From contig CM059432.1 in NCBI GenBank assembly GCA_030390025.1, positions 61,878,001 through 61,942,000 of the forward strand: 64,000 nucleotides of DNA, read 5' to 3'. The position numbers and the translations under genes are program-made. Positions 1 through 64,000 of this stretch are shown piece by piece. The first letter of the stretch is position 1. Each line of letters begins with the position of its first letter. Origin of the DNA: Squalus acanthias (Eukaryota). The notes below the pieces were generated by a model. The model was not told the origin of the DNA, ran no database searches, and worked only from the letters and a program-made list of their open reading frames with translations.

Positions 1-225
1 AGTGGTGAGAATGTGGAACTTGCTACCACAGGGAGTAGTTGAAGTGAATAGTATAGATGCATTTAAGGGGCAGTTAGATAAGCATATGAGTGAGAAGGGA
101 GTAGAGGGTTATGCTGATAGAGTTAGATGAGGAAAAACGGGAGGGGGCTCGAGTGGAGCATAAACACTGGCATGGACTGGTTGAGCCGAATGGCCTGTTT
201 CTGTGCTGTATATCCTATGTAATAT
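1..225 (+). mobile_element. CR1 LINE 3' end fragment
   Basis: Encodes the ORF2 C-terminus (VVRMWNLLPQGVVEVNSIDAFK), followed by the typical 3' UTR (gccgaatggcctgtttctgtgctgta); same family as 4835-5610. Confidence 0.85.
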
Positions 226-354
226 AGACAAGTGCTACATGATGCATTTGGCCGAGGAATCATGCATCCAGGGGAGAATCAGAGTGAGGCAAAGGGGGTG
301 TGCACAGGTAATTCACAGCGAATGAGTGGGTAGTGGAACCTGGGATGGAAGATG

Positions 355-490
355 AATCATAGAATGGTTACAGCACAGAAGGAGGCTATTTGGCCCGTCG
401 AGCCCATGCCGGCTCTCTGCAAGAGCACTTCAGCTAGTCCCACTCCCCCGCCCTTTCCCCATAGCCCTGCAAAATGTTTTCCTTCAGGGG
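355..490 (-). mobile_element. CR1 LINE 3' terminal fragment
   Basis: Reverse complement of the CR1 3' UTR seen at 45130-45247. Confidence 0.75.
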
Positions 491-786
491 ATAGTCTCTG
501 ACAATATGCAGTAGATGGTAGGGCAATTGGAATAGTCCACTAGCCACATCTTCACAACACTGCAGTGCATCCTGAAATGTGTGGTAGCTCCAGGACAATC
601 TGCAATGGAGATATGCGCAACAGAGGCCCTAAAGACAATCTCAGCTTCTGCCATGGATGCTTGGACTGTTGCATTGAAGCCTTCGACAGCAGAGGGTAGA
701 GACCTGTTGCTTCTGGTTTTGACAGGTTGTTCAGCAGTTCCGGACAACCATCTCTCAGGGCTTCACTGATGTTATTAACATTAACA

Positions 787-1243
787 GTGTCAGCTGTGAC
801 TCAGTTGGTAGCACTCTTGCCTCTCAGTCAAAAGGTTGTGGATTCAAGCCCCACTCTAGAGACTTGAGTACAAAATCCAGGCTGACACTCCAGTGCAGTA
901 CTGAGGGAGTGCTGCACTGTTGGAGATGCCATCTTTTGGATGAGATGTTAAACCAAGGGCCCCGTCTGCTCTCTCAGGTGGATGTAAAAAATCCCATGGC
1001 ACTATTTTGAAGAAGAGCAGGGGAGTTCTCCCTGGTGTTCTGGCCAATATTTATCCCTTAATCAACATCACTAAAACAGATTATCTGGTCATTGTCACAT
1101 TGGTGTTTGTAGGAGCTTACTTTGTAAATTGGCTGTCACATTTCTTATATTACAACAGTGATTATACTTCAAAAGTATTTAATTGGCTGTAAAGTGCTTT
1201 GGGACATCCTGAGGTAGTGAAAGGTGCTATAAATCTTTCTTTT
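787..1243 (+). mobile_element. tRNA-derived Deu-domain SINE (SacSINE1/AmnSINE-like) with L2-type tail
   Basis: tRNA-like head (gactcagttggtagc...ggattcaagccc), Deu-like core (ggatgagatgttaaacc...atcccatggcact...ctggccaa) and a tail matching the L2 3' ends in this window. Family name is from recall. Confidence 0.8.
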
Positions 1244-1310
1244 ATGTCTGTTTCCTACTGATTAGTGGCCATGCAGAGCCAGTGCCCAGTCCCATTGGCA
1301 TGGCAGGAAC

Positions 1311-1682
1311 TAGGGTCGCCAACTCTGGTTGGATGTATTCTGGGTCGTTTCATCACATGACCTCTAACCACCCCACGCTCTCGCCACTGGTCACCCAACA
1401 CGTCCATCCTACCAGTGCACCACTTTACTATGCCACTTAGAAAGCGAACAGACTTTTTGTTAGTCAATTGGATGACTCTTGACTGTCAGTCAAACAGCCT
1501 TTTTTCCCCATCTCTGATATTTTTATAACTATTAAACAAAAGTGTTCAAATAAAATTTTAAAAAACACAATATTTTTTAATGCCCCTATAACTTTTCTTC
1601 AAGATTGCTTGCAGCAGTGTCCTGGAGATTAATCTTCAATTTCTGGAGACTCTAGGACAATCCTGGAGGGTTGGCAACCCGA
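1311..1682. mobile_element. hAT (Tip100-like) non-autonomous element
   Basis: Imperfect TIRs tagggtcgccaac / gttggcaacccga; degraded 8-bp flanks gcaggaac / ataggaat. Confidence 0.6.
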
Positions 1683-1874
1683 ATAGGAATGAACTCAGAT
1701 GATGCTGATCCCTTGGTTAACCTGGGTCTCCTTAACCACTATGATTGCTGGTGGAACTATTATTGTTGGTGACAATTTAAATCACGATGTGGGTGAGGGG
1801 AAGATAGCTCCTAAGAGTTAAACATGATTCCATTATGGAAAGAAATATAGTTTAGTAAAAACAGCATGTTATCA

Positions 1875-2408
1875 CCTGTCATTTGAATTCTTCAGCCCAC
1901 TCTGTTCTCAGTTGTCTACAGTGTTCCAATGAAGCTCAACGTAAGCTCGAGGAACAGCATCTCATCTTTCTTTTACAGCCTTCCAGACTCAACATCGAGC
2001 TCAACAATTTCAGATCATAACCTCTGCCCCCATTTTTTCGGACGGCAGCTGCTGCTGATGATTCTGCTATTGTCATTTACACCTCCTCTAGACCCATCTT
2101 TTGTTTCTTTCCTTGTCCCATTACCATCTCCTTTCACATTGCACCATCGTCCCTTTTGTCATTTAATCGCTCCTGCCTTCCACCCCATCACAGACCTTCC
2201 TTTTGTTTTTCCTCCCCTTCCCCCTTTCCCCACCTCAGTACTTGCTTAAAACCTGTCACATCTCTAACCTTTTCCATTCTGATGAAAGGTCATCGACCTA
2301 AAACGTTAACACTGTTTCTCTCTCCACCTATGCTGCCTGACTTGCTGAGTATTCCCAGCATTTTCTGTTTTTATTTCAGATTTCCAGCAGCCACAGTATT
2401 TTGTTTTG
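1875..2408 (+). mobile_element. Penelope-like element 3' remnant (GIY-YIG C-terminus plus terminal repeat)
   Basis: Degenerate coding QCSNEAQRKLEEQHLIF..LQPSRLNIELNNFRS*, then a terminal segment that recurs inverted at 21950-22085 and carries a hammerhead-like core. Confidence 0.7.
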
Positions 2409-2779
2409 GTATTGATGTTATGGGTGCTGCCCTATTTCATCGTCTGAACAAAACGGCTCCCCGGTATAAAACCAGATGCTTAATCATATTTAGACAACTA
2501 TGTTTAATGTTTAACTGTTAGATAAATGATGCTTTAATTATCTGATCAATTTCATAGTTTCTGCGATAAGACGGTGCATTTTTTATTGTTTCTAGTTTTC
2601 TACTACACATATATACGCAATATACAATACATAGCTCTTTGTTCTTGTAACATCTTCACGTATGCAACAACAAAAAAAAAACAAGCGTTGGCAGGTGTTT
2701 AATGGTTGCAGCTTCTTCTCCAGAGAGAGACAGGGTGGAGCTAAGCGTACCCTGCAACACACACACACATATTCTAGTC

Positions 2780-3820
2780 ACAAAAGCAGAGCGCGGCAGG
2801 GAAGGGGCGCGCCACGTGACGTTCTCTCACATTCCCCGGGCGGGTGCGCGAGTGAATGGGTGCACGTGAGGCGGGAGAGAATTCGCGGTGGTTCCTGAGC
2901 CGGGGAAGAATCACCATGGAAACGGCGCGGGCGAGTGAGCGTGCGGCTTCCCTGAGCGCTGAGTGGTGGGCGCGGCACCGGGTGCCTGTTGTTCCTCTCA
3001 GTCACCACTGCCGGCACCCGGCTTCTGAGGAGAGGAGAGGAGCGGAGCAGAGCATTACTACCACCACCCCCAAACCTTCACATATTAACCATCTGCAATA
3101 TTTCGCTCGTCTTTTTTTTTTGAAACCCATATAACATATTTTGAAAGTGGGACGAGAAGAAACCTGTTTTGGTTTGATTATTCCTTAATTATCTGCCCTC
3201 CCCGCAGCCAGTTAAGCGCAGTAAATTTACCAAAATTAAGAGCAATTCAAAAAAAATAAAGGGGCCCCACCCCAACTAAGCCCGTTCTTTGAAAGGATTT
3301 CTGTGTCTTAGACAAACACTGGTGCGAGATTTACAACAAAAAACAGTAAGTAAAATGCAGGGGGGTCTGTGCAGTGTGTCAGCGCGCGATTTAAGGGTGT
3401 TTGATCATTTTACAGACCGCAGTGTCCCCCCGCCCCCTCCATCACCCTCCCGTTTAAAGGCCGGAGTCAGGGTGTGTGTGCCCTGCCCGACCTGCCCAGT
3501 ACTCCCATCTCTAGGCCAGGCTGCTTTGTCATTCAGTGGGTGGGCGGCAGAAGCACTCGGGAGAATTGCGGCCTGATGTTTACTCGCAGCCGCATCTCGC
3601 CTGACAGCTGTGCCCTGCACAGGGAGGGAGGTGTTCAGGAGGAAATGCAAACGACCCCGTTAGGTACCGTCAGCATACAAAGACCAAGTCATAAATTGCG
3701 CGTTTACTGGGTTTCAAATTGTTAAAATGTTTAAAAAATTATCTTTACGAGTGTCCCTGCGTAGTTGTGGTCGGCGCGTTGCTGCGTGGGAGAACCGCAA
3801 ATGGAAACTTTTGAAAGTAA
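2780..3820 (+). promoter_or_regulatory. CpG island / candidate upstream promoter and non-coding first exon
   Basis: Abrupt CpG-rich, repeat-free segment; CACGTG E-boxes at 2813 and 2863; X-box-like ATCACCATGGAAAC at 2910-2923; GTAAGT donors at 3346 and 3817. Confidence 0.7.
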
Positions 3821-4834
3821 GTGCAAAAAAAATAAACGATTTCTATCAGAATGTTATTCTTTTATCTGGATTCAGACATCTGTTTTAATAACATTTTAAT
3901 ATAAAATTTGAAGTTTTACCTTTTTGAGAGAAAGACTTAAAATTTAAAAACCTATGGTTGGAAACGAGTTGTGCGTGTCTTCAAAATATTTTATGTATAT
4001 TTATGTTTAATAAAGTTAACTGATAGCCTAATAATAGTTAGGACTAGGAGCTAATTAGTCTCTCCCAATGACAACATTTAACGATGAAACAAAAGTGTAT
4101 GAGGTGTCAAGAAGAAAGATCCTCTTGTATTTCATAACATTTTAGGTACTGTATAATGAGCAAGGTTTAAAGACTTGACAACAGCACACTTTGTGATTGC
4201 TTAAAATGCTTGCTTTACAATTGATCACCTGATCATAGGTTATTGAGAACTGGTAGTAATATGAATACTTTTGAGGAGTTTTACCTGATTTTACTTGCCT
4301 CCTGGGTTTGCAGGTAGATTTTGACTTTTTGCTCAAACTCCAATTTTATTTTCAAGACTTGTATAAGTCAGATTTATTTTTTTGACTGATTTTTCAGTTG
4401 TATTTGAAGTGATAAGCCAGTGAAATCATATGTCCGCTATCCCTTCGTATTCTTACTTTGTGTAGAAATGCCTTTGAGAATAAGAACATCTTAACTTGGA
4501 CAGATACAACCTCACAATGATAAGTAATGACACAAAGTGGCTTTAGCTGAATTCCTTTGGCTGCACAAATGATCATTAAAATATTTTTTGGTTGAAAACC
4601 TACAAGTGTTACCACATATGCTGTGGTTAGTTGTGGATTAATTAGTCAACCTAATTTTGTAAGACAATTTTATCAGATTGTGGTGACCATTACTGTACTT
4701 GGAAAAATTTACCTCTGCTGGGTTTGCCTTTTTCTGGACTACTTTGCATACTGAAACTTGAAGCAACAACTTGGCTTTATGTAACACCTTTTATATAGCA
4801 CCTATCAAGGTAGAAAACCAACCCAAGGTACTTT

Positions 4835-5610
4835 ACATAAGATTACATAGGATATATGGCACAGAAACAGGCCATTCGGCCCAACCAGTCCATGCCGGCG
4901 TTTATGCTCCACACGAGCCTCCTCCTGTCTTTCCTCATCTAAATCTATCAGCGTAACCCTCTATTCCCTTCTCCCTCATATGCTTGTCTAGCCTCCTCTT
5001 AAATGCATCTATACTATTTGCTTCAACCACTCCCTGTGGTAGCGTGTTCCATAATCTCACCACTCTCTGGGTAAAGAAGTTTCTTCTGAATTCCCTATTG
5101 GATTTCTTGGTAACTATCTTATATTGATGGCCTCTAGTTATGCTCTTCCCCACAAGCGGAAACATTCTCTCTGTATCTACTCTATCACAATTTTTTATAA
5201 TTTTAAAGACCTCTATTCGGTCACCCCTCAGCCTTTTTTCAAGAGAAAAGAGACCCAGCCTGTTCATCCTTTCCTGATAGGTATACCCTCGCATTTCTGG
5301 TATCATCCTTGTAAATCTTCTCTGCACACTCTCCAGTGCCTCTATATCCTTTTTTATAATATGGCGACCAGAACAGTACGCAGTAGTCCAAGTGTGGTCT
5401 AACCAAGGTTCGATACAGGTTGAGCATAACCTCCTACTTTTCAATTCTATCCCTCTAGAAATAAACCCTAGTGCTTGGTTTGCTTTTTTTATGGCCTGCT
5501 AACCTGTGTCGCAACTTTGTGATTTGTGTATTTGTACTCCAAGATCCCTTTGTTCCTCTACCCCACCTAGACTCGCACCCTCCAAGTGATGTGACCTCCC
5601 TATTATTCCT
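4835..5610 (-). mobile_element. CR1 LINE 3' fragment
   Basis: ORFs 4935-5444 and 5239-5427 (LYRTLVRPHLDYC; RRNFFTQRVVRLWN). Confidence 0.9.
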
Positions 5611-5639
5611 ACCAAGAATTTTAAGACATGAAGATAAAA

Positions 5640-6480
5640 AAACATAGAGCCAAAGAAGGAGAGACTAGAAGGGGTGACTAAAAGCTTGGTCAGAGAGGTG
5701 AGTGTTGAGGAGGAGCGGGAGGTGATTCCAGAAAGTAGCACCTAGATGACCGGCACGGCCACTATTAGTGGGATAGAGAAAGACTGGATCTAGACTAAGG
5801 CCTGTGTCAGGGGAACAGAGTTCAGAGGGGATGTAGGGTACAAGGAAGTTGTAGATCAGATGAGGGGGTGAGGCCCTGGAGGGATTTGAACACAACAGTG
5901 AGTATTTTAACTTGAGATGTTGGGCGCTGGGAACCAATGTAGATCAGTCAGGATGAAAGTGATGGGTGAGCAGGACTTGATGTGTAAATAGGATGCAAAA
6001 GCAGAATTTTGGATGAACTAAGATTGTAGAGGATTGGAGATCACTGGAGTAATCAAGTCTGGAGATGACAAAAGCATGAATGTTAAGTTTAGCGACAGAT
6101 GGGCTGAAGTAGGGGCGGAGATGGGCAATGTTACGGAACTGGAAGCTGGCGATCTTTGTGATGGAGAAGATACAAGGGTGAAAGCTCGGTGTGAAGAAGG
6201 ATACTGAGGTTGTGAACCGTCCAGTTCAGCTTGAGACAGTGGCCATGGAGGGGGGATGGAGTTAGTGGCAACAGAATGGCGTTTGTGGTCGAGGCTGAAG
6301 ATGATGGATTCAGTCTTCCCAATGTTAATTTGAGGAAGTTACGGCTTATTCAAGGCTGGATGTCAAACAATCAGCCTGACAGCACAGAGGCATTGGAGGG
6401 GCCAAGAGAGTTATCAAGAGGTAGAGCTGCTTGTCATTAGGTACATGTGGATGTTGATCCTATGTCTGCAGATGATGTGA
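5640..6480 (-). mobile_element. L2 LINE 3' fragment, degenerate
   Basis: Homologous to the reverse complement of the L2 at 21800-22935. Confidence 0.7.
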
Positions 6481-9400
6481 TCATGTAGAAGAGGTGGGCA
6501 AGGGCTTTAAACTAATGAAGGGGGGGTGGGAGGCTTCAGGAAAGAGTAAATTTAAAAGCAGCGAGTGAAATGTCAAGGCTCTAGAGCAGAGTAGAGTTTT
6601 GGGTAAAAATAAGCAGAATGGGTCAGGAAGGGACAGAGTAACAAAGGTAATAAGGCATCAGTGACTAAGGTGACAGCAGGGAAAAATAGAAATAAGTCAA
6701 AGCTAAAGGCACTATATCTGAATGTGCGAAGCATTTGCCACAAAATAGATGAATTAATAGCACAGATAGAAATTAACAGGTTTGATCTAATAGCTATAAC
6801 GGAGACGTGATTGCAAAGTGGCCAAGGTTGGGAACTAAATATTCCAGGATACTTAACTTTCGAAGATATCGGCAAAATGGAAAAGGAGGAGGGGTAGACC
6901 TGATAAAGGATGGGATAAAGACAGTAGAGAGAAAGGATCTTAGCTCCGAAAATCAAGAAGTAGAATCAGTTTGGGTGGAGCTAAGAAACAGCAAGGGGCA
7001 GAAAACATTGGTGGGAGTTGTTTATAGGCCCCCAAACAGTAGTTGTAGTGGAGGGCAGAGTATAAATCAGGAAATTAGAGGCGCATGTAACAAGGGTAAT
7101 ACAGTAATCATGGGGGACTTTAATCTACATATAGACTGGGCAAACCAAATTTGCAGTAATAGCGTGGAGGACGAATTCATGGAATGTATGCAAGATAGTT
7201 TTCTAGATCAGTGTTGAGGAACCAACTAGGGAACAGGCTATTTTAGATCTAGTATTTTGCAATGAGAAAGGGTTAATTAATAACCTTGTAGTAAAGGGGC
7301 CTTTAGGGAAGAGTGACCATAATATGATAGAATTTTATATTGAGGTTTGAAAGTGATTTAGTTAAATCCGAAACTAGGTCTTAAATCTAAACAAAGCAAA
7401 CTATATAGGTATGCGGGGCGAGTTGGCTACGGTAAATTGGGAAACTACATTAAAAGGCATGACGGTAGACAAGCAATGGCTAGCATTTAAAGAATTAATA
7501 CATAATTTACAACAAATATACATTCCTTTAAGGCACAAAAACCCCACAGGAAAAGTGGTCCAACCGTGGCTAACAAGAGAAGTTAAAGATAGTATTAGAT
7601 CAAAGGAAGAGGCTTGTAATGTTGCCAAAAAGAGTAGTAAGTAAGCCTGAGGATTGGGAGGATTTTAGAATTCAGCAAAGTAGGACCAAGAAATTGATAA
7701 AGAAAGGGAAAATAGAATATGCGAGTAAACTAGCGAGAGACGTTAAAACAGACTGTAAAAGCTTCTATAGGTATGTAAAAAGGAAAAGATAAGCAAAAGT
7801 AAATATGGGTCCCTTACAGTCTGAGACGGGAGAAATTATAATGGGGAATAAGGAAATGGCAGAGAAATTAAACAAATATGTTCGTGTCTGTCTTCACGGA
7901 AGAAGACGCAACTTCCTGGAAATAGTGGAGAACCAAGGCTCTAGCGAGAATGAGGAACTGAAAGAAATTAGTATTAGTAAAAAAATAGTACTGGAGAAAT
8001 TAATGGGAGTGAAAGCCGATAAATCCCCTGGACCTGATGGCCTACATCCTAGGATTTTGAAGGAGGTGGCTATAGAGATAGTGGATGCATTGGTTGTCAT
8101 CTTCCAAAATTCCATAGATTCTAGAACGGTTCCCGCGGATTGGAAGGTAGAAAATGTAACCCCACTATTTAAGAAAGGAGGGAGAGAGAAAACGGTGAAC
8201 TACAGACCAGTTAGCCTGACATCAGCAGTAGTAGGGAAAATGCTAGAATCTATTAGTAAGGACGTGGTAACAGGGCACTTAGAAAACAATAATAGGATTG
8301 GGCAGAGTCAATACGGATTTTTGAAAGGGAAATCATGTTTGACGAATCTGTTCGAATTTTTTGAGGTTGTAACTAGCAAAATAGATAAGGGGGAACCAGT
8401 GGATGTGGTGTATTTGGATTTTTAGAAGGCATTCGATAAGGTGCCACACAAGAGGTTATTAAACAAAATTAGGGCTCATGGGATTGGGGGTAATATACTA
8501 GCATAGATTGAGGATTCGTTAATGGACAGAAAACAGAAAGTAGGAATAAACGGGTCATTTTCGGGTTGGCAGGCTGTAACTAGTAGGGTACCGCAAGGAT
8601 CAGTGCTTGGGCCTCAGCTATTCGCAATCTACATCAATGATTTGGATGAGGGGATCAAATGTAATATATCCAAGTTTGCTGATGATACAAAGCTGGGTGG
8701 GAATGTAAGTTGTGAGGAGGATGCAAGGAGGCTTCAAGGGGATATGGACAGGCTAAGTGAGTGGGCAAGAACATGGCAAGTGGAATATAATGTGGAGAAA
8801 TGTGAAGTTATCCACTTTGGTAGGAAAAATAGAAAAGCAGAGTATTTTTTAAATGGTGAGAGATTGGGAAATGTTGGTGTTCAGAGGGACCTGTGTGTCC
8901 TTGTACATGAATCACTGAAAGTTAACATGCAGGTACAGCAAGCAATTAGGAAAGCAAATTGTATGTTGGCCTTTATTACAAGAGGATTTGAGTGTAAGAG
9001 TCAAGACGTCTTACTGCAGTTATATAGGGCCCTGGTGAGACCACACCTGGAGTATTGTGTACAGTTTTGGTCTCCTTACCTAAGGAAGGATATACTTGCC
9101 ATAGAGGGAGTGCAATGAAGGTTCACCAGACTGGTTCCTGGGATAAGGGGTTTGTCCTATGAGGAAAGATTGAGTAGACTAGGTCTATATTCTCTAGCGT
9201 TTAGAAGAATGAGCGGTGATCTAATTGAAACATACAAAATTCTTACAGGGCTTGACGGGGTAGTTGCAGGGAGCATGTTTCCCCTGGCTGGGGAGTCTAG
9301 AACCAGGGGTCACAGTCTCAGAATAAGGGGTCGGCCACTTAGGACTTGAGATGAGGAGAAATTTCTTCACTCAGAGGGTGGTGAATCTTTGGAATTCTCT

Positions 9401-10542
9401 ACCCCAGAGGACTGTGGAGGCTCAGCCGTTGCATATATTCAAGACAGAGATCGATAGATTTTTGAATATAAGGGAATCAAGGGATATACCACTTTGGATA
9501 CTGTTGTTGGGGGGGGGGGGGGGGGATGACTTATCAGGGGAAGGCAGCAGCAGCTAACTTCCTGGCACCATGTGTGGTTCTGCTGCACAGGCTGGGAGGA
9601 AAAAGTGTAGAAGAGCTATAGTGATAGGGGACTCAATTGTAAGGGGAATAGATAGGTGTTTCTGCGGCCGCAAACGAGACTCCAGGATGGTGTGTTGCCT
9701 CCCTGGTGCAAGGGTCAAGGACGTCTCGGAGCGGCTACAGAACATTTTGGAGGGGGAGGGCGAACAGCCAGTTGTCGTGGTGCACATAGGCATCAACGAT
9801 ATAGGTAAAAAACGGGATGAGGTCCTAAAAGCAGAATATAGGGAGTTAGGAGGTAAATTTAAAAAATAGGACCTCAAAGGTAGTAATCTCAGGATTGCTA
9901 CCAGTGCCACGTGCTAGTCAGAGTAGAAATAGGAGGATATTTCAAATGAATACGTGGCTAGAGGAATGGTGCAAGGGGGAGGGATTCAAATTCCTTGGAC
10001 ATTGGAACCGGTTCTGGGGGAGGTGGGACCAGTACAAACGGGACGGTCTGCACCTGGGCAGGGCCGGGACCGAGGGGAAGTGTTTGCTAGTGCTGTTGGG
10101 GAGGGTTTAAACTAAAGTGGCAGGGGGTTGGGAACCTGAGCAGGGAGACCGAGGAAAGGGAAACAAGGATAAAAGCAAAAGACAGGAAGGAGAAAAACAA
10201 AAGTAGAAGGCAAAGAACTCAACGGTTTAAATCAAACATGGTCACAGTAAATAATAATTCATATAGGTCTGAGAGCATTAAAAAAACAAGCCTGATGGCT
10301 TTGTGTCTTAATGCAAGGAGCATTCGGAACAAGGTGGATGAATTAGCTGCGCAAATAGAGGTAAATGAATACGATTTGATTGGGATTACAGAAACATGGC
10401 TCCAGGGTGGCCAAGGCTGGGAACTCAACATCCAGGAGTATTCAACATTTAGGAAAGATAGGCAAAAAAGAAAGGGAGGTGGGGTAGCATTGCTGGTTAA
10501 AGAGGGGATTAACACAATTGAAAGGAAGGATATTAGCTCTGA

Positions 10543-10907
10543 AGAAATTTCTCCTCATCTCCATACTAAATGGCCTACCCCTCATTCTGTGACTGTGGCC
10601 CCGTGTTCTAGATTCCCCAGCCAGGGGAAACATTTTCCCAGCATTAACCCTGTCAAGCCCCTTAAGAATTTTATATGTTTCAATTAGATCACCTCTCATT
10701 CTTCTAAACTCTAAGGAATATAGACCTAGTCTACTCAATCTCTCTTCATAGGGCAATCCCCTCATCCCAGGAACCAGTCCAGTGAACCTTCGCTGCACTC
10801 CCTCTAAGGCAAGTATGTCTTTCCTTAGGTAAGGAGACCAGAACTATACACAGTACTCCAGGTGTGGCCTCACCCATGCCCTGTATAATTGTAGTAAGAC
10901 TTCTTTA
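10543..10907 (-). mobile_element. Inverted internal CR1 ORF2 fragment between 117-bp direct repeats
   Basis: ORF 10442-10798 (-) QRRFTGLVPGMRGLPYEERL; lacks a CR1 3' tail. Confidence 0.9.
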
Positions 10908-11839
10908 CAACATCCAGGGGTATTCAATATTTAGGAAAGATAGGCAAAAAAGAAAGGGAGGTGGGGTAGCATTGCTGGTTAAAGAGGGGATTAACACAAT
11001 TGAAAGGAAGGATATTAGCTCTGATGATGTGGAATCTGTATGGGTAGAACTGAGAAATAACAAGGGGCGGAAAACGTTAGTGGGAGTGGTATATAGACCT
11101 CCAAACAGTAATACGGAGGTTGGGGACGGCATTAAAAGGGAAATTAGAGAAGCATGCAGTAAGGGCACAGCAGTAATCATGGGTGACTTTAATTTACATA
11201 TAGATTGGGCTAACCAAATTAGTAAAAATACTGTGGAGGAGGAATTCCTAGAATGTTTACAGGATGGTTTTCTGGAACAATGTGTCGAGGAACCAACCAG
11301 AGATCAGGCCATCTTAGACTGGGTATTATGTAACGAGAAAGGATTAATTAGCAATCTTGTTGTACGAGGCCCCTTGGGTCAGAGTGATCATAATATGATA
11401 GAATTCTTCATTAAGATGGAGAGTGAAGTAGTTGAATCAGAGACTAGGGTCCTGAATTTAAATAAAGGAAACTACGATGGTATGAGGCGCGAATTGGGTA
11501 GGCTTGATTGGGGAATGTCACTCAAAGGGTTGACGGTGGATAGGCAATGGCAAACATTCAAAGACTGCATGGATGAACTACAGAATTTGTTCATCCCAGT
11601 GTGGCATAAGAATAAAACAAAAAGGGTGACTCAACCGTGGCTAACAAGGGAAATTAGGGATAGCATAAGATCCAAGGAGAGGGCATATAAATTGGCCAGA
11701 AAAAGCGGTAGCCCTGAGGATTGGGAGCAGTTTAGGATTCAACAAAGGAGGACAAAGGGATTAATTAAGATGGGGAAAATAGAATATGAAAGTAAGCTTT
11801 CAGGGAACATAAAAACTGACTAAGAGCTTTTATAGTTAT

Positions 11840-13579
11840 GTGAAGAGAAAAAGATTAGTGAAATCAAGTGTGGGTCCCTTGCAGTCAGAAGCGGGGGAAG
11901 TTATAATGGGGAACAAAGAAATGGCAGACCAATTAAATGCATATTTTGGTTCTGTCTTCACAAAGGAGGACACAAATAACCTCCCAGAGATGTTGGAGAA
12001 CATAGGGTCTGATGAAAGGGAGGAACTGAAAGAAATCAGTATTTGCAGGGAAATGGTGTTGGGGAAATTGATGGGATTGAAGGCCGATAAATCCCCAGGG
12101 CCTGATAATCTACATCCTAGGGTACTTAAGGAAGTGGCCCTAGAAATAGTAGATGCATTGCTGATCATCTTCCAACATTCGATGGAATCTGGAACTGTAC
12201 CCATGGATTGGAGGGTAGCTAATGTTACCCCACTATTCAAAAAGGGTGGTAGAGAGAAAGTGGAGAATTACAGACCGGTAAGCCTGACATCGGTAGTGGG
12301 GAAAATGCTAGAGTCCATTATAAAGGATGTAATAGCTGAGCACTTGAAAAACAGTGACAGGATCGGACAAAGTCAACATGGATTTACAAAAGGTAAATCG
12401 TGCTTGACTAATCTACTGGAATTTTTTGAGGATGTAACTGGGAAAATAGATAAGGGAGAACCAGTAGATGTGGTGTATTTGGACTTTCAAAAGGCTTTCG
12501 ATAAGGTCCCGCATAAGAGATTAGCGTGTAAAGTTAAGGCACATGGGATTGGGGGCAAGGTATTGACTTGGATAGAGAACTGGTTGGCGGACAGAAAGCA
12601 GAGAGTAGGAATTAATGGGTCTTTTTCCGAGTGGCAGGCAGTGACTAGTGGGGTACCGCGGGGATCGGTCCTTGGACCCCAGCTGTTCACAATATACATT
12701 AATGATCTAGATAAGGGAACTAAATGTAATATCTCCAAGTTTGCAGATGACACAAAGCTGGGTGGACGTGTGTGCTGCAAGGAGGATACCGAGAAACTCC
12801 AGGATGATTTGGACAGGTTGGGTGAGTGGGCAGAAGCGTGGCAGATGCAATATAACGTGGATAAATGCGAGGTTATCCACTTTGGTGTCAAAAACAGAAA
12901 GACAGACTATTATCTGAATGGCAATAGATTGGGAGAAGGGGAAGTGCAACGAGACCTGGGTGTCCTTGTGCACCAGTCGCTGAAGGTAAGCATGCAGGTG
13001 CAGCAGGCGGTTAAGAAGGCAAATGGTATGTTGGCCTTCATAGCGAAAGGGTTTGAGTATAGGAACAGGGATGTCCTGCTGCAGTTGTACAGGGCCTTGG
13101 TGAGACCACACCTTGAGTACTGTGTGCAGTTTTGGTCGCCTTCTCTGAGGAAGGATGTTCTTGCCATGGAAGGAGTTCAGCGAAGATTCACAAGGCTGAT
13201 ACCTGGGATGGCAGGAATGACATATGAGGAGAGATTGGGTCGATTGGGCTTATACTCGCTGGAGTATAGAAGAATGAGAGGGGATCTCATCGAAACATAT
13301 AAAATTCTGACAGGTCTGGACAAACTAGATGCAGGAAGGATGTTCCCGATGGTCGGAGAGTCCAGAACCAGGGGTCATAATCTAAAGATAAGGGGTAAGC
13401 CATTTAGGACAGAAATGAGGAAGAATTTCTTCACCCAGAGAGTGGTGAACCTGTGGAATTCTCTACCACAGAAGTTAGTTGAGGCCAAGTCATTAAATAT
13501 ATTCAAGAATGAGTTAGATATATTTCATAAAGCTAAAGGTATCAAGGGATATGGGGAGAAGGCAGGTACAGGGTACTGA
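11840..13579 (+). CDS. CR1 ORF2 reverse transcriptase domain, open to its natural stop (transposon-encoded)
   Basis: 579 aa with NYRPVSLTS, YLDFQKAFDKV, GSVLGP and FADD motifs; separated from the endonuclease part by a frameshift near 11820. Confidence 0.9.
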   Translation: MKRKRLVKSSVGPLQSEAGEVIMGNKEMADQLNAYFGSVFTKEDTNNLPEMLENIGSDEREELKEISICREMVLGKLMGLKADKSPGPDNLHPRVLKEVALEIVDALLIIFQHSMESGTVPMDWRVANVTPLFKKGGREKVENYRPVSLTSVVGKMLESIIKDVIAEHLKNSDRIGQSQHGFTKGKSCLTNLLEFFEDVTGKIDKGEPVDVVYLDFQKAFDKVPHKRLACKVKAHGIGGKVLTWIENWLADRKQRVGINGSFSEWQAVTSGVPRGSVLGPQLFTIYINDLDKGTKCNISKFADDTKLGGRVCCKEDTEKLQDDLDRLGEWAEAWQMQYNVDKCEVIHFGVKNRKTDYYLNGNRLGEGEVQRDLGVLVHQSLKVSMQVQQAVKKANGMLAFIAKGFEYRNRDVLLQLYRALVRPHLEYCVQFWSPSLRKDVLAMEGVQRRFTRLIPGMAGMTYEERLGRLGLYSLEYRRMRGDLIETYKILTGLDKLDAGRMFPMVGESRTRGHNLKIRGKPFRTEMRKNFFTQRVVNLWNSLPQKLVEAKSLNIFKNELDIFHKAKGIKGYGEKAGTGY

Positions 13580-13884
13580 GTTTGGATGATCAGCCATGAT
13601 CTCATCGAATGGCGGAGCAGGCTCGAGGGGCCGAATGGCCTACTCCTGCTCCTATCTTCTATGTTTATGTTTCTATGGATATGGGGATCGTGCAGGAAAG
13701 TGGAGATGAGGTAGAAGATCAGCCATGATCTTACTGAATGACGGAACAGGCTCGAAGGACCAAATGTTCTTATGGATCCGTGGAAGCTCCAGAAGTGACG
13801 GTGCAGGGGTGGGAAAAGCGGTAATTTCTGGAGATACTCAGGTTACGATTTGATAGGTCCCACTGAGCTGGACAACAGAGCAAA

Positions 13885-16060
13885 GGAATAGAATCTTACA
13901 GCACAGAAGGGGGCCATTCTGCCCATTGTGCCTGTACCAGCTCTTTGAAAGAGCTGTCAAATTTAGTCCCACACCCCAGCTTTTTCCGCATCACCCTGCA
14001 AATTAGTTCTCTTCAAATTCATGTCCAATTGCCTTTTGAAAGTTCTTATGGAATCTGATTCCACCACCCTTTTGAGGCAGTGCGTTCCAGATCATCATAA
14101 TCCTCTAGCTTCCCTTAGCAACCTAGGATCCATCCCATCTGGACTGGGATTTAGCGACTCCTTTCTGTCTTTTTTATGCTATCCAATATCCTTAGTCCAC
14201 CTGTTGTATTGCAACATTAACTTCATCCTCTTTTGTGAAGACAGATGCAAAGTACTCATTCAGTACCTCAGTCATGCCCTCTGCCTCCACAAGAAGATTT
14301 CTTTTTTTGTCCCTAATTGGATCCCCCCCACCCCCCATTCCTTTAACTGTCCTTTTACTTTTTATGTTTATAGATTTTTGGGTTCCCTTTTATGTCACCT
14401 GCTAATCTTTTCTCATACTCTCTCTTTTCCCTTCTTAGATTGTTTTTTAATTTCACCCTGCATTCTCTATTCTGCCAGGTTTTCAATTGCATTCTGTAGC
14501 TGACATTTGTCATAAACCTCTTTCTGTTTTATTTTCACCTCTATTTCCTTTGTCATCCAGGGAGCGCTAGCTTTGGATGCCCCACCTTTCCCCCTTATAG
14601 GAATATTTTTGGTTTGTACCCAAAGTATCTCCGCCTTGAAGGCCTGCCATTGCTCATTCACTGTTTTCCTGGCCATTCTTTGTTTCCAGTCCACATGTGC
14701 TAAATCCCTTCTCAAATCACAGAAATTGGCTCTCTTCGAGTTGGGTATTTTCACCTTTTGATTTTTTTTTGTCCCTTTCCATAACTACTTTAAACCTAAT
14801 TATATTATGATCACTATTGCCCAGATGTTTTCCCACTGCCACACACTCCACTTGCCCTATTTCATTCCCCAGAACTATATCCAGCACTACTTCCTTCCTC
14901 ATTGGGCTAGAAATGTACTGATTTAAGGAAGTTCTCCTGTACACATTTTAGGAATTCTTTACTCTTTCTCCCCTCCCTCCCCCCCCCCAGTCTATATTGG
15001 GGTAATGAAGTCCCTGCTATTACTGCTCTATTATTTTTACATTTCTCTGAAATTTGCCTACAGATTTGCTCCTCTATCTCCTTCTCACTATTTGGGGGTC
15101 GAGAGTAAACACTCAGCAAAGTAACAGCTTATTTTCTGTCTCTTAACCCTAACCAAATAGATTCAGTCTTTGAACTCTCTAGTATATTGTCCCTCTGTAG
15201 AACTATAATATTGTCCTTGATCAATACTGCCACCCCCCCCCTTCCCTAGCCCTCTTGAATACATTGTAGCCTTTGTAGTTTAGTTCCCATACCTGCCCAT
15301 GTTTAAGCCAGGTCTCTGTTATAGCCAGTATATTATAACCCCATGTGACAATTTGCACCTGTAACTCATCAACCTTATTTGTAACACTCATTACATTAAC
15401 ACAGATGCATTCCAACACCATGCTAGTCGGCTTTTCTTTTTTCCTTCTTCTAATTCCTGGTCTTTCTATACTATTCTTCTGTTGCTGTTTGTCCCTCCTA
15501 GTTTTCTATGCACCTTGTCTCTCCTCTCTGCTGCTGCATTCTCAAACCCCTCCCAAATTAGTTTAAACCCCTCCCGGCGAGGACATTGGTCCCAGCCCTG
15601 TTTAGGTGCAACCCGTCCGGCTTATACAGGTCCCTCCTGCACAAGAACTGGTCCCAATGCCCCAGGAATCTGAAGCCCTCCCTCTTGCAACACTTCTCCA
15701 GCCATGCATTCACCTGCACTATCTTCCTGTTTCTGTATTCACGAGCAAGTGGCACTGGAACAAATCCAGAGATTACCACCTTTTTGAGGTCCTGTTCTTT
15801 AACCTTTTTCCTAGCTCCTGAAACTCTGCCTTTGGACCTCAACCCCTTTCCTACCTATGTAATTGGTTCAAACATGGATCACGACTTCTGGCTGTTCCCC
15901 TTCCCCTCGCAAAATATCTTGCACCTGTTCAGTGATATCCTTTATCCTGGCACCAGGGAGGCAACACACCATTCGGGACTCGTGTCTACGGTTGCAGGAA
16001 CGACTGTCTATCCCTCTGACTATTGAATCCCCTGTAACAACTGCATTTCTACACGTTCCT
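13885..16060 (-). mobile_element. Internally deleted CR1 (ORF1 esterase, endonuclease, 3' end)
   Basis: GDSIVRGIDS, DGLHL, LAITETWL and SDHN motifs in minus-strand ORFs; CR1 3' UTR at 13885-14100. Confidence 0.85.
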
Positions 16061-16760
16061 GTGCATTCCAAAGATTTACAACCCTTTGAGTGAAGATTTT
16101 TCTCCTCATCTCAGTCGTAAATGGCCGACCCCTTCTTCTGAGACTGTGACCCCTAGTTCTGGACTCCCCAGCCATGGGAAACATCCTCCCAGCATCTACC
16201 CTGTTGAGCCCCTTAAGAATTTTATATGTTTCAATGAGATCACCTCTTATTCTTCTAAACTCTAGGGAATATAGCCATAGTCTACTCAATCTCTCCTCTC
16301 AGGACAATCCCCTCATCTCAGAAATCAGTCTAGTGAACCTTTGTTGCACTCTCTCCTAAAGCAAGTATATCCTTCCTTAGGTAAGATGACCAAAACTGTA
16401 CACAGTACTCCAGGTGTGGTCTCACCAAGGCCCTATGTAATGGTAGTAAGACCTCTTTACTCTTGTACTCCAATCTCTTTGTAATAAAGGCCAACATACC
16501 ATTTGCTTGCTGTACCTGCATGATAACTTTCTGTGATTTGTGTGCAAGGCCACTTGGGTCTCACTGAATACCCACATTTCCCAGTCTCACCTTTTTAAAA
16601 ATTGTTTTTAAAAAATTCTGCTTTTCTATTTTTCCTACCAAAGTAGATAACTTCACATATCGCCATGTCATATTCCATCTGCCACGTTCTTGCCCACTCA
16701 CTTAACCTGTCTATATCCCTTTGTAGCCTCTTTGCGTCCTCCTCACAGCTTACTTTCTCG
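16060..16760 (-). mobile_element. CR1 ORF2 3' fragment
   Basis: ORFs 16020-16289 and 16330-16521 (LVRPHLEYCVQFWS). Confidence 0.85.
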
Positions 16761-17538
16761 TTCGCTAACAATTATTTCAAACTTTTTTTAAGCTTTTAGG
16801 CTATTTAACTGTTTAGCTAACCGTAAAACTGTAACCACTGGGAAAAAAACACTAACCACTAAAAACACTAACCAATAAACTAAATCCTTATCTGTGCTAA
16901 CCATGATGTCACTTTTGAGTTGTTCCCTCTGTTTGTCTGGTATCTGCTGGTCACGCTCTCCCGATAGGCTCTGCTGCTGCTGGTTATCCCTATGTTTAAA
17001 TCTGCTGCTCTGGTTCTCCCAATAGGCTTGGAGGATGGTTTGGACAACTGTTGCAAAGGTTGCAGAGAGAATGAGGAGGGATAATGCATCACAGTCACAG
17101 AATTTTGTTCCTGACTTTGGTTTGGGCTGTTTTGGGGCTGTGAGACCGCTGAACACCTGATTGGAGGGATTCAGACAGGGTGTGCTGAGATAAATGGGCA
17201 TGAATTGGGGCGGGGAGGGGGGGGGCGATGGTGGTGGCAGTGTGGATGGGGCGGCAACTACTCATTCAAGGACCTTTTAGAGAGGAAAGGAAGGTTGGAG
17301 GTGGTACTTAGTGAGGGCGGAGAAGGCAAGTATTGGTATTTTGAGGCGAGAGGGTGAGACAGTGGTTTTGAAAAGAAAGGGGACAGTACCTGAGAAGAGG
17401 GAACCATGTATAATGTTGGCTAGTATGAGGGCCTGGGAGGGAAATTGGGTGTTAAGAAGTTTAGTGTGAATGAGTTGAGGGAGGAAGAGGTAGATCTTAT
17501 AGATGAGATGAACTTGGTGAGGGAGAGAGACAGATGTT

Positions 17539-19384
17539 TGTAAGCATTCAACCTCTTTCCAATGATGGTTCACAGCAACATGTTTCAAGTAAGCATGAGA
17601 TACTTCATAGTGCAGCATATGGAACAGACTTTATTGATGACTGGCTTGAGTAATCAGCTTAACCAGACAAAAGGGAGTGGCTTTCGACTTCAAGCTCTAT
17701 CTTTCGAGCCCGCTGAAGAGCTGTTGAAAACCGTGCTCCTTTATACCCCATATTTTGCTTACATCAAAGCTAGATGTCATAGATAAGACTTCATGATGTA
17801 TCTATTCCCAAATCCTTTGAAGACAGTCTTTTCATATGAACAATGACAGACAGGTAAAGACCCTCTGGTCCATTGAGCCTGTCCCACACAATTGCGATAC
17901 CTTGTGTATCACAATATATACATTCCACCCCACCTGAAACCATGTGATCTCCTGGGAGAGACAAAAAACCAAATAAAAAACCCAGGCCAATTTGAGGAAA
18001 AAAATCTGGGAAATTCCTCTCCGACCCATCAAGGTGATTGAAACTAGTCCAGGAGATCACTCTGGCCCTGAATTCCCTGCAGTACCTACCTTCTGTAAGA
18101 GGTGATCTCAATCTTATAGAGAAGCCTCTTGTGTGGTACCTTATCAAAAGCTTTTTGGAAGTCTGAAGTAGACAATGTGTACTGGATTTCCCTCATCCAC
18201 CAACTTTGTAACCTCTTCAGAAAATACAATTAGAATTGTAAGACATGACCTTTTTATGGAGCTATATTTGGTGTCCCTAATATGTCCCCCTCTATCCAAG
18301 CATTCATGTATTGCATTCCTAATGATTCCCTCAAGCATCTTATCCATTACTGATAAACTAATGGGCTATAATTACCTGGGTGTGTCCTGTCCCCTTTTTT
18401 AAAGATGGGGACTACATTAGCCTCCTTCCAGTCTACAGGAACCATTCTAGAATGCAGTGAGCTATTAAAAATACAGGCTCGGGGCTCGCACAGCACATGC
18501 CCTATCTTCCTGAGGACCCTTGGGTGGATATCATCCGGCCCGGCTGCTCTATCTATTTTCAAGTTCTTAATTCTTTCTAAAACAATATGTTCATCTATGC
18601 TAATATTACAAGTTTTGTTAGTAACATTATTAAATTCTAATAGTCGAGCATCATCTTCAAGGGTGAAGACTGATGCAAAGTACTCATTTAATATTTCTAC
18701 CCTTTGTGACCTGTCCTTGAACATCCTTCAATGAGTGACCCAATACAGTCTTTGACAGTTCTGACTCTTCACAACTGAAAAAGCTTTTCCCATTACTTGT
18801 TGGCTACGATCCTTTTTCCATTAGCCTTTTTGCTGATCTAATAGCAACCTTTGTTTTCTTTAGCTATTCCTCGTGCTCAACTCTGTTTAGTTGAGTATTA
18901 AGTGCCTTTAATTTATAGAAACATTTCTGCTTACATCTTATTTGTCTTTGTACATAACTAGTCAGCCACCGTGGTTTTTTTCTTACCACACTTCCTTCTT
19001 TTGACTTTGGGTACATATTTGTTTTCCACATTTTTTATCTTGTTCTTAAAAACTTTCCATTTGTATTCTATATCGGTCTCATCACCACCCAATAGGGTTA
19101 GCTAATTTACTCATTCCAAATCATTTACCATTTTAGTGAAGTTTGTTCTTCTGAAATCTGGCGCGAGTTACAGTTCTTTACTCCAAAGCTACTTCTCTCA
19201 GATTAGAATTCCTGACGTAACTTCTTAACCTCTTTGAAGAACAGGCTTTATCAACTGTCATCTTTCTATACTGTAACTAATGGATACCTACCTATATTTA
19301 TTACCCTAGCACCTGAAGTTACACTTTAATCACTCATGGCTGATGTCATTACTGTCATGTATTTCTTTGCACAAGCACTTTACA
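17539..19384 (-). mobile_element. Possible solo LTR interrupted by a CR1
   Basis: TGTAA...TTACA ends; on the minus strand TATAAA (~17740) is followed about 110 bp later by AATAAA (~17630); no clean TSD. Confidence 0.35.
17832..19165 (-). mobile_element. CR1 LINE fragment, distinct subfamily, internally deleted
   Basis: LNEYFASVFT, AGPDDIHPRVL and WKEANVVPIFKKG motifs; approximate TSD acagt(t)cttt. Confidence 0.8.
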
Positions 19385-19503
19385 TATCAGAAGACAAGCT
19401 ACGCATTCCTCCCACAACACTTCAAAGCCATCCTGTTTATATTGTAAAGTCTATTGCTCAATAATATGAAGAAGTTTGACACTTTATCCTTTAACTCTTC
19501 AGG

Positions 19504-19774
19504 ATGTCCAACAGTGTTCAGGGCTAAAGTAGGTGTGAGGTTTGACTCTGAGCAAGAGAAAGGGAGAAGCAGCATAAACAGACAGCCTCTATCTTGGGGA
19601 CAAAGAAAATCCATGAGCTCCATGTACTTGTTCGAGGAATTGTGGTATCTGAGCAGGTGTTATGATTTTAGGATATCATAGGACTTGTATGTTACATAGC
19701 AATTGAATACAATACACAACATAAATATATTGCAATGTCCAACAATGTTCAGGGCTAAAGTGGGTGTGAGGTTT
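19504..19774 (+). repeat. 40-bp direct repeat pair (19504-19543, 19735-19774)
   Basis: atgtccaacaRtgttcagggctaaagtRggtgtgaggttt occurs twice with 2 mismatches. Confidence 0.9.
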
Positions 19775-21799
19775 ATCTCAAATATAATGCACTAAGTCCA
19801 TAATGGGTAACTTTTGAACAAGTGTTATGGCCTTTTCTGTTTTGCAAAACAAAGTCCTTGCTACTGGCAGAGTGAACTCAATAGGTTTTGTATTCATGTA
19901 CCATTTTTGTTATTAGTATGTTGATTGGAATAGAAATTTGATATGTATCTCGTGTTACGGAGTCCTTCATTTGACCATCACAGAACTCGCACTGAACTTT
20001 CATTTAAAAATAAAGTGAGCACCATCTACATATTGTAACAATGGGAGTCTTGCTGTGGTAACCTTCAAGTGCCAAAGTAACTTTATAAATGGCCTGGAAT
20101 ATATTCAAAAAGCTGTGGGCATCTGGGAACTGACTAATTTAGTTGTGTATTTGTGTTTCAGACACCTTTCCACTTGTCAATTGAAATTTTAAGGAATGAA
20201 ACTGCTAATTATGGTGCTCAAGTCCAATAACTTTTACAAATGTTTTGTAGGCTTTTACTTCTGCTTGAGAATGTTTTAAAAAAAAAAAATTGAACATGCA
20301 TTTCTGTGAATCATGCAATATTCTTTTAAGTAACCTTTACACACTAGGTCTAAAGACTTCCATGAATGCTTCTGAGGAAACCATGTACATAGCATGCATA
20401 TGAAAATGTCATGCCATCGTAGATAAGTGTTGCAGCTAAAGGCTTCCTACTACCATGTTTTCTAAAACCACAGGATGTGTGCTATTGCACCAGTTAGTTT
20501 TCCTCAGCTAAGAAGATTGCGTTCTCTGCTTCCACATTACAACTTGTGCTGATGAACTGCGACAAAGTCTTTTATTTGTCATCGAGTAGATTAGTTTAAA
20601 TAGTCCGCATATAGTCTAATATATTTCCAAAACAGCTAGTTCATGTTTTCTTTTGCAGGATTTTTATTCCCAGAATCAGCAGCTGACAAACTTGTAGAGC
20701 CATTATCAGCAAAAACGTTGCTGTCTTTATTCAGCTACGTATACAAATTAAACAAAGAAAAGTAAAACAGTTTGCAAGCTCTGTTTTACCCATATTGTAT
20801 GGCAGCAATCATCAACCAATGCCATGTTCTCCAGGTGGTCACACAAAAATAAGCAAAAACAACCAAGAGCAAAACTAAAGCACAAAAGTGAAATCTAGCA
20901 TGCCATACAAAAGGGTAAAGTCTGGAATCCTGCATTCCCACTGGGGAGCATTATAACGAGCGTGCAGGTCAGAAGTATGACTACAACATTAACGCTGATC
21001 TCCAACTTGTATTTCCCATCAAACGAAACTCCCCACTGAGTACAGGATCACTGAACAAACACGAGAGTGTGTATTCCTAGTGTGGCTGTTGTCATTGAGT
21101 ACTTTTGGTAATGGACTGTATGACATCCCCCCCCCACCCATGCAAATCCATTCATACTCTGGCAGATTCATTTAAACGCGTGCTCCCTCTTCCAGGATTC
21201 CACTTAAGACTGTCCCAATCAGATCACAGATGATTGGAAACTGGACTTCTCGGGCAGGGAGAAATATGACAGTTTTAAAAACTCCGAGGGCAGCTTTCTA
21301 GAATAAAGTTCCATTTTAGAGGAGTTTAATGCATGGGGCTGTCCGAGCCCCACATGTACTTGTCCCATTTGTAAAGTAGAAACCTTCTCGTTCTCCCATA
21401 GATTACACTTAGTAGTGGTGGTATTGCTAGTGTGTATTATTGAACTATAATCAATATTTTTATAATTTTTTGGTGAGGGAGAAATGAGAAGGCTGCAACT
21501 AAAAAGATGAAAAAGAGAGACCATTAAAATGGAGGGAGAAGAGAAGAAGCAAATCAACAAAATTGATGAACACAAAAATATTAATTATTTAAAACAAAGT
21601 GGGCTCTTCAGATGAAGATAACTTGCCATCATATACTTTGGAAATGATTATATCATCACTATTCTTTCCAAATGCTAGGCATGATCAGAGTCTATTGGAG
21701 AGTGTTCCTTTCCCCTCAACCCATTGTTAGAGAATTTATTCAGACTCCCACACCGCAGCATGAGACCTAGGATCAAGATATTCTGGTCCTCTGTTGGAT

Positions 21800-22935
21800 C
21801 TATCCTTGGCGCCCCCATCTATTTCTCATCTACATGCTGCCCCTCAGTGACCTCATCAGAAAACACAACGTCGGGTTCCACATGTACACTGACGACACCC
21901 AGCTCTACCTCACCACCACCTCTCTCAACCCCTCCACTGCCTCTAAATTCAAAAGCAAAATAATGTGGATGCTGGAAATCAGAAATAAAAACAGAAAATG
22001 CTGGAAATACTCAGCCGGTCAGGCAGCATCTGTGGAGAGAGAAACAGAGTTAACGTTTCAGGTCAATGACCTATCGTCAAACTGTCTCTGAATTGTTTGA
22101 CTGGTTGTCCGACATCCAATACTGCTTGAGCAGAAATTTTCTCCAACTAAATACTGGGAAGGTCCCCGCCACAAATTCCGTTCCTTAGCCACCGACTCCC
22201 TCTCTCCCTGGCTGAAGGCTGAACCAGATTGTTCGCAACCTTGGTGTTGTATTTGACCCCGAGATGAGCTTTTGACCACATATCCGCACCATCATGAAGA
22301 CTGCCTATTTCCATCTCTAATATCGCCAGACTCCACCCCTGCCTCAGCTTATCCTTGCCTTTGTTACCTTAAGACTTGACTATTCCAATATACTCCTGGT
22401 CGACCTCCCATCTTCCACCCTACATAAATTTGAGTTCATCCAAAATTCTGCTGCCCGTGTCTTGACTTGCACCAAGTCCCATTCACCCATCACCCCAGTG
22501 TTCACTGACCTACATTGGCTCCTGGTTAAGCAACGGTTTAAAAAAAAAAAAAAAAAAATTCTCATCCTTGTTTTCAAATCCCTCCATAGCCTCACCCCTC
22601 CCTATCTCTGTAACCTCCTCCAGCCCTACAATCTTCCAAAATTTCTGCGTTCCTCCAATTCTGACCTCTTGAGCATCCCCGATTTTAATCACTCCACGGT
22701 TGGCGGCCGTGCCTTCAGCTGCCGAGGCCCTAAGCTCTGGAATTCCCTCCCTAAACCTCTCTGCCTCTCTTTCCTCCTTAAAACCTACCTCTTTAACCAA
22801 ACTTTTGGTCACCTGTCCTACTATATCCTTATGTGGCTCCGTGTCAAATTTTTGATAACGCTCCTGTGAAGCGCCTTGGGACGCTTTACTATGTTTCAAG
22901 GCACTATATAAATACAAGAAGTTGTTGTTGTTGTT
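21800..22935 (+). mobile_element. L2 LINE 3' fragment
   Basis: [25 protein letters not shown] and GPKLWNSLP motifs; (gtt)n tail. Confidence 0.85.
21950..22085 (-). mobile_element. Short Penelope-derived terminal-repeat insertion with hammerhead-like motif
   Basis: Inverted homologue of 2275-2408, inserted in the L2 between ctctaaatt / ctctgaatt. Confidence 0.75.
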
Positions 22936-23680
22936 GCTGCTGCTGGTACATCTAAAACTTCCAGTGAAGCTCCAGCATACCAAAAATAGTGGGGAACCAA
23001 GGGGCTAATAAGATTGCGGAACTTAAAGTAATTAATATCAGTAGAGAAAAAGTACTTGAGAAACTAATGGCACTAAAAGCCAACAAATCCGCATGACCTG
23101 ATTGCCTACGTCCTAGGGTTCTAAAAGAGGTGGCTGCAGAGATATTGGATGCATTGGTTGTGATCTTCCAAAATTCCCTAGATTCTAGAATAGTCTCAGC
23201 GGATTGGAAGGTAGCAAATGTAACCTCGCTATTCAAGAAAGGAAGGAGAGAGGAAACAGGGAACTACAGGCCAGTTAGCCTGACAACAGTTGTCGGGAAA
23301 ATGCTGGAATCCATTATTAAGGAAGTGATAACAGGGCACTTAGAAATTACTGTAATATGATTAGGTAGAGTGAACATGGTTTTATGAAAGAGGAATCGTG
23401 TTTAACAAATTTATCATTTTGAGGATGTAACTAGCAGGGTAGATTAAGGGGAACCAGTGATTGTAGCATATTTGGAGTTCAAAAAGGCATTCGATAAGGT
23501 GCCACATAAAAGGTTGCTACGCAAGGTAAGGGCTCATGGGGTTGGGGGTAATATATTAGCATGTATAGAGGATTGGTTAATGGATAGAAAACAGAGTAGG
23601 GATAAACAGGTTATTTTCAGGTTGGCATGCTGTAACTAGTGGGGTGCCACAAGGATCAGTGCTTGGGCCTCCGCTATTTA

Positions 23681-24034
23681 CAGGAAACTCTTTATTAACC
23701 GGGACCGGCGTGGTGCCGGTTAATCAAAAAGTCCGGATAATGGAGAGTTATATCTCCCAACGTACGAGAGCCCCGTACACATTGACATGCGCCTGCATTC
23801 GGAGCTCCGTCTCCCCGGGGACCGCCAGCTGACCATCTGTCGTGTCCGCTGCCTACCCGGGCTGCACATTCCCCTCCCAATCTACACGCTCCGATACAAG
23901 GCAAATGCCTCGGTTTTTTTTTTAAGTTAATTTTAAACGAGAGATGAAGGAAAACCCCGGTTACCTACTCTCAAATTTTGCCGGTTAAGAGAGATTTCCG
24001 GATATTTGGGTGCCGGTTAATAAAGAGTTTCCTG
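23681..24034. mobile_element. Tc1/mariner-pogo type MITE, 354 bp
   Basis: Perfect 22-bp TIR CAGGAAACTCTTTATTAACCGG; TA duplication at 23679-80 and 24035-36; removing it restores the CR1 sequence ctatttacaatctat. Confidence 0.95.
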
Positions 24035-24743
24035 TACAATCTATGTTAATGACTTGGATGAAGGGACCGAGTGCAATGTATCCAAGTTTGCTGACGATAC
24101 AAAGCTAGGTGGGAAAGTAAGCTGTGAGGAGGACACGCAGAGCCTGCAAGGGGATATAGACAGGTTAAGTGAGTGGGCAATAAGGTAGCAGATGGAGTGT
24201 AATGTAAGGAAATGTGAGGTTATTCACTTTGGTAGGAAGAATAGAAAAAGAGAATATTTTTTTAAATGGTGAGAAACTGTTAAATGTTGGTGTCAGAGAA
24301 TTAGGTGTCCTCATACAGGAAATGCAAAGTTAGCATGCTGGTACAGCAACCAATTAGGAAGGCTAATGGCATGTTGGCCTTTATTGCATGGGAGTTGGTG
24401 TACAAGAGTAAGGAAGTCTTACTACAATTGTACAGGGCTTTGGTGAGACCACACCTGGAGTACTATACACAGTTTTGGTCTCCTTATCTGAGAAAGGACT
24501 TATGCCTTGGAGGCGGTGCAACGAAGGTTCACTGGATTGATCCCTGGGATGAGATGGTTGTCCAATGAAGAGAGATTGAGTAGATTTGGCCTATACTCTC
24601 TGGCGTTTAGAAGAATGAGAGGTGATCTCATTGAAACATACAGGATTCTGTAGGGAATTGACAGAGTAGATTGCAGAGGTTGTTTTCCCTGGCTGGAGAG
24701 TCTAGAACTAGGAGGCATAGTCTCGGAATAAGGCCATTTAAGA

Positions 24744-25178
24744 AAGAAAGACTTGCATTTATATAGCGCCTTTCACGATCACTGGACGTCTCTAAGTGCT
24801 TTACAGCCAATGAAGTACTTTTGAAGTGGAGTCACTGTTGTAATGTGGGAAACATGGCAGCCAATTTGCACACAGCAAGGTCCCACAAACAGCAATGTGA
24901 AAATGATCAGATAATCTGTGTTTGTTATGGTGGTGGAAGGCAGGACACCGGGGATAACTCCCCTACTCTTCTCCGAAATAATGCCATGGGATCTTTTACG
25001 TCCACCTGAGAGAGTAGACGGGGCCTCGGTTTAACTGCACCTCCAACAGTACAGCACTCCCTCAGTACTGCACTGGAGTGTCAGCCTAGCTTTATGTGCA
25101 CAAGTCCCTGGAGTGGGACTTGAACCCACAACCTTCTGACTCAGGCGAGTGTGCTACCAACTGAGCAACAGCTGATAC
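24744..25178 (-). mobile_element. Deu-domain tRNA SINE, near full length
   Basis: Reverse complement of the 787-1243 family; TSD TTTAAGA at 24737-24743 and 25179-25185. Confidence 0.9.
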
Positions 25179-25502
25179 TTTAAGACTGAGATGAGGAGGA
25201 ATTTTTTCACTGAGGGTTGTGAATCTTTGGAATTCTCTACCCCAAAGGGCTGCAGATGCTGAGTCGTTGAGTATATTCACGGGTGAGATAGATAGATTTT
25301 TGGACTCTAGGTGAATCAAGGGATATGGGGATCGGGCGGGAAAGTGTAGTTGATGTAGAAGATCAGCCATGATCCTCTTGAATGGCGGGGGAGGCTCGAA
25401 GGGCTGTATGGCCTACTCCAAATTCTTATGTTCTTGTTCTTATGTTATGTTCTGGTGATACATTTTAATACAAAGGGTCTCTGGCAATCCAGTTGAGAAT
25501 CT

Positions 25503-26309
25503 TGGAGGCTTTGATGCTACCAGGAGGATTTTAGCTATTCCCAGAAATAATTCCTACTACAGGTGAAGTGAGGATCCATGCCAATTTGTTGGTTTGGGAG
25601 CTATTCTGTTGTCAGAGACCAATAGCCGAAAAGCAAGGTAAGTGCAGAAAACTTCCCGCTGGACTTGTTCCAATCACCCAGCAATGATTCCATTCCTTAA
25701 CTTCAATAAAGGTCAACTATGCCATTCTAAAATGTAGGAAGGCCAAGTGATGTGAGTCACATCACCAATGTCAAATATCTGGGAATTTAGTTCTTGGTGA
25801 TTTTTCTTGTCAATCTGTGGACTTATCTTTGTGGTATAATGGATGCTTCCACTGGAAAATAATGACCTTTCTTTGATCTAGATTACCACCTAAACAGACT
25901 TTAATCCCAGTTACTTCCAAAATCTCTAGTTTTGATAACTTTCAGACTTGCCCTTAAAGCTTATTTTCTTCCGCCCCCCCCCCCCCATTACATTTTTCCT
26001 TCTGTCCTTTTAAATATTTTAAACTCCGATACATAAAATTCATACCCATTCTCCAGTGTTAACCAGGTTTCCATTAAGCCAATTATGTTTTTCCACACAA
26101 GGATTAGCGTCTCAGTTACTCCATTATTATGAAAAATCATTTGCCAATATTCTAATAATCCCCATCAATTACTTATTACCTCCCTGGATTATTCATAATT
26201 AATATTCATTTCTTTACCCCCAAGTGCACATTTACCTTTAATTTAAATAATTTGCATTTTATGCAATTTTAGGCAAAATATTGGCCTCCTGGTAGCATCA
26301 AAGCCTCCA
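25503..26309. repeat. Perfect 25-bp inverted repeat pair (25503-25527 / 26285-26309)
   Basis: TGGAGGCTTTGATGCTACCAGGAGG and its exact reverse complement. Confidence 0.9.
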
Positions 26310-26517
26310 TTAGAAGCAAACGATTTTCCAGTAGAAAATACTTGTTTTTCAGTCTCACCTTGGACACACTAATGTAAATACTTCTTGAGCAGCTATCTTA
26401 AGTGATCTGCTGTGGGTATGTTAAAAATTATGACTCTAGTTTTCTAGCATAATATTTTGGATTGCAAACTGGGATCTCTAACCAGGTTGCTCCTTAAACA
26501 CTGGGGCACCACCATGT

Positions 26518-27259
26518 TTAGAAATAATATATGTCAAGTTTAATATAATTGGATGAGAAACTTTCAGTTAAGACTTAACTAAAACAGAAGTGAAATTTTA
26601 AATGTTTTTGTAGGTGACAAGCATTCTAATAATTGTCTTTGAAGGGATTCCAAATGCACTCTGAATTTCTGTTTATATGCAAAAAATCTATAATAATCGA
26701 ATAGTGACATCATGAATAAATACAAGACCAGTGAGCAGTATCTATACACAAAGTATGCACTTCATTATGCACAGAAACCTTTTTCCACTATATCCACTTC
26801 AGTAAAAATATCAGTTTTGGAGTGGGGCAGATACCTATGCAAACATCTTCACAGATCGTGCTCTGTGCTCCATTGAAACACTAGTTCGGCCCCAGCTGGA
26901 GTATTGTGTCCCATTCTGGGCACCACACTTTAGGAAGGACATGGAGGCTTTGGAAAGGGTACAGAAGAGGTTTACTAGAATGCTTCCAGGGATGAGGGAT
27001 TATAGTTACGTGGATATACTGCAGAAGCTGGGGTTGTTCTCCTTAAGGCAGAGAAGGCTAAGAGGAGATTTGATCGAGGTATTTAAAATCATGAATGGTT
27101 TAGATAGAGTAAATAAAGAGAAACCGTTTCCAGTGGCTGAAGGGTCGATAACCAGAGGGCACAGATTGGCAACATTTAAAATTTCACTTCTGTTTTAGTT
27201 AAGTCTTAATTGAAAGTTTCTCATCCAATTATATTAAACTTGGCATATATTATTTCTAA
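26518..27259. repeat. 89-bp inverted duplication (26518-26606 / 27171-27259)
   Basis: Arms are reverse complements with 2 mismatches; the second arm lies inside a CR1 fragment. Confidence 0.95.
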
Positions 27260-27475
27260 GATAAGGCGATTGGCAAAAGAACCAGAGGCGACACGAGGGT
27301 GGTGGATACAGATTCAATGGTAGCCTTCAAAAGGGAATTGGATAAATACTTGATGGAGAAAAAATTGCAGAGCTATGGGGAAAGAGCAGGGGAGATAAAC
27401 TAATTGAATTGCTCTTCAAAAGAGCTGGCACCGACTCGATGGGCTGAATGGCCACCTTCTGTGCTGTACTAATGA
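26875..27475 (+). mobile_element. CR1 3' fragment
   Basis: ORF 26941 (ALERVQKRFTRMLPGM) plus the 3' UTR. Confidence 0.85.
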
Positions 27476-28164
27476 GATTTGTCTTTTGGGAAGGGTGTTA
27501 TGAACTATGATACTGTATATTACAGCATCTTTCCAAATACTGATGGTTAACATGATGTTATCCTACACAGTAATGCTTTTTTTCTGCCCTTTGTTATATG
27601 ACTGACTTATCTGTGCATAAACATACCTGGTGCCTTACCGGCTTTCTCAACATGCATAAACAATTTTCTGTTTCACAGTGGCTGTCTATCAATATAAACA
27701 GAGCACTCTAGAATGCATATAACGGGAGGTTTCATTTAGCTCCTCCTAATTTACCAAACTGCCATCTGTAGAATGAAACCCTCCTACCCCAAAACAAAGT
27801 TAATTGGTGCCTGCTCTGTAAACTAATAATTTCTCTGAGCCCTACAGTAAGAGTTTGTATTTAAAGTGTAGCATATGCACGCACTTTGTCATGTAACACT
27901 TAATTGCTTCCTCCTGTAAAGTTAATTGTGTCAAGATGAAAGTTTCCTGTTAAGTTTACTTGTGTCTTTGTGTCCTCTATAGATGGTCCCAAGGCAGATG
28001 ACACTGTTCTTGCTTACCTATGAGACCTACAAACTATGGACAGAACTTTCATCTTCGGCAGGAGTGTAAAACAAGCAGTAGTGGATTGGCTGTCCGTTAT
28101 ACAACCCGCCCATTTTCCTTTCTAATGACTTCAATGGAAAGAGTAGTGAGAGAGTAAGTATTAA

Positions 28165-29722
28165 GGGGCTTAGCAGCTTTGAAAGTGGACAAATCCCCTG
28201 GCCCGGATGAAATGTATCCCAGGCTATTAAGAGAAGCAAAATAGGAAATAGCAGAGGCTCTGACCATCATTTTCCAATCCTCTCTGGCTACAGGTGTGGT
28301 GCTGGAGGACTGCTAATGTTGTACCTTTGTTTAAAAAGGGAGAAAGTGATAGACCGAGTAATTACAGGCCAGTCAGCCTAACCTCAGTGGTGGGAAAATT
28401 ATTGGAAAAAGTTCTGAGGGACAGGATAAATCTTCATTTAGAAAGACACGGATTAATCAAGAATAGTCAGCATGGATTTGTTAAGGGAAGGTCGTGTCTG
28501 ACTAACTTGATTGAATTTTTTGAGGAGGTAACAAGGAGGGTCGATGAGGGTAGTGCGCTTGATGTAGTGTATATGGATTTTAGCAAGGCTTTTGATAAGG
28601 TCCCACATGGCAGACTGGTCATGAAAGTGAAAGCCCATGGGATCCAGGGCAAAGTGGCAAGTTGGATCCAAAATTGGCTCAGACGGGAAGCAAAGGGTAA
28701 TGGTTGTTGGGTGCTTTGTGACTGGAAGGCTGTTTCCAGTGGGATTCCGCAGGGCTCAGTACTATGTCACTTTCTTTTTGTGGTATATATCAATGATTTA
28801 GACTTGAATGTAGGGGGTGTGATTAAGAAGTTTGCAGATGATAAAATCGGCTGTGTGGTTGATGATGAAGAAGAAAGCTGTAGACTGCAGGAAGATATCA
28901 ATGAACTGGTCAGGTGGGCAGAACCGTGGCAAATGGAATTCAATCCGGAGAAGTGTGAGGTAATGCATTTGGGGAGGGCTAACGAGGCAAGGGAATACAC
29001 ACTAAATGGTAGGACACTGAGGTGTAGAAGAACAAACGAAACTTGGCGTGCAGGTCCACAGATCCTTGAAGGTAGCAGGCCAAGTAGATAAGGTGGTTAA
29101 GAAGGCATACGGAATACTTGCCTTTATTAGCCGAGGCATAGAATACAAGAGCAGGGGGGGGGTTATGCTTGAACTGTATCAAACACTAGTTAGGCCACAG
29201 CTAGAGTACTGCGTGCAGTTCTGGTCACCACATTACAGGAAAGATGTGATTGCACTAGAGAGGGTACAGAGGAGATTTTGCCTGGACTGGAAAATTTTAG
29301 CTATGAGGAAAGATTTGATAGGCTGGGTTTGTTTTCTTTGGAACAGAGGAGGCTGAGGGAGACCTTATTGAGGTGTATAAAATTATGAGGGGCCTAGATA
29401 GAGTGGATAGGAAGGACCTATTTCCCTTAGCAGAGGGGTCAACAACCAGGGGGCATAGATTTAAAGTAATTGGTAGGAGGTTTTGAGGGGAAATTTCTTC
29501 ACCCAGAAGGTGGTGGGGGTCTGAAACTCACTGCCTGAAAGGGTGGTAGAGGCAGAAACCCTCACCAAATTTAAAAAGTGCTTGGATGTGCACTTGAAGT
29601 GCCATAACGTACAGGGCTACGGACCAAGAGGTGGAAAGTAGGATTAGGCTGAATAGCTCTTTGTCGGCCGGTGCAGACACGACAGGCCGAAATGGCCTCC
29701 TTCTGTGCTGTAAATTTCTATG
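28165..29722 (+). mobile_element. 5'-truncated CR1 (RT)
   Basis: 265-aa ORF with YMDFSKAFDKVPH and KFADD; 3' UTR present. Confidence 0.9.
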
Positions 29723-30339
29723 AAAGGAAAATCGGGCGGGGTGTCTAATGGGCAGCTGATTCGCTACCACTTGTTTCGCGTCCCCAAAGAAATTGAAAAT
29801 TCTGCTCGTCTCCAATATAGGTGGTGCTGCTCTCCACAGCTCTGAAATCCAGCCTCCTGTTGCTTCTCATGACTGCTGTTCTTTGTCCTCCTCCCCATCC
29901 TTCCTCATACATAATCATATAATTTGAACTTGAAAAGTTCACCAACATCTCTACAGTATTCTAATAATAGCACAATTTGACGACTTCAATTACTAGATCA
30001 GTGGCCTTGATAGTATATTTCACATTACATAGCATAAAACAGCAAATCCTCTGACTCGATGTCCGCAATGCCACGTCACAGGAGATATATATATATATAT
30101 GAAAAAGGAAATACCACTCTGTAGTCATGTCCAAAAAATAAATTCTTCTGATAAATGTTTCCTTACTACAGAGAGACTGCATGTCAGCATTCCAAAGATG
30201 GGCTGTTTTTAAGTGCCATCCCTGTTCCTGGCCTGTAAATCTTGCTAATTTTTCTCGTTATTTGCAATGTAATCATTTATAATAGAAAACAACTAGACAG
30301 CTGATGTATTGTTGAATCATTTTTCACTTCCAGTACCTT

Positions 30340-30665
30340 TCACAAGTAGCCATTGTACATGTGTGAATCTATGCAGGTCTGTTGGCAGGCTATTCGACTG
30401 CATGCTAGTGTAGCTAGGCACAGCCTCTTCCCTTTTCCAACCCCCCTACCCCGAGTCCCCAATCCACTCACTCATTTCCAGTAGTGCTGTTAAGTAATCA
30501 GGAGCAGGAAGCATGCTCTGTTTTGTTTTACTTTTTCCTATTTCTAACCCAGCGTGCGGAGACCAATTTTAGCATACTTACAACAGCTAACTCCGCACAG
30601 ACTGGGGACCTTGCTCACCTCTGGCTAAGCAACTTGCTGTCCTAATCATCTGAGCTATTGAGAGA
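30340..30665 (-). mobile_element. Ancient SINE-like repeat, unclassified; related copies at ~39800-39955 (+) and ~45530-45790 plus 47461-47530 (-)
   Basis: Shared motifs among the copies (caattggcct, gagttagctga, ctgctcctgat, atccag) recognised by eye. Confidence 0.45.
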
Positions 30666-31899
30666 GCTGAAAATGAATTTCTGTATTGGAATTTATAATT
30701 TCAGCCTGCATAAATCAAAAGTGAAAGTAAACTTAGACACTTGTCAGTCATCCCTCCAAGTCCAGGCACTATTATATCCTCATTCCTTTTCTCCTTTGGG
30801 TTGATGACAACCTGATCTATCTGTTAACTTACTGTATATCAATATAATTAAAATCTCCATGGGCTGAGTAAACAAATCAAAAGGGACAATTTAATTATGA
30901 TGCCAAGCCCAATTATTTGAATTCTTATTGTAGAATTCTTTTGAGCACAAAGCGGCCATAACCCCTGTGAAACTGGAATACGTAACTTAATACTGTTTCA
31001 CGTATACTCGTAAATAGATTTAATGGATGAACTTGACAGCAATTCAGTAACAAAGTAGATTTTTCTAGTGGCCATGGGTTCTCGTTGTTTGTGGCTAGCG
31101 TAGGGAAGTTTTAGGTAGCATTGGGTCCTCTAGAAGTTTTAGAATAGCTTGGGTGTCTTGTTCATTTTCCTACCTGCTATTTTTAACTGCAGAAGGATCC
31201 ATTTCCAGTATGTCTGCCAGTCGTACTGTGAGAAAAGTCTTCATATGCGTTTCAAAAAAGCAGGTCAGTGTGGTATAGTGGAGAGCAGAGTTTGCAAGGA
31301 AAACACTGGATATTGTACACTAATTAGTCAGATTTACAGCAGCAAGCATCAGATGCACAAAAATTGTTTGCTGCAATTCAAATCCAACAGTAGTTCTTAA
31401 CTTTCTACACCAGCTGTGTGCATGACTGCATCACATACTCTCTTAAGTCAAGCACATCTGCTTTCATTTCACCACAAAGATAAAAAAGTAAAGAGAAATT
31501 TTTTATATACTTTCGGCATGCAATAAATTCAGGGAGATGCAGGGTCTGTCCTTGCTTTTTACAGAAATAGAAGAGGCGCAGAAATTTCATGTATATAAGG
31601 AAATAAAATTGAGCAGAATGAGCTATAGCATTCTACTCTTGGATCTTCTGCAAATTTTATATATTTATATAAAGACTGCAATGTTCATTGTTCCTGTATC
31701 ATGCTCGGTATTTTACTTTGCAATTGGAATATTTTGAAGCTGCTTGTTGCTTAGGATAACTGGGATTTACATGGCTGCAATGGTTGGATTCTGATACCTT
31801 AAACCACAAGAGTGAAACTGAGCAGTGCACAGTCATTTGAATCGTGGGATTGTGTTACTGCTTAAAGTATACAATCTTAGCTTTAAAAAAAAAACTTGC

Positions 31900-32180
31900 A
31901 TCGCACAGTGGGTTAGAACATTGGCCTTTCACCTCCAGGACCTGGACCAAATCTAGCAGACTGATTGAATAAAAGCATTCTTTTTCTCTGCAGACTTTTA
32001 AGGAAATAAGTTTGGGCAATATTAACTCAGTTCTTAGTTACAATTGTGTCTGCAGCATTAAACCGTGCAAAAATTGGCTTTATCTCAAGAGAGCCAAAAA
32101 GCTGTTGGGCAAGAAAAAGGATATTTTGTACTAGTATAGTACGTTTGGAAAGAGTAAGCATCACCTTTGACTGCTATATA
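31900..32180 (+). mobile_element. LF-SINE-like ancient tRNA SINE
   Basis: tRNA-like head with gcctttcacctc, then gaaataagttt, cagttcttagt, aattggc and gagagccaa in the order I recall for LF-SINE. Confidence 0.45.
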
Positions 32181-32235
32181 GACTGTGTTCCTACTGTCCA
32201 AAGATTGCTTGATACACCCACTTGGTACAAAATTT

Positions 32236-32621
32236 GGCCAGAACTGATGTCCTCGCATCTTGATGAGTGCAAGTCACCAAAAATAAGCATAACGTTGACC
32301 CGATCTGGCGAGAAGTTTGGCTTTTTTGATGTGCAATTGAGATCAGTGTAGTGGGAATTCCATAGCGCGAGCTGCACAAGCTGTCTGAGCAGCCAATCAC
32401 AATGCAGAATTCTCTCAGACTGGGAACCAGGAAGTGAAGAAGCTCCTTTTAGTCTGACTTTTTAAAAATGTCAGCGCAGCCAGTGTTGGAGCAATGAATG
32501 ACTGACCGCAACTTCAGGATTTCCGCGTTAGGATGCACGTGCGCTAAATCCTGAAGTTGCGGTCAGTTTCTGAGGGTTAAGAACAGCAAACGCTGTTATT
32601 ACCTACCGCAAATTCTGTGCC
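32236..32621 (+). mobile_element. Unclassified non-autonomous element with a subterminal hairpin (copy 1)
   Basis: Shares the ggccag start, ccaatca..gaattc..caggaagt block, hairpin and ctaccgcaaattctg end with 36763-37514. Confidence 0.65.
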
Positions 32622-32829
32622 ATAAGATTTATTTTCCCCTTCCCATCTCTGGAGCCCTGTTTGGAACTTGTCAGTTACTGAGAGAGGTTAAGAGAAATAT
32701 GATTTCTTCCAGTCCTTTCACCATTATGTTCTGTTATAACACCACTAGATGGTATATGAAAGAAGGCTGAAGAGACTCAGTTTATTTTGCTTCCAGTTTC
32801 TCCAACCACATAACCCTCACCACCACCCC

Positions 32830-32860
<31 letters not shown>

Positions 32861-33529
32861 ACCACAGGCTCTGTTTGGAACCTCCACTGAGATCCAGCCA
32901 ATGTCAATTACTTGCTATGTGGCGAACGAAAATTGGAAAAATCAGAAATTAACCACTCTAGCATAGTGACCACCTTGATTATTCTCAAAGTTGTTTGACA
33001 ACAGGTTTAGTCTATCAAAATCCATATACTACTAAGTTGAATTCTCTTTTGTTGTTGCTACCAAGTTTTACTGACTGATTGGAAATAGCAATTTTATTTG
33101 GATTGTTTCCCGAGTTTGTGTATACTTATCTATTCCTAATAATATTACGACAGTGATAACACTGGAATATAACATTTGTCTATTGCCTCTAATATCAAGT
33201 TTTAAATAACTATTCAAATTTATCTTGTAAATGTTTTTTAAATGCTGTGCAATAAGAAATGTGGTAGTGGACCATGCAAGTGATTAAATTTGCGTTTCTA
33301 AATTAAATTACAATGGTCATGCGATCAATCTTGTAAATGAGGTTTAATTAAAAAGCTATTTTTCTCTCAGATGGTTGTGTGCCTCTGCTGGAACTTTCAC
33401 GAGTGACATGGCTATGGTCTGGAATTCCAAGTTGGGAATTCCTCCTTTTACTACGTTAAAGATGCTATATAAATGCAAGTTGTTGTAGTTGGTCAGTGAG
33501 AGCCCTTCAGTTGCACTTGTAAATCTCTG

Positions 33530-34600
33530 CAGGAATATCATTCGGTCCTGGAACTTAATTGTCCTGATGGCCCCATTAGCCTTGGCAATCTTGCGGATCT
33601 CATTCATGGTATGTGTGGCTGCTATGTGACTATGATGAAAGCTTAATCTGTAATAATGGTAGTTAATTGAAGTGCTTGTAGCATCTGTGATTTCATCCTT
33701 GCTAGTAAAGGGGGTGGTACCATTCACACTCATGGCAGGTGCTGTATTGGTATGTCTTGCGCCTCTTTTATCATCGCACCAAATAAGTGCTTTGTGTGAT
33801 GCTGGTCTGCATAGATTTTGGTTTCATCAGTCTTTATTCTCCACCAATGATCGTTAATTTGCTGCAACCTACCTTGGGCCAGAGTACTAATATTTTAATT
33901 GTGATTTTTTTATTTTTTATTTTACGGGGGAGTTTCTCTTCAACTCTTCAAGCAATGTTCTTATTGAGTAGTCATTCTCATCACACCATTCCTGTGGCTG
34001 GCAATTCACAAAGCCAGTTATGTCAGTAGCAGCTCTCTATACACAATGTCTTTCACTTGCTCTTGGCAATATCCATAAGTACTATACTTGAGGCAAGCTC
34101 TGTGGTGATGGTACTGCAGAGCTTCTGTTTAATGTTTGGACTTTCATTTGCTTTACATCTAAGCATCTGATGGGCTTCCAGGTAGCATTTGGATTGCCAG
34201 TAGTAGGTTAGAGTGTATTAAACTTTCGTGCTCAGCTTTGATAATTATCATGTCCTGCAAGTTATGTTGTGCAGTTCTAACATTGAGGATGTTTGTTTGG
34301 CTGCCGGAAGGTGATATGCATTGCTTGATGCATTTTGTCATAGGGAGATCATTGGTGCTGTCCTTCCTGACCCCATTTGGCTCAATGAAACCATGCCAGG
34401 GGACAGCATCTCTGCCAACATATGCATGAATGTCTCCCATCATGATCCCCTTGTCTGATCCTGTTGCAGTAATCATCACTTTAGGTTACTGTAAAACTGC
34501 TCCTTCAGCTCATAATTTTTATTGTTGGTGCATCGTATTGTTGGTACTGATGATAGTGGTGGTAGCACATCTGTTTCATTGTTAGTCTCTTAGTCATCAG
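33530..34600 (-). mobile_element. Old degenerate RTE-like LINE fragment
   Basis: DKGIMMGDIHAYVGRDAVPWHGFIEPNGVRK aligns to DKLILLGDFNVRVGKDTDLWGGVIGREGVGK of the RTE at 52 kb. Confidence 0.6.
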
Positions 34601-34692
34601 GTGTTGATGCCTTTTGGCACACTATCAAACTTCAGTGATTGCAAATCCCACACCAGCAGTATGTGATGTATTTTTTGCCTGACCACACCAGA

Positions 34693-35235
34693 ACAACAGC
34701 AACTTGCATTTATATAGCACTTTAACACAGGAAAATGTACCAAAGTACATCACAGGAGCATTATCACAAAATTTGACACTGAGCCACATGAGGAGATATT
34801 AGGACAGATGTTCATAGAGGTAGGTTTTAAGGAGCATCTTAAAGGAGAACAGAGAGGCGGAGAGGTTTAGGGAGCCCATTCCAAAGTTTGGGGCCTAGAC
34901 AACTGAGGGCACAGCCGCCAATGGTGGAGCGATGAAAATTGATGTGCAAGAGGCCAGAAGTGGAGGAATGCAAAGTTCTCGGTGGGCTGTCAGCTGGAGG
35001 AGAAAGGGAGGGGCAAGGCCATGGAGGGATTTGAGAACAAGGATGAGAATTTTAAAATTGAGGTATTGCCAGACCAGGAGCCAATATAGGTCAGTGAGCA
35101 CAGGGGTGATGGGTAAATGGGACATGGTGCGAGTTAGGAAAAGGGCAGCAAAGTTTTGGATGAGCTAAAGTATTCGGAGTGTGCAAGGTGAGAGGCCCTC
35201 CACGAGAACATTGGCATAGTCAAGTCTAGTGGTAA
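34693..35235 (-). mobile_element. L2 LINE 3' end
   Basis: PITPVLTDLYWL..FKILILV motif and an L2 tail. Confidence 0.8.
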
Positions 35236-36762
35236 CAAAGGCATGGACATTGAGCCAAAGGAGATACTAGTAAGTCTGAGATGGATTTTAAGATGATTCT
35301 TAAAGGTTGAGAAGGGTGTGGAGGTGCTGAGAGGAATTCCATAGCATGGGGTCCAATAAGCTGGAGGTATGGCTGCCAATGGTAGGTTAATGCAAGGTGG
35401 CGGGTGCAGAGCACTAAAATCAATTTAATAGTGAGCCAGTACTTTGGTTTATTGCCTCTTTTATGACCATAGTGTGAAGGCTGGCATACCTGATCTGGTT
35501 GGCTGGCCTGGCTGTTAAGAGGCTGGCAATGTTTACGGTATGATTTCTAGCTTCCTCCTCTTGTGGGTTGAGTAGGGTAGCTCTCTCATCCATGATACCG
35601 TCAAACAGTACTGCAGCCTCAAACATCTAACACCAAGTGACCAGAGCCCTGGACTGCCAACATGCAGGTTTGCAATTACAGCTCCCAGCATCACCACACC
35701 TGCCGTGTTGCCACTCGCCTATTGTTATGGGACCTCAACTTCTCCTCCATCAAGTTAGAAAATCTGCACTGGCATGGATTTAAGTAGAAGTTTGCACTGA
35801 GCCATTTCTACTGTCTTCTTGTTCAGTTTGTGCTCTAATGGCAAGATGGTTGGCAAACTTTGGAATTCAGTCCATGAACTTTAATGAGGAATGTACAAAC
35901 ACCACACTGCTATAACTAGTACCCATGGGTTTGCTATCTCCATAGCTCTAAATTAGAGTCCGCCCATGCAAGATGGTAAGATTGTAGTTGGGTGATCAGC
36001 CTCTCCCAAGTGTGATTGCTGTTTATCTGGCCTCTAATTTTTTGACCTTCCAAGCATGGTGGTCACGCTGGAAGCTAGGCTATCACTCTTCAGGTCGTGG
36101 AGGAGTGCAAGCACTTTCTTCATATCTTGGTTACAGTCAAGAAGGAGCATGCACTTATAGTGGATGTGTGATGTTAATGTTAGAACTCATCCACAAATTG
36201 GGAACTTGTCTCAGTTGTGGGGGAATTTGGTTCTTTTTATCTTTTTGTACGAGCAGGTAAAGAGGGGAGAGGTCCCAGATTAAACTTGACGGTGGGATAA
36301 CTAGTTTGTTCTAGGACAAGAAAAGACTAATTTTTGACTCCAATTCTATTAAAAAGCCCATGTCTAATTTGTTATGGTATTATTCAAGATGATACAGGGA
36401 GTAGCCAGGTTTGTTGACTGGTGGTAAAGGAATTGGGTGCTGCAATAATGCTGTTGTGATTTATGTTGTACATTAAGCCATTTATGTTGGACCCATATAC
36501 ATTTGCCTTGATTGTGCTCTTGCATCATATGGGTTTCAGCAATCTGAAAGCTTGTGGGTATTAAATTTATGTTGGATTGGTATGAGCACTAATTTTCAAT
36601 GTTGGTTGAATTTTTTGGGTGTGTATGATTGCTTAAGCAGCATTGAAGGACATTAATTCTGCAGTGGTTGATAATTGTGCATAGTACTGAAGTCTTGGGA
36701 CAGATTTCAAGTTGTAATTTTAGATGTGGCATTTGAACATGGTGGTTTCTGCCATATTTAAT

Positions 36763-37514
36763 GGCCAGGATTTTGCAATCGGCAGCGAAGGAACGGAGCT
36801 CGTGATTGACCTCAAAGTTGCCCACAAGTTTTAGCTGCCTCCAGAGCGCAGACTTCCTCTATTCCGACATCAGTTTGAACTTGGCGCCTCCAACATCAGT
36901 TTGAACGTGGCGCCTTCTACAGGGGATCTGTTGGGTCTTTGAACAGGGAAGGCGGGTTTATTAACCAATCAGATTGAAGAATTCTTGCAGATGGCAAAGC
37001 AGGAAGTAAAAAGCAGGGAATATAAACACATTTAAAGCATTGTACAGAAAGTGAAATAAAGATTGGTACGTACAGGATTAAGGGAGAAATTAAATATTAA
37101 AACACAAACTTTAAAATTAATTTTTTTTAATCTGCAGTTTTTAAATTTGAGGGAATGAGACTCCATACTTGTAAAATTTAGTTTTTCAGGGCCAGAGATT
37201 GTTCAGTAATTATGGCTTAGTGTGCTGTTTTAAAAACTCAATTACTACTGATTGAACAAGGCTTAACTTTTTCATCGGTCTTTACAGCGAGAATAGTGGG
37301 TAATTAGTTTAAGTTCAATGATTTCTACGTTGATTCCATCTGTGAAGACTGCAACAGCGCACCCTGTGGACGAGCAGGGTATCTCTGACAGCAACTTCTG
37401 GATTTCTGTGTTTAATTGCACATGCGTGAATGCAAGAAGTTGCTGTCAATTTTACCCAGTAATAACGGCAAGTGTTGATTGGCTCATCATTATTACTACC
37501 GCAAATTCTGAACC
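36763..37514 (+). mobile_element. Unclassified non-autonomous element with a subterminal hairpin (copy 2), possibly PIF/Harbinger-like
   Basis: Degenerate TIRs ggccaggattttgc / gcaaattctgaacc, flanked by AAT on both sides; internal 26-bp tandem duplication at 36867-36917. Confidence 0.6.
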
Positions 37515-38197
37515 AATGTATTTGCCTAATAGGAGAACTGTTTCCAGGTGGGGATTACCATTTATATGCAATCGAAGATAGTTTGAGCCGTAACACAGGA
37601 TGTTGGTTAGCAATGACCTCTTCCTACTATATTAGATGGAGGTGCTTGTGAATGTTTTTCACCAGAGTATCTTGATCAGTTTTATAGTTGGCTGCATTTC
37701 AGAAATGTGGGAAGGTTATTGTTTCTGCCTACAAGTCATTTGACGCTTTTAAGGATAGCTATATTTTCTTTGTTAATCTTGTGGTTTATCTTTCCTCTAA
37801 CTGATCCAAAAATAAATAACTTTTGTCATCTAACTCCTCACTGTTGAATATTGCAATGTCATATGGGCTGTTAATATTGCATGTGTAGCTTTAGTATAGT
37901 ATAGTCCTGCATCCACATTTAATCCAGTTATTTGAATCTTTACCATTAGTTGCTCACTTGTATTGTAATAATAAAGCAGATACTGAACTATATTTCAGGT
38001 CTCTAATAGTTAGCTGTACAATTAATATATGCATTTGCTGAAAATGTAATCTGAATAAGCTAGAATTCAATCCACATGCTCTGACTTTCATTTAGTGCCC
38101 TGAACAATGACACGTGTACCCAAATATTTGATTTTTTTTTTGTTTAAATAGATTATTTACACTGCCATATTGTAATAAATGTGTGTGTGTATATAAG

Positions 38198-38513
38198 AAC
38201 TCTGCATTCCTCCAATTCTGGTCTCTTGTGCATCCCCGACTTCCTTCGCTCCACCATTGGCAGTCGTACCTTCATCTGTCTAGGCCCTAAGCTCTGGAAT
38301 TCCCTCCCTAAACCTCTCTGCCTCACCACTCCTCTCTTCTCCTTTTAAGATGCTCCTTAAAATCTACTTCTTTGACCGAGCTTTTGGTCATCTGTCCTAA
38401 TTTTTCCTCTTTTGGCTCGGTGTCGATTTCTTTGTCTGATTACATTCACGTGAAGCGCCTTGGGGTGTTTTACTATGTTAAAGGTGCTTTCTAAATGCAA
38501 GTTGTTGCTGTTG
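38198..38513 (+). mobile_element. L2 LINE 3' end
   Basis: Matches 22645-22935. Confidence 0.85.
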
Positions 38514-39957
38514 TGTATATATGTGGTACAAAATTAAATTAGCAATTTCAGGCAAATGTATATGAATCAGTAACGCGGCAAAAATTGTTGAAAACTTTGA
38601 TGTGGTAATTAAGTGATTCATTTTATTGCAGTAATGGGGCGCATGGGGATGGATGTACTAAACAGTAGGTCTTTGTGTCTAAGCATTAGAGGGCTTGTTG
38701 TCATCAAAAATATGTTGGAGCCTTTGTATTTAAATAACCGTTCTGTGTCCCAGCAGTACCAATAGAGGCAGTGATTAGTTTTCTCTCGTTTTTGTGTTAT
38801 TTTGTATGAAGCCTTATACAAATAGCCAGAGCATTACATTAAGATTCACTGGTTTTCTTAATCCTGCAATAGGGTAAGTTATAATTTTCTATTAGCTAAA
38901 GCGTCATTAATGTGTTGCATTGTTATGGAAATTATGATATCAGTGGATGCCATTTTCTGTATTATGGCATTTATGTTGAAAAAACTTCTCGATACATTCC
39001 TACTGTGTTTCCCCCCCCAAAAAATCTTTTGGTTGTACTACATGTATTGATGTGGGTTGGTTTATGTGACTCACATATACCGACCTATATAGCCTCTAGA
39101 ACATGCTCCATTTTTATTGATTGTCCTGAGTTTCAGGGGGAAAATGTTTCTTGTTTCTTGTGTAAAATGTAACTGCCACAGAAGGTTCCAAATGAGAATA
39201 TTGTTAGGGATGGGATTCAAAAACTTACAGCTCTGAAGGAAGCAATGGTGGGAAGAGATATTTGTAAAAAAATAAATAAATGGACAAGCAAAACCTGAAC
39301 TAATGTCTAAATATAGGTACCAGAGGATCTATGTTTGCTCATTTCTGGAAGTTGCTTGACTCCAGTAGCTTGATAAGAAAGATAGCCAGGAGACCCAGCA
39401 CATTGAAGTAACAGCACAGCATGGTGGAATGTTCCACCTTGGAAGGGAAAACTGCTTTAAGAACACATACCTTCTGTTGAGGATTAAGGACTGTCATTGT
39501 TGAAGGACTAGTCAACAGGGCAGTCAAATCTGCTCAGTCAGTTTATGGAGATTGTTTATTGAGGAGTGGCTTTTGTCGAGATTAAGAGGAGAAAAATTCA
39601 GGATTTAGAAAGAAAATTAATTCTGCTTTTTTTGGAAAAGAATGTCCCCAGCAGAAAGGGTGTTTTAGTCCTCTTTGTACTTTAGAGTTTTCTTAAAACA
39701 CTACTGATACCTATAGACATGTTTTGATTGCAAAGCTTATAAAATTTGAACTTGAGTATTGTAGTGCATAACTGGATTCTGGGGTTCCCCCATTGGTTTA
39801 ACAAGTAGCTAAGTTGTGGAGTAGGAAGGATCCAGGTTCATTCCCTGTCTGCTGAGCTAGCTGACCTCGTTGGAGCAGCACTGCAATTGGCCTTAGCACG
39901 GGGTAGTGAAGGGAAAATTGAATAGGATTCTGAATGCTATCCAGCAATCCCTGTTTT

Positions 39958-40142
39958 GGCGGGGGGGTGTGCGCGGTGTGTGTGTGTTTTGAGGGGGGGC
40001 AGTGTGTGGTTTTTTTTGCAGGGGGGGGGCGCGGGTGTGTGTGCGTGCGTTGGGGGGGCGGGTGTGTGCGTGCGTGGGGGGTGGTGAGTGTGTGCATGGG
40101 AAGGTCGAGTGTGTGAGTTGGGGTGGGGGGGGGTTGAGTGTG
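39958..40142 (+). repeat. G-run / GT low-complexity tract
   Basis: Alternating long G runs and (GT)n. Confidence 0.85.
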
Positions 40143-42064
40143 AAATCTATCGGGGTAGATTAATGAAGTTATATTCCTGTTATATTGGAAATTATACTGC
40201 AAATATTTGTACGCACTTAACCTGGAGGGGGAGCGGCCTGATGGTGGTGTAGTTCCAGCACTAATTTGCAACACTAAATGGTGGGAAGATTGCAGGTTTA
40301 ACTCTAACCTTGCCGGGAGTTGATGCTGAGCAGCAATGATGTGATCCCCTTATGGGAGAGGATAAATTGGATGGGGATGTCCAGCATGGATAGTATCATG
40401 TACCCCCCAAATGACTAGCCAAAGTGGATTTTAGTAGAGATCTGGAAGCAGCTTGCCTGTCCTCTTGATGATAGGAACACAACTTCAGGCACATCAGTGT
40501 TAAAGAATATGGGATGAATTCCCAAATTAAGAATGCACTTGCAACACCCCACAATTAGAAGAAGCAGAACTTGGAAACTGCAGTACATGGTATAGAGAGG
40601 AGTTACAGAAACTATAATGAGGTAAGTTTGATATCGTTGCCTTAAGATTATGCTGACACATGAAACCACTGTCATTTACACAATTGGCTCTACTCCAATC
40701 AGAAGTGCTAATTTCAAATAGTTAATGAGTGATCTGACCCAGTATAACCAGTTTATGCAGGACTGAAAACTTGTTTTTGATTTATATTTTCTAAAATGTG
40801 GTTTTTGTGATGCTCTCCCAAGTTTTCTATGGGTAGATCTTTGGAGAAAGTCTGAATTTTGGAATATACTAGTCGATCTCCTGTGGCGTTCGGCTCAGGA
40901 TCATGACCAAAAATAGTCTTTGGGGGAAGTGGGATGGGAATAATTGGACCAGAGCAAGCAGACATAACTCAGTCCCCATTTTAAGTTTGCCTTATTTCTA
41001 TATAATACTTGGATTTTATATTGCTACTTACAGTTAAATAGCAACATTTACAGCGGTATGGGCAACAGAGCTGGTTGGAACATGGGAATTTCTCTGCCAT
41101 ACGGGCTGAGGAGCTGGGAGACACAAAACTTGAGGTACTATGGTGGCACCACTAGTGGGGGGTGGGAGGGGTGTAATTACATTATGGCAATTTACATCGG
41201 CAGTTGCCATTTATAAATACAGATGTAGGAATTTTCATGGGTAAAATTTGACACAAGTGTGCTAACAGGAAGTAAGATGTTCTAGACCAGAAGCGTGCAC
41301 GAACTTTTAATATTACAAATGTATGCATCTAAATTGAGTTTGCGAACATAAGAATTTTTAGAAACAGGAAATGTCACTGGCCGAGATGACGATGCCTTCT
41401 TGATCAACTCCGCCTTCTTGATCAACTCCACCTATTTCTCTTTTCACTATATCCCTCAATCAACCTATTCTTCCCTTTCAGAAATTTATGTAATTTCCTC
41501 TCATAGTGCAACTGTTACACCATCTTGCCTTTTAAAAATCTTACACACTTGGGTTGAAGTTATACGGTTGTTATCTTTACAACCTAATGCATGAGCTTTG
41601 TAAAGGAAGTTATAAAATCAAATGTGAAAATTCTCATGCAAATATCAGTTTAATCTGTTCTGACAAATCTGGTGTCTTGTCTTGCAATGTGGCATATTCT
41701 TATATTTTGACTGAAGTATTTACTGACAGTTGTTCCTGATAAAATATAAGCGCATTTCATGTTTATTTACTTCATTTCTCCTCAGGTATATGTGTGGCAG
41801 AGTTGATTTCCATTAAAAAGCTCATAAGATTGGTTAGTTTTTTTATTTGGCGTGGAATTAAATACAACTATTAGAAGGTAGTGAGTGATGGAAAAACAGT
41901 GAATATAATTTGATAGTAATAAGCCTTTATTATTGAAGACAACAAGAAAGATGCTAATGCTTTAAATTGAACCGAGGATGAATGATCCATTGTGCTCTCA
42001 GCATGAGCTTTTACGTGGCTGTAAATGATATTGTCTGAATGAAAACGTAGCTTTAAGGGAAGCA

Positions 42065-42355
42065 AACTCTAGGCGTGGGGGATTATACAACAGATGGAAG
42101 TGTGCCTGCATTTGCTTGTTTCACTTTTGATATATTGACGTGGCTATGCAAAATTCCTGCGTGGATTGTTGAGATCTGATGAGTTAGCTGGTTACTATGG
42201 TAAAATCCTGTCACATGATTAGGATACTGCCGAACGTCTCCAGATTTTTTTTCTCGTACGTTTGACGTCAGCACTGAGGTCAAGCCGAGCCCTGTTGTGA
42301 AGAAACGGGCTCACAGCCTACTCTTCAGCACGCAGTGAGAAATTTGTAGTCTGGG
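42065..42355 (+). promoter_or_regulatory. MAPRE2: MAPRE2 proximal promoter / 5' UTR
   Basis: GC box ggcgtgggg (~42072), TGACGTGG at 42136, X-box-like GTTACTATGGTAAA at 42191-42204, GTCACATGA at 42210, full CRE TGACGTCA at 42263-42270; immediately upstream of the ATG. Confidence 0.7.
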
Positions 42356-42486
42356 ATGGCTCCAATGCCTGGTCCCACACAACAAGCACTTTCCCCAAAT
42401 GGTGAGAATAATAACGACATCGTTCAGGACAATGGTACCATTATACCATTTCGGAAGCACACAGTGAGAGGGGAGCGTTCTTACAG
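42356..42486 (+). CDS. MAPRE2: First coding exon of microtubule end-binding protein EB2 (RP/EB family member 2)
   Basis: Translates MAPMPGPTQQALSPNGENNNDIVQDNGTIIPFRKHTVRGERSY(S), matching the EB2-specific N-terminus as I recall it from human (MPGPTQTLSPNGENNNDIIQDNNGTIIPFRKHTVRGERSYS); ends at a phase-2 donor AG|gtaatc. Confidence 0.96.
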
Positions 42487-44294
42487 GTAATCAGTGCTAT
42501 GTTTAGATATGGCTGGAGACTGCAGCAGAATGAGGAAATGCAATAGATTACATAATAAAACTGCATATGCCTAGATGTGTTTAATAGTTTTTTATTTGCA
42601 TTTGTTTGCCTTTTGAAATAAAATTTGCCTTGCTATTGTTGTACAGAATAATTGAAAATTAATAGTACTGAGAAACTCGTTTGTTTATGAATGCCCTTGT
42701 GCTTTTTCGCCTCTCTTCCTTCCTCCCCCTCCCTCTCGGGTTCTGCTAGTTCCCTTCTGTGCCGTTAATTCTGATAAGATGAAGTAATTATTTCTGAGAA
42801 GTGGGACTGTACCATTCCAGTTACTGAAGGAGAGACGAAGTAGATTTGTCTGAAATAAAATGTAGTTAGTAAACAGATGAACAGAGCAATCCCCAGTGAA
42901 TTTCAAAAAATGGATTCCTCAGGATTGAGCTGCAGTTGGTGGTATTATTAAGCAAACCAGATTGATGGAGCTTGTAAAATTCTGGGATCTGATTGGTGGA
43001 ATGCCTGACTGTCGAGGTCACCATGTCATGCATTCAGTGAGATTTCCTCTTGTAGCTGGCTTGTACAAAGAAGCTAGACCTCTGTAACCGTTGAGGAAAT
43101 CTGGGGAAATGAGCAGTAGATGTGAAATACATTCCAGATTTAGCTTGGAGAAATATTAAGACTGAGCCTTTAAGAAAGACAGATGTGAAACAGTGCAAAC
43201 AGAACTGGTGTGTGATGGTTTTTATTAATTTAGATATTCATGTGGGTGGAGGGAGCTTTTACTTTTGTTAATTTTGCTTTTTTAAATTCTGGTAGCTGGA
43301 TATAATTTTCTCTAAGCTTTCAGAAAAATTCTGTTTTGCTAAAGTATGCTATCGATATTATCAGTATTTGGGAATTTGTGTACAAGTATTGCATATTCTG
43401 CTGAAATGTATTTTTAAAAATCTGTTGCACGGTACTTGTCTAGCTTTATTCATTAATACAGATTATCTGCCAGAAGTTGGCTGGTTTATGGAAAGGGCCC
43501 CTTTTTTCTGGATATGCAGCTAGGCCTGTGGCTTCATTGTTTGCATGCACTGCTGACTTGATCTTAATTCAATTTTTTTATTTGATGCATTTAAGGCAGT
43601 AATCTTAATATTTAATCTTTGGGAAAATGTTGTTTTGATATGTACTATTAGCTTTTTAAAAAACAGTTAACTGCTTTTAATCACAGTATTGTAATGCCCC
43701 TTGTGAAATTGTTTCGCTTAGTTTTGTTCTTAAATATGCTAAAAGTATTTGAATTACAATTCTGTTGTGTAAAACTTGTTTTTAATCACATAACTAACAA
43801 ACTTTTATTAAAAAATTTCTTCTAAATATTCTCTCTTCATTGGCCCCCATCTTTTTGCCAGTTGAGATAACCATGTTGAATTTAGCATTAACTTATAACT
43901 ATTAAACTGATTTGAAATTATGCCAAAAATTAAGAACATTTTCAATGAAGAATGTTCCTTCCAGTTGCATCAATTTTTTTTTTTACTGCTTTGTGCAAAC
44001 TTTACATTACTGGTTAATTGCATGGTACTTTCTGTAGCCACACAGGCCATTTTCTAGGAATCCAGCCTAAATCACAGCTAGTTCCATTAAATATAATGGA
44101 AAATCTCAGTTATAGTTTTAATTATGTTGCTGCATATATCTCTTTAGTTATGAATTTTCTTGAATATTTATCTATTACCTGTTTGAGAAGGAAAGTTTTT
44201 ATAATGCATGTTGAATGTTCTTTTTGCATAATATTTTGATTTATGCTTCCTCTGGAAACAATTGGTAACAAAATTATCTCCAGTTGTATATGAT

Positions 44295-45247
44295 CATTAT
44301 GACTTGGATTTGGGTGTACAGGGCACAATTTCGAACTTTGCAGATGACACAAAACTTGGAAGTACAGTAAGGAGGATAGTGATAGACTTCAAGAGGACAT
44401 AGGCTGGTGGAATGGGCGGACACGTGGCAGATGAAATTTAATGTAGAAAAGTGCGAAGTGATACATTTTGGTAGGAAGAACGAGGAGCGGCAATATAAAC
44501 TAAAGGGTACAATTCTAAAGGGGGTGCATGAACAGAGAGACCTGGGGGTATATGTGCACAAATCGTTGAAGGTGGCAGGGCAGGTTGAGAAAGCAGTTAA
44601 AACAGCATATGGGATCCTGGGCTTCATAAATAGAGGCATAGAGTACAAAAGCAAGGAAGTTATGATGAACCTTTATAAAACACTGGTTCGGCCTCAACTG
44701 GAGTATTGTGTCCAATTCTGTGCACCGCACTTTAGGAAGGATGTGAAGGTCTTAGAGAGGATGCAGAAAAGATTTACGAGAATGGGTTCCAGGGATGAGG
44801 GATTTCAGTTACGTGGATAGACTAGAGAAGCTGGAGTTGTTCTCCTTGGAGCAGAGAAGGTTCAGAGGTAATTTGATAGAGGTGTTCAGAATCATGATTG
44901 GTCTCGACAGAGTAGATAGAGAGCAACTGTTCCCATTGGCGGTAGGGTCGAGAACCAGAGGGCACAGATATAAGGGGATTGGCAAAAGAACCAGAGGCAA
45001 CATGAGGAAAAACTTATTTGCGCAGCAAGTGGTTAGGATCTGGAATGCACGGCCTGAAAGGGTGGTGGAGGCAAATTCAATTGTGGCTTTCAAAAGGGAG
45101 TTGGATAAGTACCTGAAGGGAGAAATTTTTTTTTAGGGCTACGGGGAAAGGGCGGGGGGAGTGGGACTAGCCGAAGTGCTCTTGCAGAGAGCCGGCATGG
45201 GCTCGACGGGCCGAATGGCCGCCTTCTGTGCTGTAACCATTCTATGA
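44295..45247 (+). mobile_element. CR1 3' fragment
   Basis: FADDTKL and WQMKFNVEKC motifs plus the 3' UTR. Confidence 0.9.
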
Positions 45248-45789
45248 TAAAGAAAAATGCCTGGAAGGTTAATCCTTCCAGAGCTTTAAATCTATTATGT
45301 GCTTGAGACAAAGGGATCAAATTTATATATAAAAGTCAGCAAGATGATCTTCCAAGAAACATCACTGTTCCATAAACAGTATTTGATGGCATATAGGCAA
45401 CTTAAGATTGTGTGTGATACCATTTTATGTTGAATAGCACTTGATTATAAAATGAAAAATTCTTAAAGTTGCTGTATACTCCGTGTATACTGTCATTTTT
45501 TGTTACCAATTTTACCTCCCCTTCTCCTGAAGGCATTGACTTTGCTGGGGTTTGGTTTCATGAAGGCTGTCCAGTACCTGAAAGGAGTGATCGTCCTTCA
45601 TGTGCAAATCTGGACAGTGAGTGTTGAATCACTATTCAAACAATGGGGGAATTACAGCCGCCCCAGATGCTGCTCTTGCTTGACATCCACAAATGAAAAG
45701 TTTGCAGCAAGATCACTGGATATAAATCAGGAACTGGAACCTTGGCTGATTTTCCTGTAACAGGGTTTCTGAGGCCAATTATAACTCAA

Positions 45790-47460
45790 AGCATCCCAAT
45801 AATAATTGATGATCAAGGGACTATAGGGAGGGAGGAATTTAAAACTATCACGAGAGAAAAAGTACTAGGCAAACTAATGGGACTAAAGGCTGACAAGTCC
45901 CCTGGACCTGATGGCCTGCATCCTAGGGTCTTAAAAGAAGTGGCTGCAAAGATAGTGGATGCGTTGGTTGTAATCTACCAAAATTCCCTGGATTCTGGAG
46001 AGGTCCCTGCGGATTGGAAAACCGCAAATGTAACTCCTCTATTCAAGAAAGGAGGGAGACCGAAAGCAAGAAACTATAGGCCAGTTAGCCTAACATCTGT
46101 CATTGCGAAAATGCTGGAATCCATTATTAAGGAAGTAATAACAGGACATTTAGAAAATCATAATACAATCAAGCAGAGTCAACAAGGTTTTATGAAAGGG
46201 AAATCGTGTTTGACAAATTTATTAGAGTTCTTTTGAGGATATAATGAGCAGGGTGGATAAAGGGGAACCAATAGATGTAGTGTATTTGGATTTTCAGAAG
46301 GCATTCGATAAGGTGCCACATAAAAGGTTACTGAACAAGATAAGAGCTCACGGAGTTGGGGGTAATATATTAGCATGGATAGAGGATTGGCTAACTAACA
46401 GAAAAGAGAGTAGGGATAAATGGGTCTTTTTCAGGTTGGCAAACTGTAACTAATGGGATGCCACAGGGATCAGTGCTGGGGCCTCAACTATTTACAATCT
46501 ATTAATGACTTGGATGAAGGGACCGAGTGTACTGCAGCCAAATTTGTTGCTGATACAAAGATAGGTGGGAAAGCAAGTTGTGAGGAGGACACAGAGTCTG
46601 CAAAGGGATATAGAAGTGAGTGGGCAAAAATTTGGCAGATGGAGTATAATGTGGGAAAATGTGAGGTTATCCACTTTGGTAGGAAGAATAAAAAAGCAAA
46701 TTATTATTTAAATGGAGAGAGACTACAAAATGCTGCAGTACAGAGGGATCCGAGTGTCCTCGTACATGAAACACAAAGTTAGCATGCAGATACAGCAAGT
46801 AATTAGGAAGACAAATGGAATATTGGCCCTTATTGCAAGGGGGATGGAGTATAAAAGTAGAGAAGTCTTGCTACAACTGTACAGGGCGCTGGTGAGACCA
46901 CACCTGGAGTACTGTGTGCAGTTTTGGTCTACTTATTTAAGGAGGGATGTATTTGCATTGGAGGCAGATCAGAGAAGGTTCACTAGATTGATTCCTGAGA
47001 TGAAGGGGTTGCCTTAAGAAATGTTGAGCAGGTTGGGCCTATACTCATTGGAGTTTAGAAGAATGAGAGGTGATCTTATTGAAATATATAAGATTCTGAG
47101 GGGGCTTGACAAGGTAGATGCAGGGAGGATGTTACCCCTCGTGGGGGAATCTAGAACTCGGGGGCATAGTTTCAGAATAAGGGGTCGCCCATTTAAAACG
47201 GAGATGAGGAGGAATTCTTTCTTTGAGGGTTGTGAATCTTTGGAATTCTCTTCCCCAGAGAGCTGTGGAGGCTGGGTCATTGAATATATTTAAGTTGGCG
47301 ATAGACAGATATTTGAGCTACAGGGAAGATGAGGTTTATGGGGTGCGGGCGAGAAAGTGGAGTTGAGGCCAAGATCAGATCAGCCATGATCTTATTGAAT
47401 GGCGGAGCAGGCTTGAGGGGCCAAATGGCCTACTCCTGCTCCAATTTCTTATGTTCTTAT
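45790..47460 (+). mobile_element. 5'-truncated CR1 inserted in an older SINE-like repeat
   Basis: RT ORF pieces 45742-47293; ttcttatg tail. Confidence 0.9.
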
Positions 47461-49838
47461 CCCTACTGCAACCCGGTTGAGATCTGCTAACTGGGTAGAG
47501 AGTGCATGTGACATTCTGCTTTCTATATGGCTCTGCTATACAGTGCCTTTATTAGCTATTCTATTGGGAGACCTCGGGTTCATTTTACTATAGCCGAGAG
47601 GATGCATATTTCCTTGATGCCTTATTAACATGCCTAATTTAATCAGAGGTTTGAGGGAAGCACCTTTTTTTTTAGAAGAGGTACTTTTGGACAAATCTTC
47701 TGCCAACAAGTATTTATCTTGAAGTAAAGGTTTATGGTAAATCATTTTTACAGTGCTTGTCTTCAAGCAAATGCTTTATCATGTTCAGATTAGGAATGAT
47801 CCTGTTGCAGCGTGTTAAATAGTAGGGAATAGATTTTTATTGCAGTTCCCCCTTGCATTGAGTTTTGGATCTTAGCTGGGAGGTAAGGAGATGTAAAATT
47901 CTGAGCAGAAGTCAACCTAAGCTACTGGTGAATGATGATTGGGGAACCTTGGGCCCATGGCTACTTGTTCACTTTCTTGATCGGGGAATGATTTGTGGCA
48001 TAAGTAAATACTTATAAATCTTGTAACAAAAAAAAGGTGTGTTGAGGACTGTTTAGTATGAGTAAAGCATTGTCATTTTAATCTTCGCATGTTATTCTGG
48101 AGTTTCCATTGTCTTGACCTGATCTTTTGATTTTTGCACATGCTGTATCTGACAGTCCAGTCAAAAAAGTTAGAAAAAGCAAGTTATCTGTTCCTGATAG
48201 CCAAGACTCCAAGTGCATATGTTTGAGCAGTCTCACTTCCATTGGTAGTGGATGTATCAACAATATAAAATTGAATGTATATATCAAGGGCAGAGTGACT
48301 GAGCATTTAAACAAGTACATCAAGTTACATAGCGTCTACAGCATAGAAACAGGCCATTAAGCCCAACTGGTCTAAGCTGGTGTTTATGCTCCACACGAAC
48401 CTCCTCCCACCCCTCTTCATCTAACCCTATCAGCATATCCTTCTATTCCTTTCACTCTCGTGCTTATCCAGCTTCCCCCTTAAATGCATCAATGCTAGTT
48501 GCCTCAACTACTTGTGGTAGCACGTTCCACATTCTTACCACTCTGAGTATAGAAGTTTCTCCTGAATTCTCTATTGGATTTATTAGTGACTCTTATATTT
48601 ATGTCCTATTTTTGGACTCCCCCATAAGTGGAAATATTTTCTCAATGTCTACCCTATCAAACCCTTTCATTATCTTAAAGATCCCTATCGGGTCACCCCT
48701 CACCTTTTTTCTAGAGAAGAGAGCCCCAGCCCGTTCAAACTTTTCTAATAAGTACATCCTCTCAGTTCTAGTACCATCCTTGTGAATCCTTTTCACACTT
48801 TCCCCAATGCCTCTATATCCTTTTTATAATATGGAGTCCAGAACTGTGCACAGTACTGTAATTGTGGTCTAACCAAGGTTTTATACAAGTTTAACATAAC
48901 TTGCCTGCTTTTTAATTCTATCCCTCTAGAACTGAACCCCAGTGCTTGGTTTGCTTTTTTATGGCCTTATTAACCTGCATCACCACTTTTAGTGATTTGT
49001 GAATGTGTACCCCTGGATCCCTTTGCTCCTCTACCCCATTTAGGCTGTTATTATCTAAGTAGTTTGTGGCCACTTCTACCAAAATGTACCACCTCACACC
49101 TATATTGAAATTTATTTGCCAATTACATGCCTATTCTGCAAATTTATTAATGCCCTCTTGTATTTTGTCACATTCTTCCTTTTGTATTAACTACACCCTT
49201 CCAATTTGCTGTCATCTGCAATTTTTGAAGTTGTACTTCCAATTCCCGAGTCCAAATCGTTAATATAAATTATGAATAACAGTAATCCCAGCACCGATCC
49301 CTGTGGAACACCACCTCCCACCTTTTGCCAGTTTAAGTAGCTACCCTTAACCCCTACACTCTCTTCTGTTTTGTAGCCAGCTTGCTCTCCATTCTGCTAC
49401 TTGTCCCTGACACCACATGTTCTAACCTTAGTCATGAGTCTACTATGTGTTATCTTATCGAAGGCCTTTTGAAATCCAAGTACTGTATATTACATCTACT
49501 GCATTACTCTTGTCCATTCCTTCTATGAATCAGGTTGGTCAAGCATAACCTTCCCTTTTTGAAACCTGTGCTGACAACTCTTCATTATATTTTCAGTTTC
49601 TAGATAGTTTTTCAGTTACATCTTTGAGTAAAGATTCCATTATCTTTCCTACCACTGACATTAAGCTGACTGGTCTATAGTTTCCTGGATATATATATAT
49701 ATCCCTAACTTCTTTTAATATGTGTGGATGCAGTCCATCCAGACCAGGGGTTTTATCCTCTCGTTTAACTAGTTTATCAGTTCTCTTCTCCGCCCCCCAC
49801 CCCACTTTTTCTACCTTAAATATCTTTATCATTTTTGT

Positions 49839-52800
49839 TCTTCTTGGGCAGTCCCTCGGAACCGAGGATGACTTGCTTCAACACTAAAAATGAATTCTCA
49901 GGTGACTGATGAACCCAATGCGGGACCTACCGTCTCTGTCACAGGTGGGGCAGACGGTGGCTGAACGGGTGGGTGGGGTGCTTGGGTTGACGTGCGCTCC
50001 TTCCGCTGTTTGCGCTTGGCTTCCGCTTGCTCCCGGTGAAGAGACTCTGTGTTCGGCGCCTTCCCGGATGCTTCTCCTCCACTTTGTGCGGTCTTGGGCC
50101 AGGGATTCCCAGGTGTCGGTGGAGATGTTGCACTTTTTCAAGGAGGCTTTGAGGGCTGTCCTTGAAGTGTTTCCTCTGCCCACCTGGGGCTCTCTTGCCG
50201 TGTCAGAGCTCCGAGTAGAGCGCTTGTTTTGGGAGTCTTGTATCGGGCATGCGGACGATGTGGCCTGTCCATCGGAGCTGATCGAGCGTGGTCAAAGCTT
50301 TGATGCTGGGGATGTTGGCCTGAGCGAGAACACTGACGTTGGTGTGCCTATCCTGCCAATGGATTTGCAGGATCTTGCAGAGGCAGCGTTGGTGGTACCT
50401 CTCCAGTGCTTTGAGGTGCCTGCTGTACATGGTCCATGTCTCTGAAGCATACAGGAGGGTGGGTATCACTACTGCTCTATAGACCATGAGCTTGGTGCTG
50501 GGTTTGCGGTCCTGGTCTTCAAACACTGTCTTCCTCAGTCGACCGAAGGCTGCACTGGGACACTGAAGGCGGTGTTGGACTTCGTCATCGACGTCTGCCC
50601 TTGTTGACAGTAGGCTCCCGATGTATGGAAAGTGGTCCACGTTGTCCAAGGGCTCGTCATGGATTTTGATAATCGGTGAGCAGTACTGTGTGGCGGGGGC
50701 AGGTTGGTAGAGGACCTTTGTCTTACGGATGTTTAGTGTAAGGCCCATGCTCTCGTACGTTTCTGTGAAGGTGTTGAAGATGGTTTGGAGTTCGACCTCT
50801 GAGTGTGTGCAGACGCAAGCATCGTCTGCATACTGTAATTCAATGACAGAGGATGGGACGACCTTGGATCTGGACTGGAGGCGACGGAGGTTGAACAGTT
50901 TCCCGTTTGTTCTGTAGATTAGCTCCACTCCAGCGGGCAGCTTACTGAGGCTGAGATGGAGCACTGCAGCAAGGAAGATCGAGATGTGCGTTGGTGCAAT
51001 GACAACCTTGCTTGACCCCGGTCCGTACGTGAATTGGATCTGTGGTGGAGCCATTGGTCAGGATCACGGCTTGCATGTCGTCGTGAAGCAGGCAGAGGAT
51101 GGTGACAAACTTTTGAGGGCAGCCGAATTTGAGGAGGGCACTCCATAATCCCTCACGGTTGACGGTGCCGAAGGCCTTTGCGAGGTCAAAGGCGGCCATG
51201 TACAGCGGTTGGTGCTGTTCTCTGCATTTCTCTTGTAGTTGACGCGTGGTGAAGATCATGTCCATTGTGCCCCTTAGTGGGCGGAATCCGCATTGCGACT
51301 TTGGGAGGAGCTCTTCAGCCACTGGGAGAAGGCGATTGAGGAGGATTCTTGCGATGACTTTCCCTGTGGTAGACAGCAGGGAGACTCCTCTAATTACCGC
51401 AATCGGACTTGTCACCTTTCTTGAAGATGGTCACGATTACGGCGTCTCTGAGATCCCCTGGCATGCTCTCCTCCTCCAAATAAGAGAAATGAGTTCATGT
51501 ATTCGCGCCAATAGTGCTTCTCCGCCATGTTTTAGCGCCTCGGCGGGGATTCCTTCTGCTCCTGAGGCCTTGTTGTTGTTCAGTTGTCGGATGGCCTTTT
51601 CAACCTCATGCCGGGCTGGAATTGTGCTGAGGTGGTGGCAGGCAGCATGCTGCGGGATGGAGTTGAGGACACTCGCGTCGAAGACAGAGTCTCGATTAAG
51701 GAGATCTTTGAAGTGCTCCTTCCAGCGGGCACTGATTGCCTCTCTGTCCTTGATGAGTACCTCTCCGTTCTTGGCCCGCAGTGGGGTAGGACCTTGGGTG
51801 CTTGGGCCGTAGGTGGTCTTGACTGCGTTTTAAGAATCCACGCACGTCGTGGTTGTCGGCTAGCTGCTGGATCTCCTGCGCTTTCTCCACCCACCATCTG
51901 TTCTTTAGGTCGCGCGTCTGTAGAGCTGCTTTCTTGCTATCGAGTTCTGTTGCTGTTTCCAGATCAGGAATGCCTTGTGCTTGCGGCTTATTAGCTCCTG
52001 GATCTCCTGGTCGTTCTCGTCGAACCAGTCTTGATGTTTCCTGGTCGAGTGACCGAGCGTCTCTTCACAGGTGCTGATTATGGAGGCCTTGAGTGCAGAC
52101 CAGGCGCTGTGGACACTCTTGTGTGTGTCTCTGAATCACTGGGAGTCGTCAGGTTGGTTGTGAGGTGCAGGCTGAATAGGGCTTTCTTAGCAGGGTCTTT
52201 TAGTGCTCCAGTGTTGATTTTCCTGCGGCATTGCTTCTGTTGCCGCCGCTGTTTTGGGGCTATGTTGATGGAGATGACTGAGCGGATTAGGCGGTGGTCT
52301 GTCCAGCAGTCGTCAGTTCCTGTCATGGCGCGGGTGATGCGGACGTCCTTGTGGTCCCTCGCTCTGACGATGACGTCGTCCAGCAGATGCCGGTGCTTGG
52401 AGCGAGGGTGTTGCCATGAAGCCTTGTACTTGTGTCTCTGACAGAACAAGGTGTTGGTTATGACAAGGTCATGTTCTAAGCATTTCGTCAGGAGGAGGGT
52501 ACCGTTGGCGTTGGCTTTCCCTACCCCCTCTCTGCCGATGACACCTCCCCAGAGGTCTGTGTCCTTTCCAACTCTGACGTTGAAGTCGCCAAGGAGGATC
52601 AGCTTGTCGCCCATTGGGACTCTTTGGTCTCGTCTGTGGCTTCCAGTGTTGGGGCGTACGCACTGATGACCGTAGCGCACTGGTTCCGGGCTAGGGTGAG
52701 CGTCTCTGAGACGTTCAACTAGCTCATTTTTTATGGAGGCGGCGTTCTTCTTCAAGTTTGCCTTTCCAGAAGAAGGTGTAACCACCGCCTTGCTCCTTGA

Positions 52801-52858
52801 GCTGGCCTTCCCCTGCCCGCTGGGTCTTGCTTAGGGCGGCGATGTCGAAACGTCTGAG
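49839..52858 (-). mobile_element. RTE-clade LINE, about 3 kb, frameshifted
   Basis: LLGDFNVRVG, TDHRL, QCGFRPLRGT, FDLAKAF and LQYADD motifs, C-terminal CPTC..H...H, GAA-type tail; TSD CATTTTTGT at 49830-49838 and 52859-52867. Confidence 0.92.
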
Positions 52859-54739
52859 CATTTTTGTCCTATTCTTGTAATGTCATGCCCATCTTGTTCG
52901 TCTCCCTGTTAAATACTGAGGCAAAGTAACTATTCAATATTTCTTCCATTTCGCTGTCATTACCTTGGAGTTTATCTTGTGCATCCCTTAGTGGCCCTAT
53001 TCTATCCTGAATTTTCTTTTGTTATTTATGTGCCTGTAGTATACTTTATTATTCCTTTTTTTTTATATTGCCTGATGATTTAATTTCGTAGTTCCTCTTT
53101 GCTCTCCTAATTTTTTTAACTTCTTTCCTAACCTCTTTGTATTCCCTTTTGTCATTTTCTCCTTTATTATTTATGTACTTAGAGTATGCCTTTTTCTTCA
53201 GTTTAAATTTTGCCCATATGTCTTTATTCAATCATGGTGTTTCATTATTGGCTAGTTCTTGTTTTTTTTATAGGAATATATTTAACCTGAACTCTCTTGA
53301 TCACCGTTTTAAATATTTCCCACTGCTGTTCTCTTAATTTTTTTTCCAGTTTACCTTCCCTAGTTCCATTTTCATCCCCTCAAAATTAGCTTTTTGCCAA
53401 TCTACTACTCTGGTCTTTGTCTCTTCTGTCTTTCTCAATCATTATTTTAAACTTTTATGTTATGATTGCTGTTGCCTAGATGTTCCCTCATGTTTACTGC
53501 TCTTATCTGCTCTGGTTCATTTCCCATTACTCGATCCAGCAGTGATTCCTCTCTGGTTGAGCTTCTAACGTAATGGGTAAGAAAGGAGTCCTGCATACAG
53601 TGTAAAAGCTCCATTTCCTTTTCCGCTTTCCCTATCTCTTGCTAGTTTATTTGGGGGTAGTTGAAATTTCACATGATTATTCAATGTCTTTTACTCATTT
53701 CATAGATTTACCTACATAGTTCTTCTTCCACTTTCCTTCCACTATTAAGTAGCCAGTAGAATACTCCTATTAAGGTGATCAATCCCTTTTGTTCCTTTGT
53801 CTAATCTTCATGTTAGTTATGTCCCTTTTTTTTTCTACAGCTGTTACGTTGTGTCCAATTAGCACAGCTACCCCACCCAACCTTCCTGCCCTATCCTTTC
53901 TAAATGAGTTATAGTCTGCAACATTTAACTGCCAGTCCTGTTCTTTATGTAGCCATGTTTCAGTTACCCTACTACATTTGGTTCCTCACTACAAATTATT
54001 CCCTCCAGTTCCCCTGTTTTTAGAATGGTAATTTATTTTTATTAATTATTCGCCTCACTTTATTTTTAAGTCATTTTATACTTCTATTTCCTGACCGTTT
54101 GTTACCCTTATTCCTTTTCTTGGTCTAACGTTTACTCTTTTATTTCTTATGCTATTTCACCAGATCCCTCCCCCAGTCTTACAAGTTTAAAGTTCTATCC
54201 ACAGCCCTATTTATCCTTTCCGTTCGGACACTGGTTCCATTCCGGTTCGAGCGGAGCCTATCCCAGCGATACAGATCTTTCCTGTCCCAGTACTGGTGCC
54301 ACTGTCCCATGAAATTGAACCCCTCCTTCTCACACCAGTCTTTCAGCCACGCATTCACCTTCCTGATCTGTCTGTGTCTCTATGCTAATTAGCACACTGC
54401 TCGGGTAGTAATCCCAAGATTACCACTCGTGAGTCCTGTTTTTTTTAAAATTTAGTTCTAACATCTCATATTCCCTCTGCAGGACCACCTCCCTCTTCTT
54501 CCCTATGTCATTGGTCCCAACATGGACCACAACAACTAGATCCCTCCCTTTCCAAGTTCCTCTCGTGTTGCTCTGAGATATCCCTTACCTTTGCACAGAT
54601 AGGCAACACACCCTCTTGGACTCTTGTCATGACTGCAGAGGACGCTATCTATCCCCCTAATTTTTCGAATACCCTTTTGATTCTGCGCATCCCACTTGGA
54701 CTGCCTCCTGCTCCACGATAAACATTCTGGCCATCCTCT

Positions 54740-56530
54740 ACAAGTATGTAAAAAGAAAAAAAATTGCTGAAGACAAATGTAGGTCCCTTACAGTCAGAAA
54801 TGGGAGAATTTATAATGGGGAACAAGGAAATGGCTGAGCAATTAAACAAATACTTTGGTTCTGTCTTCACAGAAGAGGACACAATTAACTTCCCAGAAAT
54901 GCTAGGGATCCAAGGGTCTAGTGAGAAGGAGGAATTAAAGGAAATTGGTATTAGTAAAAAAAATAGTGCTGGAGAAATTAATGGGACTGAAAGCCGATAA
55001 ATCCCAGGACCTGATAATCCGCAACCCAGAGTACTAAGAGGTAGCCATGGAAATAGTGGATGCATTGGTTGTCATCTTCCAAAATTCTATAGATTATGGA
55101 ACAGTTCCTGCAGATTGGAGGGTGGCAAATGTAACCCCACTATTTAAAAAAGGAGAGAGAGAGAAAACCGGGAACTACAGACCGGTTAGCCTAACATCAG
55201 TAGTAGGGAAAATGCTAGAGTCTATTATAAAGGATGTGATAACAGGTCACTTAGAAAATATCAACAGGATTAGACAAAGTGTTTGACAAACCTACTGGAG
55301 TTTTTTGAGGATGTAACTGGTAGAATAGATAAGGGAGAACCAGTGGATGTGGTGTATTTGGATTTTCAGAAGGCCTTTGATAAAGTCCCACATAAGAGGT
55401 TAGTGTGCAAAATTAAAGCACATGGGATTGGGGGTAATATACTGGCATGGATTGAAAATTGGTTAACAGAGAGTAGGAATAAATGGGTCTTTTTCGGGGT
55501 GGCAGGCGGTGACTAGTGGGATACCGCAGGGATCAGTGCTTGGGCCCCAGCTATTCACAATATATATCAATGATTTGGATGAGGGAACCAAATGTAATAT
55601 TTCCAAGTTTGCTGACGACACAAAACTAGGTGGGATTGTGAGTTGTGAGGAGGATGCAAAGAGGCTTCAAGGCGATTTAGACAAGTTGAGTGAGTGGGCA
55701 AATACATGGCAGATGCAGTATAACGTGGATAAATGTGAAGTTATCCACTTCAGTAGGAAAAACAGAAAGGCAGAGTATTATTTAAATAGTGATAGATTGG
55801 GAAATGTTGATGTACAAAGGGACCTGGGTGTCCATGTACACCAGTCACTGAAAGCAAACATGTAGGTGCAGCAAGCAGTTAGGAAGGCAAATGGTATGTT
55901 GGCCTTCATTGCAGGAGGATTTGAGTACAGGAGCAAGGATGTCTTACTACAGTTGTACAGGGCCTTGGTGAGACCACACCTGGAGTACTGTGTGCAGTTT
56001 TAGTCTCCTTACTTAAGAAAGGATATACTTGCCAGAGAGGGAGTGCAGCGAAGGTTCACCAGACTGATTCCTGGGATGGCAGGACTGTCTTATGAGGAGA
56101 GATTGGGTCGACTAGGCCTCTGTTCACTAGACTTTAGGAGAATGAGAGGGGATCTCATTGAAACGTGTAAAATTCTGACACGGCTAGACAGACTGGATGT
56201 AGGGAGGATGTTTCCCCTGGCTGGGGGGGTCTAGAACGAGGGGTCACAGTCGCAGGATACGGGGTAGGACATTTAGGACTGAGATGAGGAGAAATTTCTT
56301 CACTGAGGGTGGTGAACCTGTGGAATTCTCTACCACAGACAGCTGTGGAGGCCAAGTCACTGAATATATTTAAGAAGGAGATAGATTTCTAGACACAAAA
56401 GGCATCAAGGGGTATGGGGAGAGAGCAGGAATATGGTATTGAGATAGAGGATCAGCCATGATCATATTGAATGGTGGAGCAGGCTCGAAGGGCCGAATGG
56501 CCTACTCCTTCTCCTATTTTTCTATGTTTC
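54740..56530 (+). mobile_element. 5'-truncated CR1 (RT)
   Basis: ORF pieces 54764-56234; ttctatg tail. Confidence 0.9.
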
Positions 56531-57639
56531 CCTGTAGCTTTCATCCTTATCCTCACAGGTGGCAATACATTGTACCTGTTGGATAGGACCAGTGTTTGCA
56601 GGACCTCTTTCTTTGCCTCCCCGGGTTCCCCCTACCCTGCTGGCTGGCTGGCTGTGCTTTTCTCTGAGGTGTGACAACTCTGGAGAAAACTATCCAGATA
56701 TTCCTCCCCCTCCCTTTGTGTTTGAGTGTCCCTAACTCGCACTCCAGCTCAACAAGTGACTCAAGGCAGAGACATTTCCTGCAAATGTGGCAATCCAGGA
56801 CTGTCACTGACCACCAACTCTCACATATCACAGTCCCGACACACAGCCTGTGCTGTCATCTCTAATATTTATTTATTAGTTAGCAGTAATTTATATCTAG
56901 AACTAATAGAAGCATTTGAAGTCTATTATTAATCAGGGCCTCTGACCTGTTTAAGCCTCTGCCTTCCTCCAAGCTTTACCTCCAGCCTCTGACCTCTAGG
57001 CTCTGGCTCTGCCCAACCTGGCCCTGATGTTGTCAAAACAAATTGCCAGCTTTGGGTTTCTATGTTTGCTCCCTTCAACCCCATCCTTGTTTAACCTGTA
57101 CCACTGCTTTGAGGGTGGGGGAGACTTAGGGCCTTGAGCAGTGCTCCTTCTGGCCTCGCAGCCTGTCCAACCTGCTAATTTAAGCCCATCCTTGCTCTTT
57201 GATGTCTTCAAAAAAACATATTTTTCAATTAAACTTTGGGCCTTGAATCTTGCTTCCTCCAATCCTGCCCCTACTCACCTTGTTCTGATAACCCATAAAA
57301 AATGTGAAATTTCTGGCCTCTAGCCCTGTCATAAGAACATAAGAAATAGGAGCAGGAGTAGGCCAGCCTCCTTTGCCACTGTTCACAGCCTTTGTTTGAA
57401 TTTTTTTTTAATTGGACATCTCCCTAGTTCCATTCAGGAGGGCTGCATCCTATAATCTTTGCCATTTCCAAGCAGTAAACTCAGAATTTGACAACTTGTT
57501 TGAAGGGTTTATGATGCATTGTTTTATAGATGGTGCTATGAGGCCTTTAAACAAATTACTGATCTCTTGGTTTACTGGTTGGAAACAATATTTCAAGGTA
57601 TCTTGCTGTGGAGGGAGATAGGGTAGTTAACTAGGGGAG

Positions 57640-60068
57640 GCTTCATGTAGACTGGACAAATCAAATTGGCAAGGGTAGTCTGGAGGACGAGTTCATGGAA
57701 TGCATTTGGGACAGTTTCCTAGAACAATATGTCATGGAACCAACCAGGGAACAGGCTATTTTAGATCTTGTATTGTGTAATGAGACAGGGTTAATTAGCA
57801 ATATCATAGTAAAGGATCCTCTGGGGCAGAGTGATCATAATATGATAGAATTTCAAGTTAATGTTGAGAGTGACTTGCCCAAGTCCGAAACTAGAGTCTT
57901 AAACTTAAATAAAGCCAATTACATAGGTATGAGGGGCGAGTTGGCTAAGGTAGATTGGAAAAATAGATTAAAAGGTATGGAGGTAGATAAGCAGTGGCTA
58001 ACATTTAAAGAAATATTTCATAATTCTCAACAAAAATACATTCCATTGAGAAACAAAAACTACACTGGAAAAGTGATCCAACCGTGGCTAACTAAAGAAG
58101 TTAAGGATAGCATTAGATTGAAAGAAGAAGCTTATAATGTTGCAAAGAATAATAGTAAGCCTGAGGATTGGGAGAGTTTCAGAAACCAGCAAAGGTTGAC
58201 CAAAAAATAGAATGTGAGAAAACTAGCAAGAAATATAAAAGCAGTACAAGTATGCAAAAAGGAAAAGAGTAGCAAAAGTAAACATTGGTCCCTTCGAGGC
58301 TGAGACCAGAGAAATTATTATGGGGAATAAGGAAATGGCAGAAAGGTGAAACACATATTTTGTACCTGTCTTCACAGTAGAAGACACAAAAAGCATACCA
58401 AAAATGGTGGGGAACCAAGGGTCTAACGAGGGTGAGGAACTTAATGTAATTAATATAAGTAGAGAAAAGTACTAGAAAAACTAATGAGACTAAAAGCCGA
58501 CAAATCCCCTGAACCTGACGGCCTACATCCTAGGGTTCTAAAAGAGGTGGCTGAAGAGATAGTGGATGCATTAGTTTTGATCTTCCAAAATTCCCTAGAT
58601 TCTAGAATCGTCCCAGTGGATCGGAAGGTCGCAAATGTGACACCACTATTCAAGAAAGGAGGGAGAGTAAAAACAGGGAACTACAGGCCAGTTAGCCTGA
58701 CATCAGTCGTCGGGAAAATGCTGGAATCCATTGTTAAGGAAGTGGTATCAGGGCACTTAAAAAAAATCATAACATGATCAGGCAGAGTCAATATGGTTTT
58801 ATGAAAGGGAAATTGTGTTTGCCAAATTTGAGTTTTTTGAGGATGTAACTAGCAGCGTAGATAATGGGGAACAAGTGGATGTAGTGTATTTGGATTTCCA
58901 AAAGGCATTCGATAAGGTGCCACATAAAAGGTTATTACACAAGATTAGGGCTCATGGGGTTGAGGGTAATATAGTAACATGGATAGAGGATTAGTTAACG
59001 GACAGAAAACAGAGAGTAGGGATAAACTGATCCTTTTCAGGTTGGCAGGCTGTAACTAGTGGGGTGCCGCAAGGATCAGTGTTGGGGCCTCAGCTATTTA
59101 CAATCTATATTAATGACCTAGATGAAGGGACCAAGTGTATGTATCCAAGTTTGCTGATGATACAAAGCTAGGTGGGGCAGTAAGCTGTGAGAAGAACACA
59201 GTCTGTAAAGGGATATAGATAGATTAAGTGAGTGGGCAGTAAGGTGGCAGATGGAGTATAATGTAGGGAAATGTGAGGTTATTCACTTTGGTAGGAAGAA
59301 TAGAAAAAGAGAATATTTTTTGAAACGGTGAGAAACTTTCAAATGTTGGTGTTCAGAGAGATTTGGGTGTCCTCATGCAAGAAACACAGAAAGCTAGCAT
59401 GCAGGTACAGCAAGCAAAAAGGAAGGCAAATGGCATGTTGGCCTTTTATTGCAAGGGGGTTGGAGTATAAGAGTAAGGAAGTCTTGCTACAATTGTGCAG
59501 GGCCTTGGTGAGACCACATCTGGAGTACTGTGCACAGTTTTGGTCTCCTTATCTAAGGAAGGATATACTTGCCTTGGAGGCAGAGCAAGAAGATTCACTA
59601 GATTGATTCCTGGGATGAGAGGGCTGTCCTATGATGAGAGATTGTGTAGAATGGGCCTATACTCTCTCGAGTCTAGAAGAATGAGAGGTGATCTCATTGA
59701 AACATACAAAATTCTGAAGGGGATTGACAGGGTAGATGCTGAGAGGTTGTTTCCCCTGGCTGGAGTGTCTAGAACTAGGGGGCATAGTCTCAGAATAAGT
59801 GGTCGGCCATTTAAGACTGAGATGAGGAGGAATTTCTTCACTGAGGGTTGTGAATCTTTGGAATTCCCTGCCCCAGAGGGCTGTGAATGCTGAGTCTTTG
59901 AGTATATTCAAGGCTGAGGTAGATAGATTTTTGGACTCATGGGGAATCAAGGGATATGGAGATCGGGCGGGAAAGTGGAGTTGAGGTCGATGATCAGCCA
60001 TGATCTTATTGAATGGCAGAGCGGGCTCGAGGGGCCGTATGGCCTACTCCTGCTCTTATTTCTTATGT
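57640..60068 (+). mobile_element. 5'-truncated CR1 (EN C-terminus + RT)
   Basis: SDHNMIEF and NYRPVSLTS motifs plus the 3' UTR. Confidence 0.9.
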
Positions 60069-60074
60069 TAGAAT

Positions 60075-60362
60075 ACTGTCTTTTGGATGAGATGTTAAAT
60101 CAAAGCCTTGTCTGCCTTTTGAGCTGGACTTGAAAGATTCCGTGGCACTATTCAAAGAAGAGCAGGGGAGTTCTACCAATGTTCTGGCCACTATTTATCC
60201 GTGAGCCAACACCACCAAAAAATCAGATTAATTGGTCATTTATCTGATTTTCTGTTGGCTGCCATGTTTGCTTCCATAACACTAGTGACTACACTTCAAA
60301 AGTAATTAATCAGCGTATGTCTTTAGGTTGTGAAACGTGCTATATAAATTTGTATTTTTCTT
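60075..60362 (+). mobile_element. Deu-domain SINE, 5'-truncated
   Basis: Matches 930-1240. Confidence 0.8.
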
Positions 60363-60883
60363 CAATGGGGATACAAAGGCAAGTAATGCGGACATTGGAC
60401 ATGACATAGGGGAGCAAACAAATAGGGGCCTCTGCTAACTGGATGGGCAGTGTGCGCAACAGATGGGATATAGGGGAAAGGAAAGTGTAGCACAGTCAGC
60501 ATGAGACCAAGCAAAGGTAGATAAGAAAAATGCTGAGAAGCGGTGAGAAACACATGAAGGACAGCTCTAGCTGCCAATCAGTGCATGAGTGCTGGGTTGT
60601 AGAGCCTAACAGTGGAGAAACAGGAACGATGCAGCAAGTAACAGGTTACTATAAAACAGAACACGAGTGAAGCGATAGAAGTGAACGTTATAAGAATGGG
60701 CTGTGGCAGTGAGAAGGCAAACGGTAATAGATACTACCACAAATTTCCTATAGAAGACAAGCCAAAGGAATGGTGTCATTTGGAGGAGGTGGGATTCAGA
60801 CAGAGTTGCACAGGACTCTGCAATTTTCCTGCACCTACCACTGGAAAACACAGACTTCAGTTCTCAACATCTTCTTCCCAAAT

Positions 60884-61281
60884 GGACTTGCATTTATATA
60901 GCACCTTTCATGATCTTATGATGTCCCAAAGCACTTTACAGCCAGTGAAGTACTTGGGGAAACACAGCAGCCAATTTACACACTGCAAGGTCCCACAAAC
61001 AGCAATGAGAGATACAGGACCACAGAATCTGTTTGTGATGCTGGTTGAGGGATAAATATTGGCCAGAACAATGGGAGAACTCCCCTGCTGTACTTCGAGC
61101 AGTGCCATCTAAGAGGATATAATGTCTCATCCGAAAGACAGCACCTCAGATAGTGCAGCACTCCCTTAGTACTGCACTGAAGTGTTAGCCTGGATTACAT
61201 GCTCCAGGCTCTGGAGTGGGGCTTGAACCCATGATGTTATGACTCTGAGACGAGAGCTGACCACTGAGGCAAGGCTGACAC
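60884..61281 (-). mobile_element. Deu-domain SINE
   Basis: Reverse complement of 787-1243 with internal deletions. Confidence 0.85.
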
Positions 61282-61339
61282 TGTTCTATATTTATGACTG
61301 CTGCTAACACGTTTTTGAAGATTTTTTTTGTAGTGTCTG

Positions 61340-61690
61340 AAAAACCAATTGAAGCTGCTTCATGATGTCAGTTTACCACAGACTAATAACATGGGATTGC
61401 CCAATCACACTGTTTCTCTGGATCAAAGCAATGTGCAGTGGTTACCATGGAAACAGGTTATCACTTTCGAACCCACTGAATTCCTGCCACTACTTTCCTG
61501 GTCTGCCTTTGCTAACGCTTTGCACAGTCCTGTCAATTGGTCACTAAATAGTCAGGTTGATCTTGCCCATAGCAACAGCCAATATGATTGTGGCATACTC
61601 GGGATGGTCACCTGGTTACTATTGGCTACTGATATATTTTTTAAACACTAACATTTGGAATGGTCATGTGATTGCTATTGACCAGAAATT
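61340..61690. promoter_or_regulatory. Candidate intronic enhancer or promoter with an RFX X-box cluster
   Basis: GTTACCATGGAAAC at 61441-61454, CTTGCCCATAGCAAC at 61562-61576, GTCACCTGGTTAC at 61607-61619, several CCAAT/ATTGG, GTCATGTGA at 61663. Confidence 0.5.
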
Positions 61691-62004
61691 GCTAGAAATT
61701 AACTTTTTTTTATTATTTGTTCTTGGGATGTGGATGATGTTGGAAAGGCTGCGTTTATTGCCCCATCCCCAGTTGCCCTGAGAAGGTGGTGAGCCTTCTC
61801 GTTGAAATGCTGCAGTACTTGAGATGGTGAAAATACAGATTTAGAATTGGGACTATAAAGTACCTTTATGCAACCGCCTGTACACCTTTAATTGAAAATA
61901 ATCACAACAGGATAAAATCAGAATTTTTTTTGTCATTGTATAGTTTGTCATTTTTTATGTACAGAGAGTACATTACTAGTAGTGGTGTACATACCCTGAG
62001 AACA

Positions 62005-62380
62005 AGAACTACTGCTTGCATTTATATAGCACCCTTAATACAATATAACATCCCAAAATGCTTTACAGAGACAAAACTGGAAAATTAGCATGTTGCATGT
62101 TTAGAGAAGTGTTAAGGGAGGTCGAGCATGTTCTCTGGTTAGGGAAGGTGAACAGAGCGATAAATTTTGAAGGAGATAGTAAGGCAGAGGGATGTAGTTA
62201 GTATTAGTGTGGGGCCAATACACTTGAAGGTTAGGCAATCTAAGGTGGAGCAGAGAGATGGGGAATGCAATGGCGGCCCGAATTGGAAGAGCAGGCTAAC
62301 GAGTACAGATGAAGGAGGTTATGAGGGACAAGCCCCTGGAGGGTACTTGAGGATGAAAGTAAATTGTCATCTGGGTCAGG
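62005..62380 (-). mobile_element. Degenerate L2 3' end
   Basis: cttgcatttatatagcac tail plus a diverged body. Confidence 0.55.
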
Positions 62381-63464
62381 GACATTTCAAAGCTTTTGCC
62401 TGAATGGAGTGTTGATCTTGTGGGGTTGTATTGCAGCCCTTTATGGGAAATTGGGAGAGACTTCTTGACCCAATCTTCCCTCCTTGGGAGAAGGTGGGTT
62501 CCCGGAAGAGGCTCGGGATCCTTTAAGTTTCTAGAGTCTACACTGAGTTTAAACATTTCTAGCTGGGAGATATCCCACCTATTTCATCTACATGTTTGTT
62601 GTGAGAAGGTTTGCGATAAACATGGGGCGATGTGGAATACTGCATATTACAAGCAACATTCCCCCTAATTTTATTTTTGGTGCGTGGTCCCTTTAACAGG
62701 CGACGCAGCCCATTCAAAATTTTGCGCATGCGTGGTTTCTCGCATTGAAAAGCCGGTGAGCGGCCTGCACGGGACCTCCAGACCATGGCCACGCAGCTTA
62801 GTGGGAACGTTAATTACAACTAATGATGATGAAAATTGTTAGCCTAGGTGTTGCAGGAAGACTTGCTTTCTGGTGGGCAAGTCAAGACTCTCTAGGGATT
62901 GTGAGGCCTATCAAGGTTTGGAGCCTCCCATATTGCGGTCCAAAATGGCTGAATGTGGCATCATGACCGTAACTTGTGTAGCAGTGTACCTTCCTGACCA
63001 TAGCCTCTCCAGAAACCCCTCACCATGATGGGTGTATTTTGTGAAGCAGTTGTGCTCAGTGTATGTGGCACTTCTGCATTTTGCTGCATGTATCATTTGT
63101 GAGGACATGGCTCCATACCGCCCTCTCATTTCTCCTTAGTGTCGTCGTCTTGACGCTTGCTCATCATGTAAAATAAATTTTCAAGTTTAACTTTTGCAGT
63201 GTAGTTGTTCCTGCCTGTGATAGTCATGTAAAAAACATCTCAGCCCAACTTATGATGCAGTTAGTTTGCCTCTTTTTATGTTTGTGTAATTCCAGTGCTT
63301 CGCACCCATGTATAAAGCAGATGATGCTGGTTGTGAATTGAATCTAGAGCTGCTGATCTGATGTCCTGCTGCTATAATATAAACAAAGCCTAAATATACA
63401 AATTTGTTTTCAATTTATGCTGCTGGATATTCTGTGTACGAATGTTTGTTTTACAACTGGTGTG

Positions 63465-63560
63465 AAAAGAAAGACTTGCATTTATACTGCGCCTTTCACG
63501 ACCACCAGACGTCCTAAAGCGCTTTACAGCCAATGAAGTACTTTTTTTTTGAAGTGTAGG
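63465..63560 (-). mobile_element. SINE tail fragment, followed by an unclassified CpG-containing repeat to the window end
   Basis: Matches 24744-24830. Confidence 0.7.
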
Positions 63561-64000
63561 ACACAATGGCCTATAAATTGGGCTGTGCAGTGCCCATTTT
63601 CCAGGCGCTAACTGGCCTACTGAGTCCCCAATATGGTGGGCAGGAAGCGCGGCACATTTCCATCCAGAAATGCGTCCCTGCCATGTTGGGAAATGAGGTT
63701 GCGTTGGCGGCAGAGTGCATGCTGGCAACATTGGAAGTGAAGAATAATTTATGTAAATTACGGTCCAGCGCTTCTTGCATTACCCCTTGTAGATTATTTA
63801 TCCCCAGGGCTTCACTCCCAATGTGGTGCTAACCAGCAGAAAGGCCCCCATACTTACCTGAATGTAGATCCGGGAGCAGCTGGAGGTAACCAAAACCCCT
63901 GGCCCGAGGCACAATCGCCCCTCCCCGCCAGGCAAAGCTACCTACCCCCCATTAGCCCTTTAGCTGATGATCACTCCCAATCGACAGTCACAACTGATTT

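What the first reader, a model, noticed from the sequence alone, without database searches (positions are those of the whole stretch)
2275..2311. Minimal hammerhead-ribozyme-like motif in a Penelope terminal repeat (copy 1)
Seen: CTGATGA-aAGGTC-atc-GACCT-aAAAC-GTT-AAC downstream of a GIY-YIG remnant. Together with the copy at 22048-22084, the consensus is AGTT-CTGAYGA-[stem II AGGTC/GACCT]-GAAAC-GTT-AACT. Known: Penelope-like elements carry minimal type I hammerheads with a palindromic stem III. Inference: the family consensus is such a ribozyme, with AACGTT as stem III (needing a dimer) and an atypical GUU cleavage triplet. This copy has lost the G of GAAA and is probably inactive.
Basis: partly seen in the sequence, partly recalled or inferred. 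Interest (0 to 1): 0.7.

Follow-up and report, generated by a model that had tools for sequence, protein, structure and literature searches.

The report
Dead hammerhead relic in shark Penelope
This is a broken copy of a known kind of tiny self-cutting RNA motif that sits at the end of a very abundant, likely shark jumping gene; most copies of the family keep the catalytic letter that this copy has lost, so the intact form likely cuts weakly, but this copy is ordinary genomic debris.

Summary
The motif is real: 2279-2307, with a second copy at 22052-22080 on the minus strand (88% alike over 134 nt). It lies about 260 nt behind the broken C-terminal end of a Penelope-type GIY-YIG endonuclease whose named relatives are all elasmobranch.

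Public runs lay tens of thousands of related contigs here. Over 95% of their depth has G at 2300, so the family likely has a complete minimal type I hammerhead core and copy 1 carries G12A plus a shortened stem I. Copy 1 is very likely dead.

Dimer stem III is ACGU, not AACGUU. Copy 2 is broken too (no C3), and part of its stem I overlaps a 14-bp target duplication. The real oddity is A10.1-U11.1 in place of G-C.

Cleavage and covariation could not be tested; Rfam finds nothing. Penelope hammerheads are published, and this scan already holds 813 notes matching 'hammerhead Penelope' in this genome. Low interest.

The parts
1871..2020 (+). Broken C-terminal end of the Penelope-like GIY-YIG endonuclease ORF (two in-frame gaps, stop at 2018-2020); the only Penelope protein remnant in the window
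   Evidence: phmmer over 1.84 billion proteins: 6 hits at E<=0.001; alignment to P0018; tblastn of four long relatives finds no other place under E 0.3
2021..2413 (+). Pseudo-LTR / 3' terminal repeat of copy 1
   Evidence: Covered by tens of thousands of related contigs, depth falls to near zero after 2412; homology with copy 2 ends at 2413
2245..2251 (+). TATA-like A/T box 31 nt before the first base of stem I (candidate promoter element; inferred)
2275..2278 (+). Stem I 5' strand, damaged (one G missing against the family)
   Evidence: G insertion behind 2276 in 44, 26, 53 and 8 contigs and substitution rows 2275/2276; loose-end consensus ends in CAG at 2277 in all 8 runs
2279..2286 (+). Core strand CUGANGA plus the unpaired H nucleotide; N7 (2283) is T or C in the family
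   Evidence: 2283 T>C in 34-50% of depth
2287..2299 (+). Stem II, 5 bp with a 3-nt loop, closed by A10.1-U11.1
   Evidence: Pair probabilities 0.83-0.89 in copy 1 and 0.98-1.0 in copy 2 in 105-nt context
2300..2307 (+). GAAA strand with G12 changed to A (2300), palindromic C15.2-G16.2, triplet GUU; predicted cut after 2307
   Evidence: numbering as in PMC4209133
2308..2311 (+). Stem I 3' strand, damaged at 2311 (family T)
21950..22080 (-). Copy 2: 131-bp 5'-truncated terminal piece that begins within the first bases of the motif, lacks C3, keeps G12; inserted in an L2-like LINE fragment
   Evidence: L2 label recalled
21936..21949 (.). Left copy of the 14-bp target-site duplication of copy 2
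   Evidence: 12 of 14 identical; 2 of 2000 random spots score as well
22081..22094 (.). Right copy of the 14-bp target-site duplication; its four bases next to the insert match the family's first stem I letters (microhomology)

Best explanation
Positions 2275-2311 are a decayed, very likely inactive copy of the minimal type I hammerhead motif in the terminal repeat of a very abundant, likely Neptune-type Penelope-like retrotransposon of an elasmobranch, and the intact family form likely cuts its own RNA slowly after GUU, as a dimer or with help from the element's protein. Shown: the motif, its place behind a GIY-YIG ORF end, the family's majority letters, the lesions in both window copies, and a 14-bp target duplication around copy 2. 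Inferred: the element transcribes its terminal repeat; the RT-endonuclease protein binds the RNA, nicks DNA and copies the RNA from a site about 100-130 nt past the motif; most copies are 5'-truncated, leaving terminal pieces like these two, which then mutate neutrally. In the RNA, two motifs pair through ACGU to build stem III. A 4-bp A/U-rich stem I, A10.1-U11.1 and U17 would all make the cut slow. As in the anole element PAc, the cut may not be needed for insertion.
For: Layout matches the published consensus CUGANGAH-stem II-GAAAN-palindrome-NUH in every element except the 10.1-11.1 pair. 47,165, 26,064, 53,910 and 2,265 contigs laid in 4 of 4 runs; the majority restores G12 and stem I; the one common polymorphism listed in the core is at the free position N7. 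Upstream frame is homologous to elasmobranch RT + GIY-YIG proteins: 150 hits at E<=1e-5 among 7993 candidates scored, and all 12 listed rows that carry an organism name are sharks, skates or rays; 5 of 9 long hits that I picked have a Pfam GIY-YIG match, 1 of them above the curated cut-off. P0018 has a C-X4-C-X2-C linker before the nuclease, the Neptune/Nematis mark (PMC8557442 passages). G12A is a known near-null. PAc hammerhead cleaves only with protein, and its catalytic mutants still insert in vitro (PMC11167929).
Against: No Rfam hammerhead hit at E<=10 on the whole window or on either copy alone. Copy 1 folds no better than shuffles (z -0.67, 44 of 200); copy 2 does (z -3.1, 0 of 200), but as a rod in which the core strands pair with each other. 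No covariation shown. The T/C polymorphism at N7 can be plain CpG decay. The G10.1-C11.1 pair of 42 of 56 published rows is missing. One search showed only 40 of 140 variant rows, and one search left out three places that one search shows as common, so blank rows do not prove core conservation. The clade is read from relatives only 41-45% identical over about 55 residues.
Confidence: 0.75

Rival explanations
1. The family motif is hammerhead-derived but no longer cuts at all. It is kept as an RNA hairpin or protein-binding site, or simply carried along in the repeat.
For: Weak features (A10.1-U11.1, U17, 4-bp A/U-rich stem I, no loop III). The lowest-energy fold pairs the core strands. Copy 2 begins upstream of the predicted cut, so it came from uncut RNA. 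PAc mutants insert normally and no RNA-seq ends were found at its cut site. Naiad and most Chlamys elements lack hammerheads.
Against: The majority form keeps all invariant core letters that I could check. Published min-HHRs of this layout cleave weakly as dimers or trimers.
Confidence: 0.2
2. The stretch is mainly a promoter or splice signal (a pyrimidine tract ending in CAG just before the core) and the hammerhead likeness is incidental.
For: The family reads as a pyrimidine tract plus CAG right before the core (loose-end consensus). In D. virilis Penelope an intron ends at the start of helix I.
Against: A full min-HHR layout with at most one core mismatch was found once in 128 kb of both strands, at this very place. 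No GT..AG joint is listed: the joints ending at 2277 are marked 'between: not known' and occur in DNA runs too (15 of 211 joints shown). The branch-like CTAAC is only about 10 nt from the AG (too close by recalled rules). A signal role does not exclude a ribozyme.
Confidence: 0.04
3. Copy 1 itself is an active or domesticated ribozyme acting on the neighbouring host gene.
For: It lies about 470 bp before a CpG-rich, promoter-like stretch (2780-3060, CpG o/e 0.98).
Against: G12A, a 2-bp stem I, about 12% divergence from copy 2, and no same-strand partner in the window.
Confidence: 0.01

Closest known systems
Minimal hammerheads (min-HHR) in the terminal repeats of metazoan Penelope-like elements (Cervera and De la Pena 2014, PMC4209133; main text parts 1-2 of 4 and supplement parts 1-2 of 3 read)
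   Same: Type I layout, CUGANGAH core, unpaired base before stem II, no loop III with a palindromic C15.2-G16.2, short helix I, GUU triplet, place in the terminal repeat, mostly single 5'-truncated copies
   Different: A10.1-U11.1 instead of G-C (3 of 56 published rows have A-U, one from coelacanth); 3-nt loop II; no cartilaginous fish among the 56 rows; this copy is G12A
PAc, Poseidon element of Anolis carolinensis (Frangieh et al. 2024, PMC11167929; parts 1-2 of 4 read)
   Same: Terminal-repeat hammerhead; copies end roughly 100-130 nt past the motif; a model for protein-assisted cleavage
   Different: PAc is Penelope/Poseidon clade; relatives of this element carry the CX2-5CxxC linker of Neptune/Nematis. 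In PAc the ORF starts in stem II; here the first downstream ATG is at 2330 (untested as a start)
Vertebrate non-LTR retrozymes (Li, Clavereau, Pollet 2026, bioRxiv 10.64898/2026.07.22.740005; parts 1-2 of 5 and passages read)
   Same: Type I hammerheads tied to Penelope repeats, reported in the one chondrichthyan genome they sampled
   Different: Those are tandem arrays; the two copies here are 19.5 kb apart on opposite strands, and copy 1 is still attached to the ORF end
Penelope of Drosophila virilis (Schostak et al. 2008, PMC2377424; passages read)
   Same: Promoter in the terminal repeat upstream of the hammerhead; an acceptor-like CAG just before helix I
   Different: Its promoter is TATA-less, starts about 125 nt before the core and has an intron; here no intron is shown and a TATA-like box sits 31 nt before stem I

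Membership tests
min-HHR of metazoan PLEs (family majority form) | Invariant core CUGANGA ... GAAA ... NUH | tested here: met
   Window letters plus majority G at 2300 in 95.6-99.5% of depth; only 40 of 140 variant rows were shown
min-HHR of metazoan PLEs (copy 1 itself) | Invariant core including G12 | tested here: not met
   A at 2300. Copy 1 is filed as a relic, not as a working ribozyme
min-HHR of metazoan PLEs (copy 2 itself) | Invariant core including C3 | tested here: not met
   C3 missing
min-HHR of metazoan PLEs | Unpaired nucleotide between 9 and 10.1 | tested here: met
   A2286 in copy 1, T in copy 2
min-HHR of metazoan PLEs | Palindromic 15.2-16.2 with no or tiny loop III | tested here: met
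   C2304-G2305 in both copies
min-HHR of metazoan PLEs | G10.1-C11.1 pair (usual, not universal: 42 of 56 published rows) | tested here: not met
   A2287-T2299; G at 2287 in only 0.3-2.6% of depth. A-U occurs in 3 of 56 published rows, so this marks a variant rather than exclusion
min-HHR of metazoan PLEs | Short helix I (2-5 bp) closing the motif | tested here: met
   Family 4 bp from reads; 2 bp left in copy 1
min-HHR of metazoan PLEs | Located in the terminal repeat next to an RT/GIY-YIG ORF | tested here: met
min-HHR of metazoan PLEs | Compensatory changes in stems across subfamilies | tested here: inconclusive
   No genome held; pattern scans gave no relatives; read tables give no linkage
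min-HHR of metazoan PLEs | Self-cleavage as a dimer or with protein | not testable with these tools
   Needs a bench assay; the 8 runs laid were all contigs
Rfam hammerhead families | Covariance-model match | tested here: not met
   No hammerhead family among 5, 2 and 2 matches at E<=10; both copies are damaged and minimal
Neptune-type EN+ PLE | C-terminal GIY-YIG endonuclease | tested here: met
   ORF end 1871-2017 aligns to the C-terminus of P0018, P0054, P0055, P0063
Neptune-type EN+ PLE | CX2-5CxxC linker between RT and endonuclease | tested here: inconclusive
   Present in relatives P0018, P0054, P0055; that part is missing from the window copy; no RT tree was built
Non-LTR retrozyme | Tandem units, each with an intact hammerhead | tested here: not met
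   Two dispersed, opposite-strand, damaged copies

The most novel reading that the evidence does not exclude
The element's transcript starts at the first base of the hammerhead (TATA-like box at -31, initiator overlapping stem I). The ribozyme is then the first 33 nt of the RNA, and its cut removes only the capped leader: a slow, protein- or dimer-gated self-decapping switch between an RNA that is translated or copied and one that is destroyed or circularised, rather than a cutter of unit-length RNA from tandem transcripts. Short genomic copies like copy 2, which begins at that spot between 14-bp duplications, would be full reverse transcripts of the uncut RNA's 5' end. This reading is reused from earlier notes of this scan; here the promoter spacing and one copy fit, and the read-end test was inconclusive.
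Probability: 0.25. Interest if true: 0.5.

Novelty: new member of a known kind. Interest (0 to 1): 0.15.

Why it matters
As a single locus it matters little: a dead copy of a repeat that occurs twice in this window alone. The family adds an elasmobranch, A10.1-U11.1 example to a published class; searches for 'hammerhead ribozyme + Penelope + shark' (one incidental hit) and 'hammerhead ribozyme + Callorhinchus' (none) found no paper on shark Penelope hammerheads, though a 2026 preprint reports retrozymes in one chondrichthyan. What Penelope hammerheads are for is still open. A family this abundant would allow a strong genomic test of it: where copies begin relative to the motif and to the cut, and whether the core is conserved between subfamilies.

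Tried and rejected
Whole-genome analysis: no genome is held, so no genome-wide alignment, covariance model or end map was made.

Pattern scans for relatives gave none: metagenomes 117 loci and viral contigs 16 loci, with no nhmmer hit and one 26-nt blastn scrap among all 133; genome contigs 11 loci matching only the 20-27 bases around the pattern; viral contigs 0. The first word-based protein search found nothing and Pfam did not recognise the 52-aa remnant or the nuclease part of its six closest hits.

Expression: no RNA holder listed; X9 and X10 are only guessed to be RNA, so nothing is claimed about transcription.

5'-end pile-up at the motif start: 317 of 47,165 contigs in X1 have loose ends before 2277, but 441 do before 2330 and 583 behind 2389, and each of these three places adjoins a private difference of the window copy that clips alignments. 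Treated as inconclusive. Summed depth was not used as a copy number.

Intron before the motif: no clean joint. Target duplication for copy 1: none convincing, and no inverted partner piece. Dimer folding by ViennaRNA gives hairpin swaps, not the hammerhead fold, and cannot model the core. A look for the neighbouring host gene by short recalled motifs found nothing. Lunse et al. 2017 on Penelope hammerhead dimers is not held: seen only as a citation in PMC6765202 passages; its tables may list this variant. Supplements of the bioRxiv preprint were not seen and may hold the chondrichthyan motifs.

Full report
Observation. The quoted letters are at the stated place. A pattern for the motif matches at 2279-2307 (+) and 22052-22080 (-), and never in 100 shuffles. 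The two copies share 134 nt at 88%; blastn and nhmmer find no third copy in the window. A scan for the whole minimal-hammerhead layout with at most one core mismatch finds only copy 1 in 128 kb of both strands; copy 2 fails it. Rfam has no hammerhead match at E<=10 on the window or on either copy.

The host element. The frame 1862-2017 ends in a stop at 2018-2020. Pfam does not recognise it, but phmmer gives 6 hits at E<=0.001, 5 of them named as whale shark or skate proteins. A profile of these reaches 150 proteins among 7993 candidates scored; the 12 listed rows with organism names are all elasmobranchs. Of 9 longer hits that I chose from the 120 listed, 5 match Pfam GIY-YIG (1 above the cut-off) and 2 match RVT_1. 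P0018 has RT, a C-X4-C-X2-C linker and the nuclease, and its C-terminus aligns to the window frame with two gaps. That linker marks Neptune and Nematis elements (PMC8557442 passages), so the element is likely Neptune-type; the window copy is too short to show this itself. Copy 1 is therefore a 5'-truncated insertion of about 540 bp: ORF end, about 260 nt of repeat, motif, about 100 nt of tail.

The family form. No genome is held, so I laid public runs on the copy. In 4 of 4 runs (organisms A and B) 47,165, 26,064, 53,910 and 2,265 contigs align to 1900-2440; four more runs (organisms A, D, E, F) lay 3,716, 261, 4,406 and 3,650 contigs on 2256-2327. The repeat is very abundant, though summed depth is no copy number. 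In one search, G stands at 2300 in 95.6-99.5% and T at 2311 in 91.8-99.3% of depth, and position 2283 (N7) is C in 34-50%. Upstream, insertion rows, substitution rows and loose-end consensuses agree that the family has a G after 2276 that copy 1 lacks. Limits: only 40 of 140 variant rows were shown; one search listed minor variants only at 2287 and 2293-2297 and left out 2283, 2300 and 2311 for a reason I cannot tell, so its blanks are no evidence; the N7 change could be CpG decay; no linkage, so no covariation.

The two copies. Copy 1 has G12A and a stem I cut down to 2 bp. G12 is the general base, and G12A slows cleavage more than 500-fold in minimal and about a million-fold in full-length hammerheads (PMC2553840 passages). 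Copy 2 keeps G12 but lacks C3. It is a 131-bp piece between 14-bp duplications (12 of 14 alike; 2 of 2000 random spots do as well), and the four duplicated bases next to its 5' end equal the family's first stem I letters, so its 5' end lies within the first five bases of the motif, upstream of the predicted cut. Stem II forms in both copies. Copy 1 folds like its shuffles; copy 2 folds as a stable rod with paired core strands.

Comparison with the literature. Cervera and De la Pena (PMC4209133) defined this motif in Penelope terminal repeats, with no cleavage as monomer and low cleavage as dimer or trimer. By my hand count of their 56 aligned rows GUU is the commonest triplet (15; GUC 14) and 24 rows have U17, so GUU is ordinary here. 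The less usual feature is A10.1-U11.1 (3 of 56; G-C in 42). Stem III in the dimer is the ACGU palindrome; pairing A14 with U17 as well would be a competing, inactive extension (inference from the standard numbering). For the anole element PAc the hammerhead cleaves only when protein is present, catalytic mutants still insert in vitro, and copying starts about 111-118 nt into the ORF (PMC11167929). A 2026 preprint reports hammerhead retrozymes in one chondrichthyan. Searches found no paper on shark Penelope hammerheads; searches (listings only) added none. PMC6155905 and PMC6765202 were seen as passages.

Mechanism. Most likely the active element transcribes its terminal repeat, its protein binds the RNA, cuts DNA and copies the RNA from just past the motif, and incomplete copying leaves terminal pieces that decay. 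The intact motif likely cuts slowly after GUU when two motifs pair or the protein helps. The steps shown here are sequence-level only; transcription, cleavage and protein help are inferred from other elements.

Bolder reading. Earlier notes of this scan propose that the transcript starts at the ribozyme. Here a TATA-like box lies 31 nt before stem I and copy 2 begins there. But the pile-up of loose read ends at 2277 (317 contigs in X1) is matched by one at 2330 (441), and both adjoin private differences of the window copy, so my test does not decide it. D. virilis Penelope starts further upstream from a TATA-less promoter with an intron (PMC2377424 passages).

Verdict. Real, correctly recognised in outline, and ordinary: a dead relic of a known class. 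The scan has noted the like many times (813 notes fit the words in this genome; 466 findings in at least 32 genomes; none by sequence look-up). Interest 0.15.

Noticed in passing
window 2780-3060 and 3380-3800: CpG-rich, promoter-like stretches (GC 0.65 and 0.55, CpG o/e 0.98 and 0.83 against 0.36 for the window) with two CACGTG boxes and an ATG near 2916; likely the start of a host gene. Gene not identified.
   Followed up: partly
window 1311-1682: About 370 bp bounded by imperfect inverted ends of about 12 bp; looks like a small non-autonomous DNA transposon.
   Followed up: no
window 2314-2329 and 2362-2379: The tail of the repeat holds two pyrimidine tracts ending in CAG (acceptor-like), and an ATG at 2330 right behind the first; possible start of the element's ORF or a source of exonisation.
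   Followed up: no
window 2305-2310: A second 6-nt palindrome (GTTAAC) overlaps the stem III palindrome and spans the predicted cut site; in a dimer it could compete with the active fold.
   Followed up: no
window 7400-13700, 23000-25400, 44400-47500, 54700-60100 and others: Many dispersed, 60-90% alike LINE-like copies with RT-sized ORFs; CR1-type by recall.
   Followed up: no
window 49900-52830 (-): CpG-rich stretch with several long minus-strand frames; looks like a younger LINE, RTE-type by recall.
   Followed up: no
window 21740-22930, 34692-35247, 38201-38514: Related L2-like LINE fragments (label recalled); none of the other copies covers the site where copy 2 inserted, so no empty site could be compared.
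   Followed up: partly
proteins P0002, P0063, P0069, P0080, P0093, P0120: Several annotated elasmobranch proteins (e.g. neuromedin-U receptor 1, utrophin-like) contain this Penelope nuclease end: gene-model artefacts or exonised repeats.
   Followed up: no
L068 and L079 (around 1501-1559): Two metagenome loci share a hammerhead-core-like string with a 5-bp stem II and GUC but no stem I; probably chance or coding sequence.
   Followed up: no
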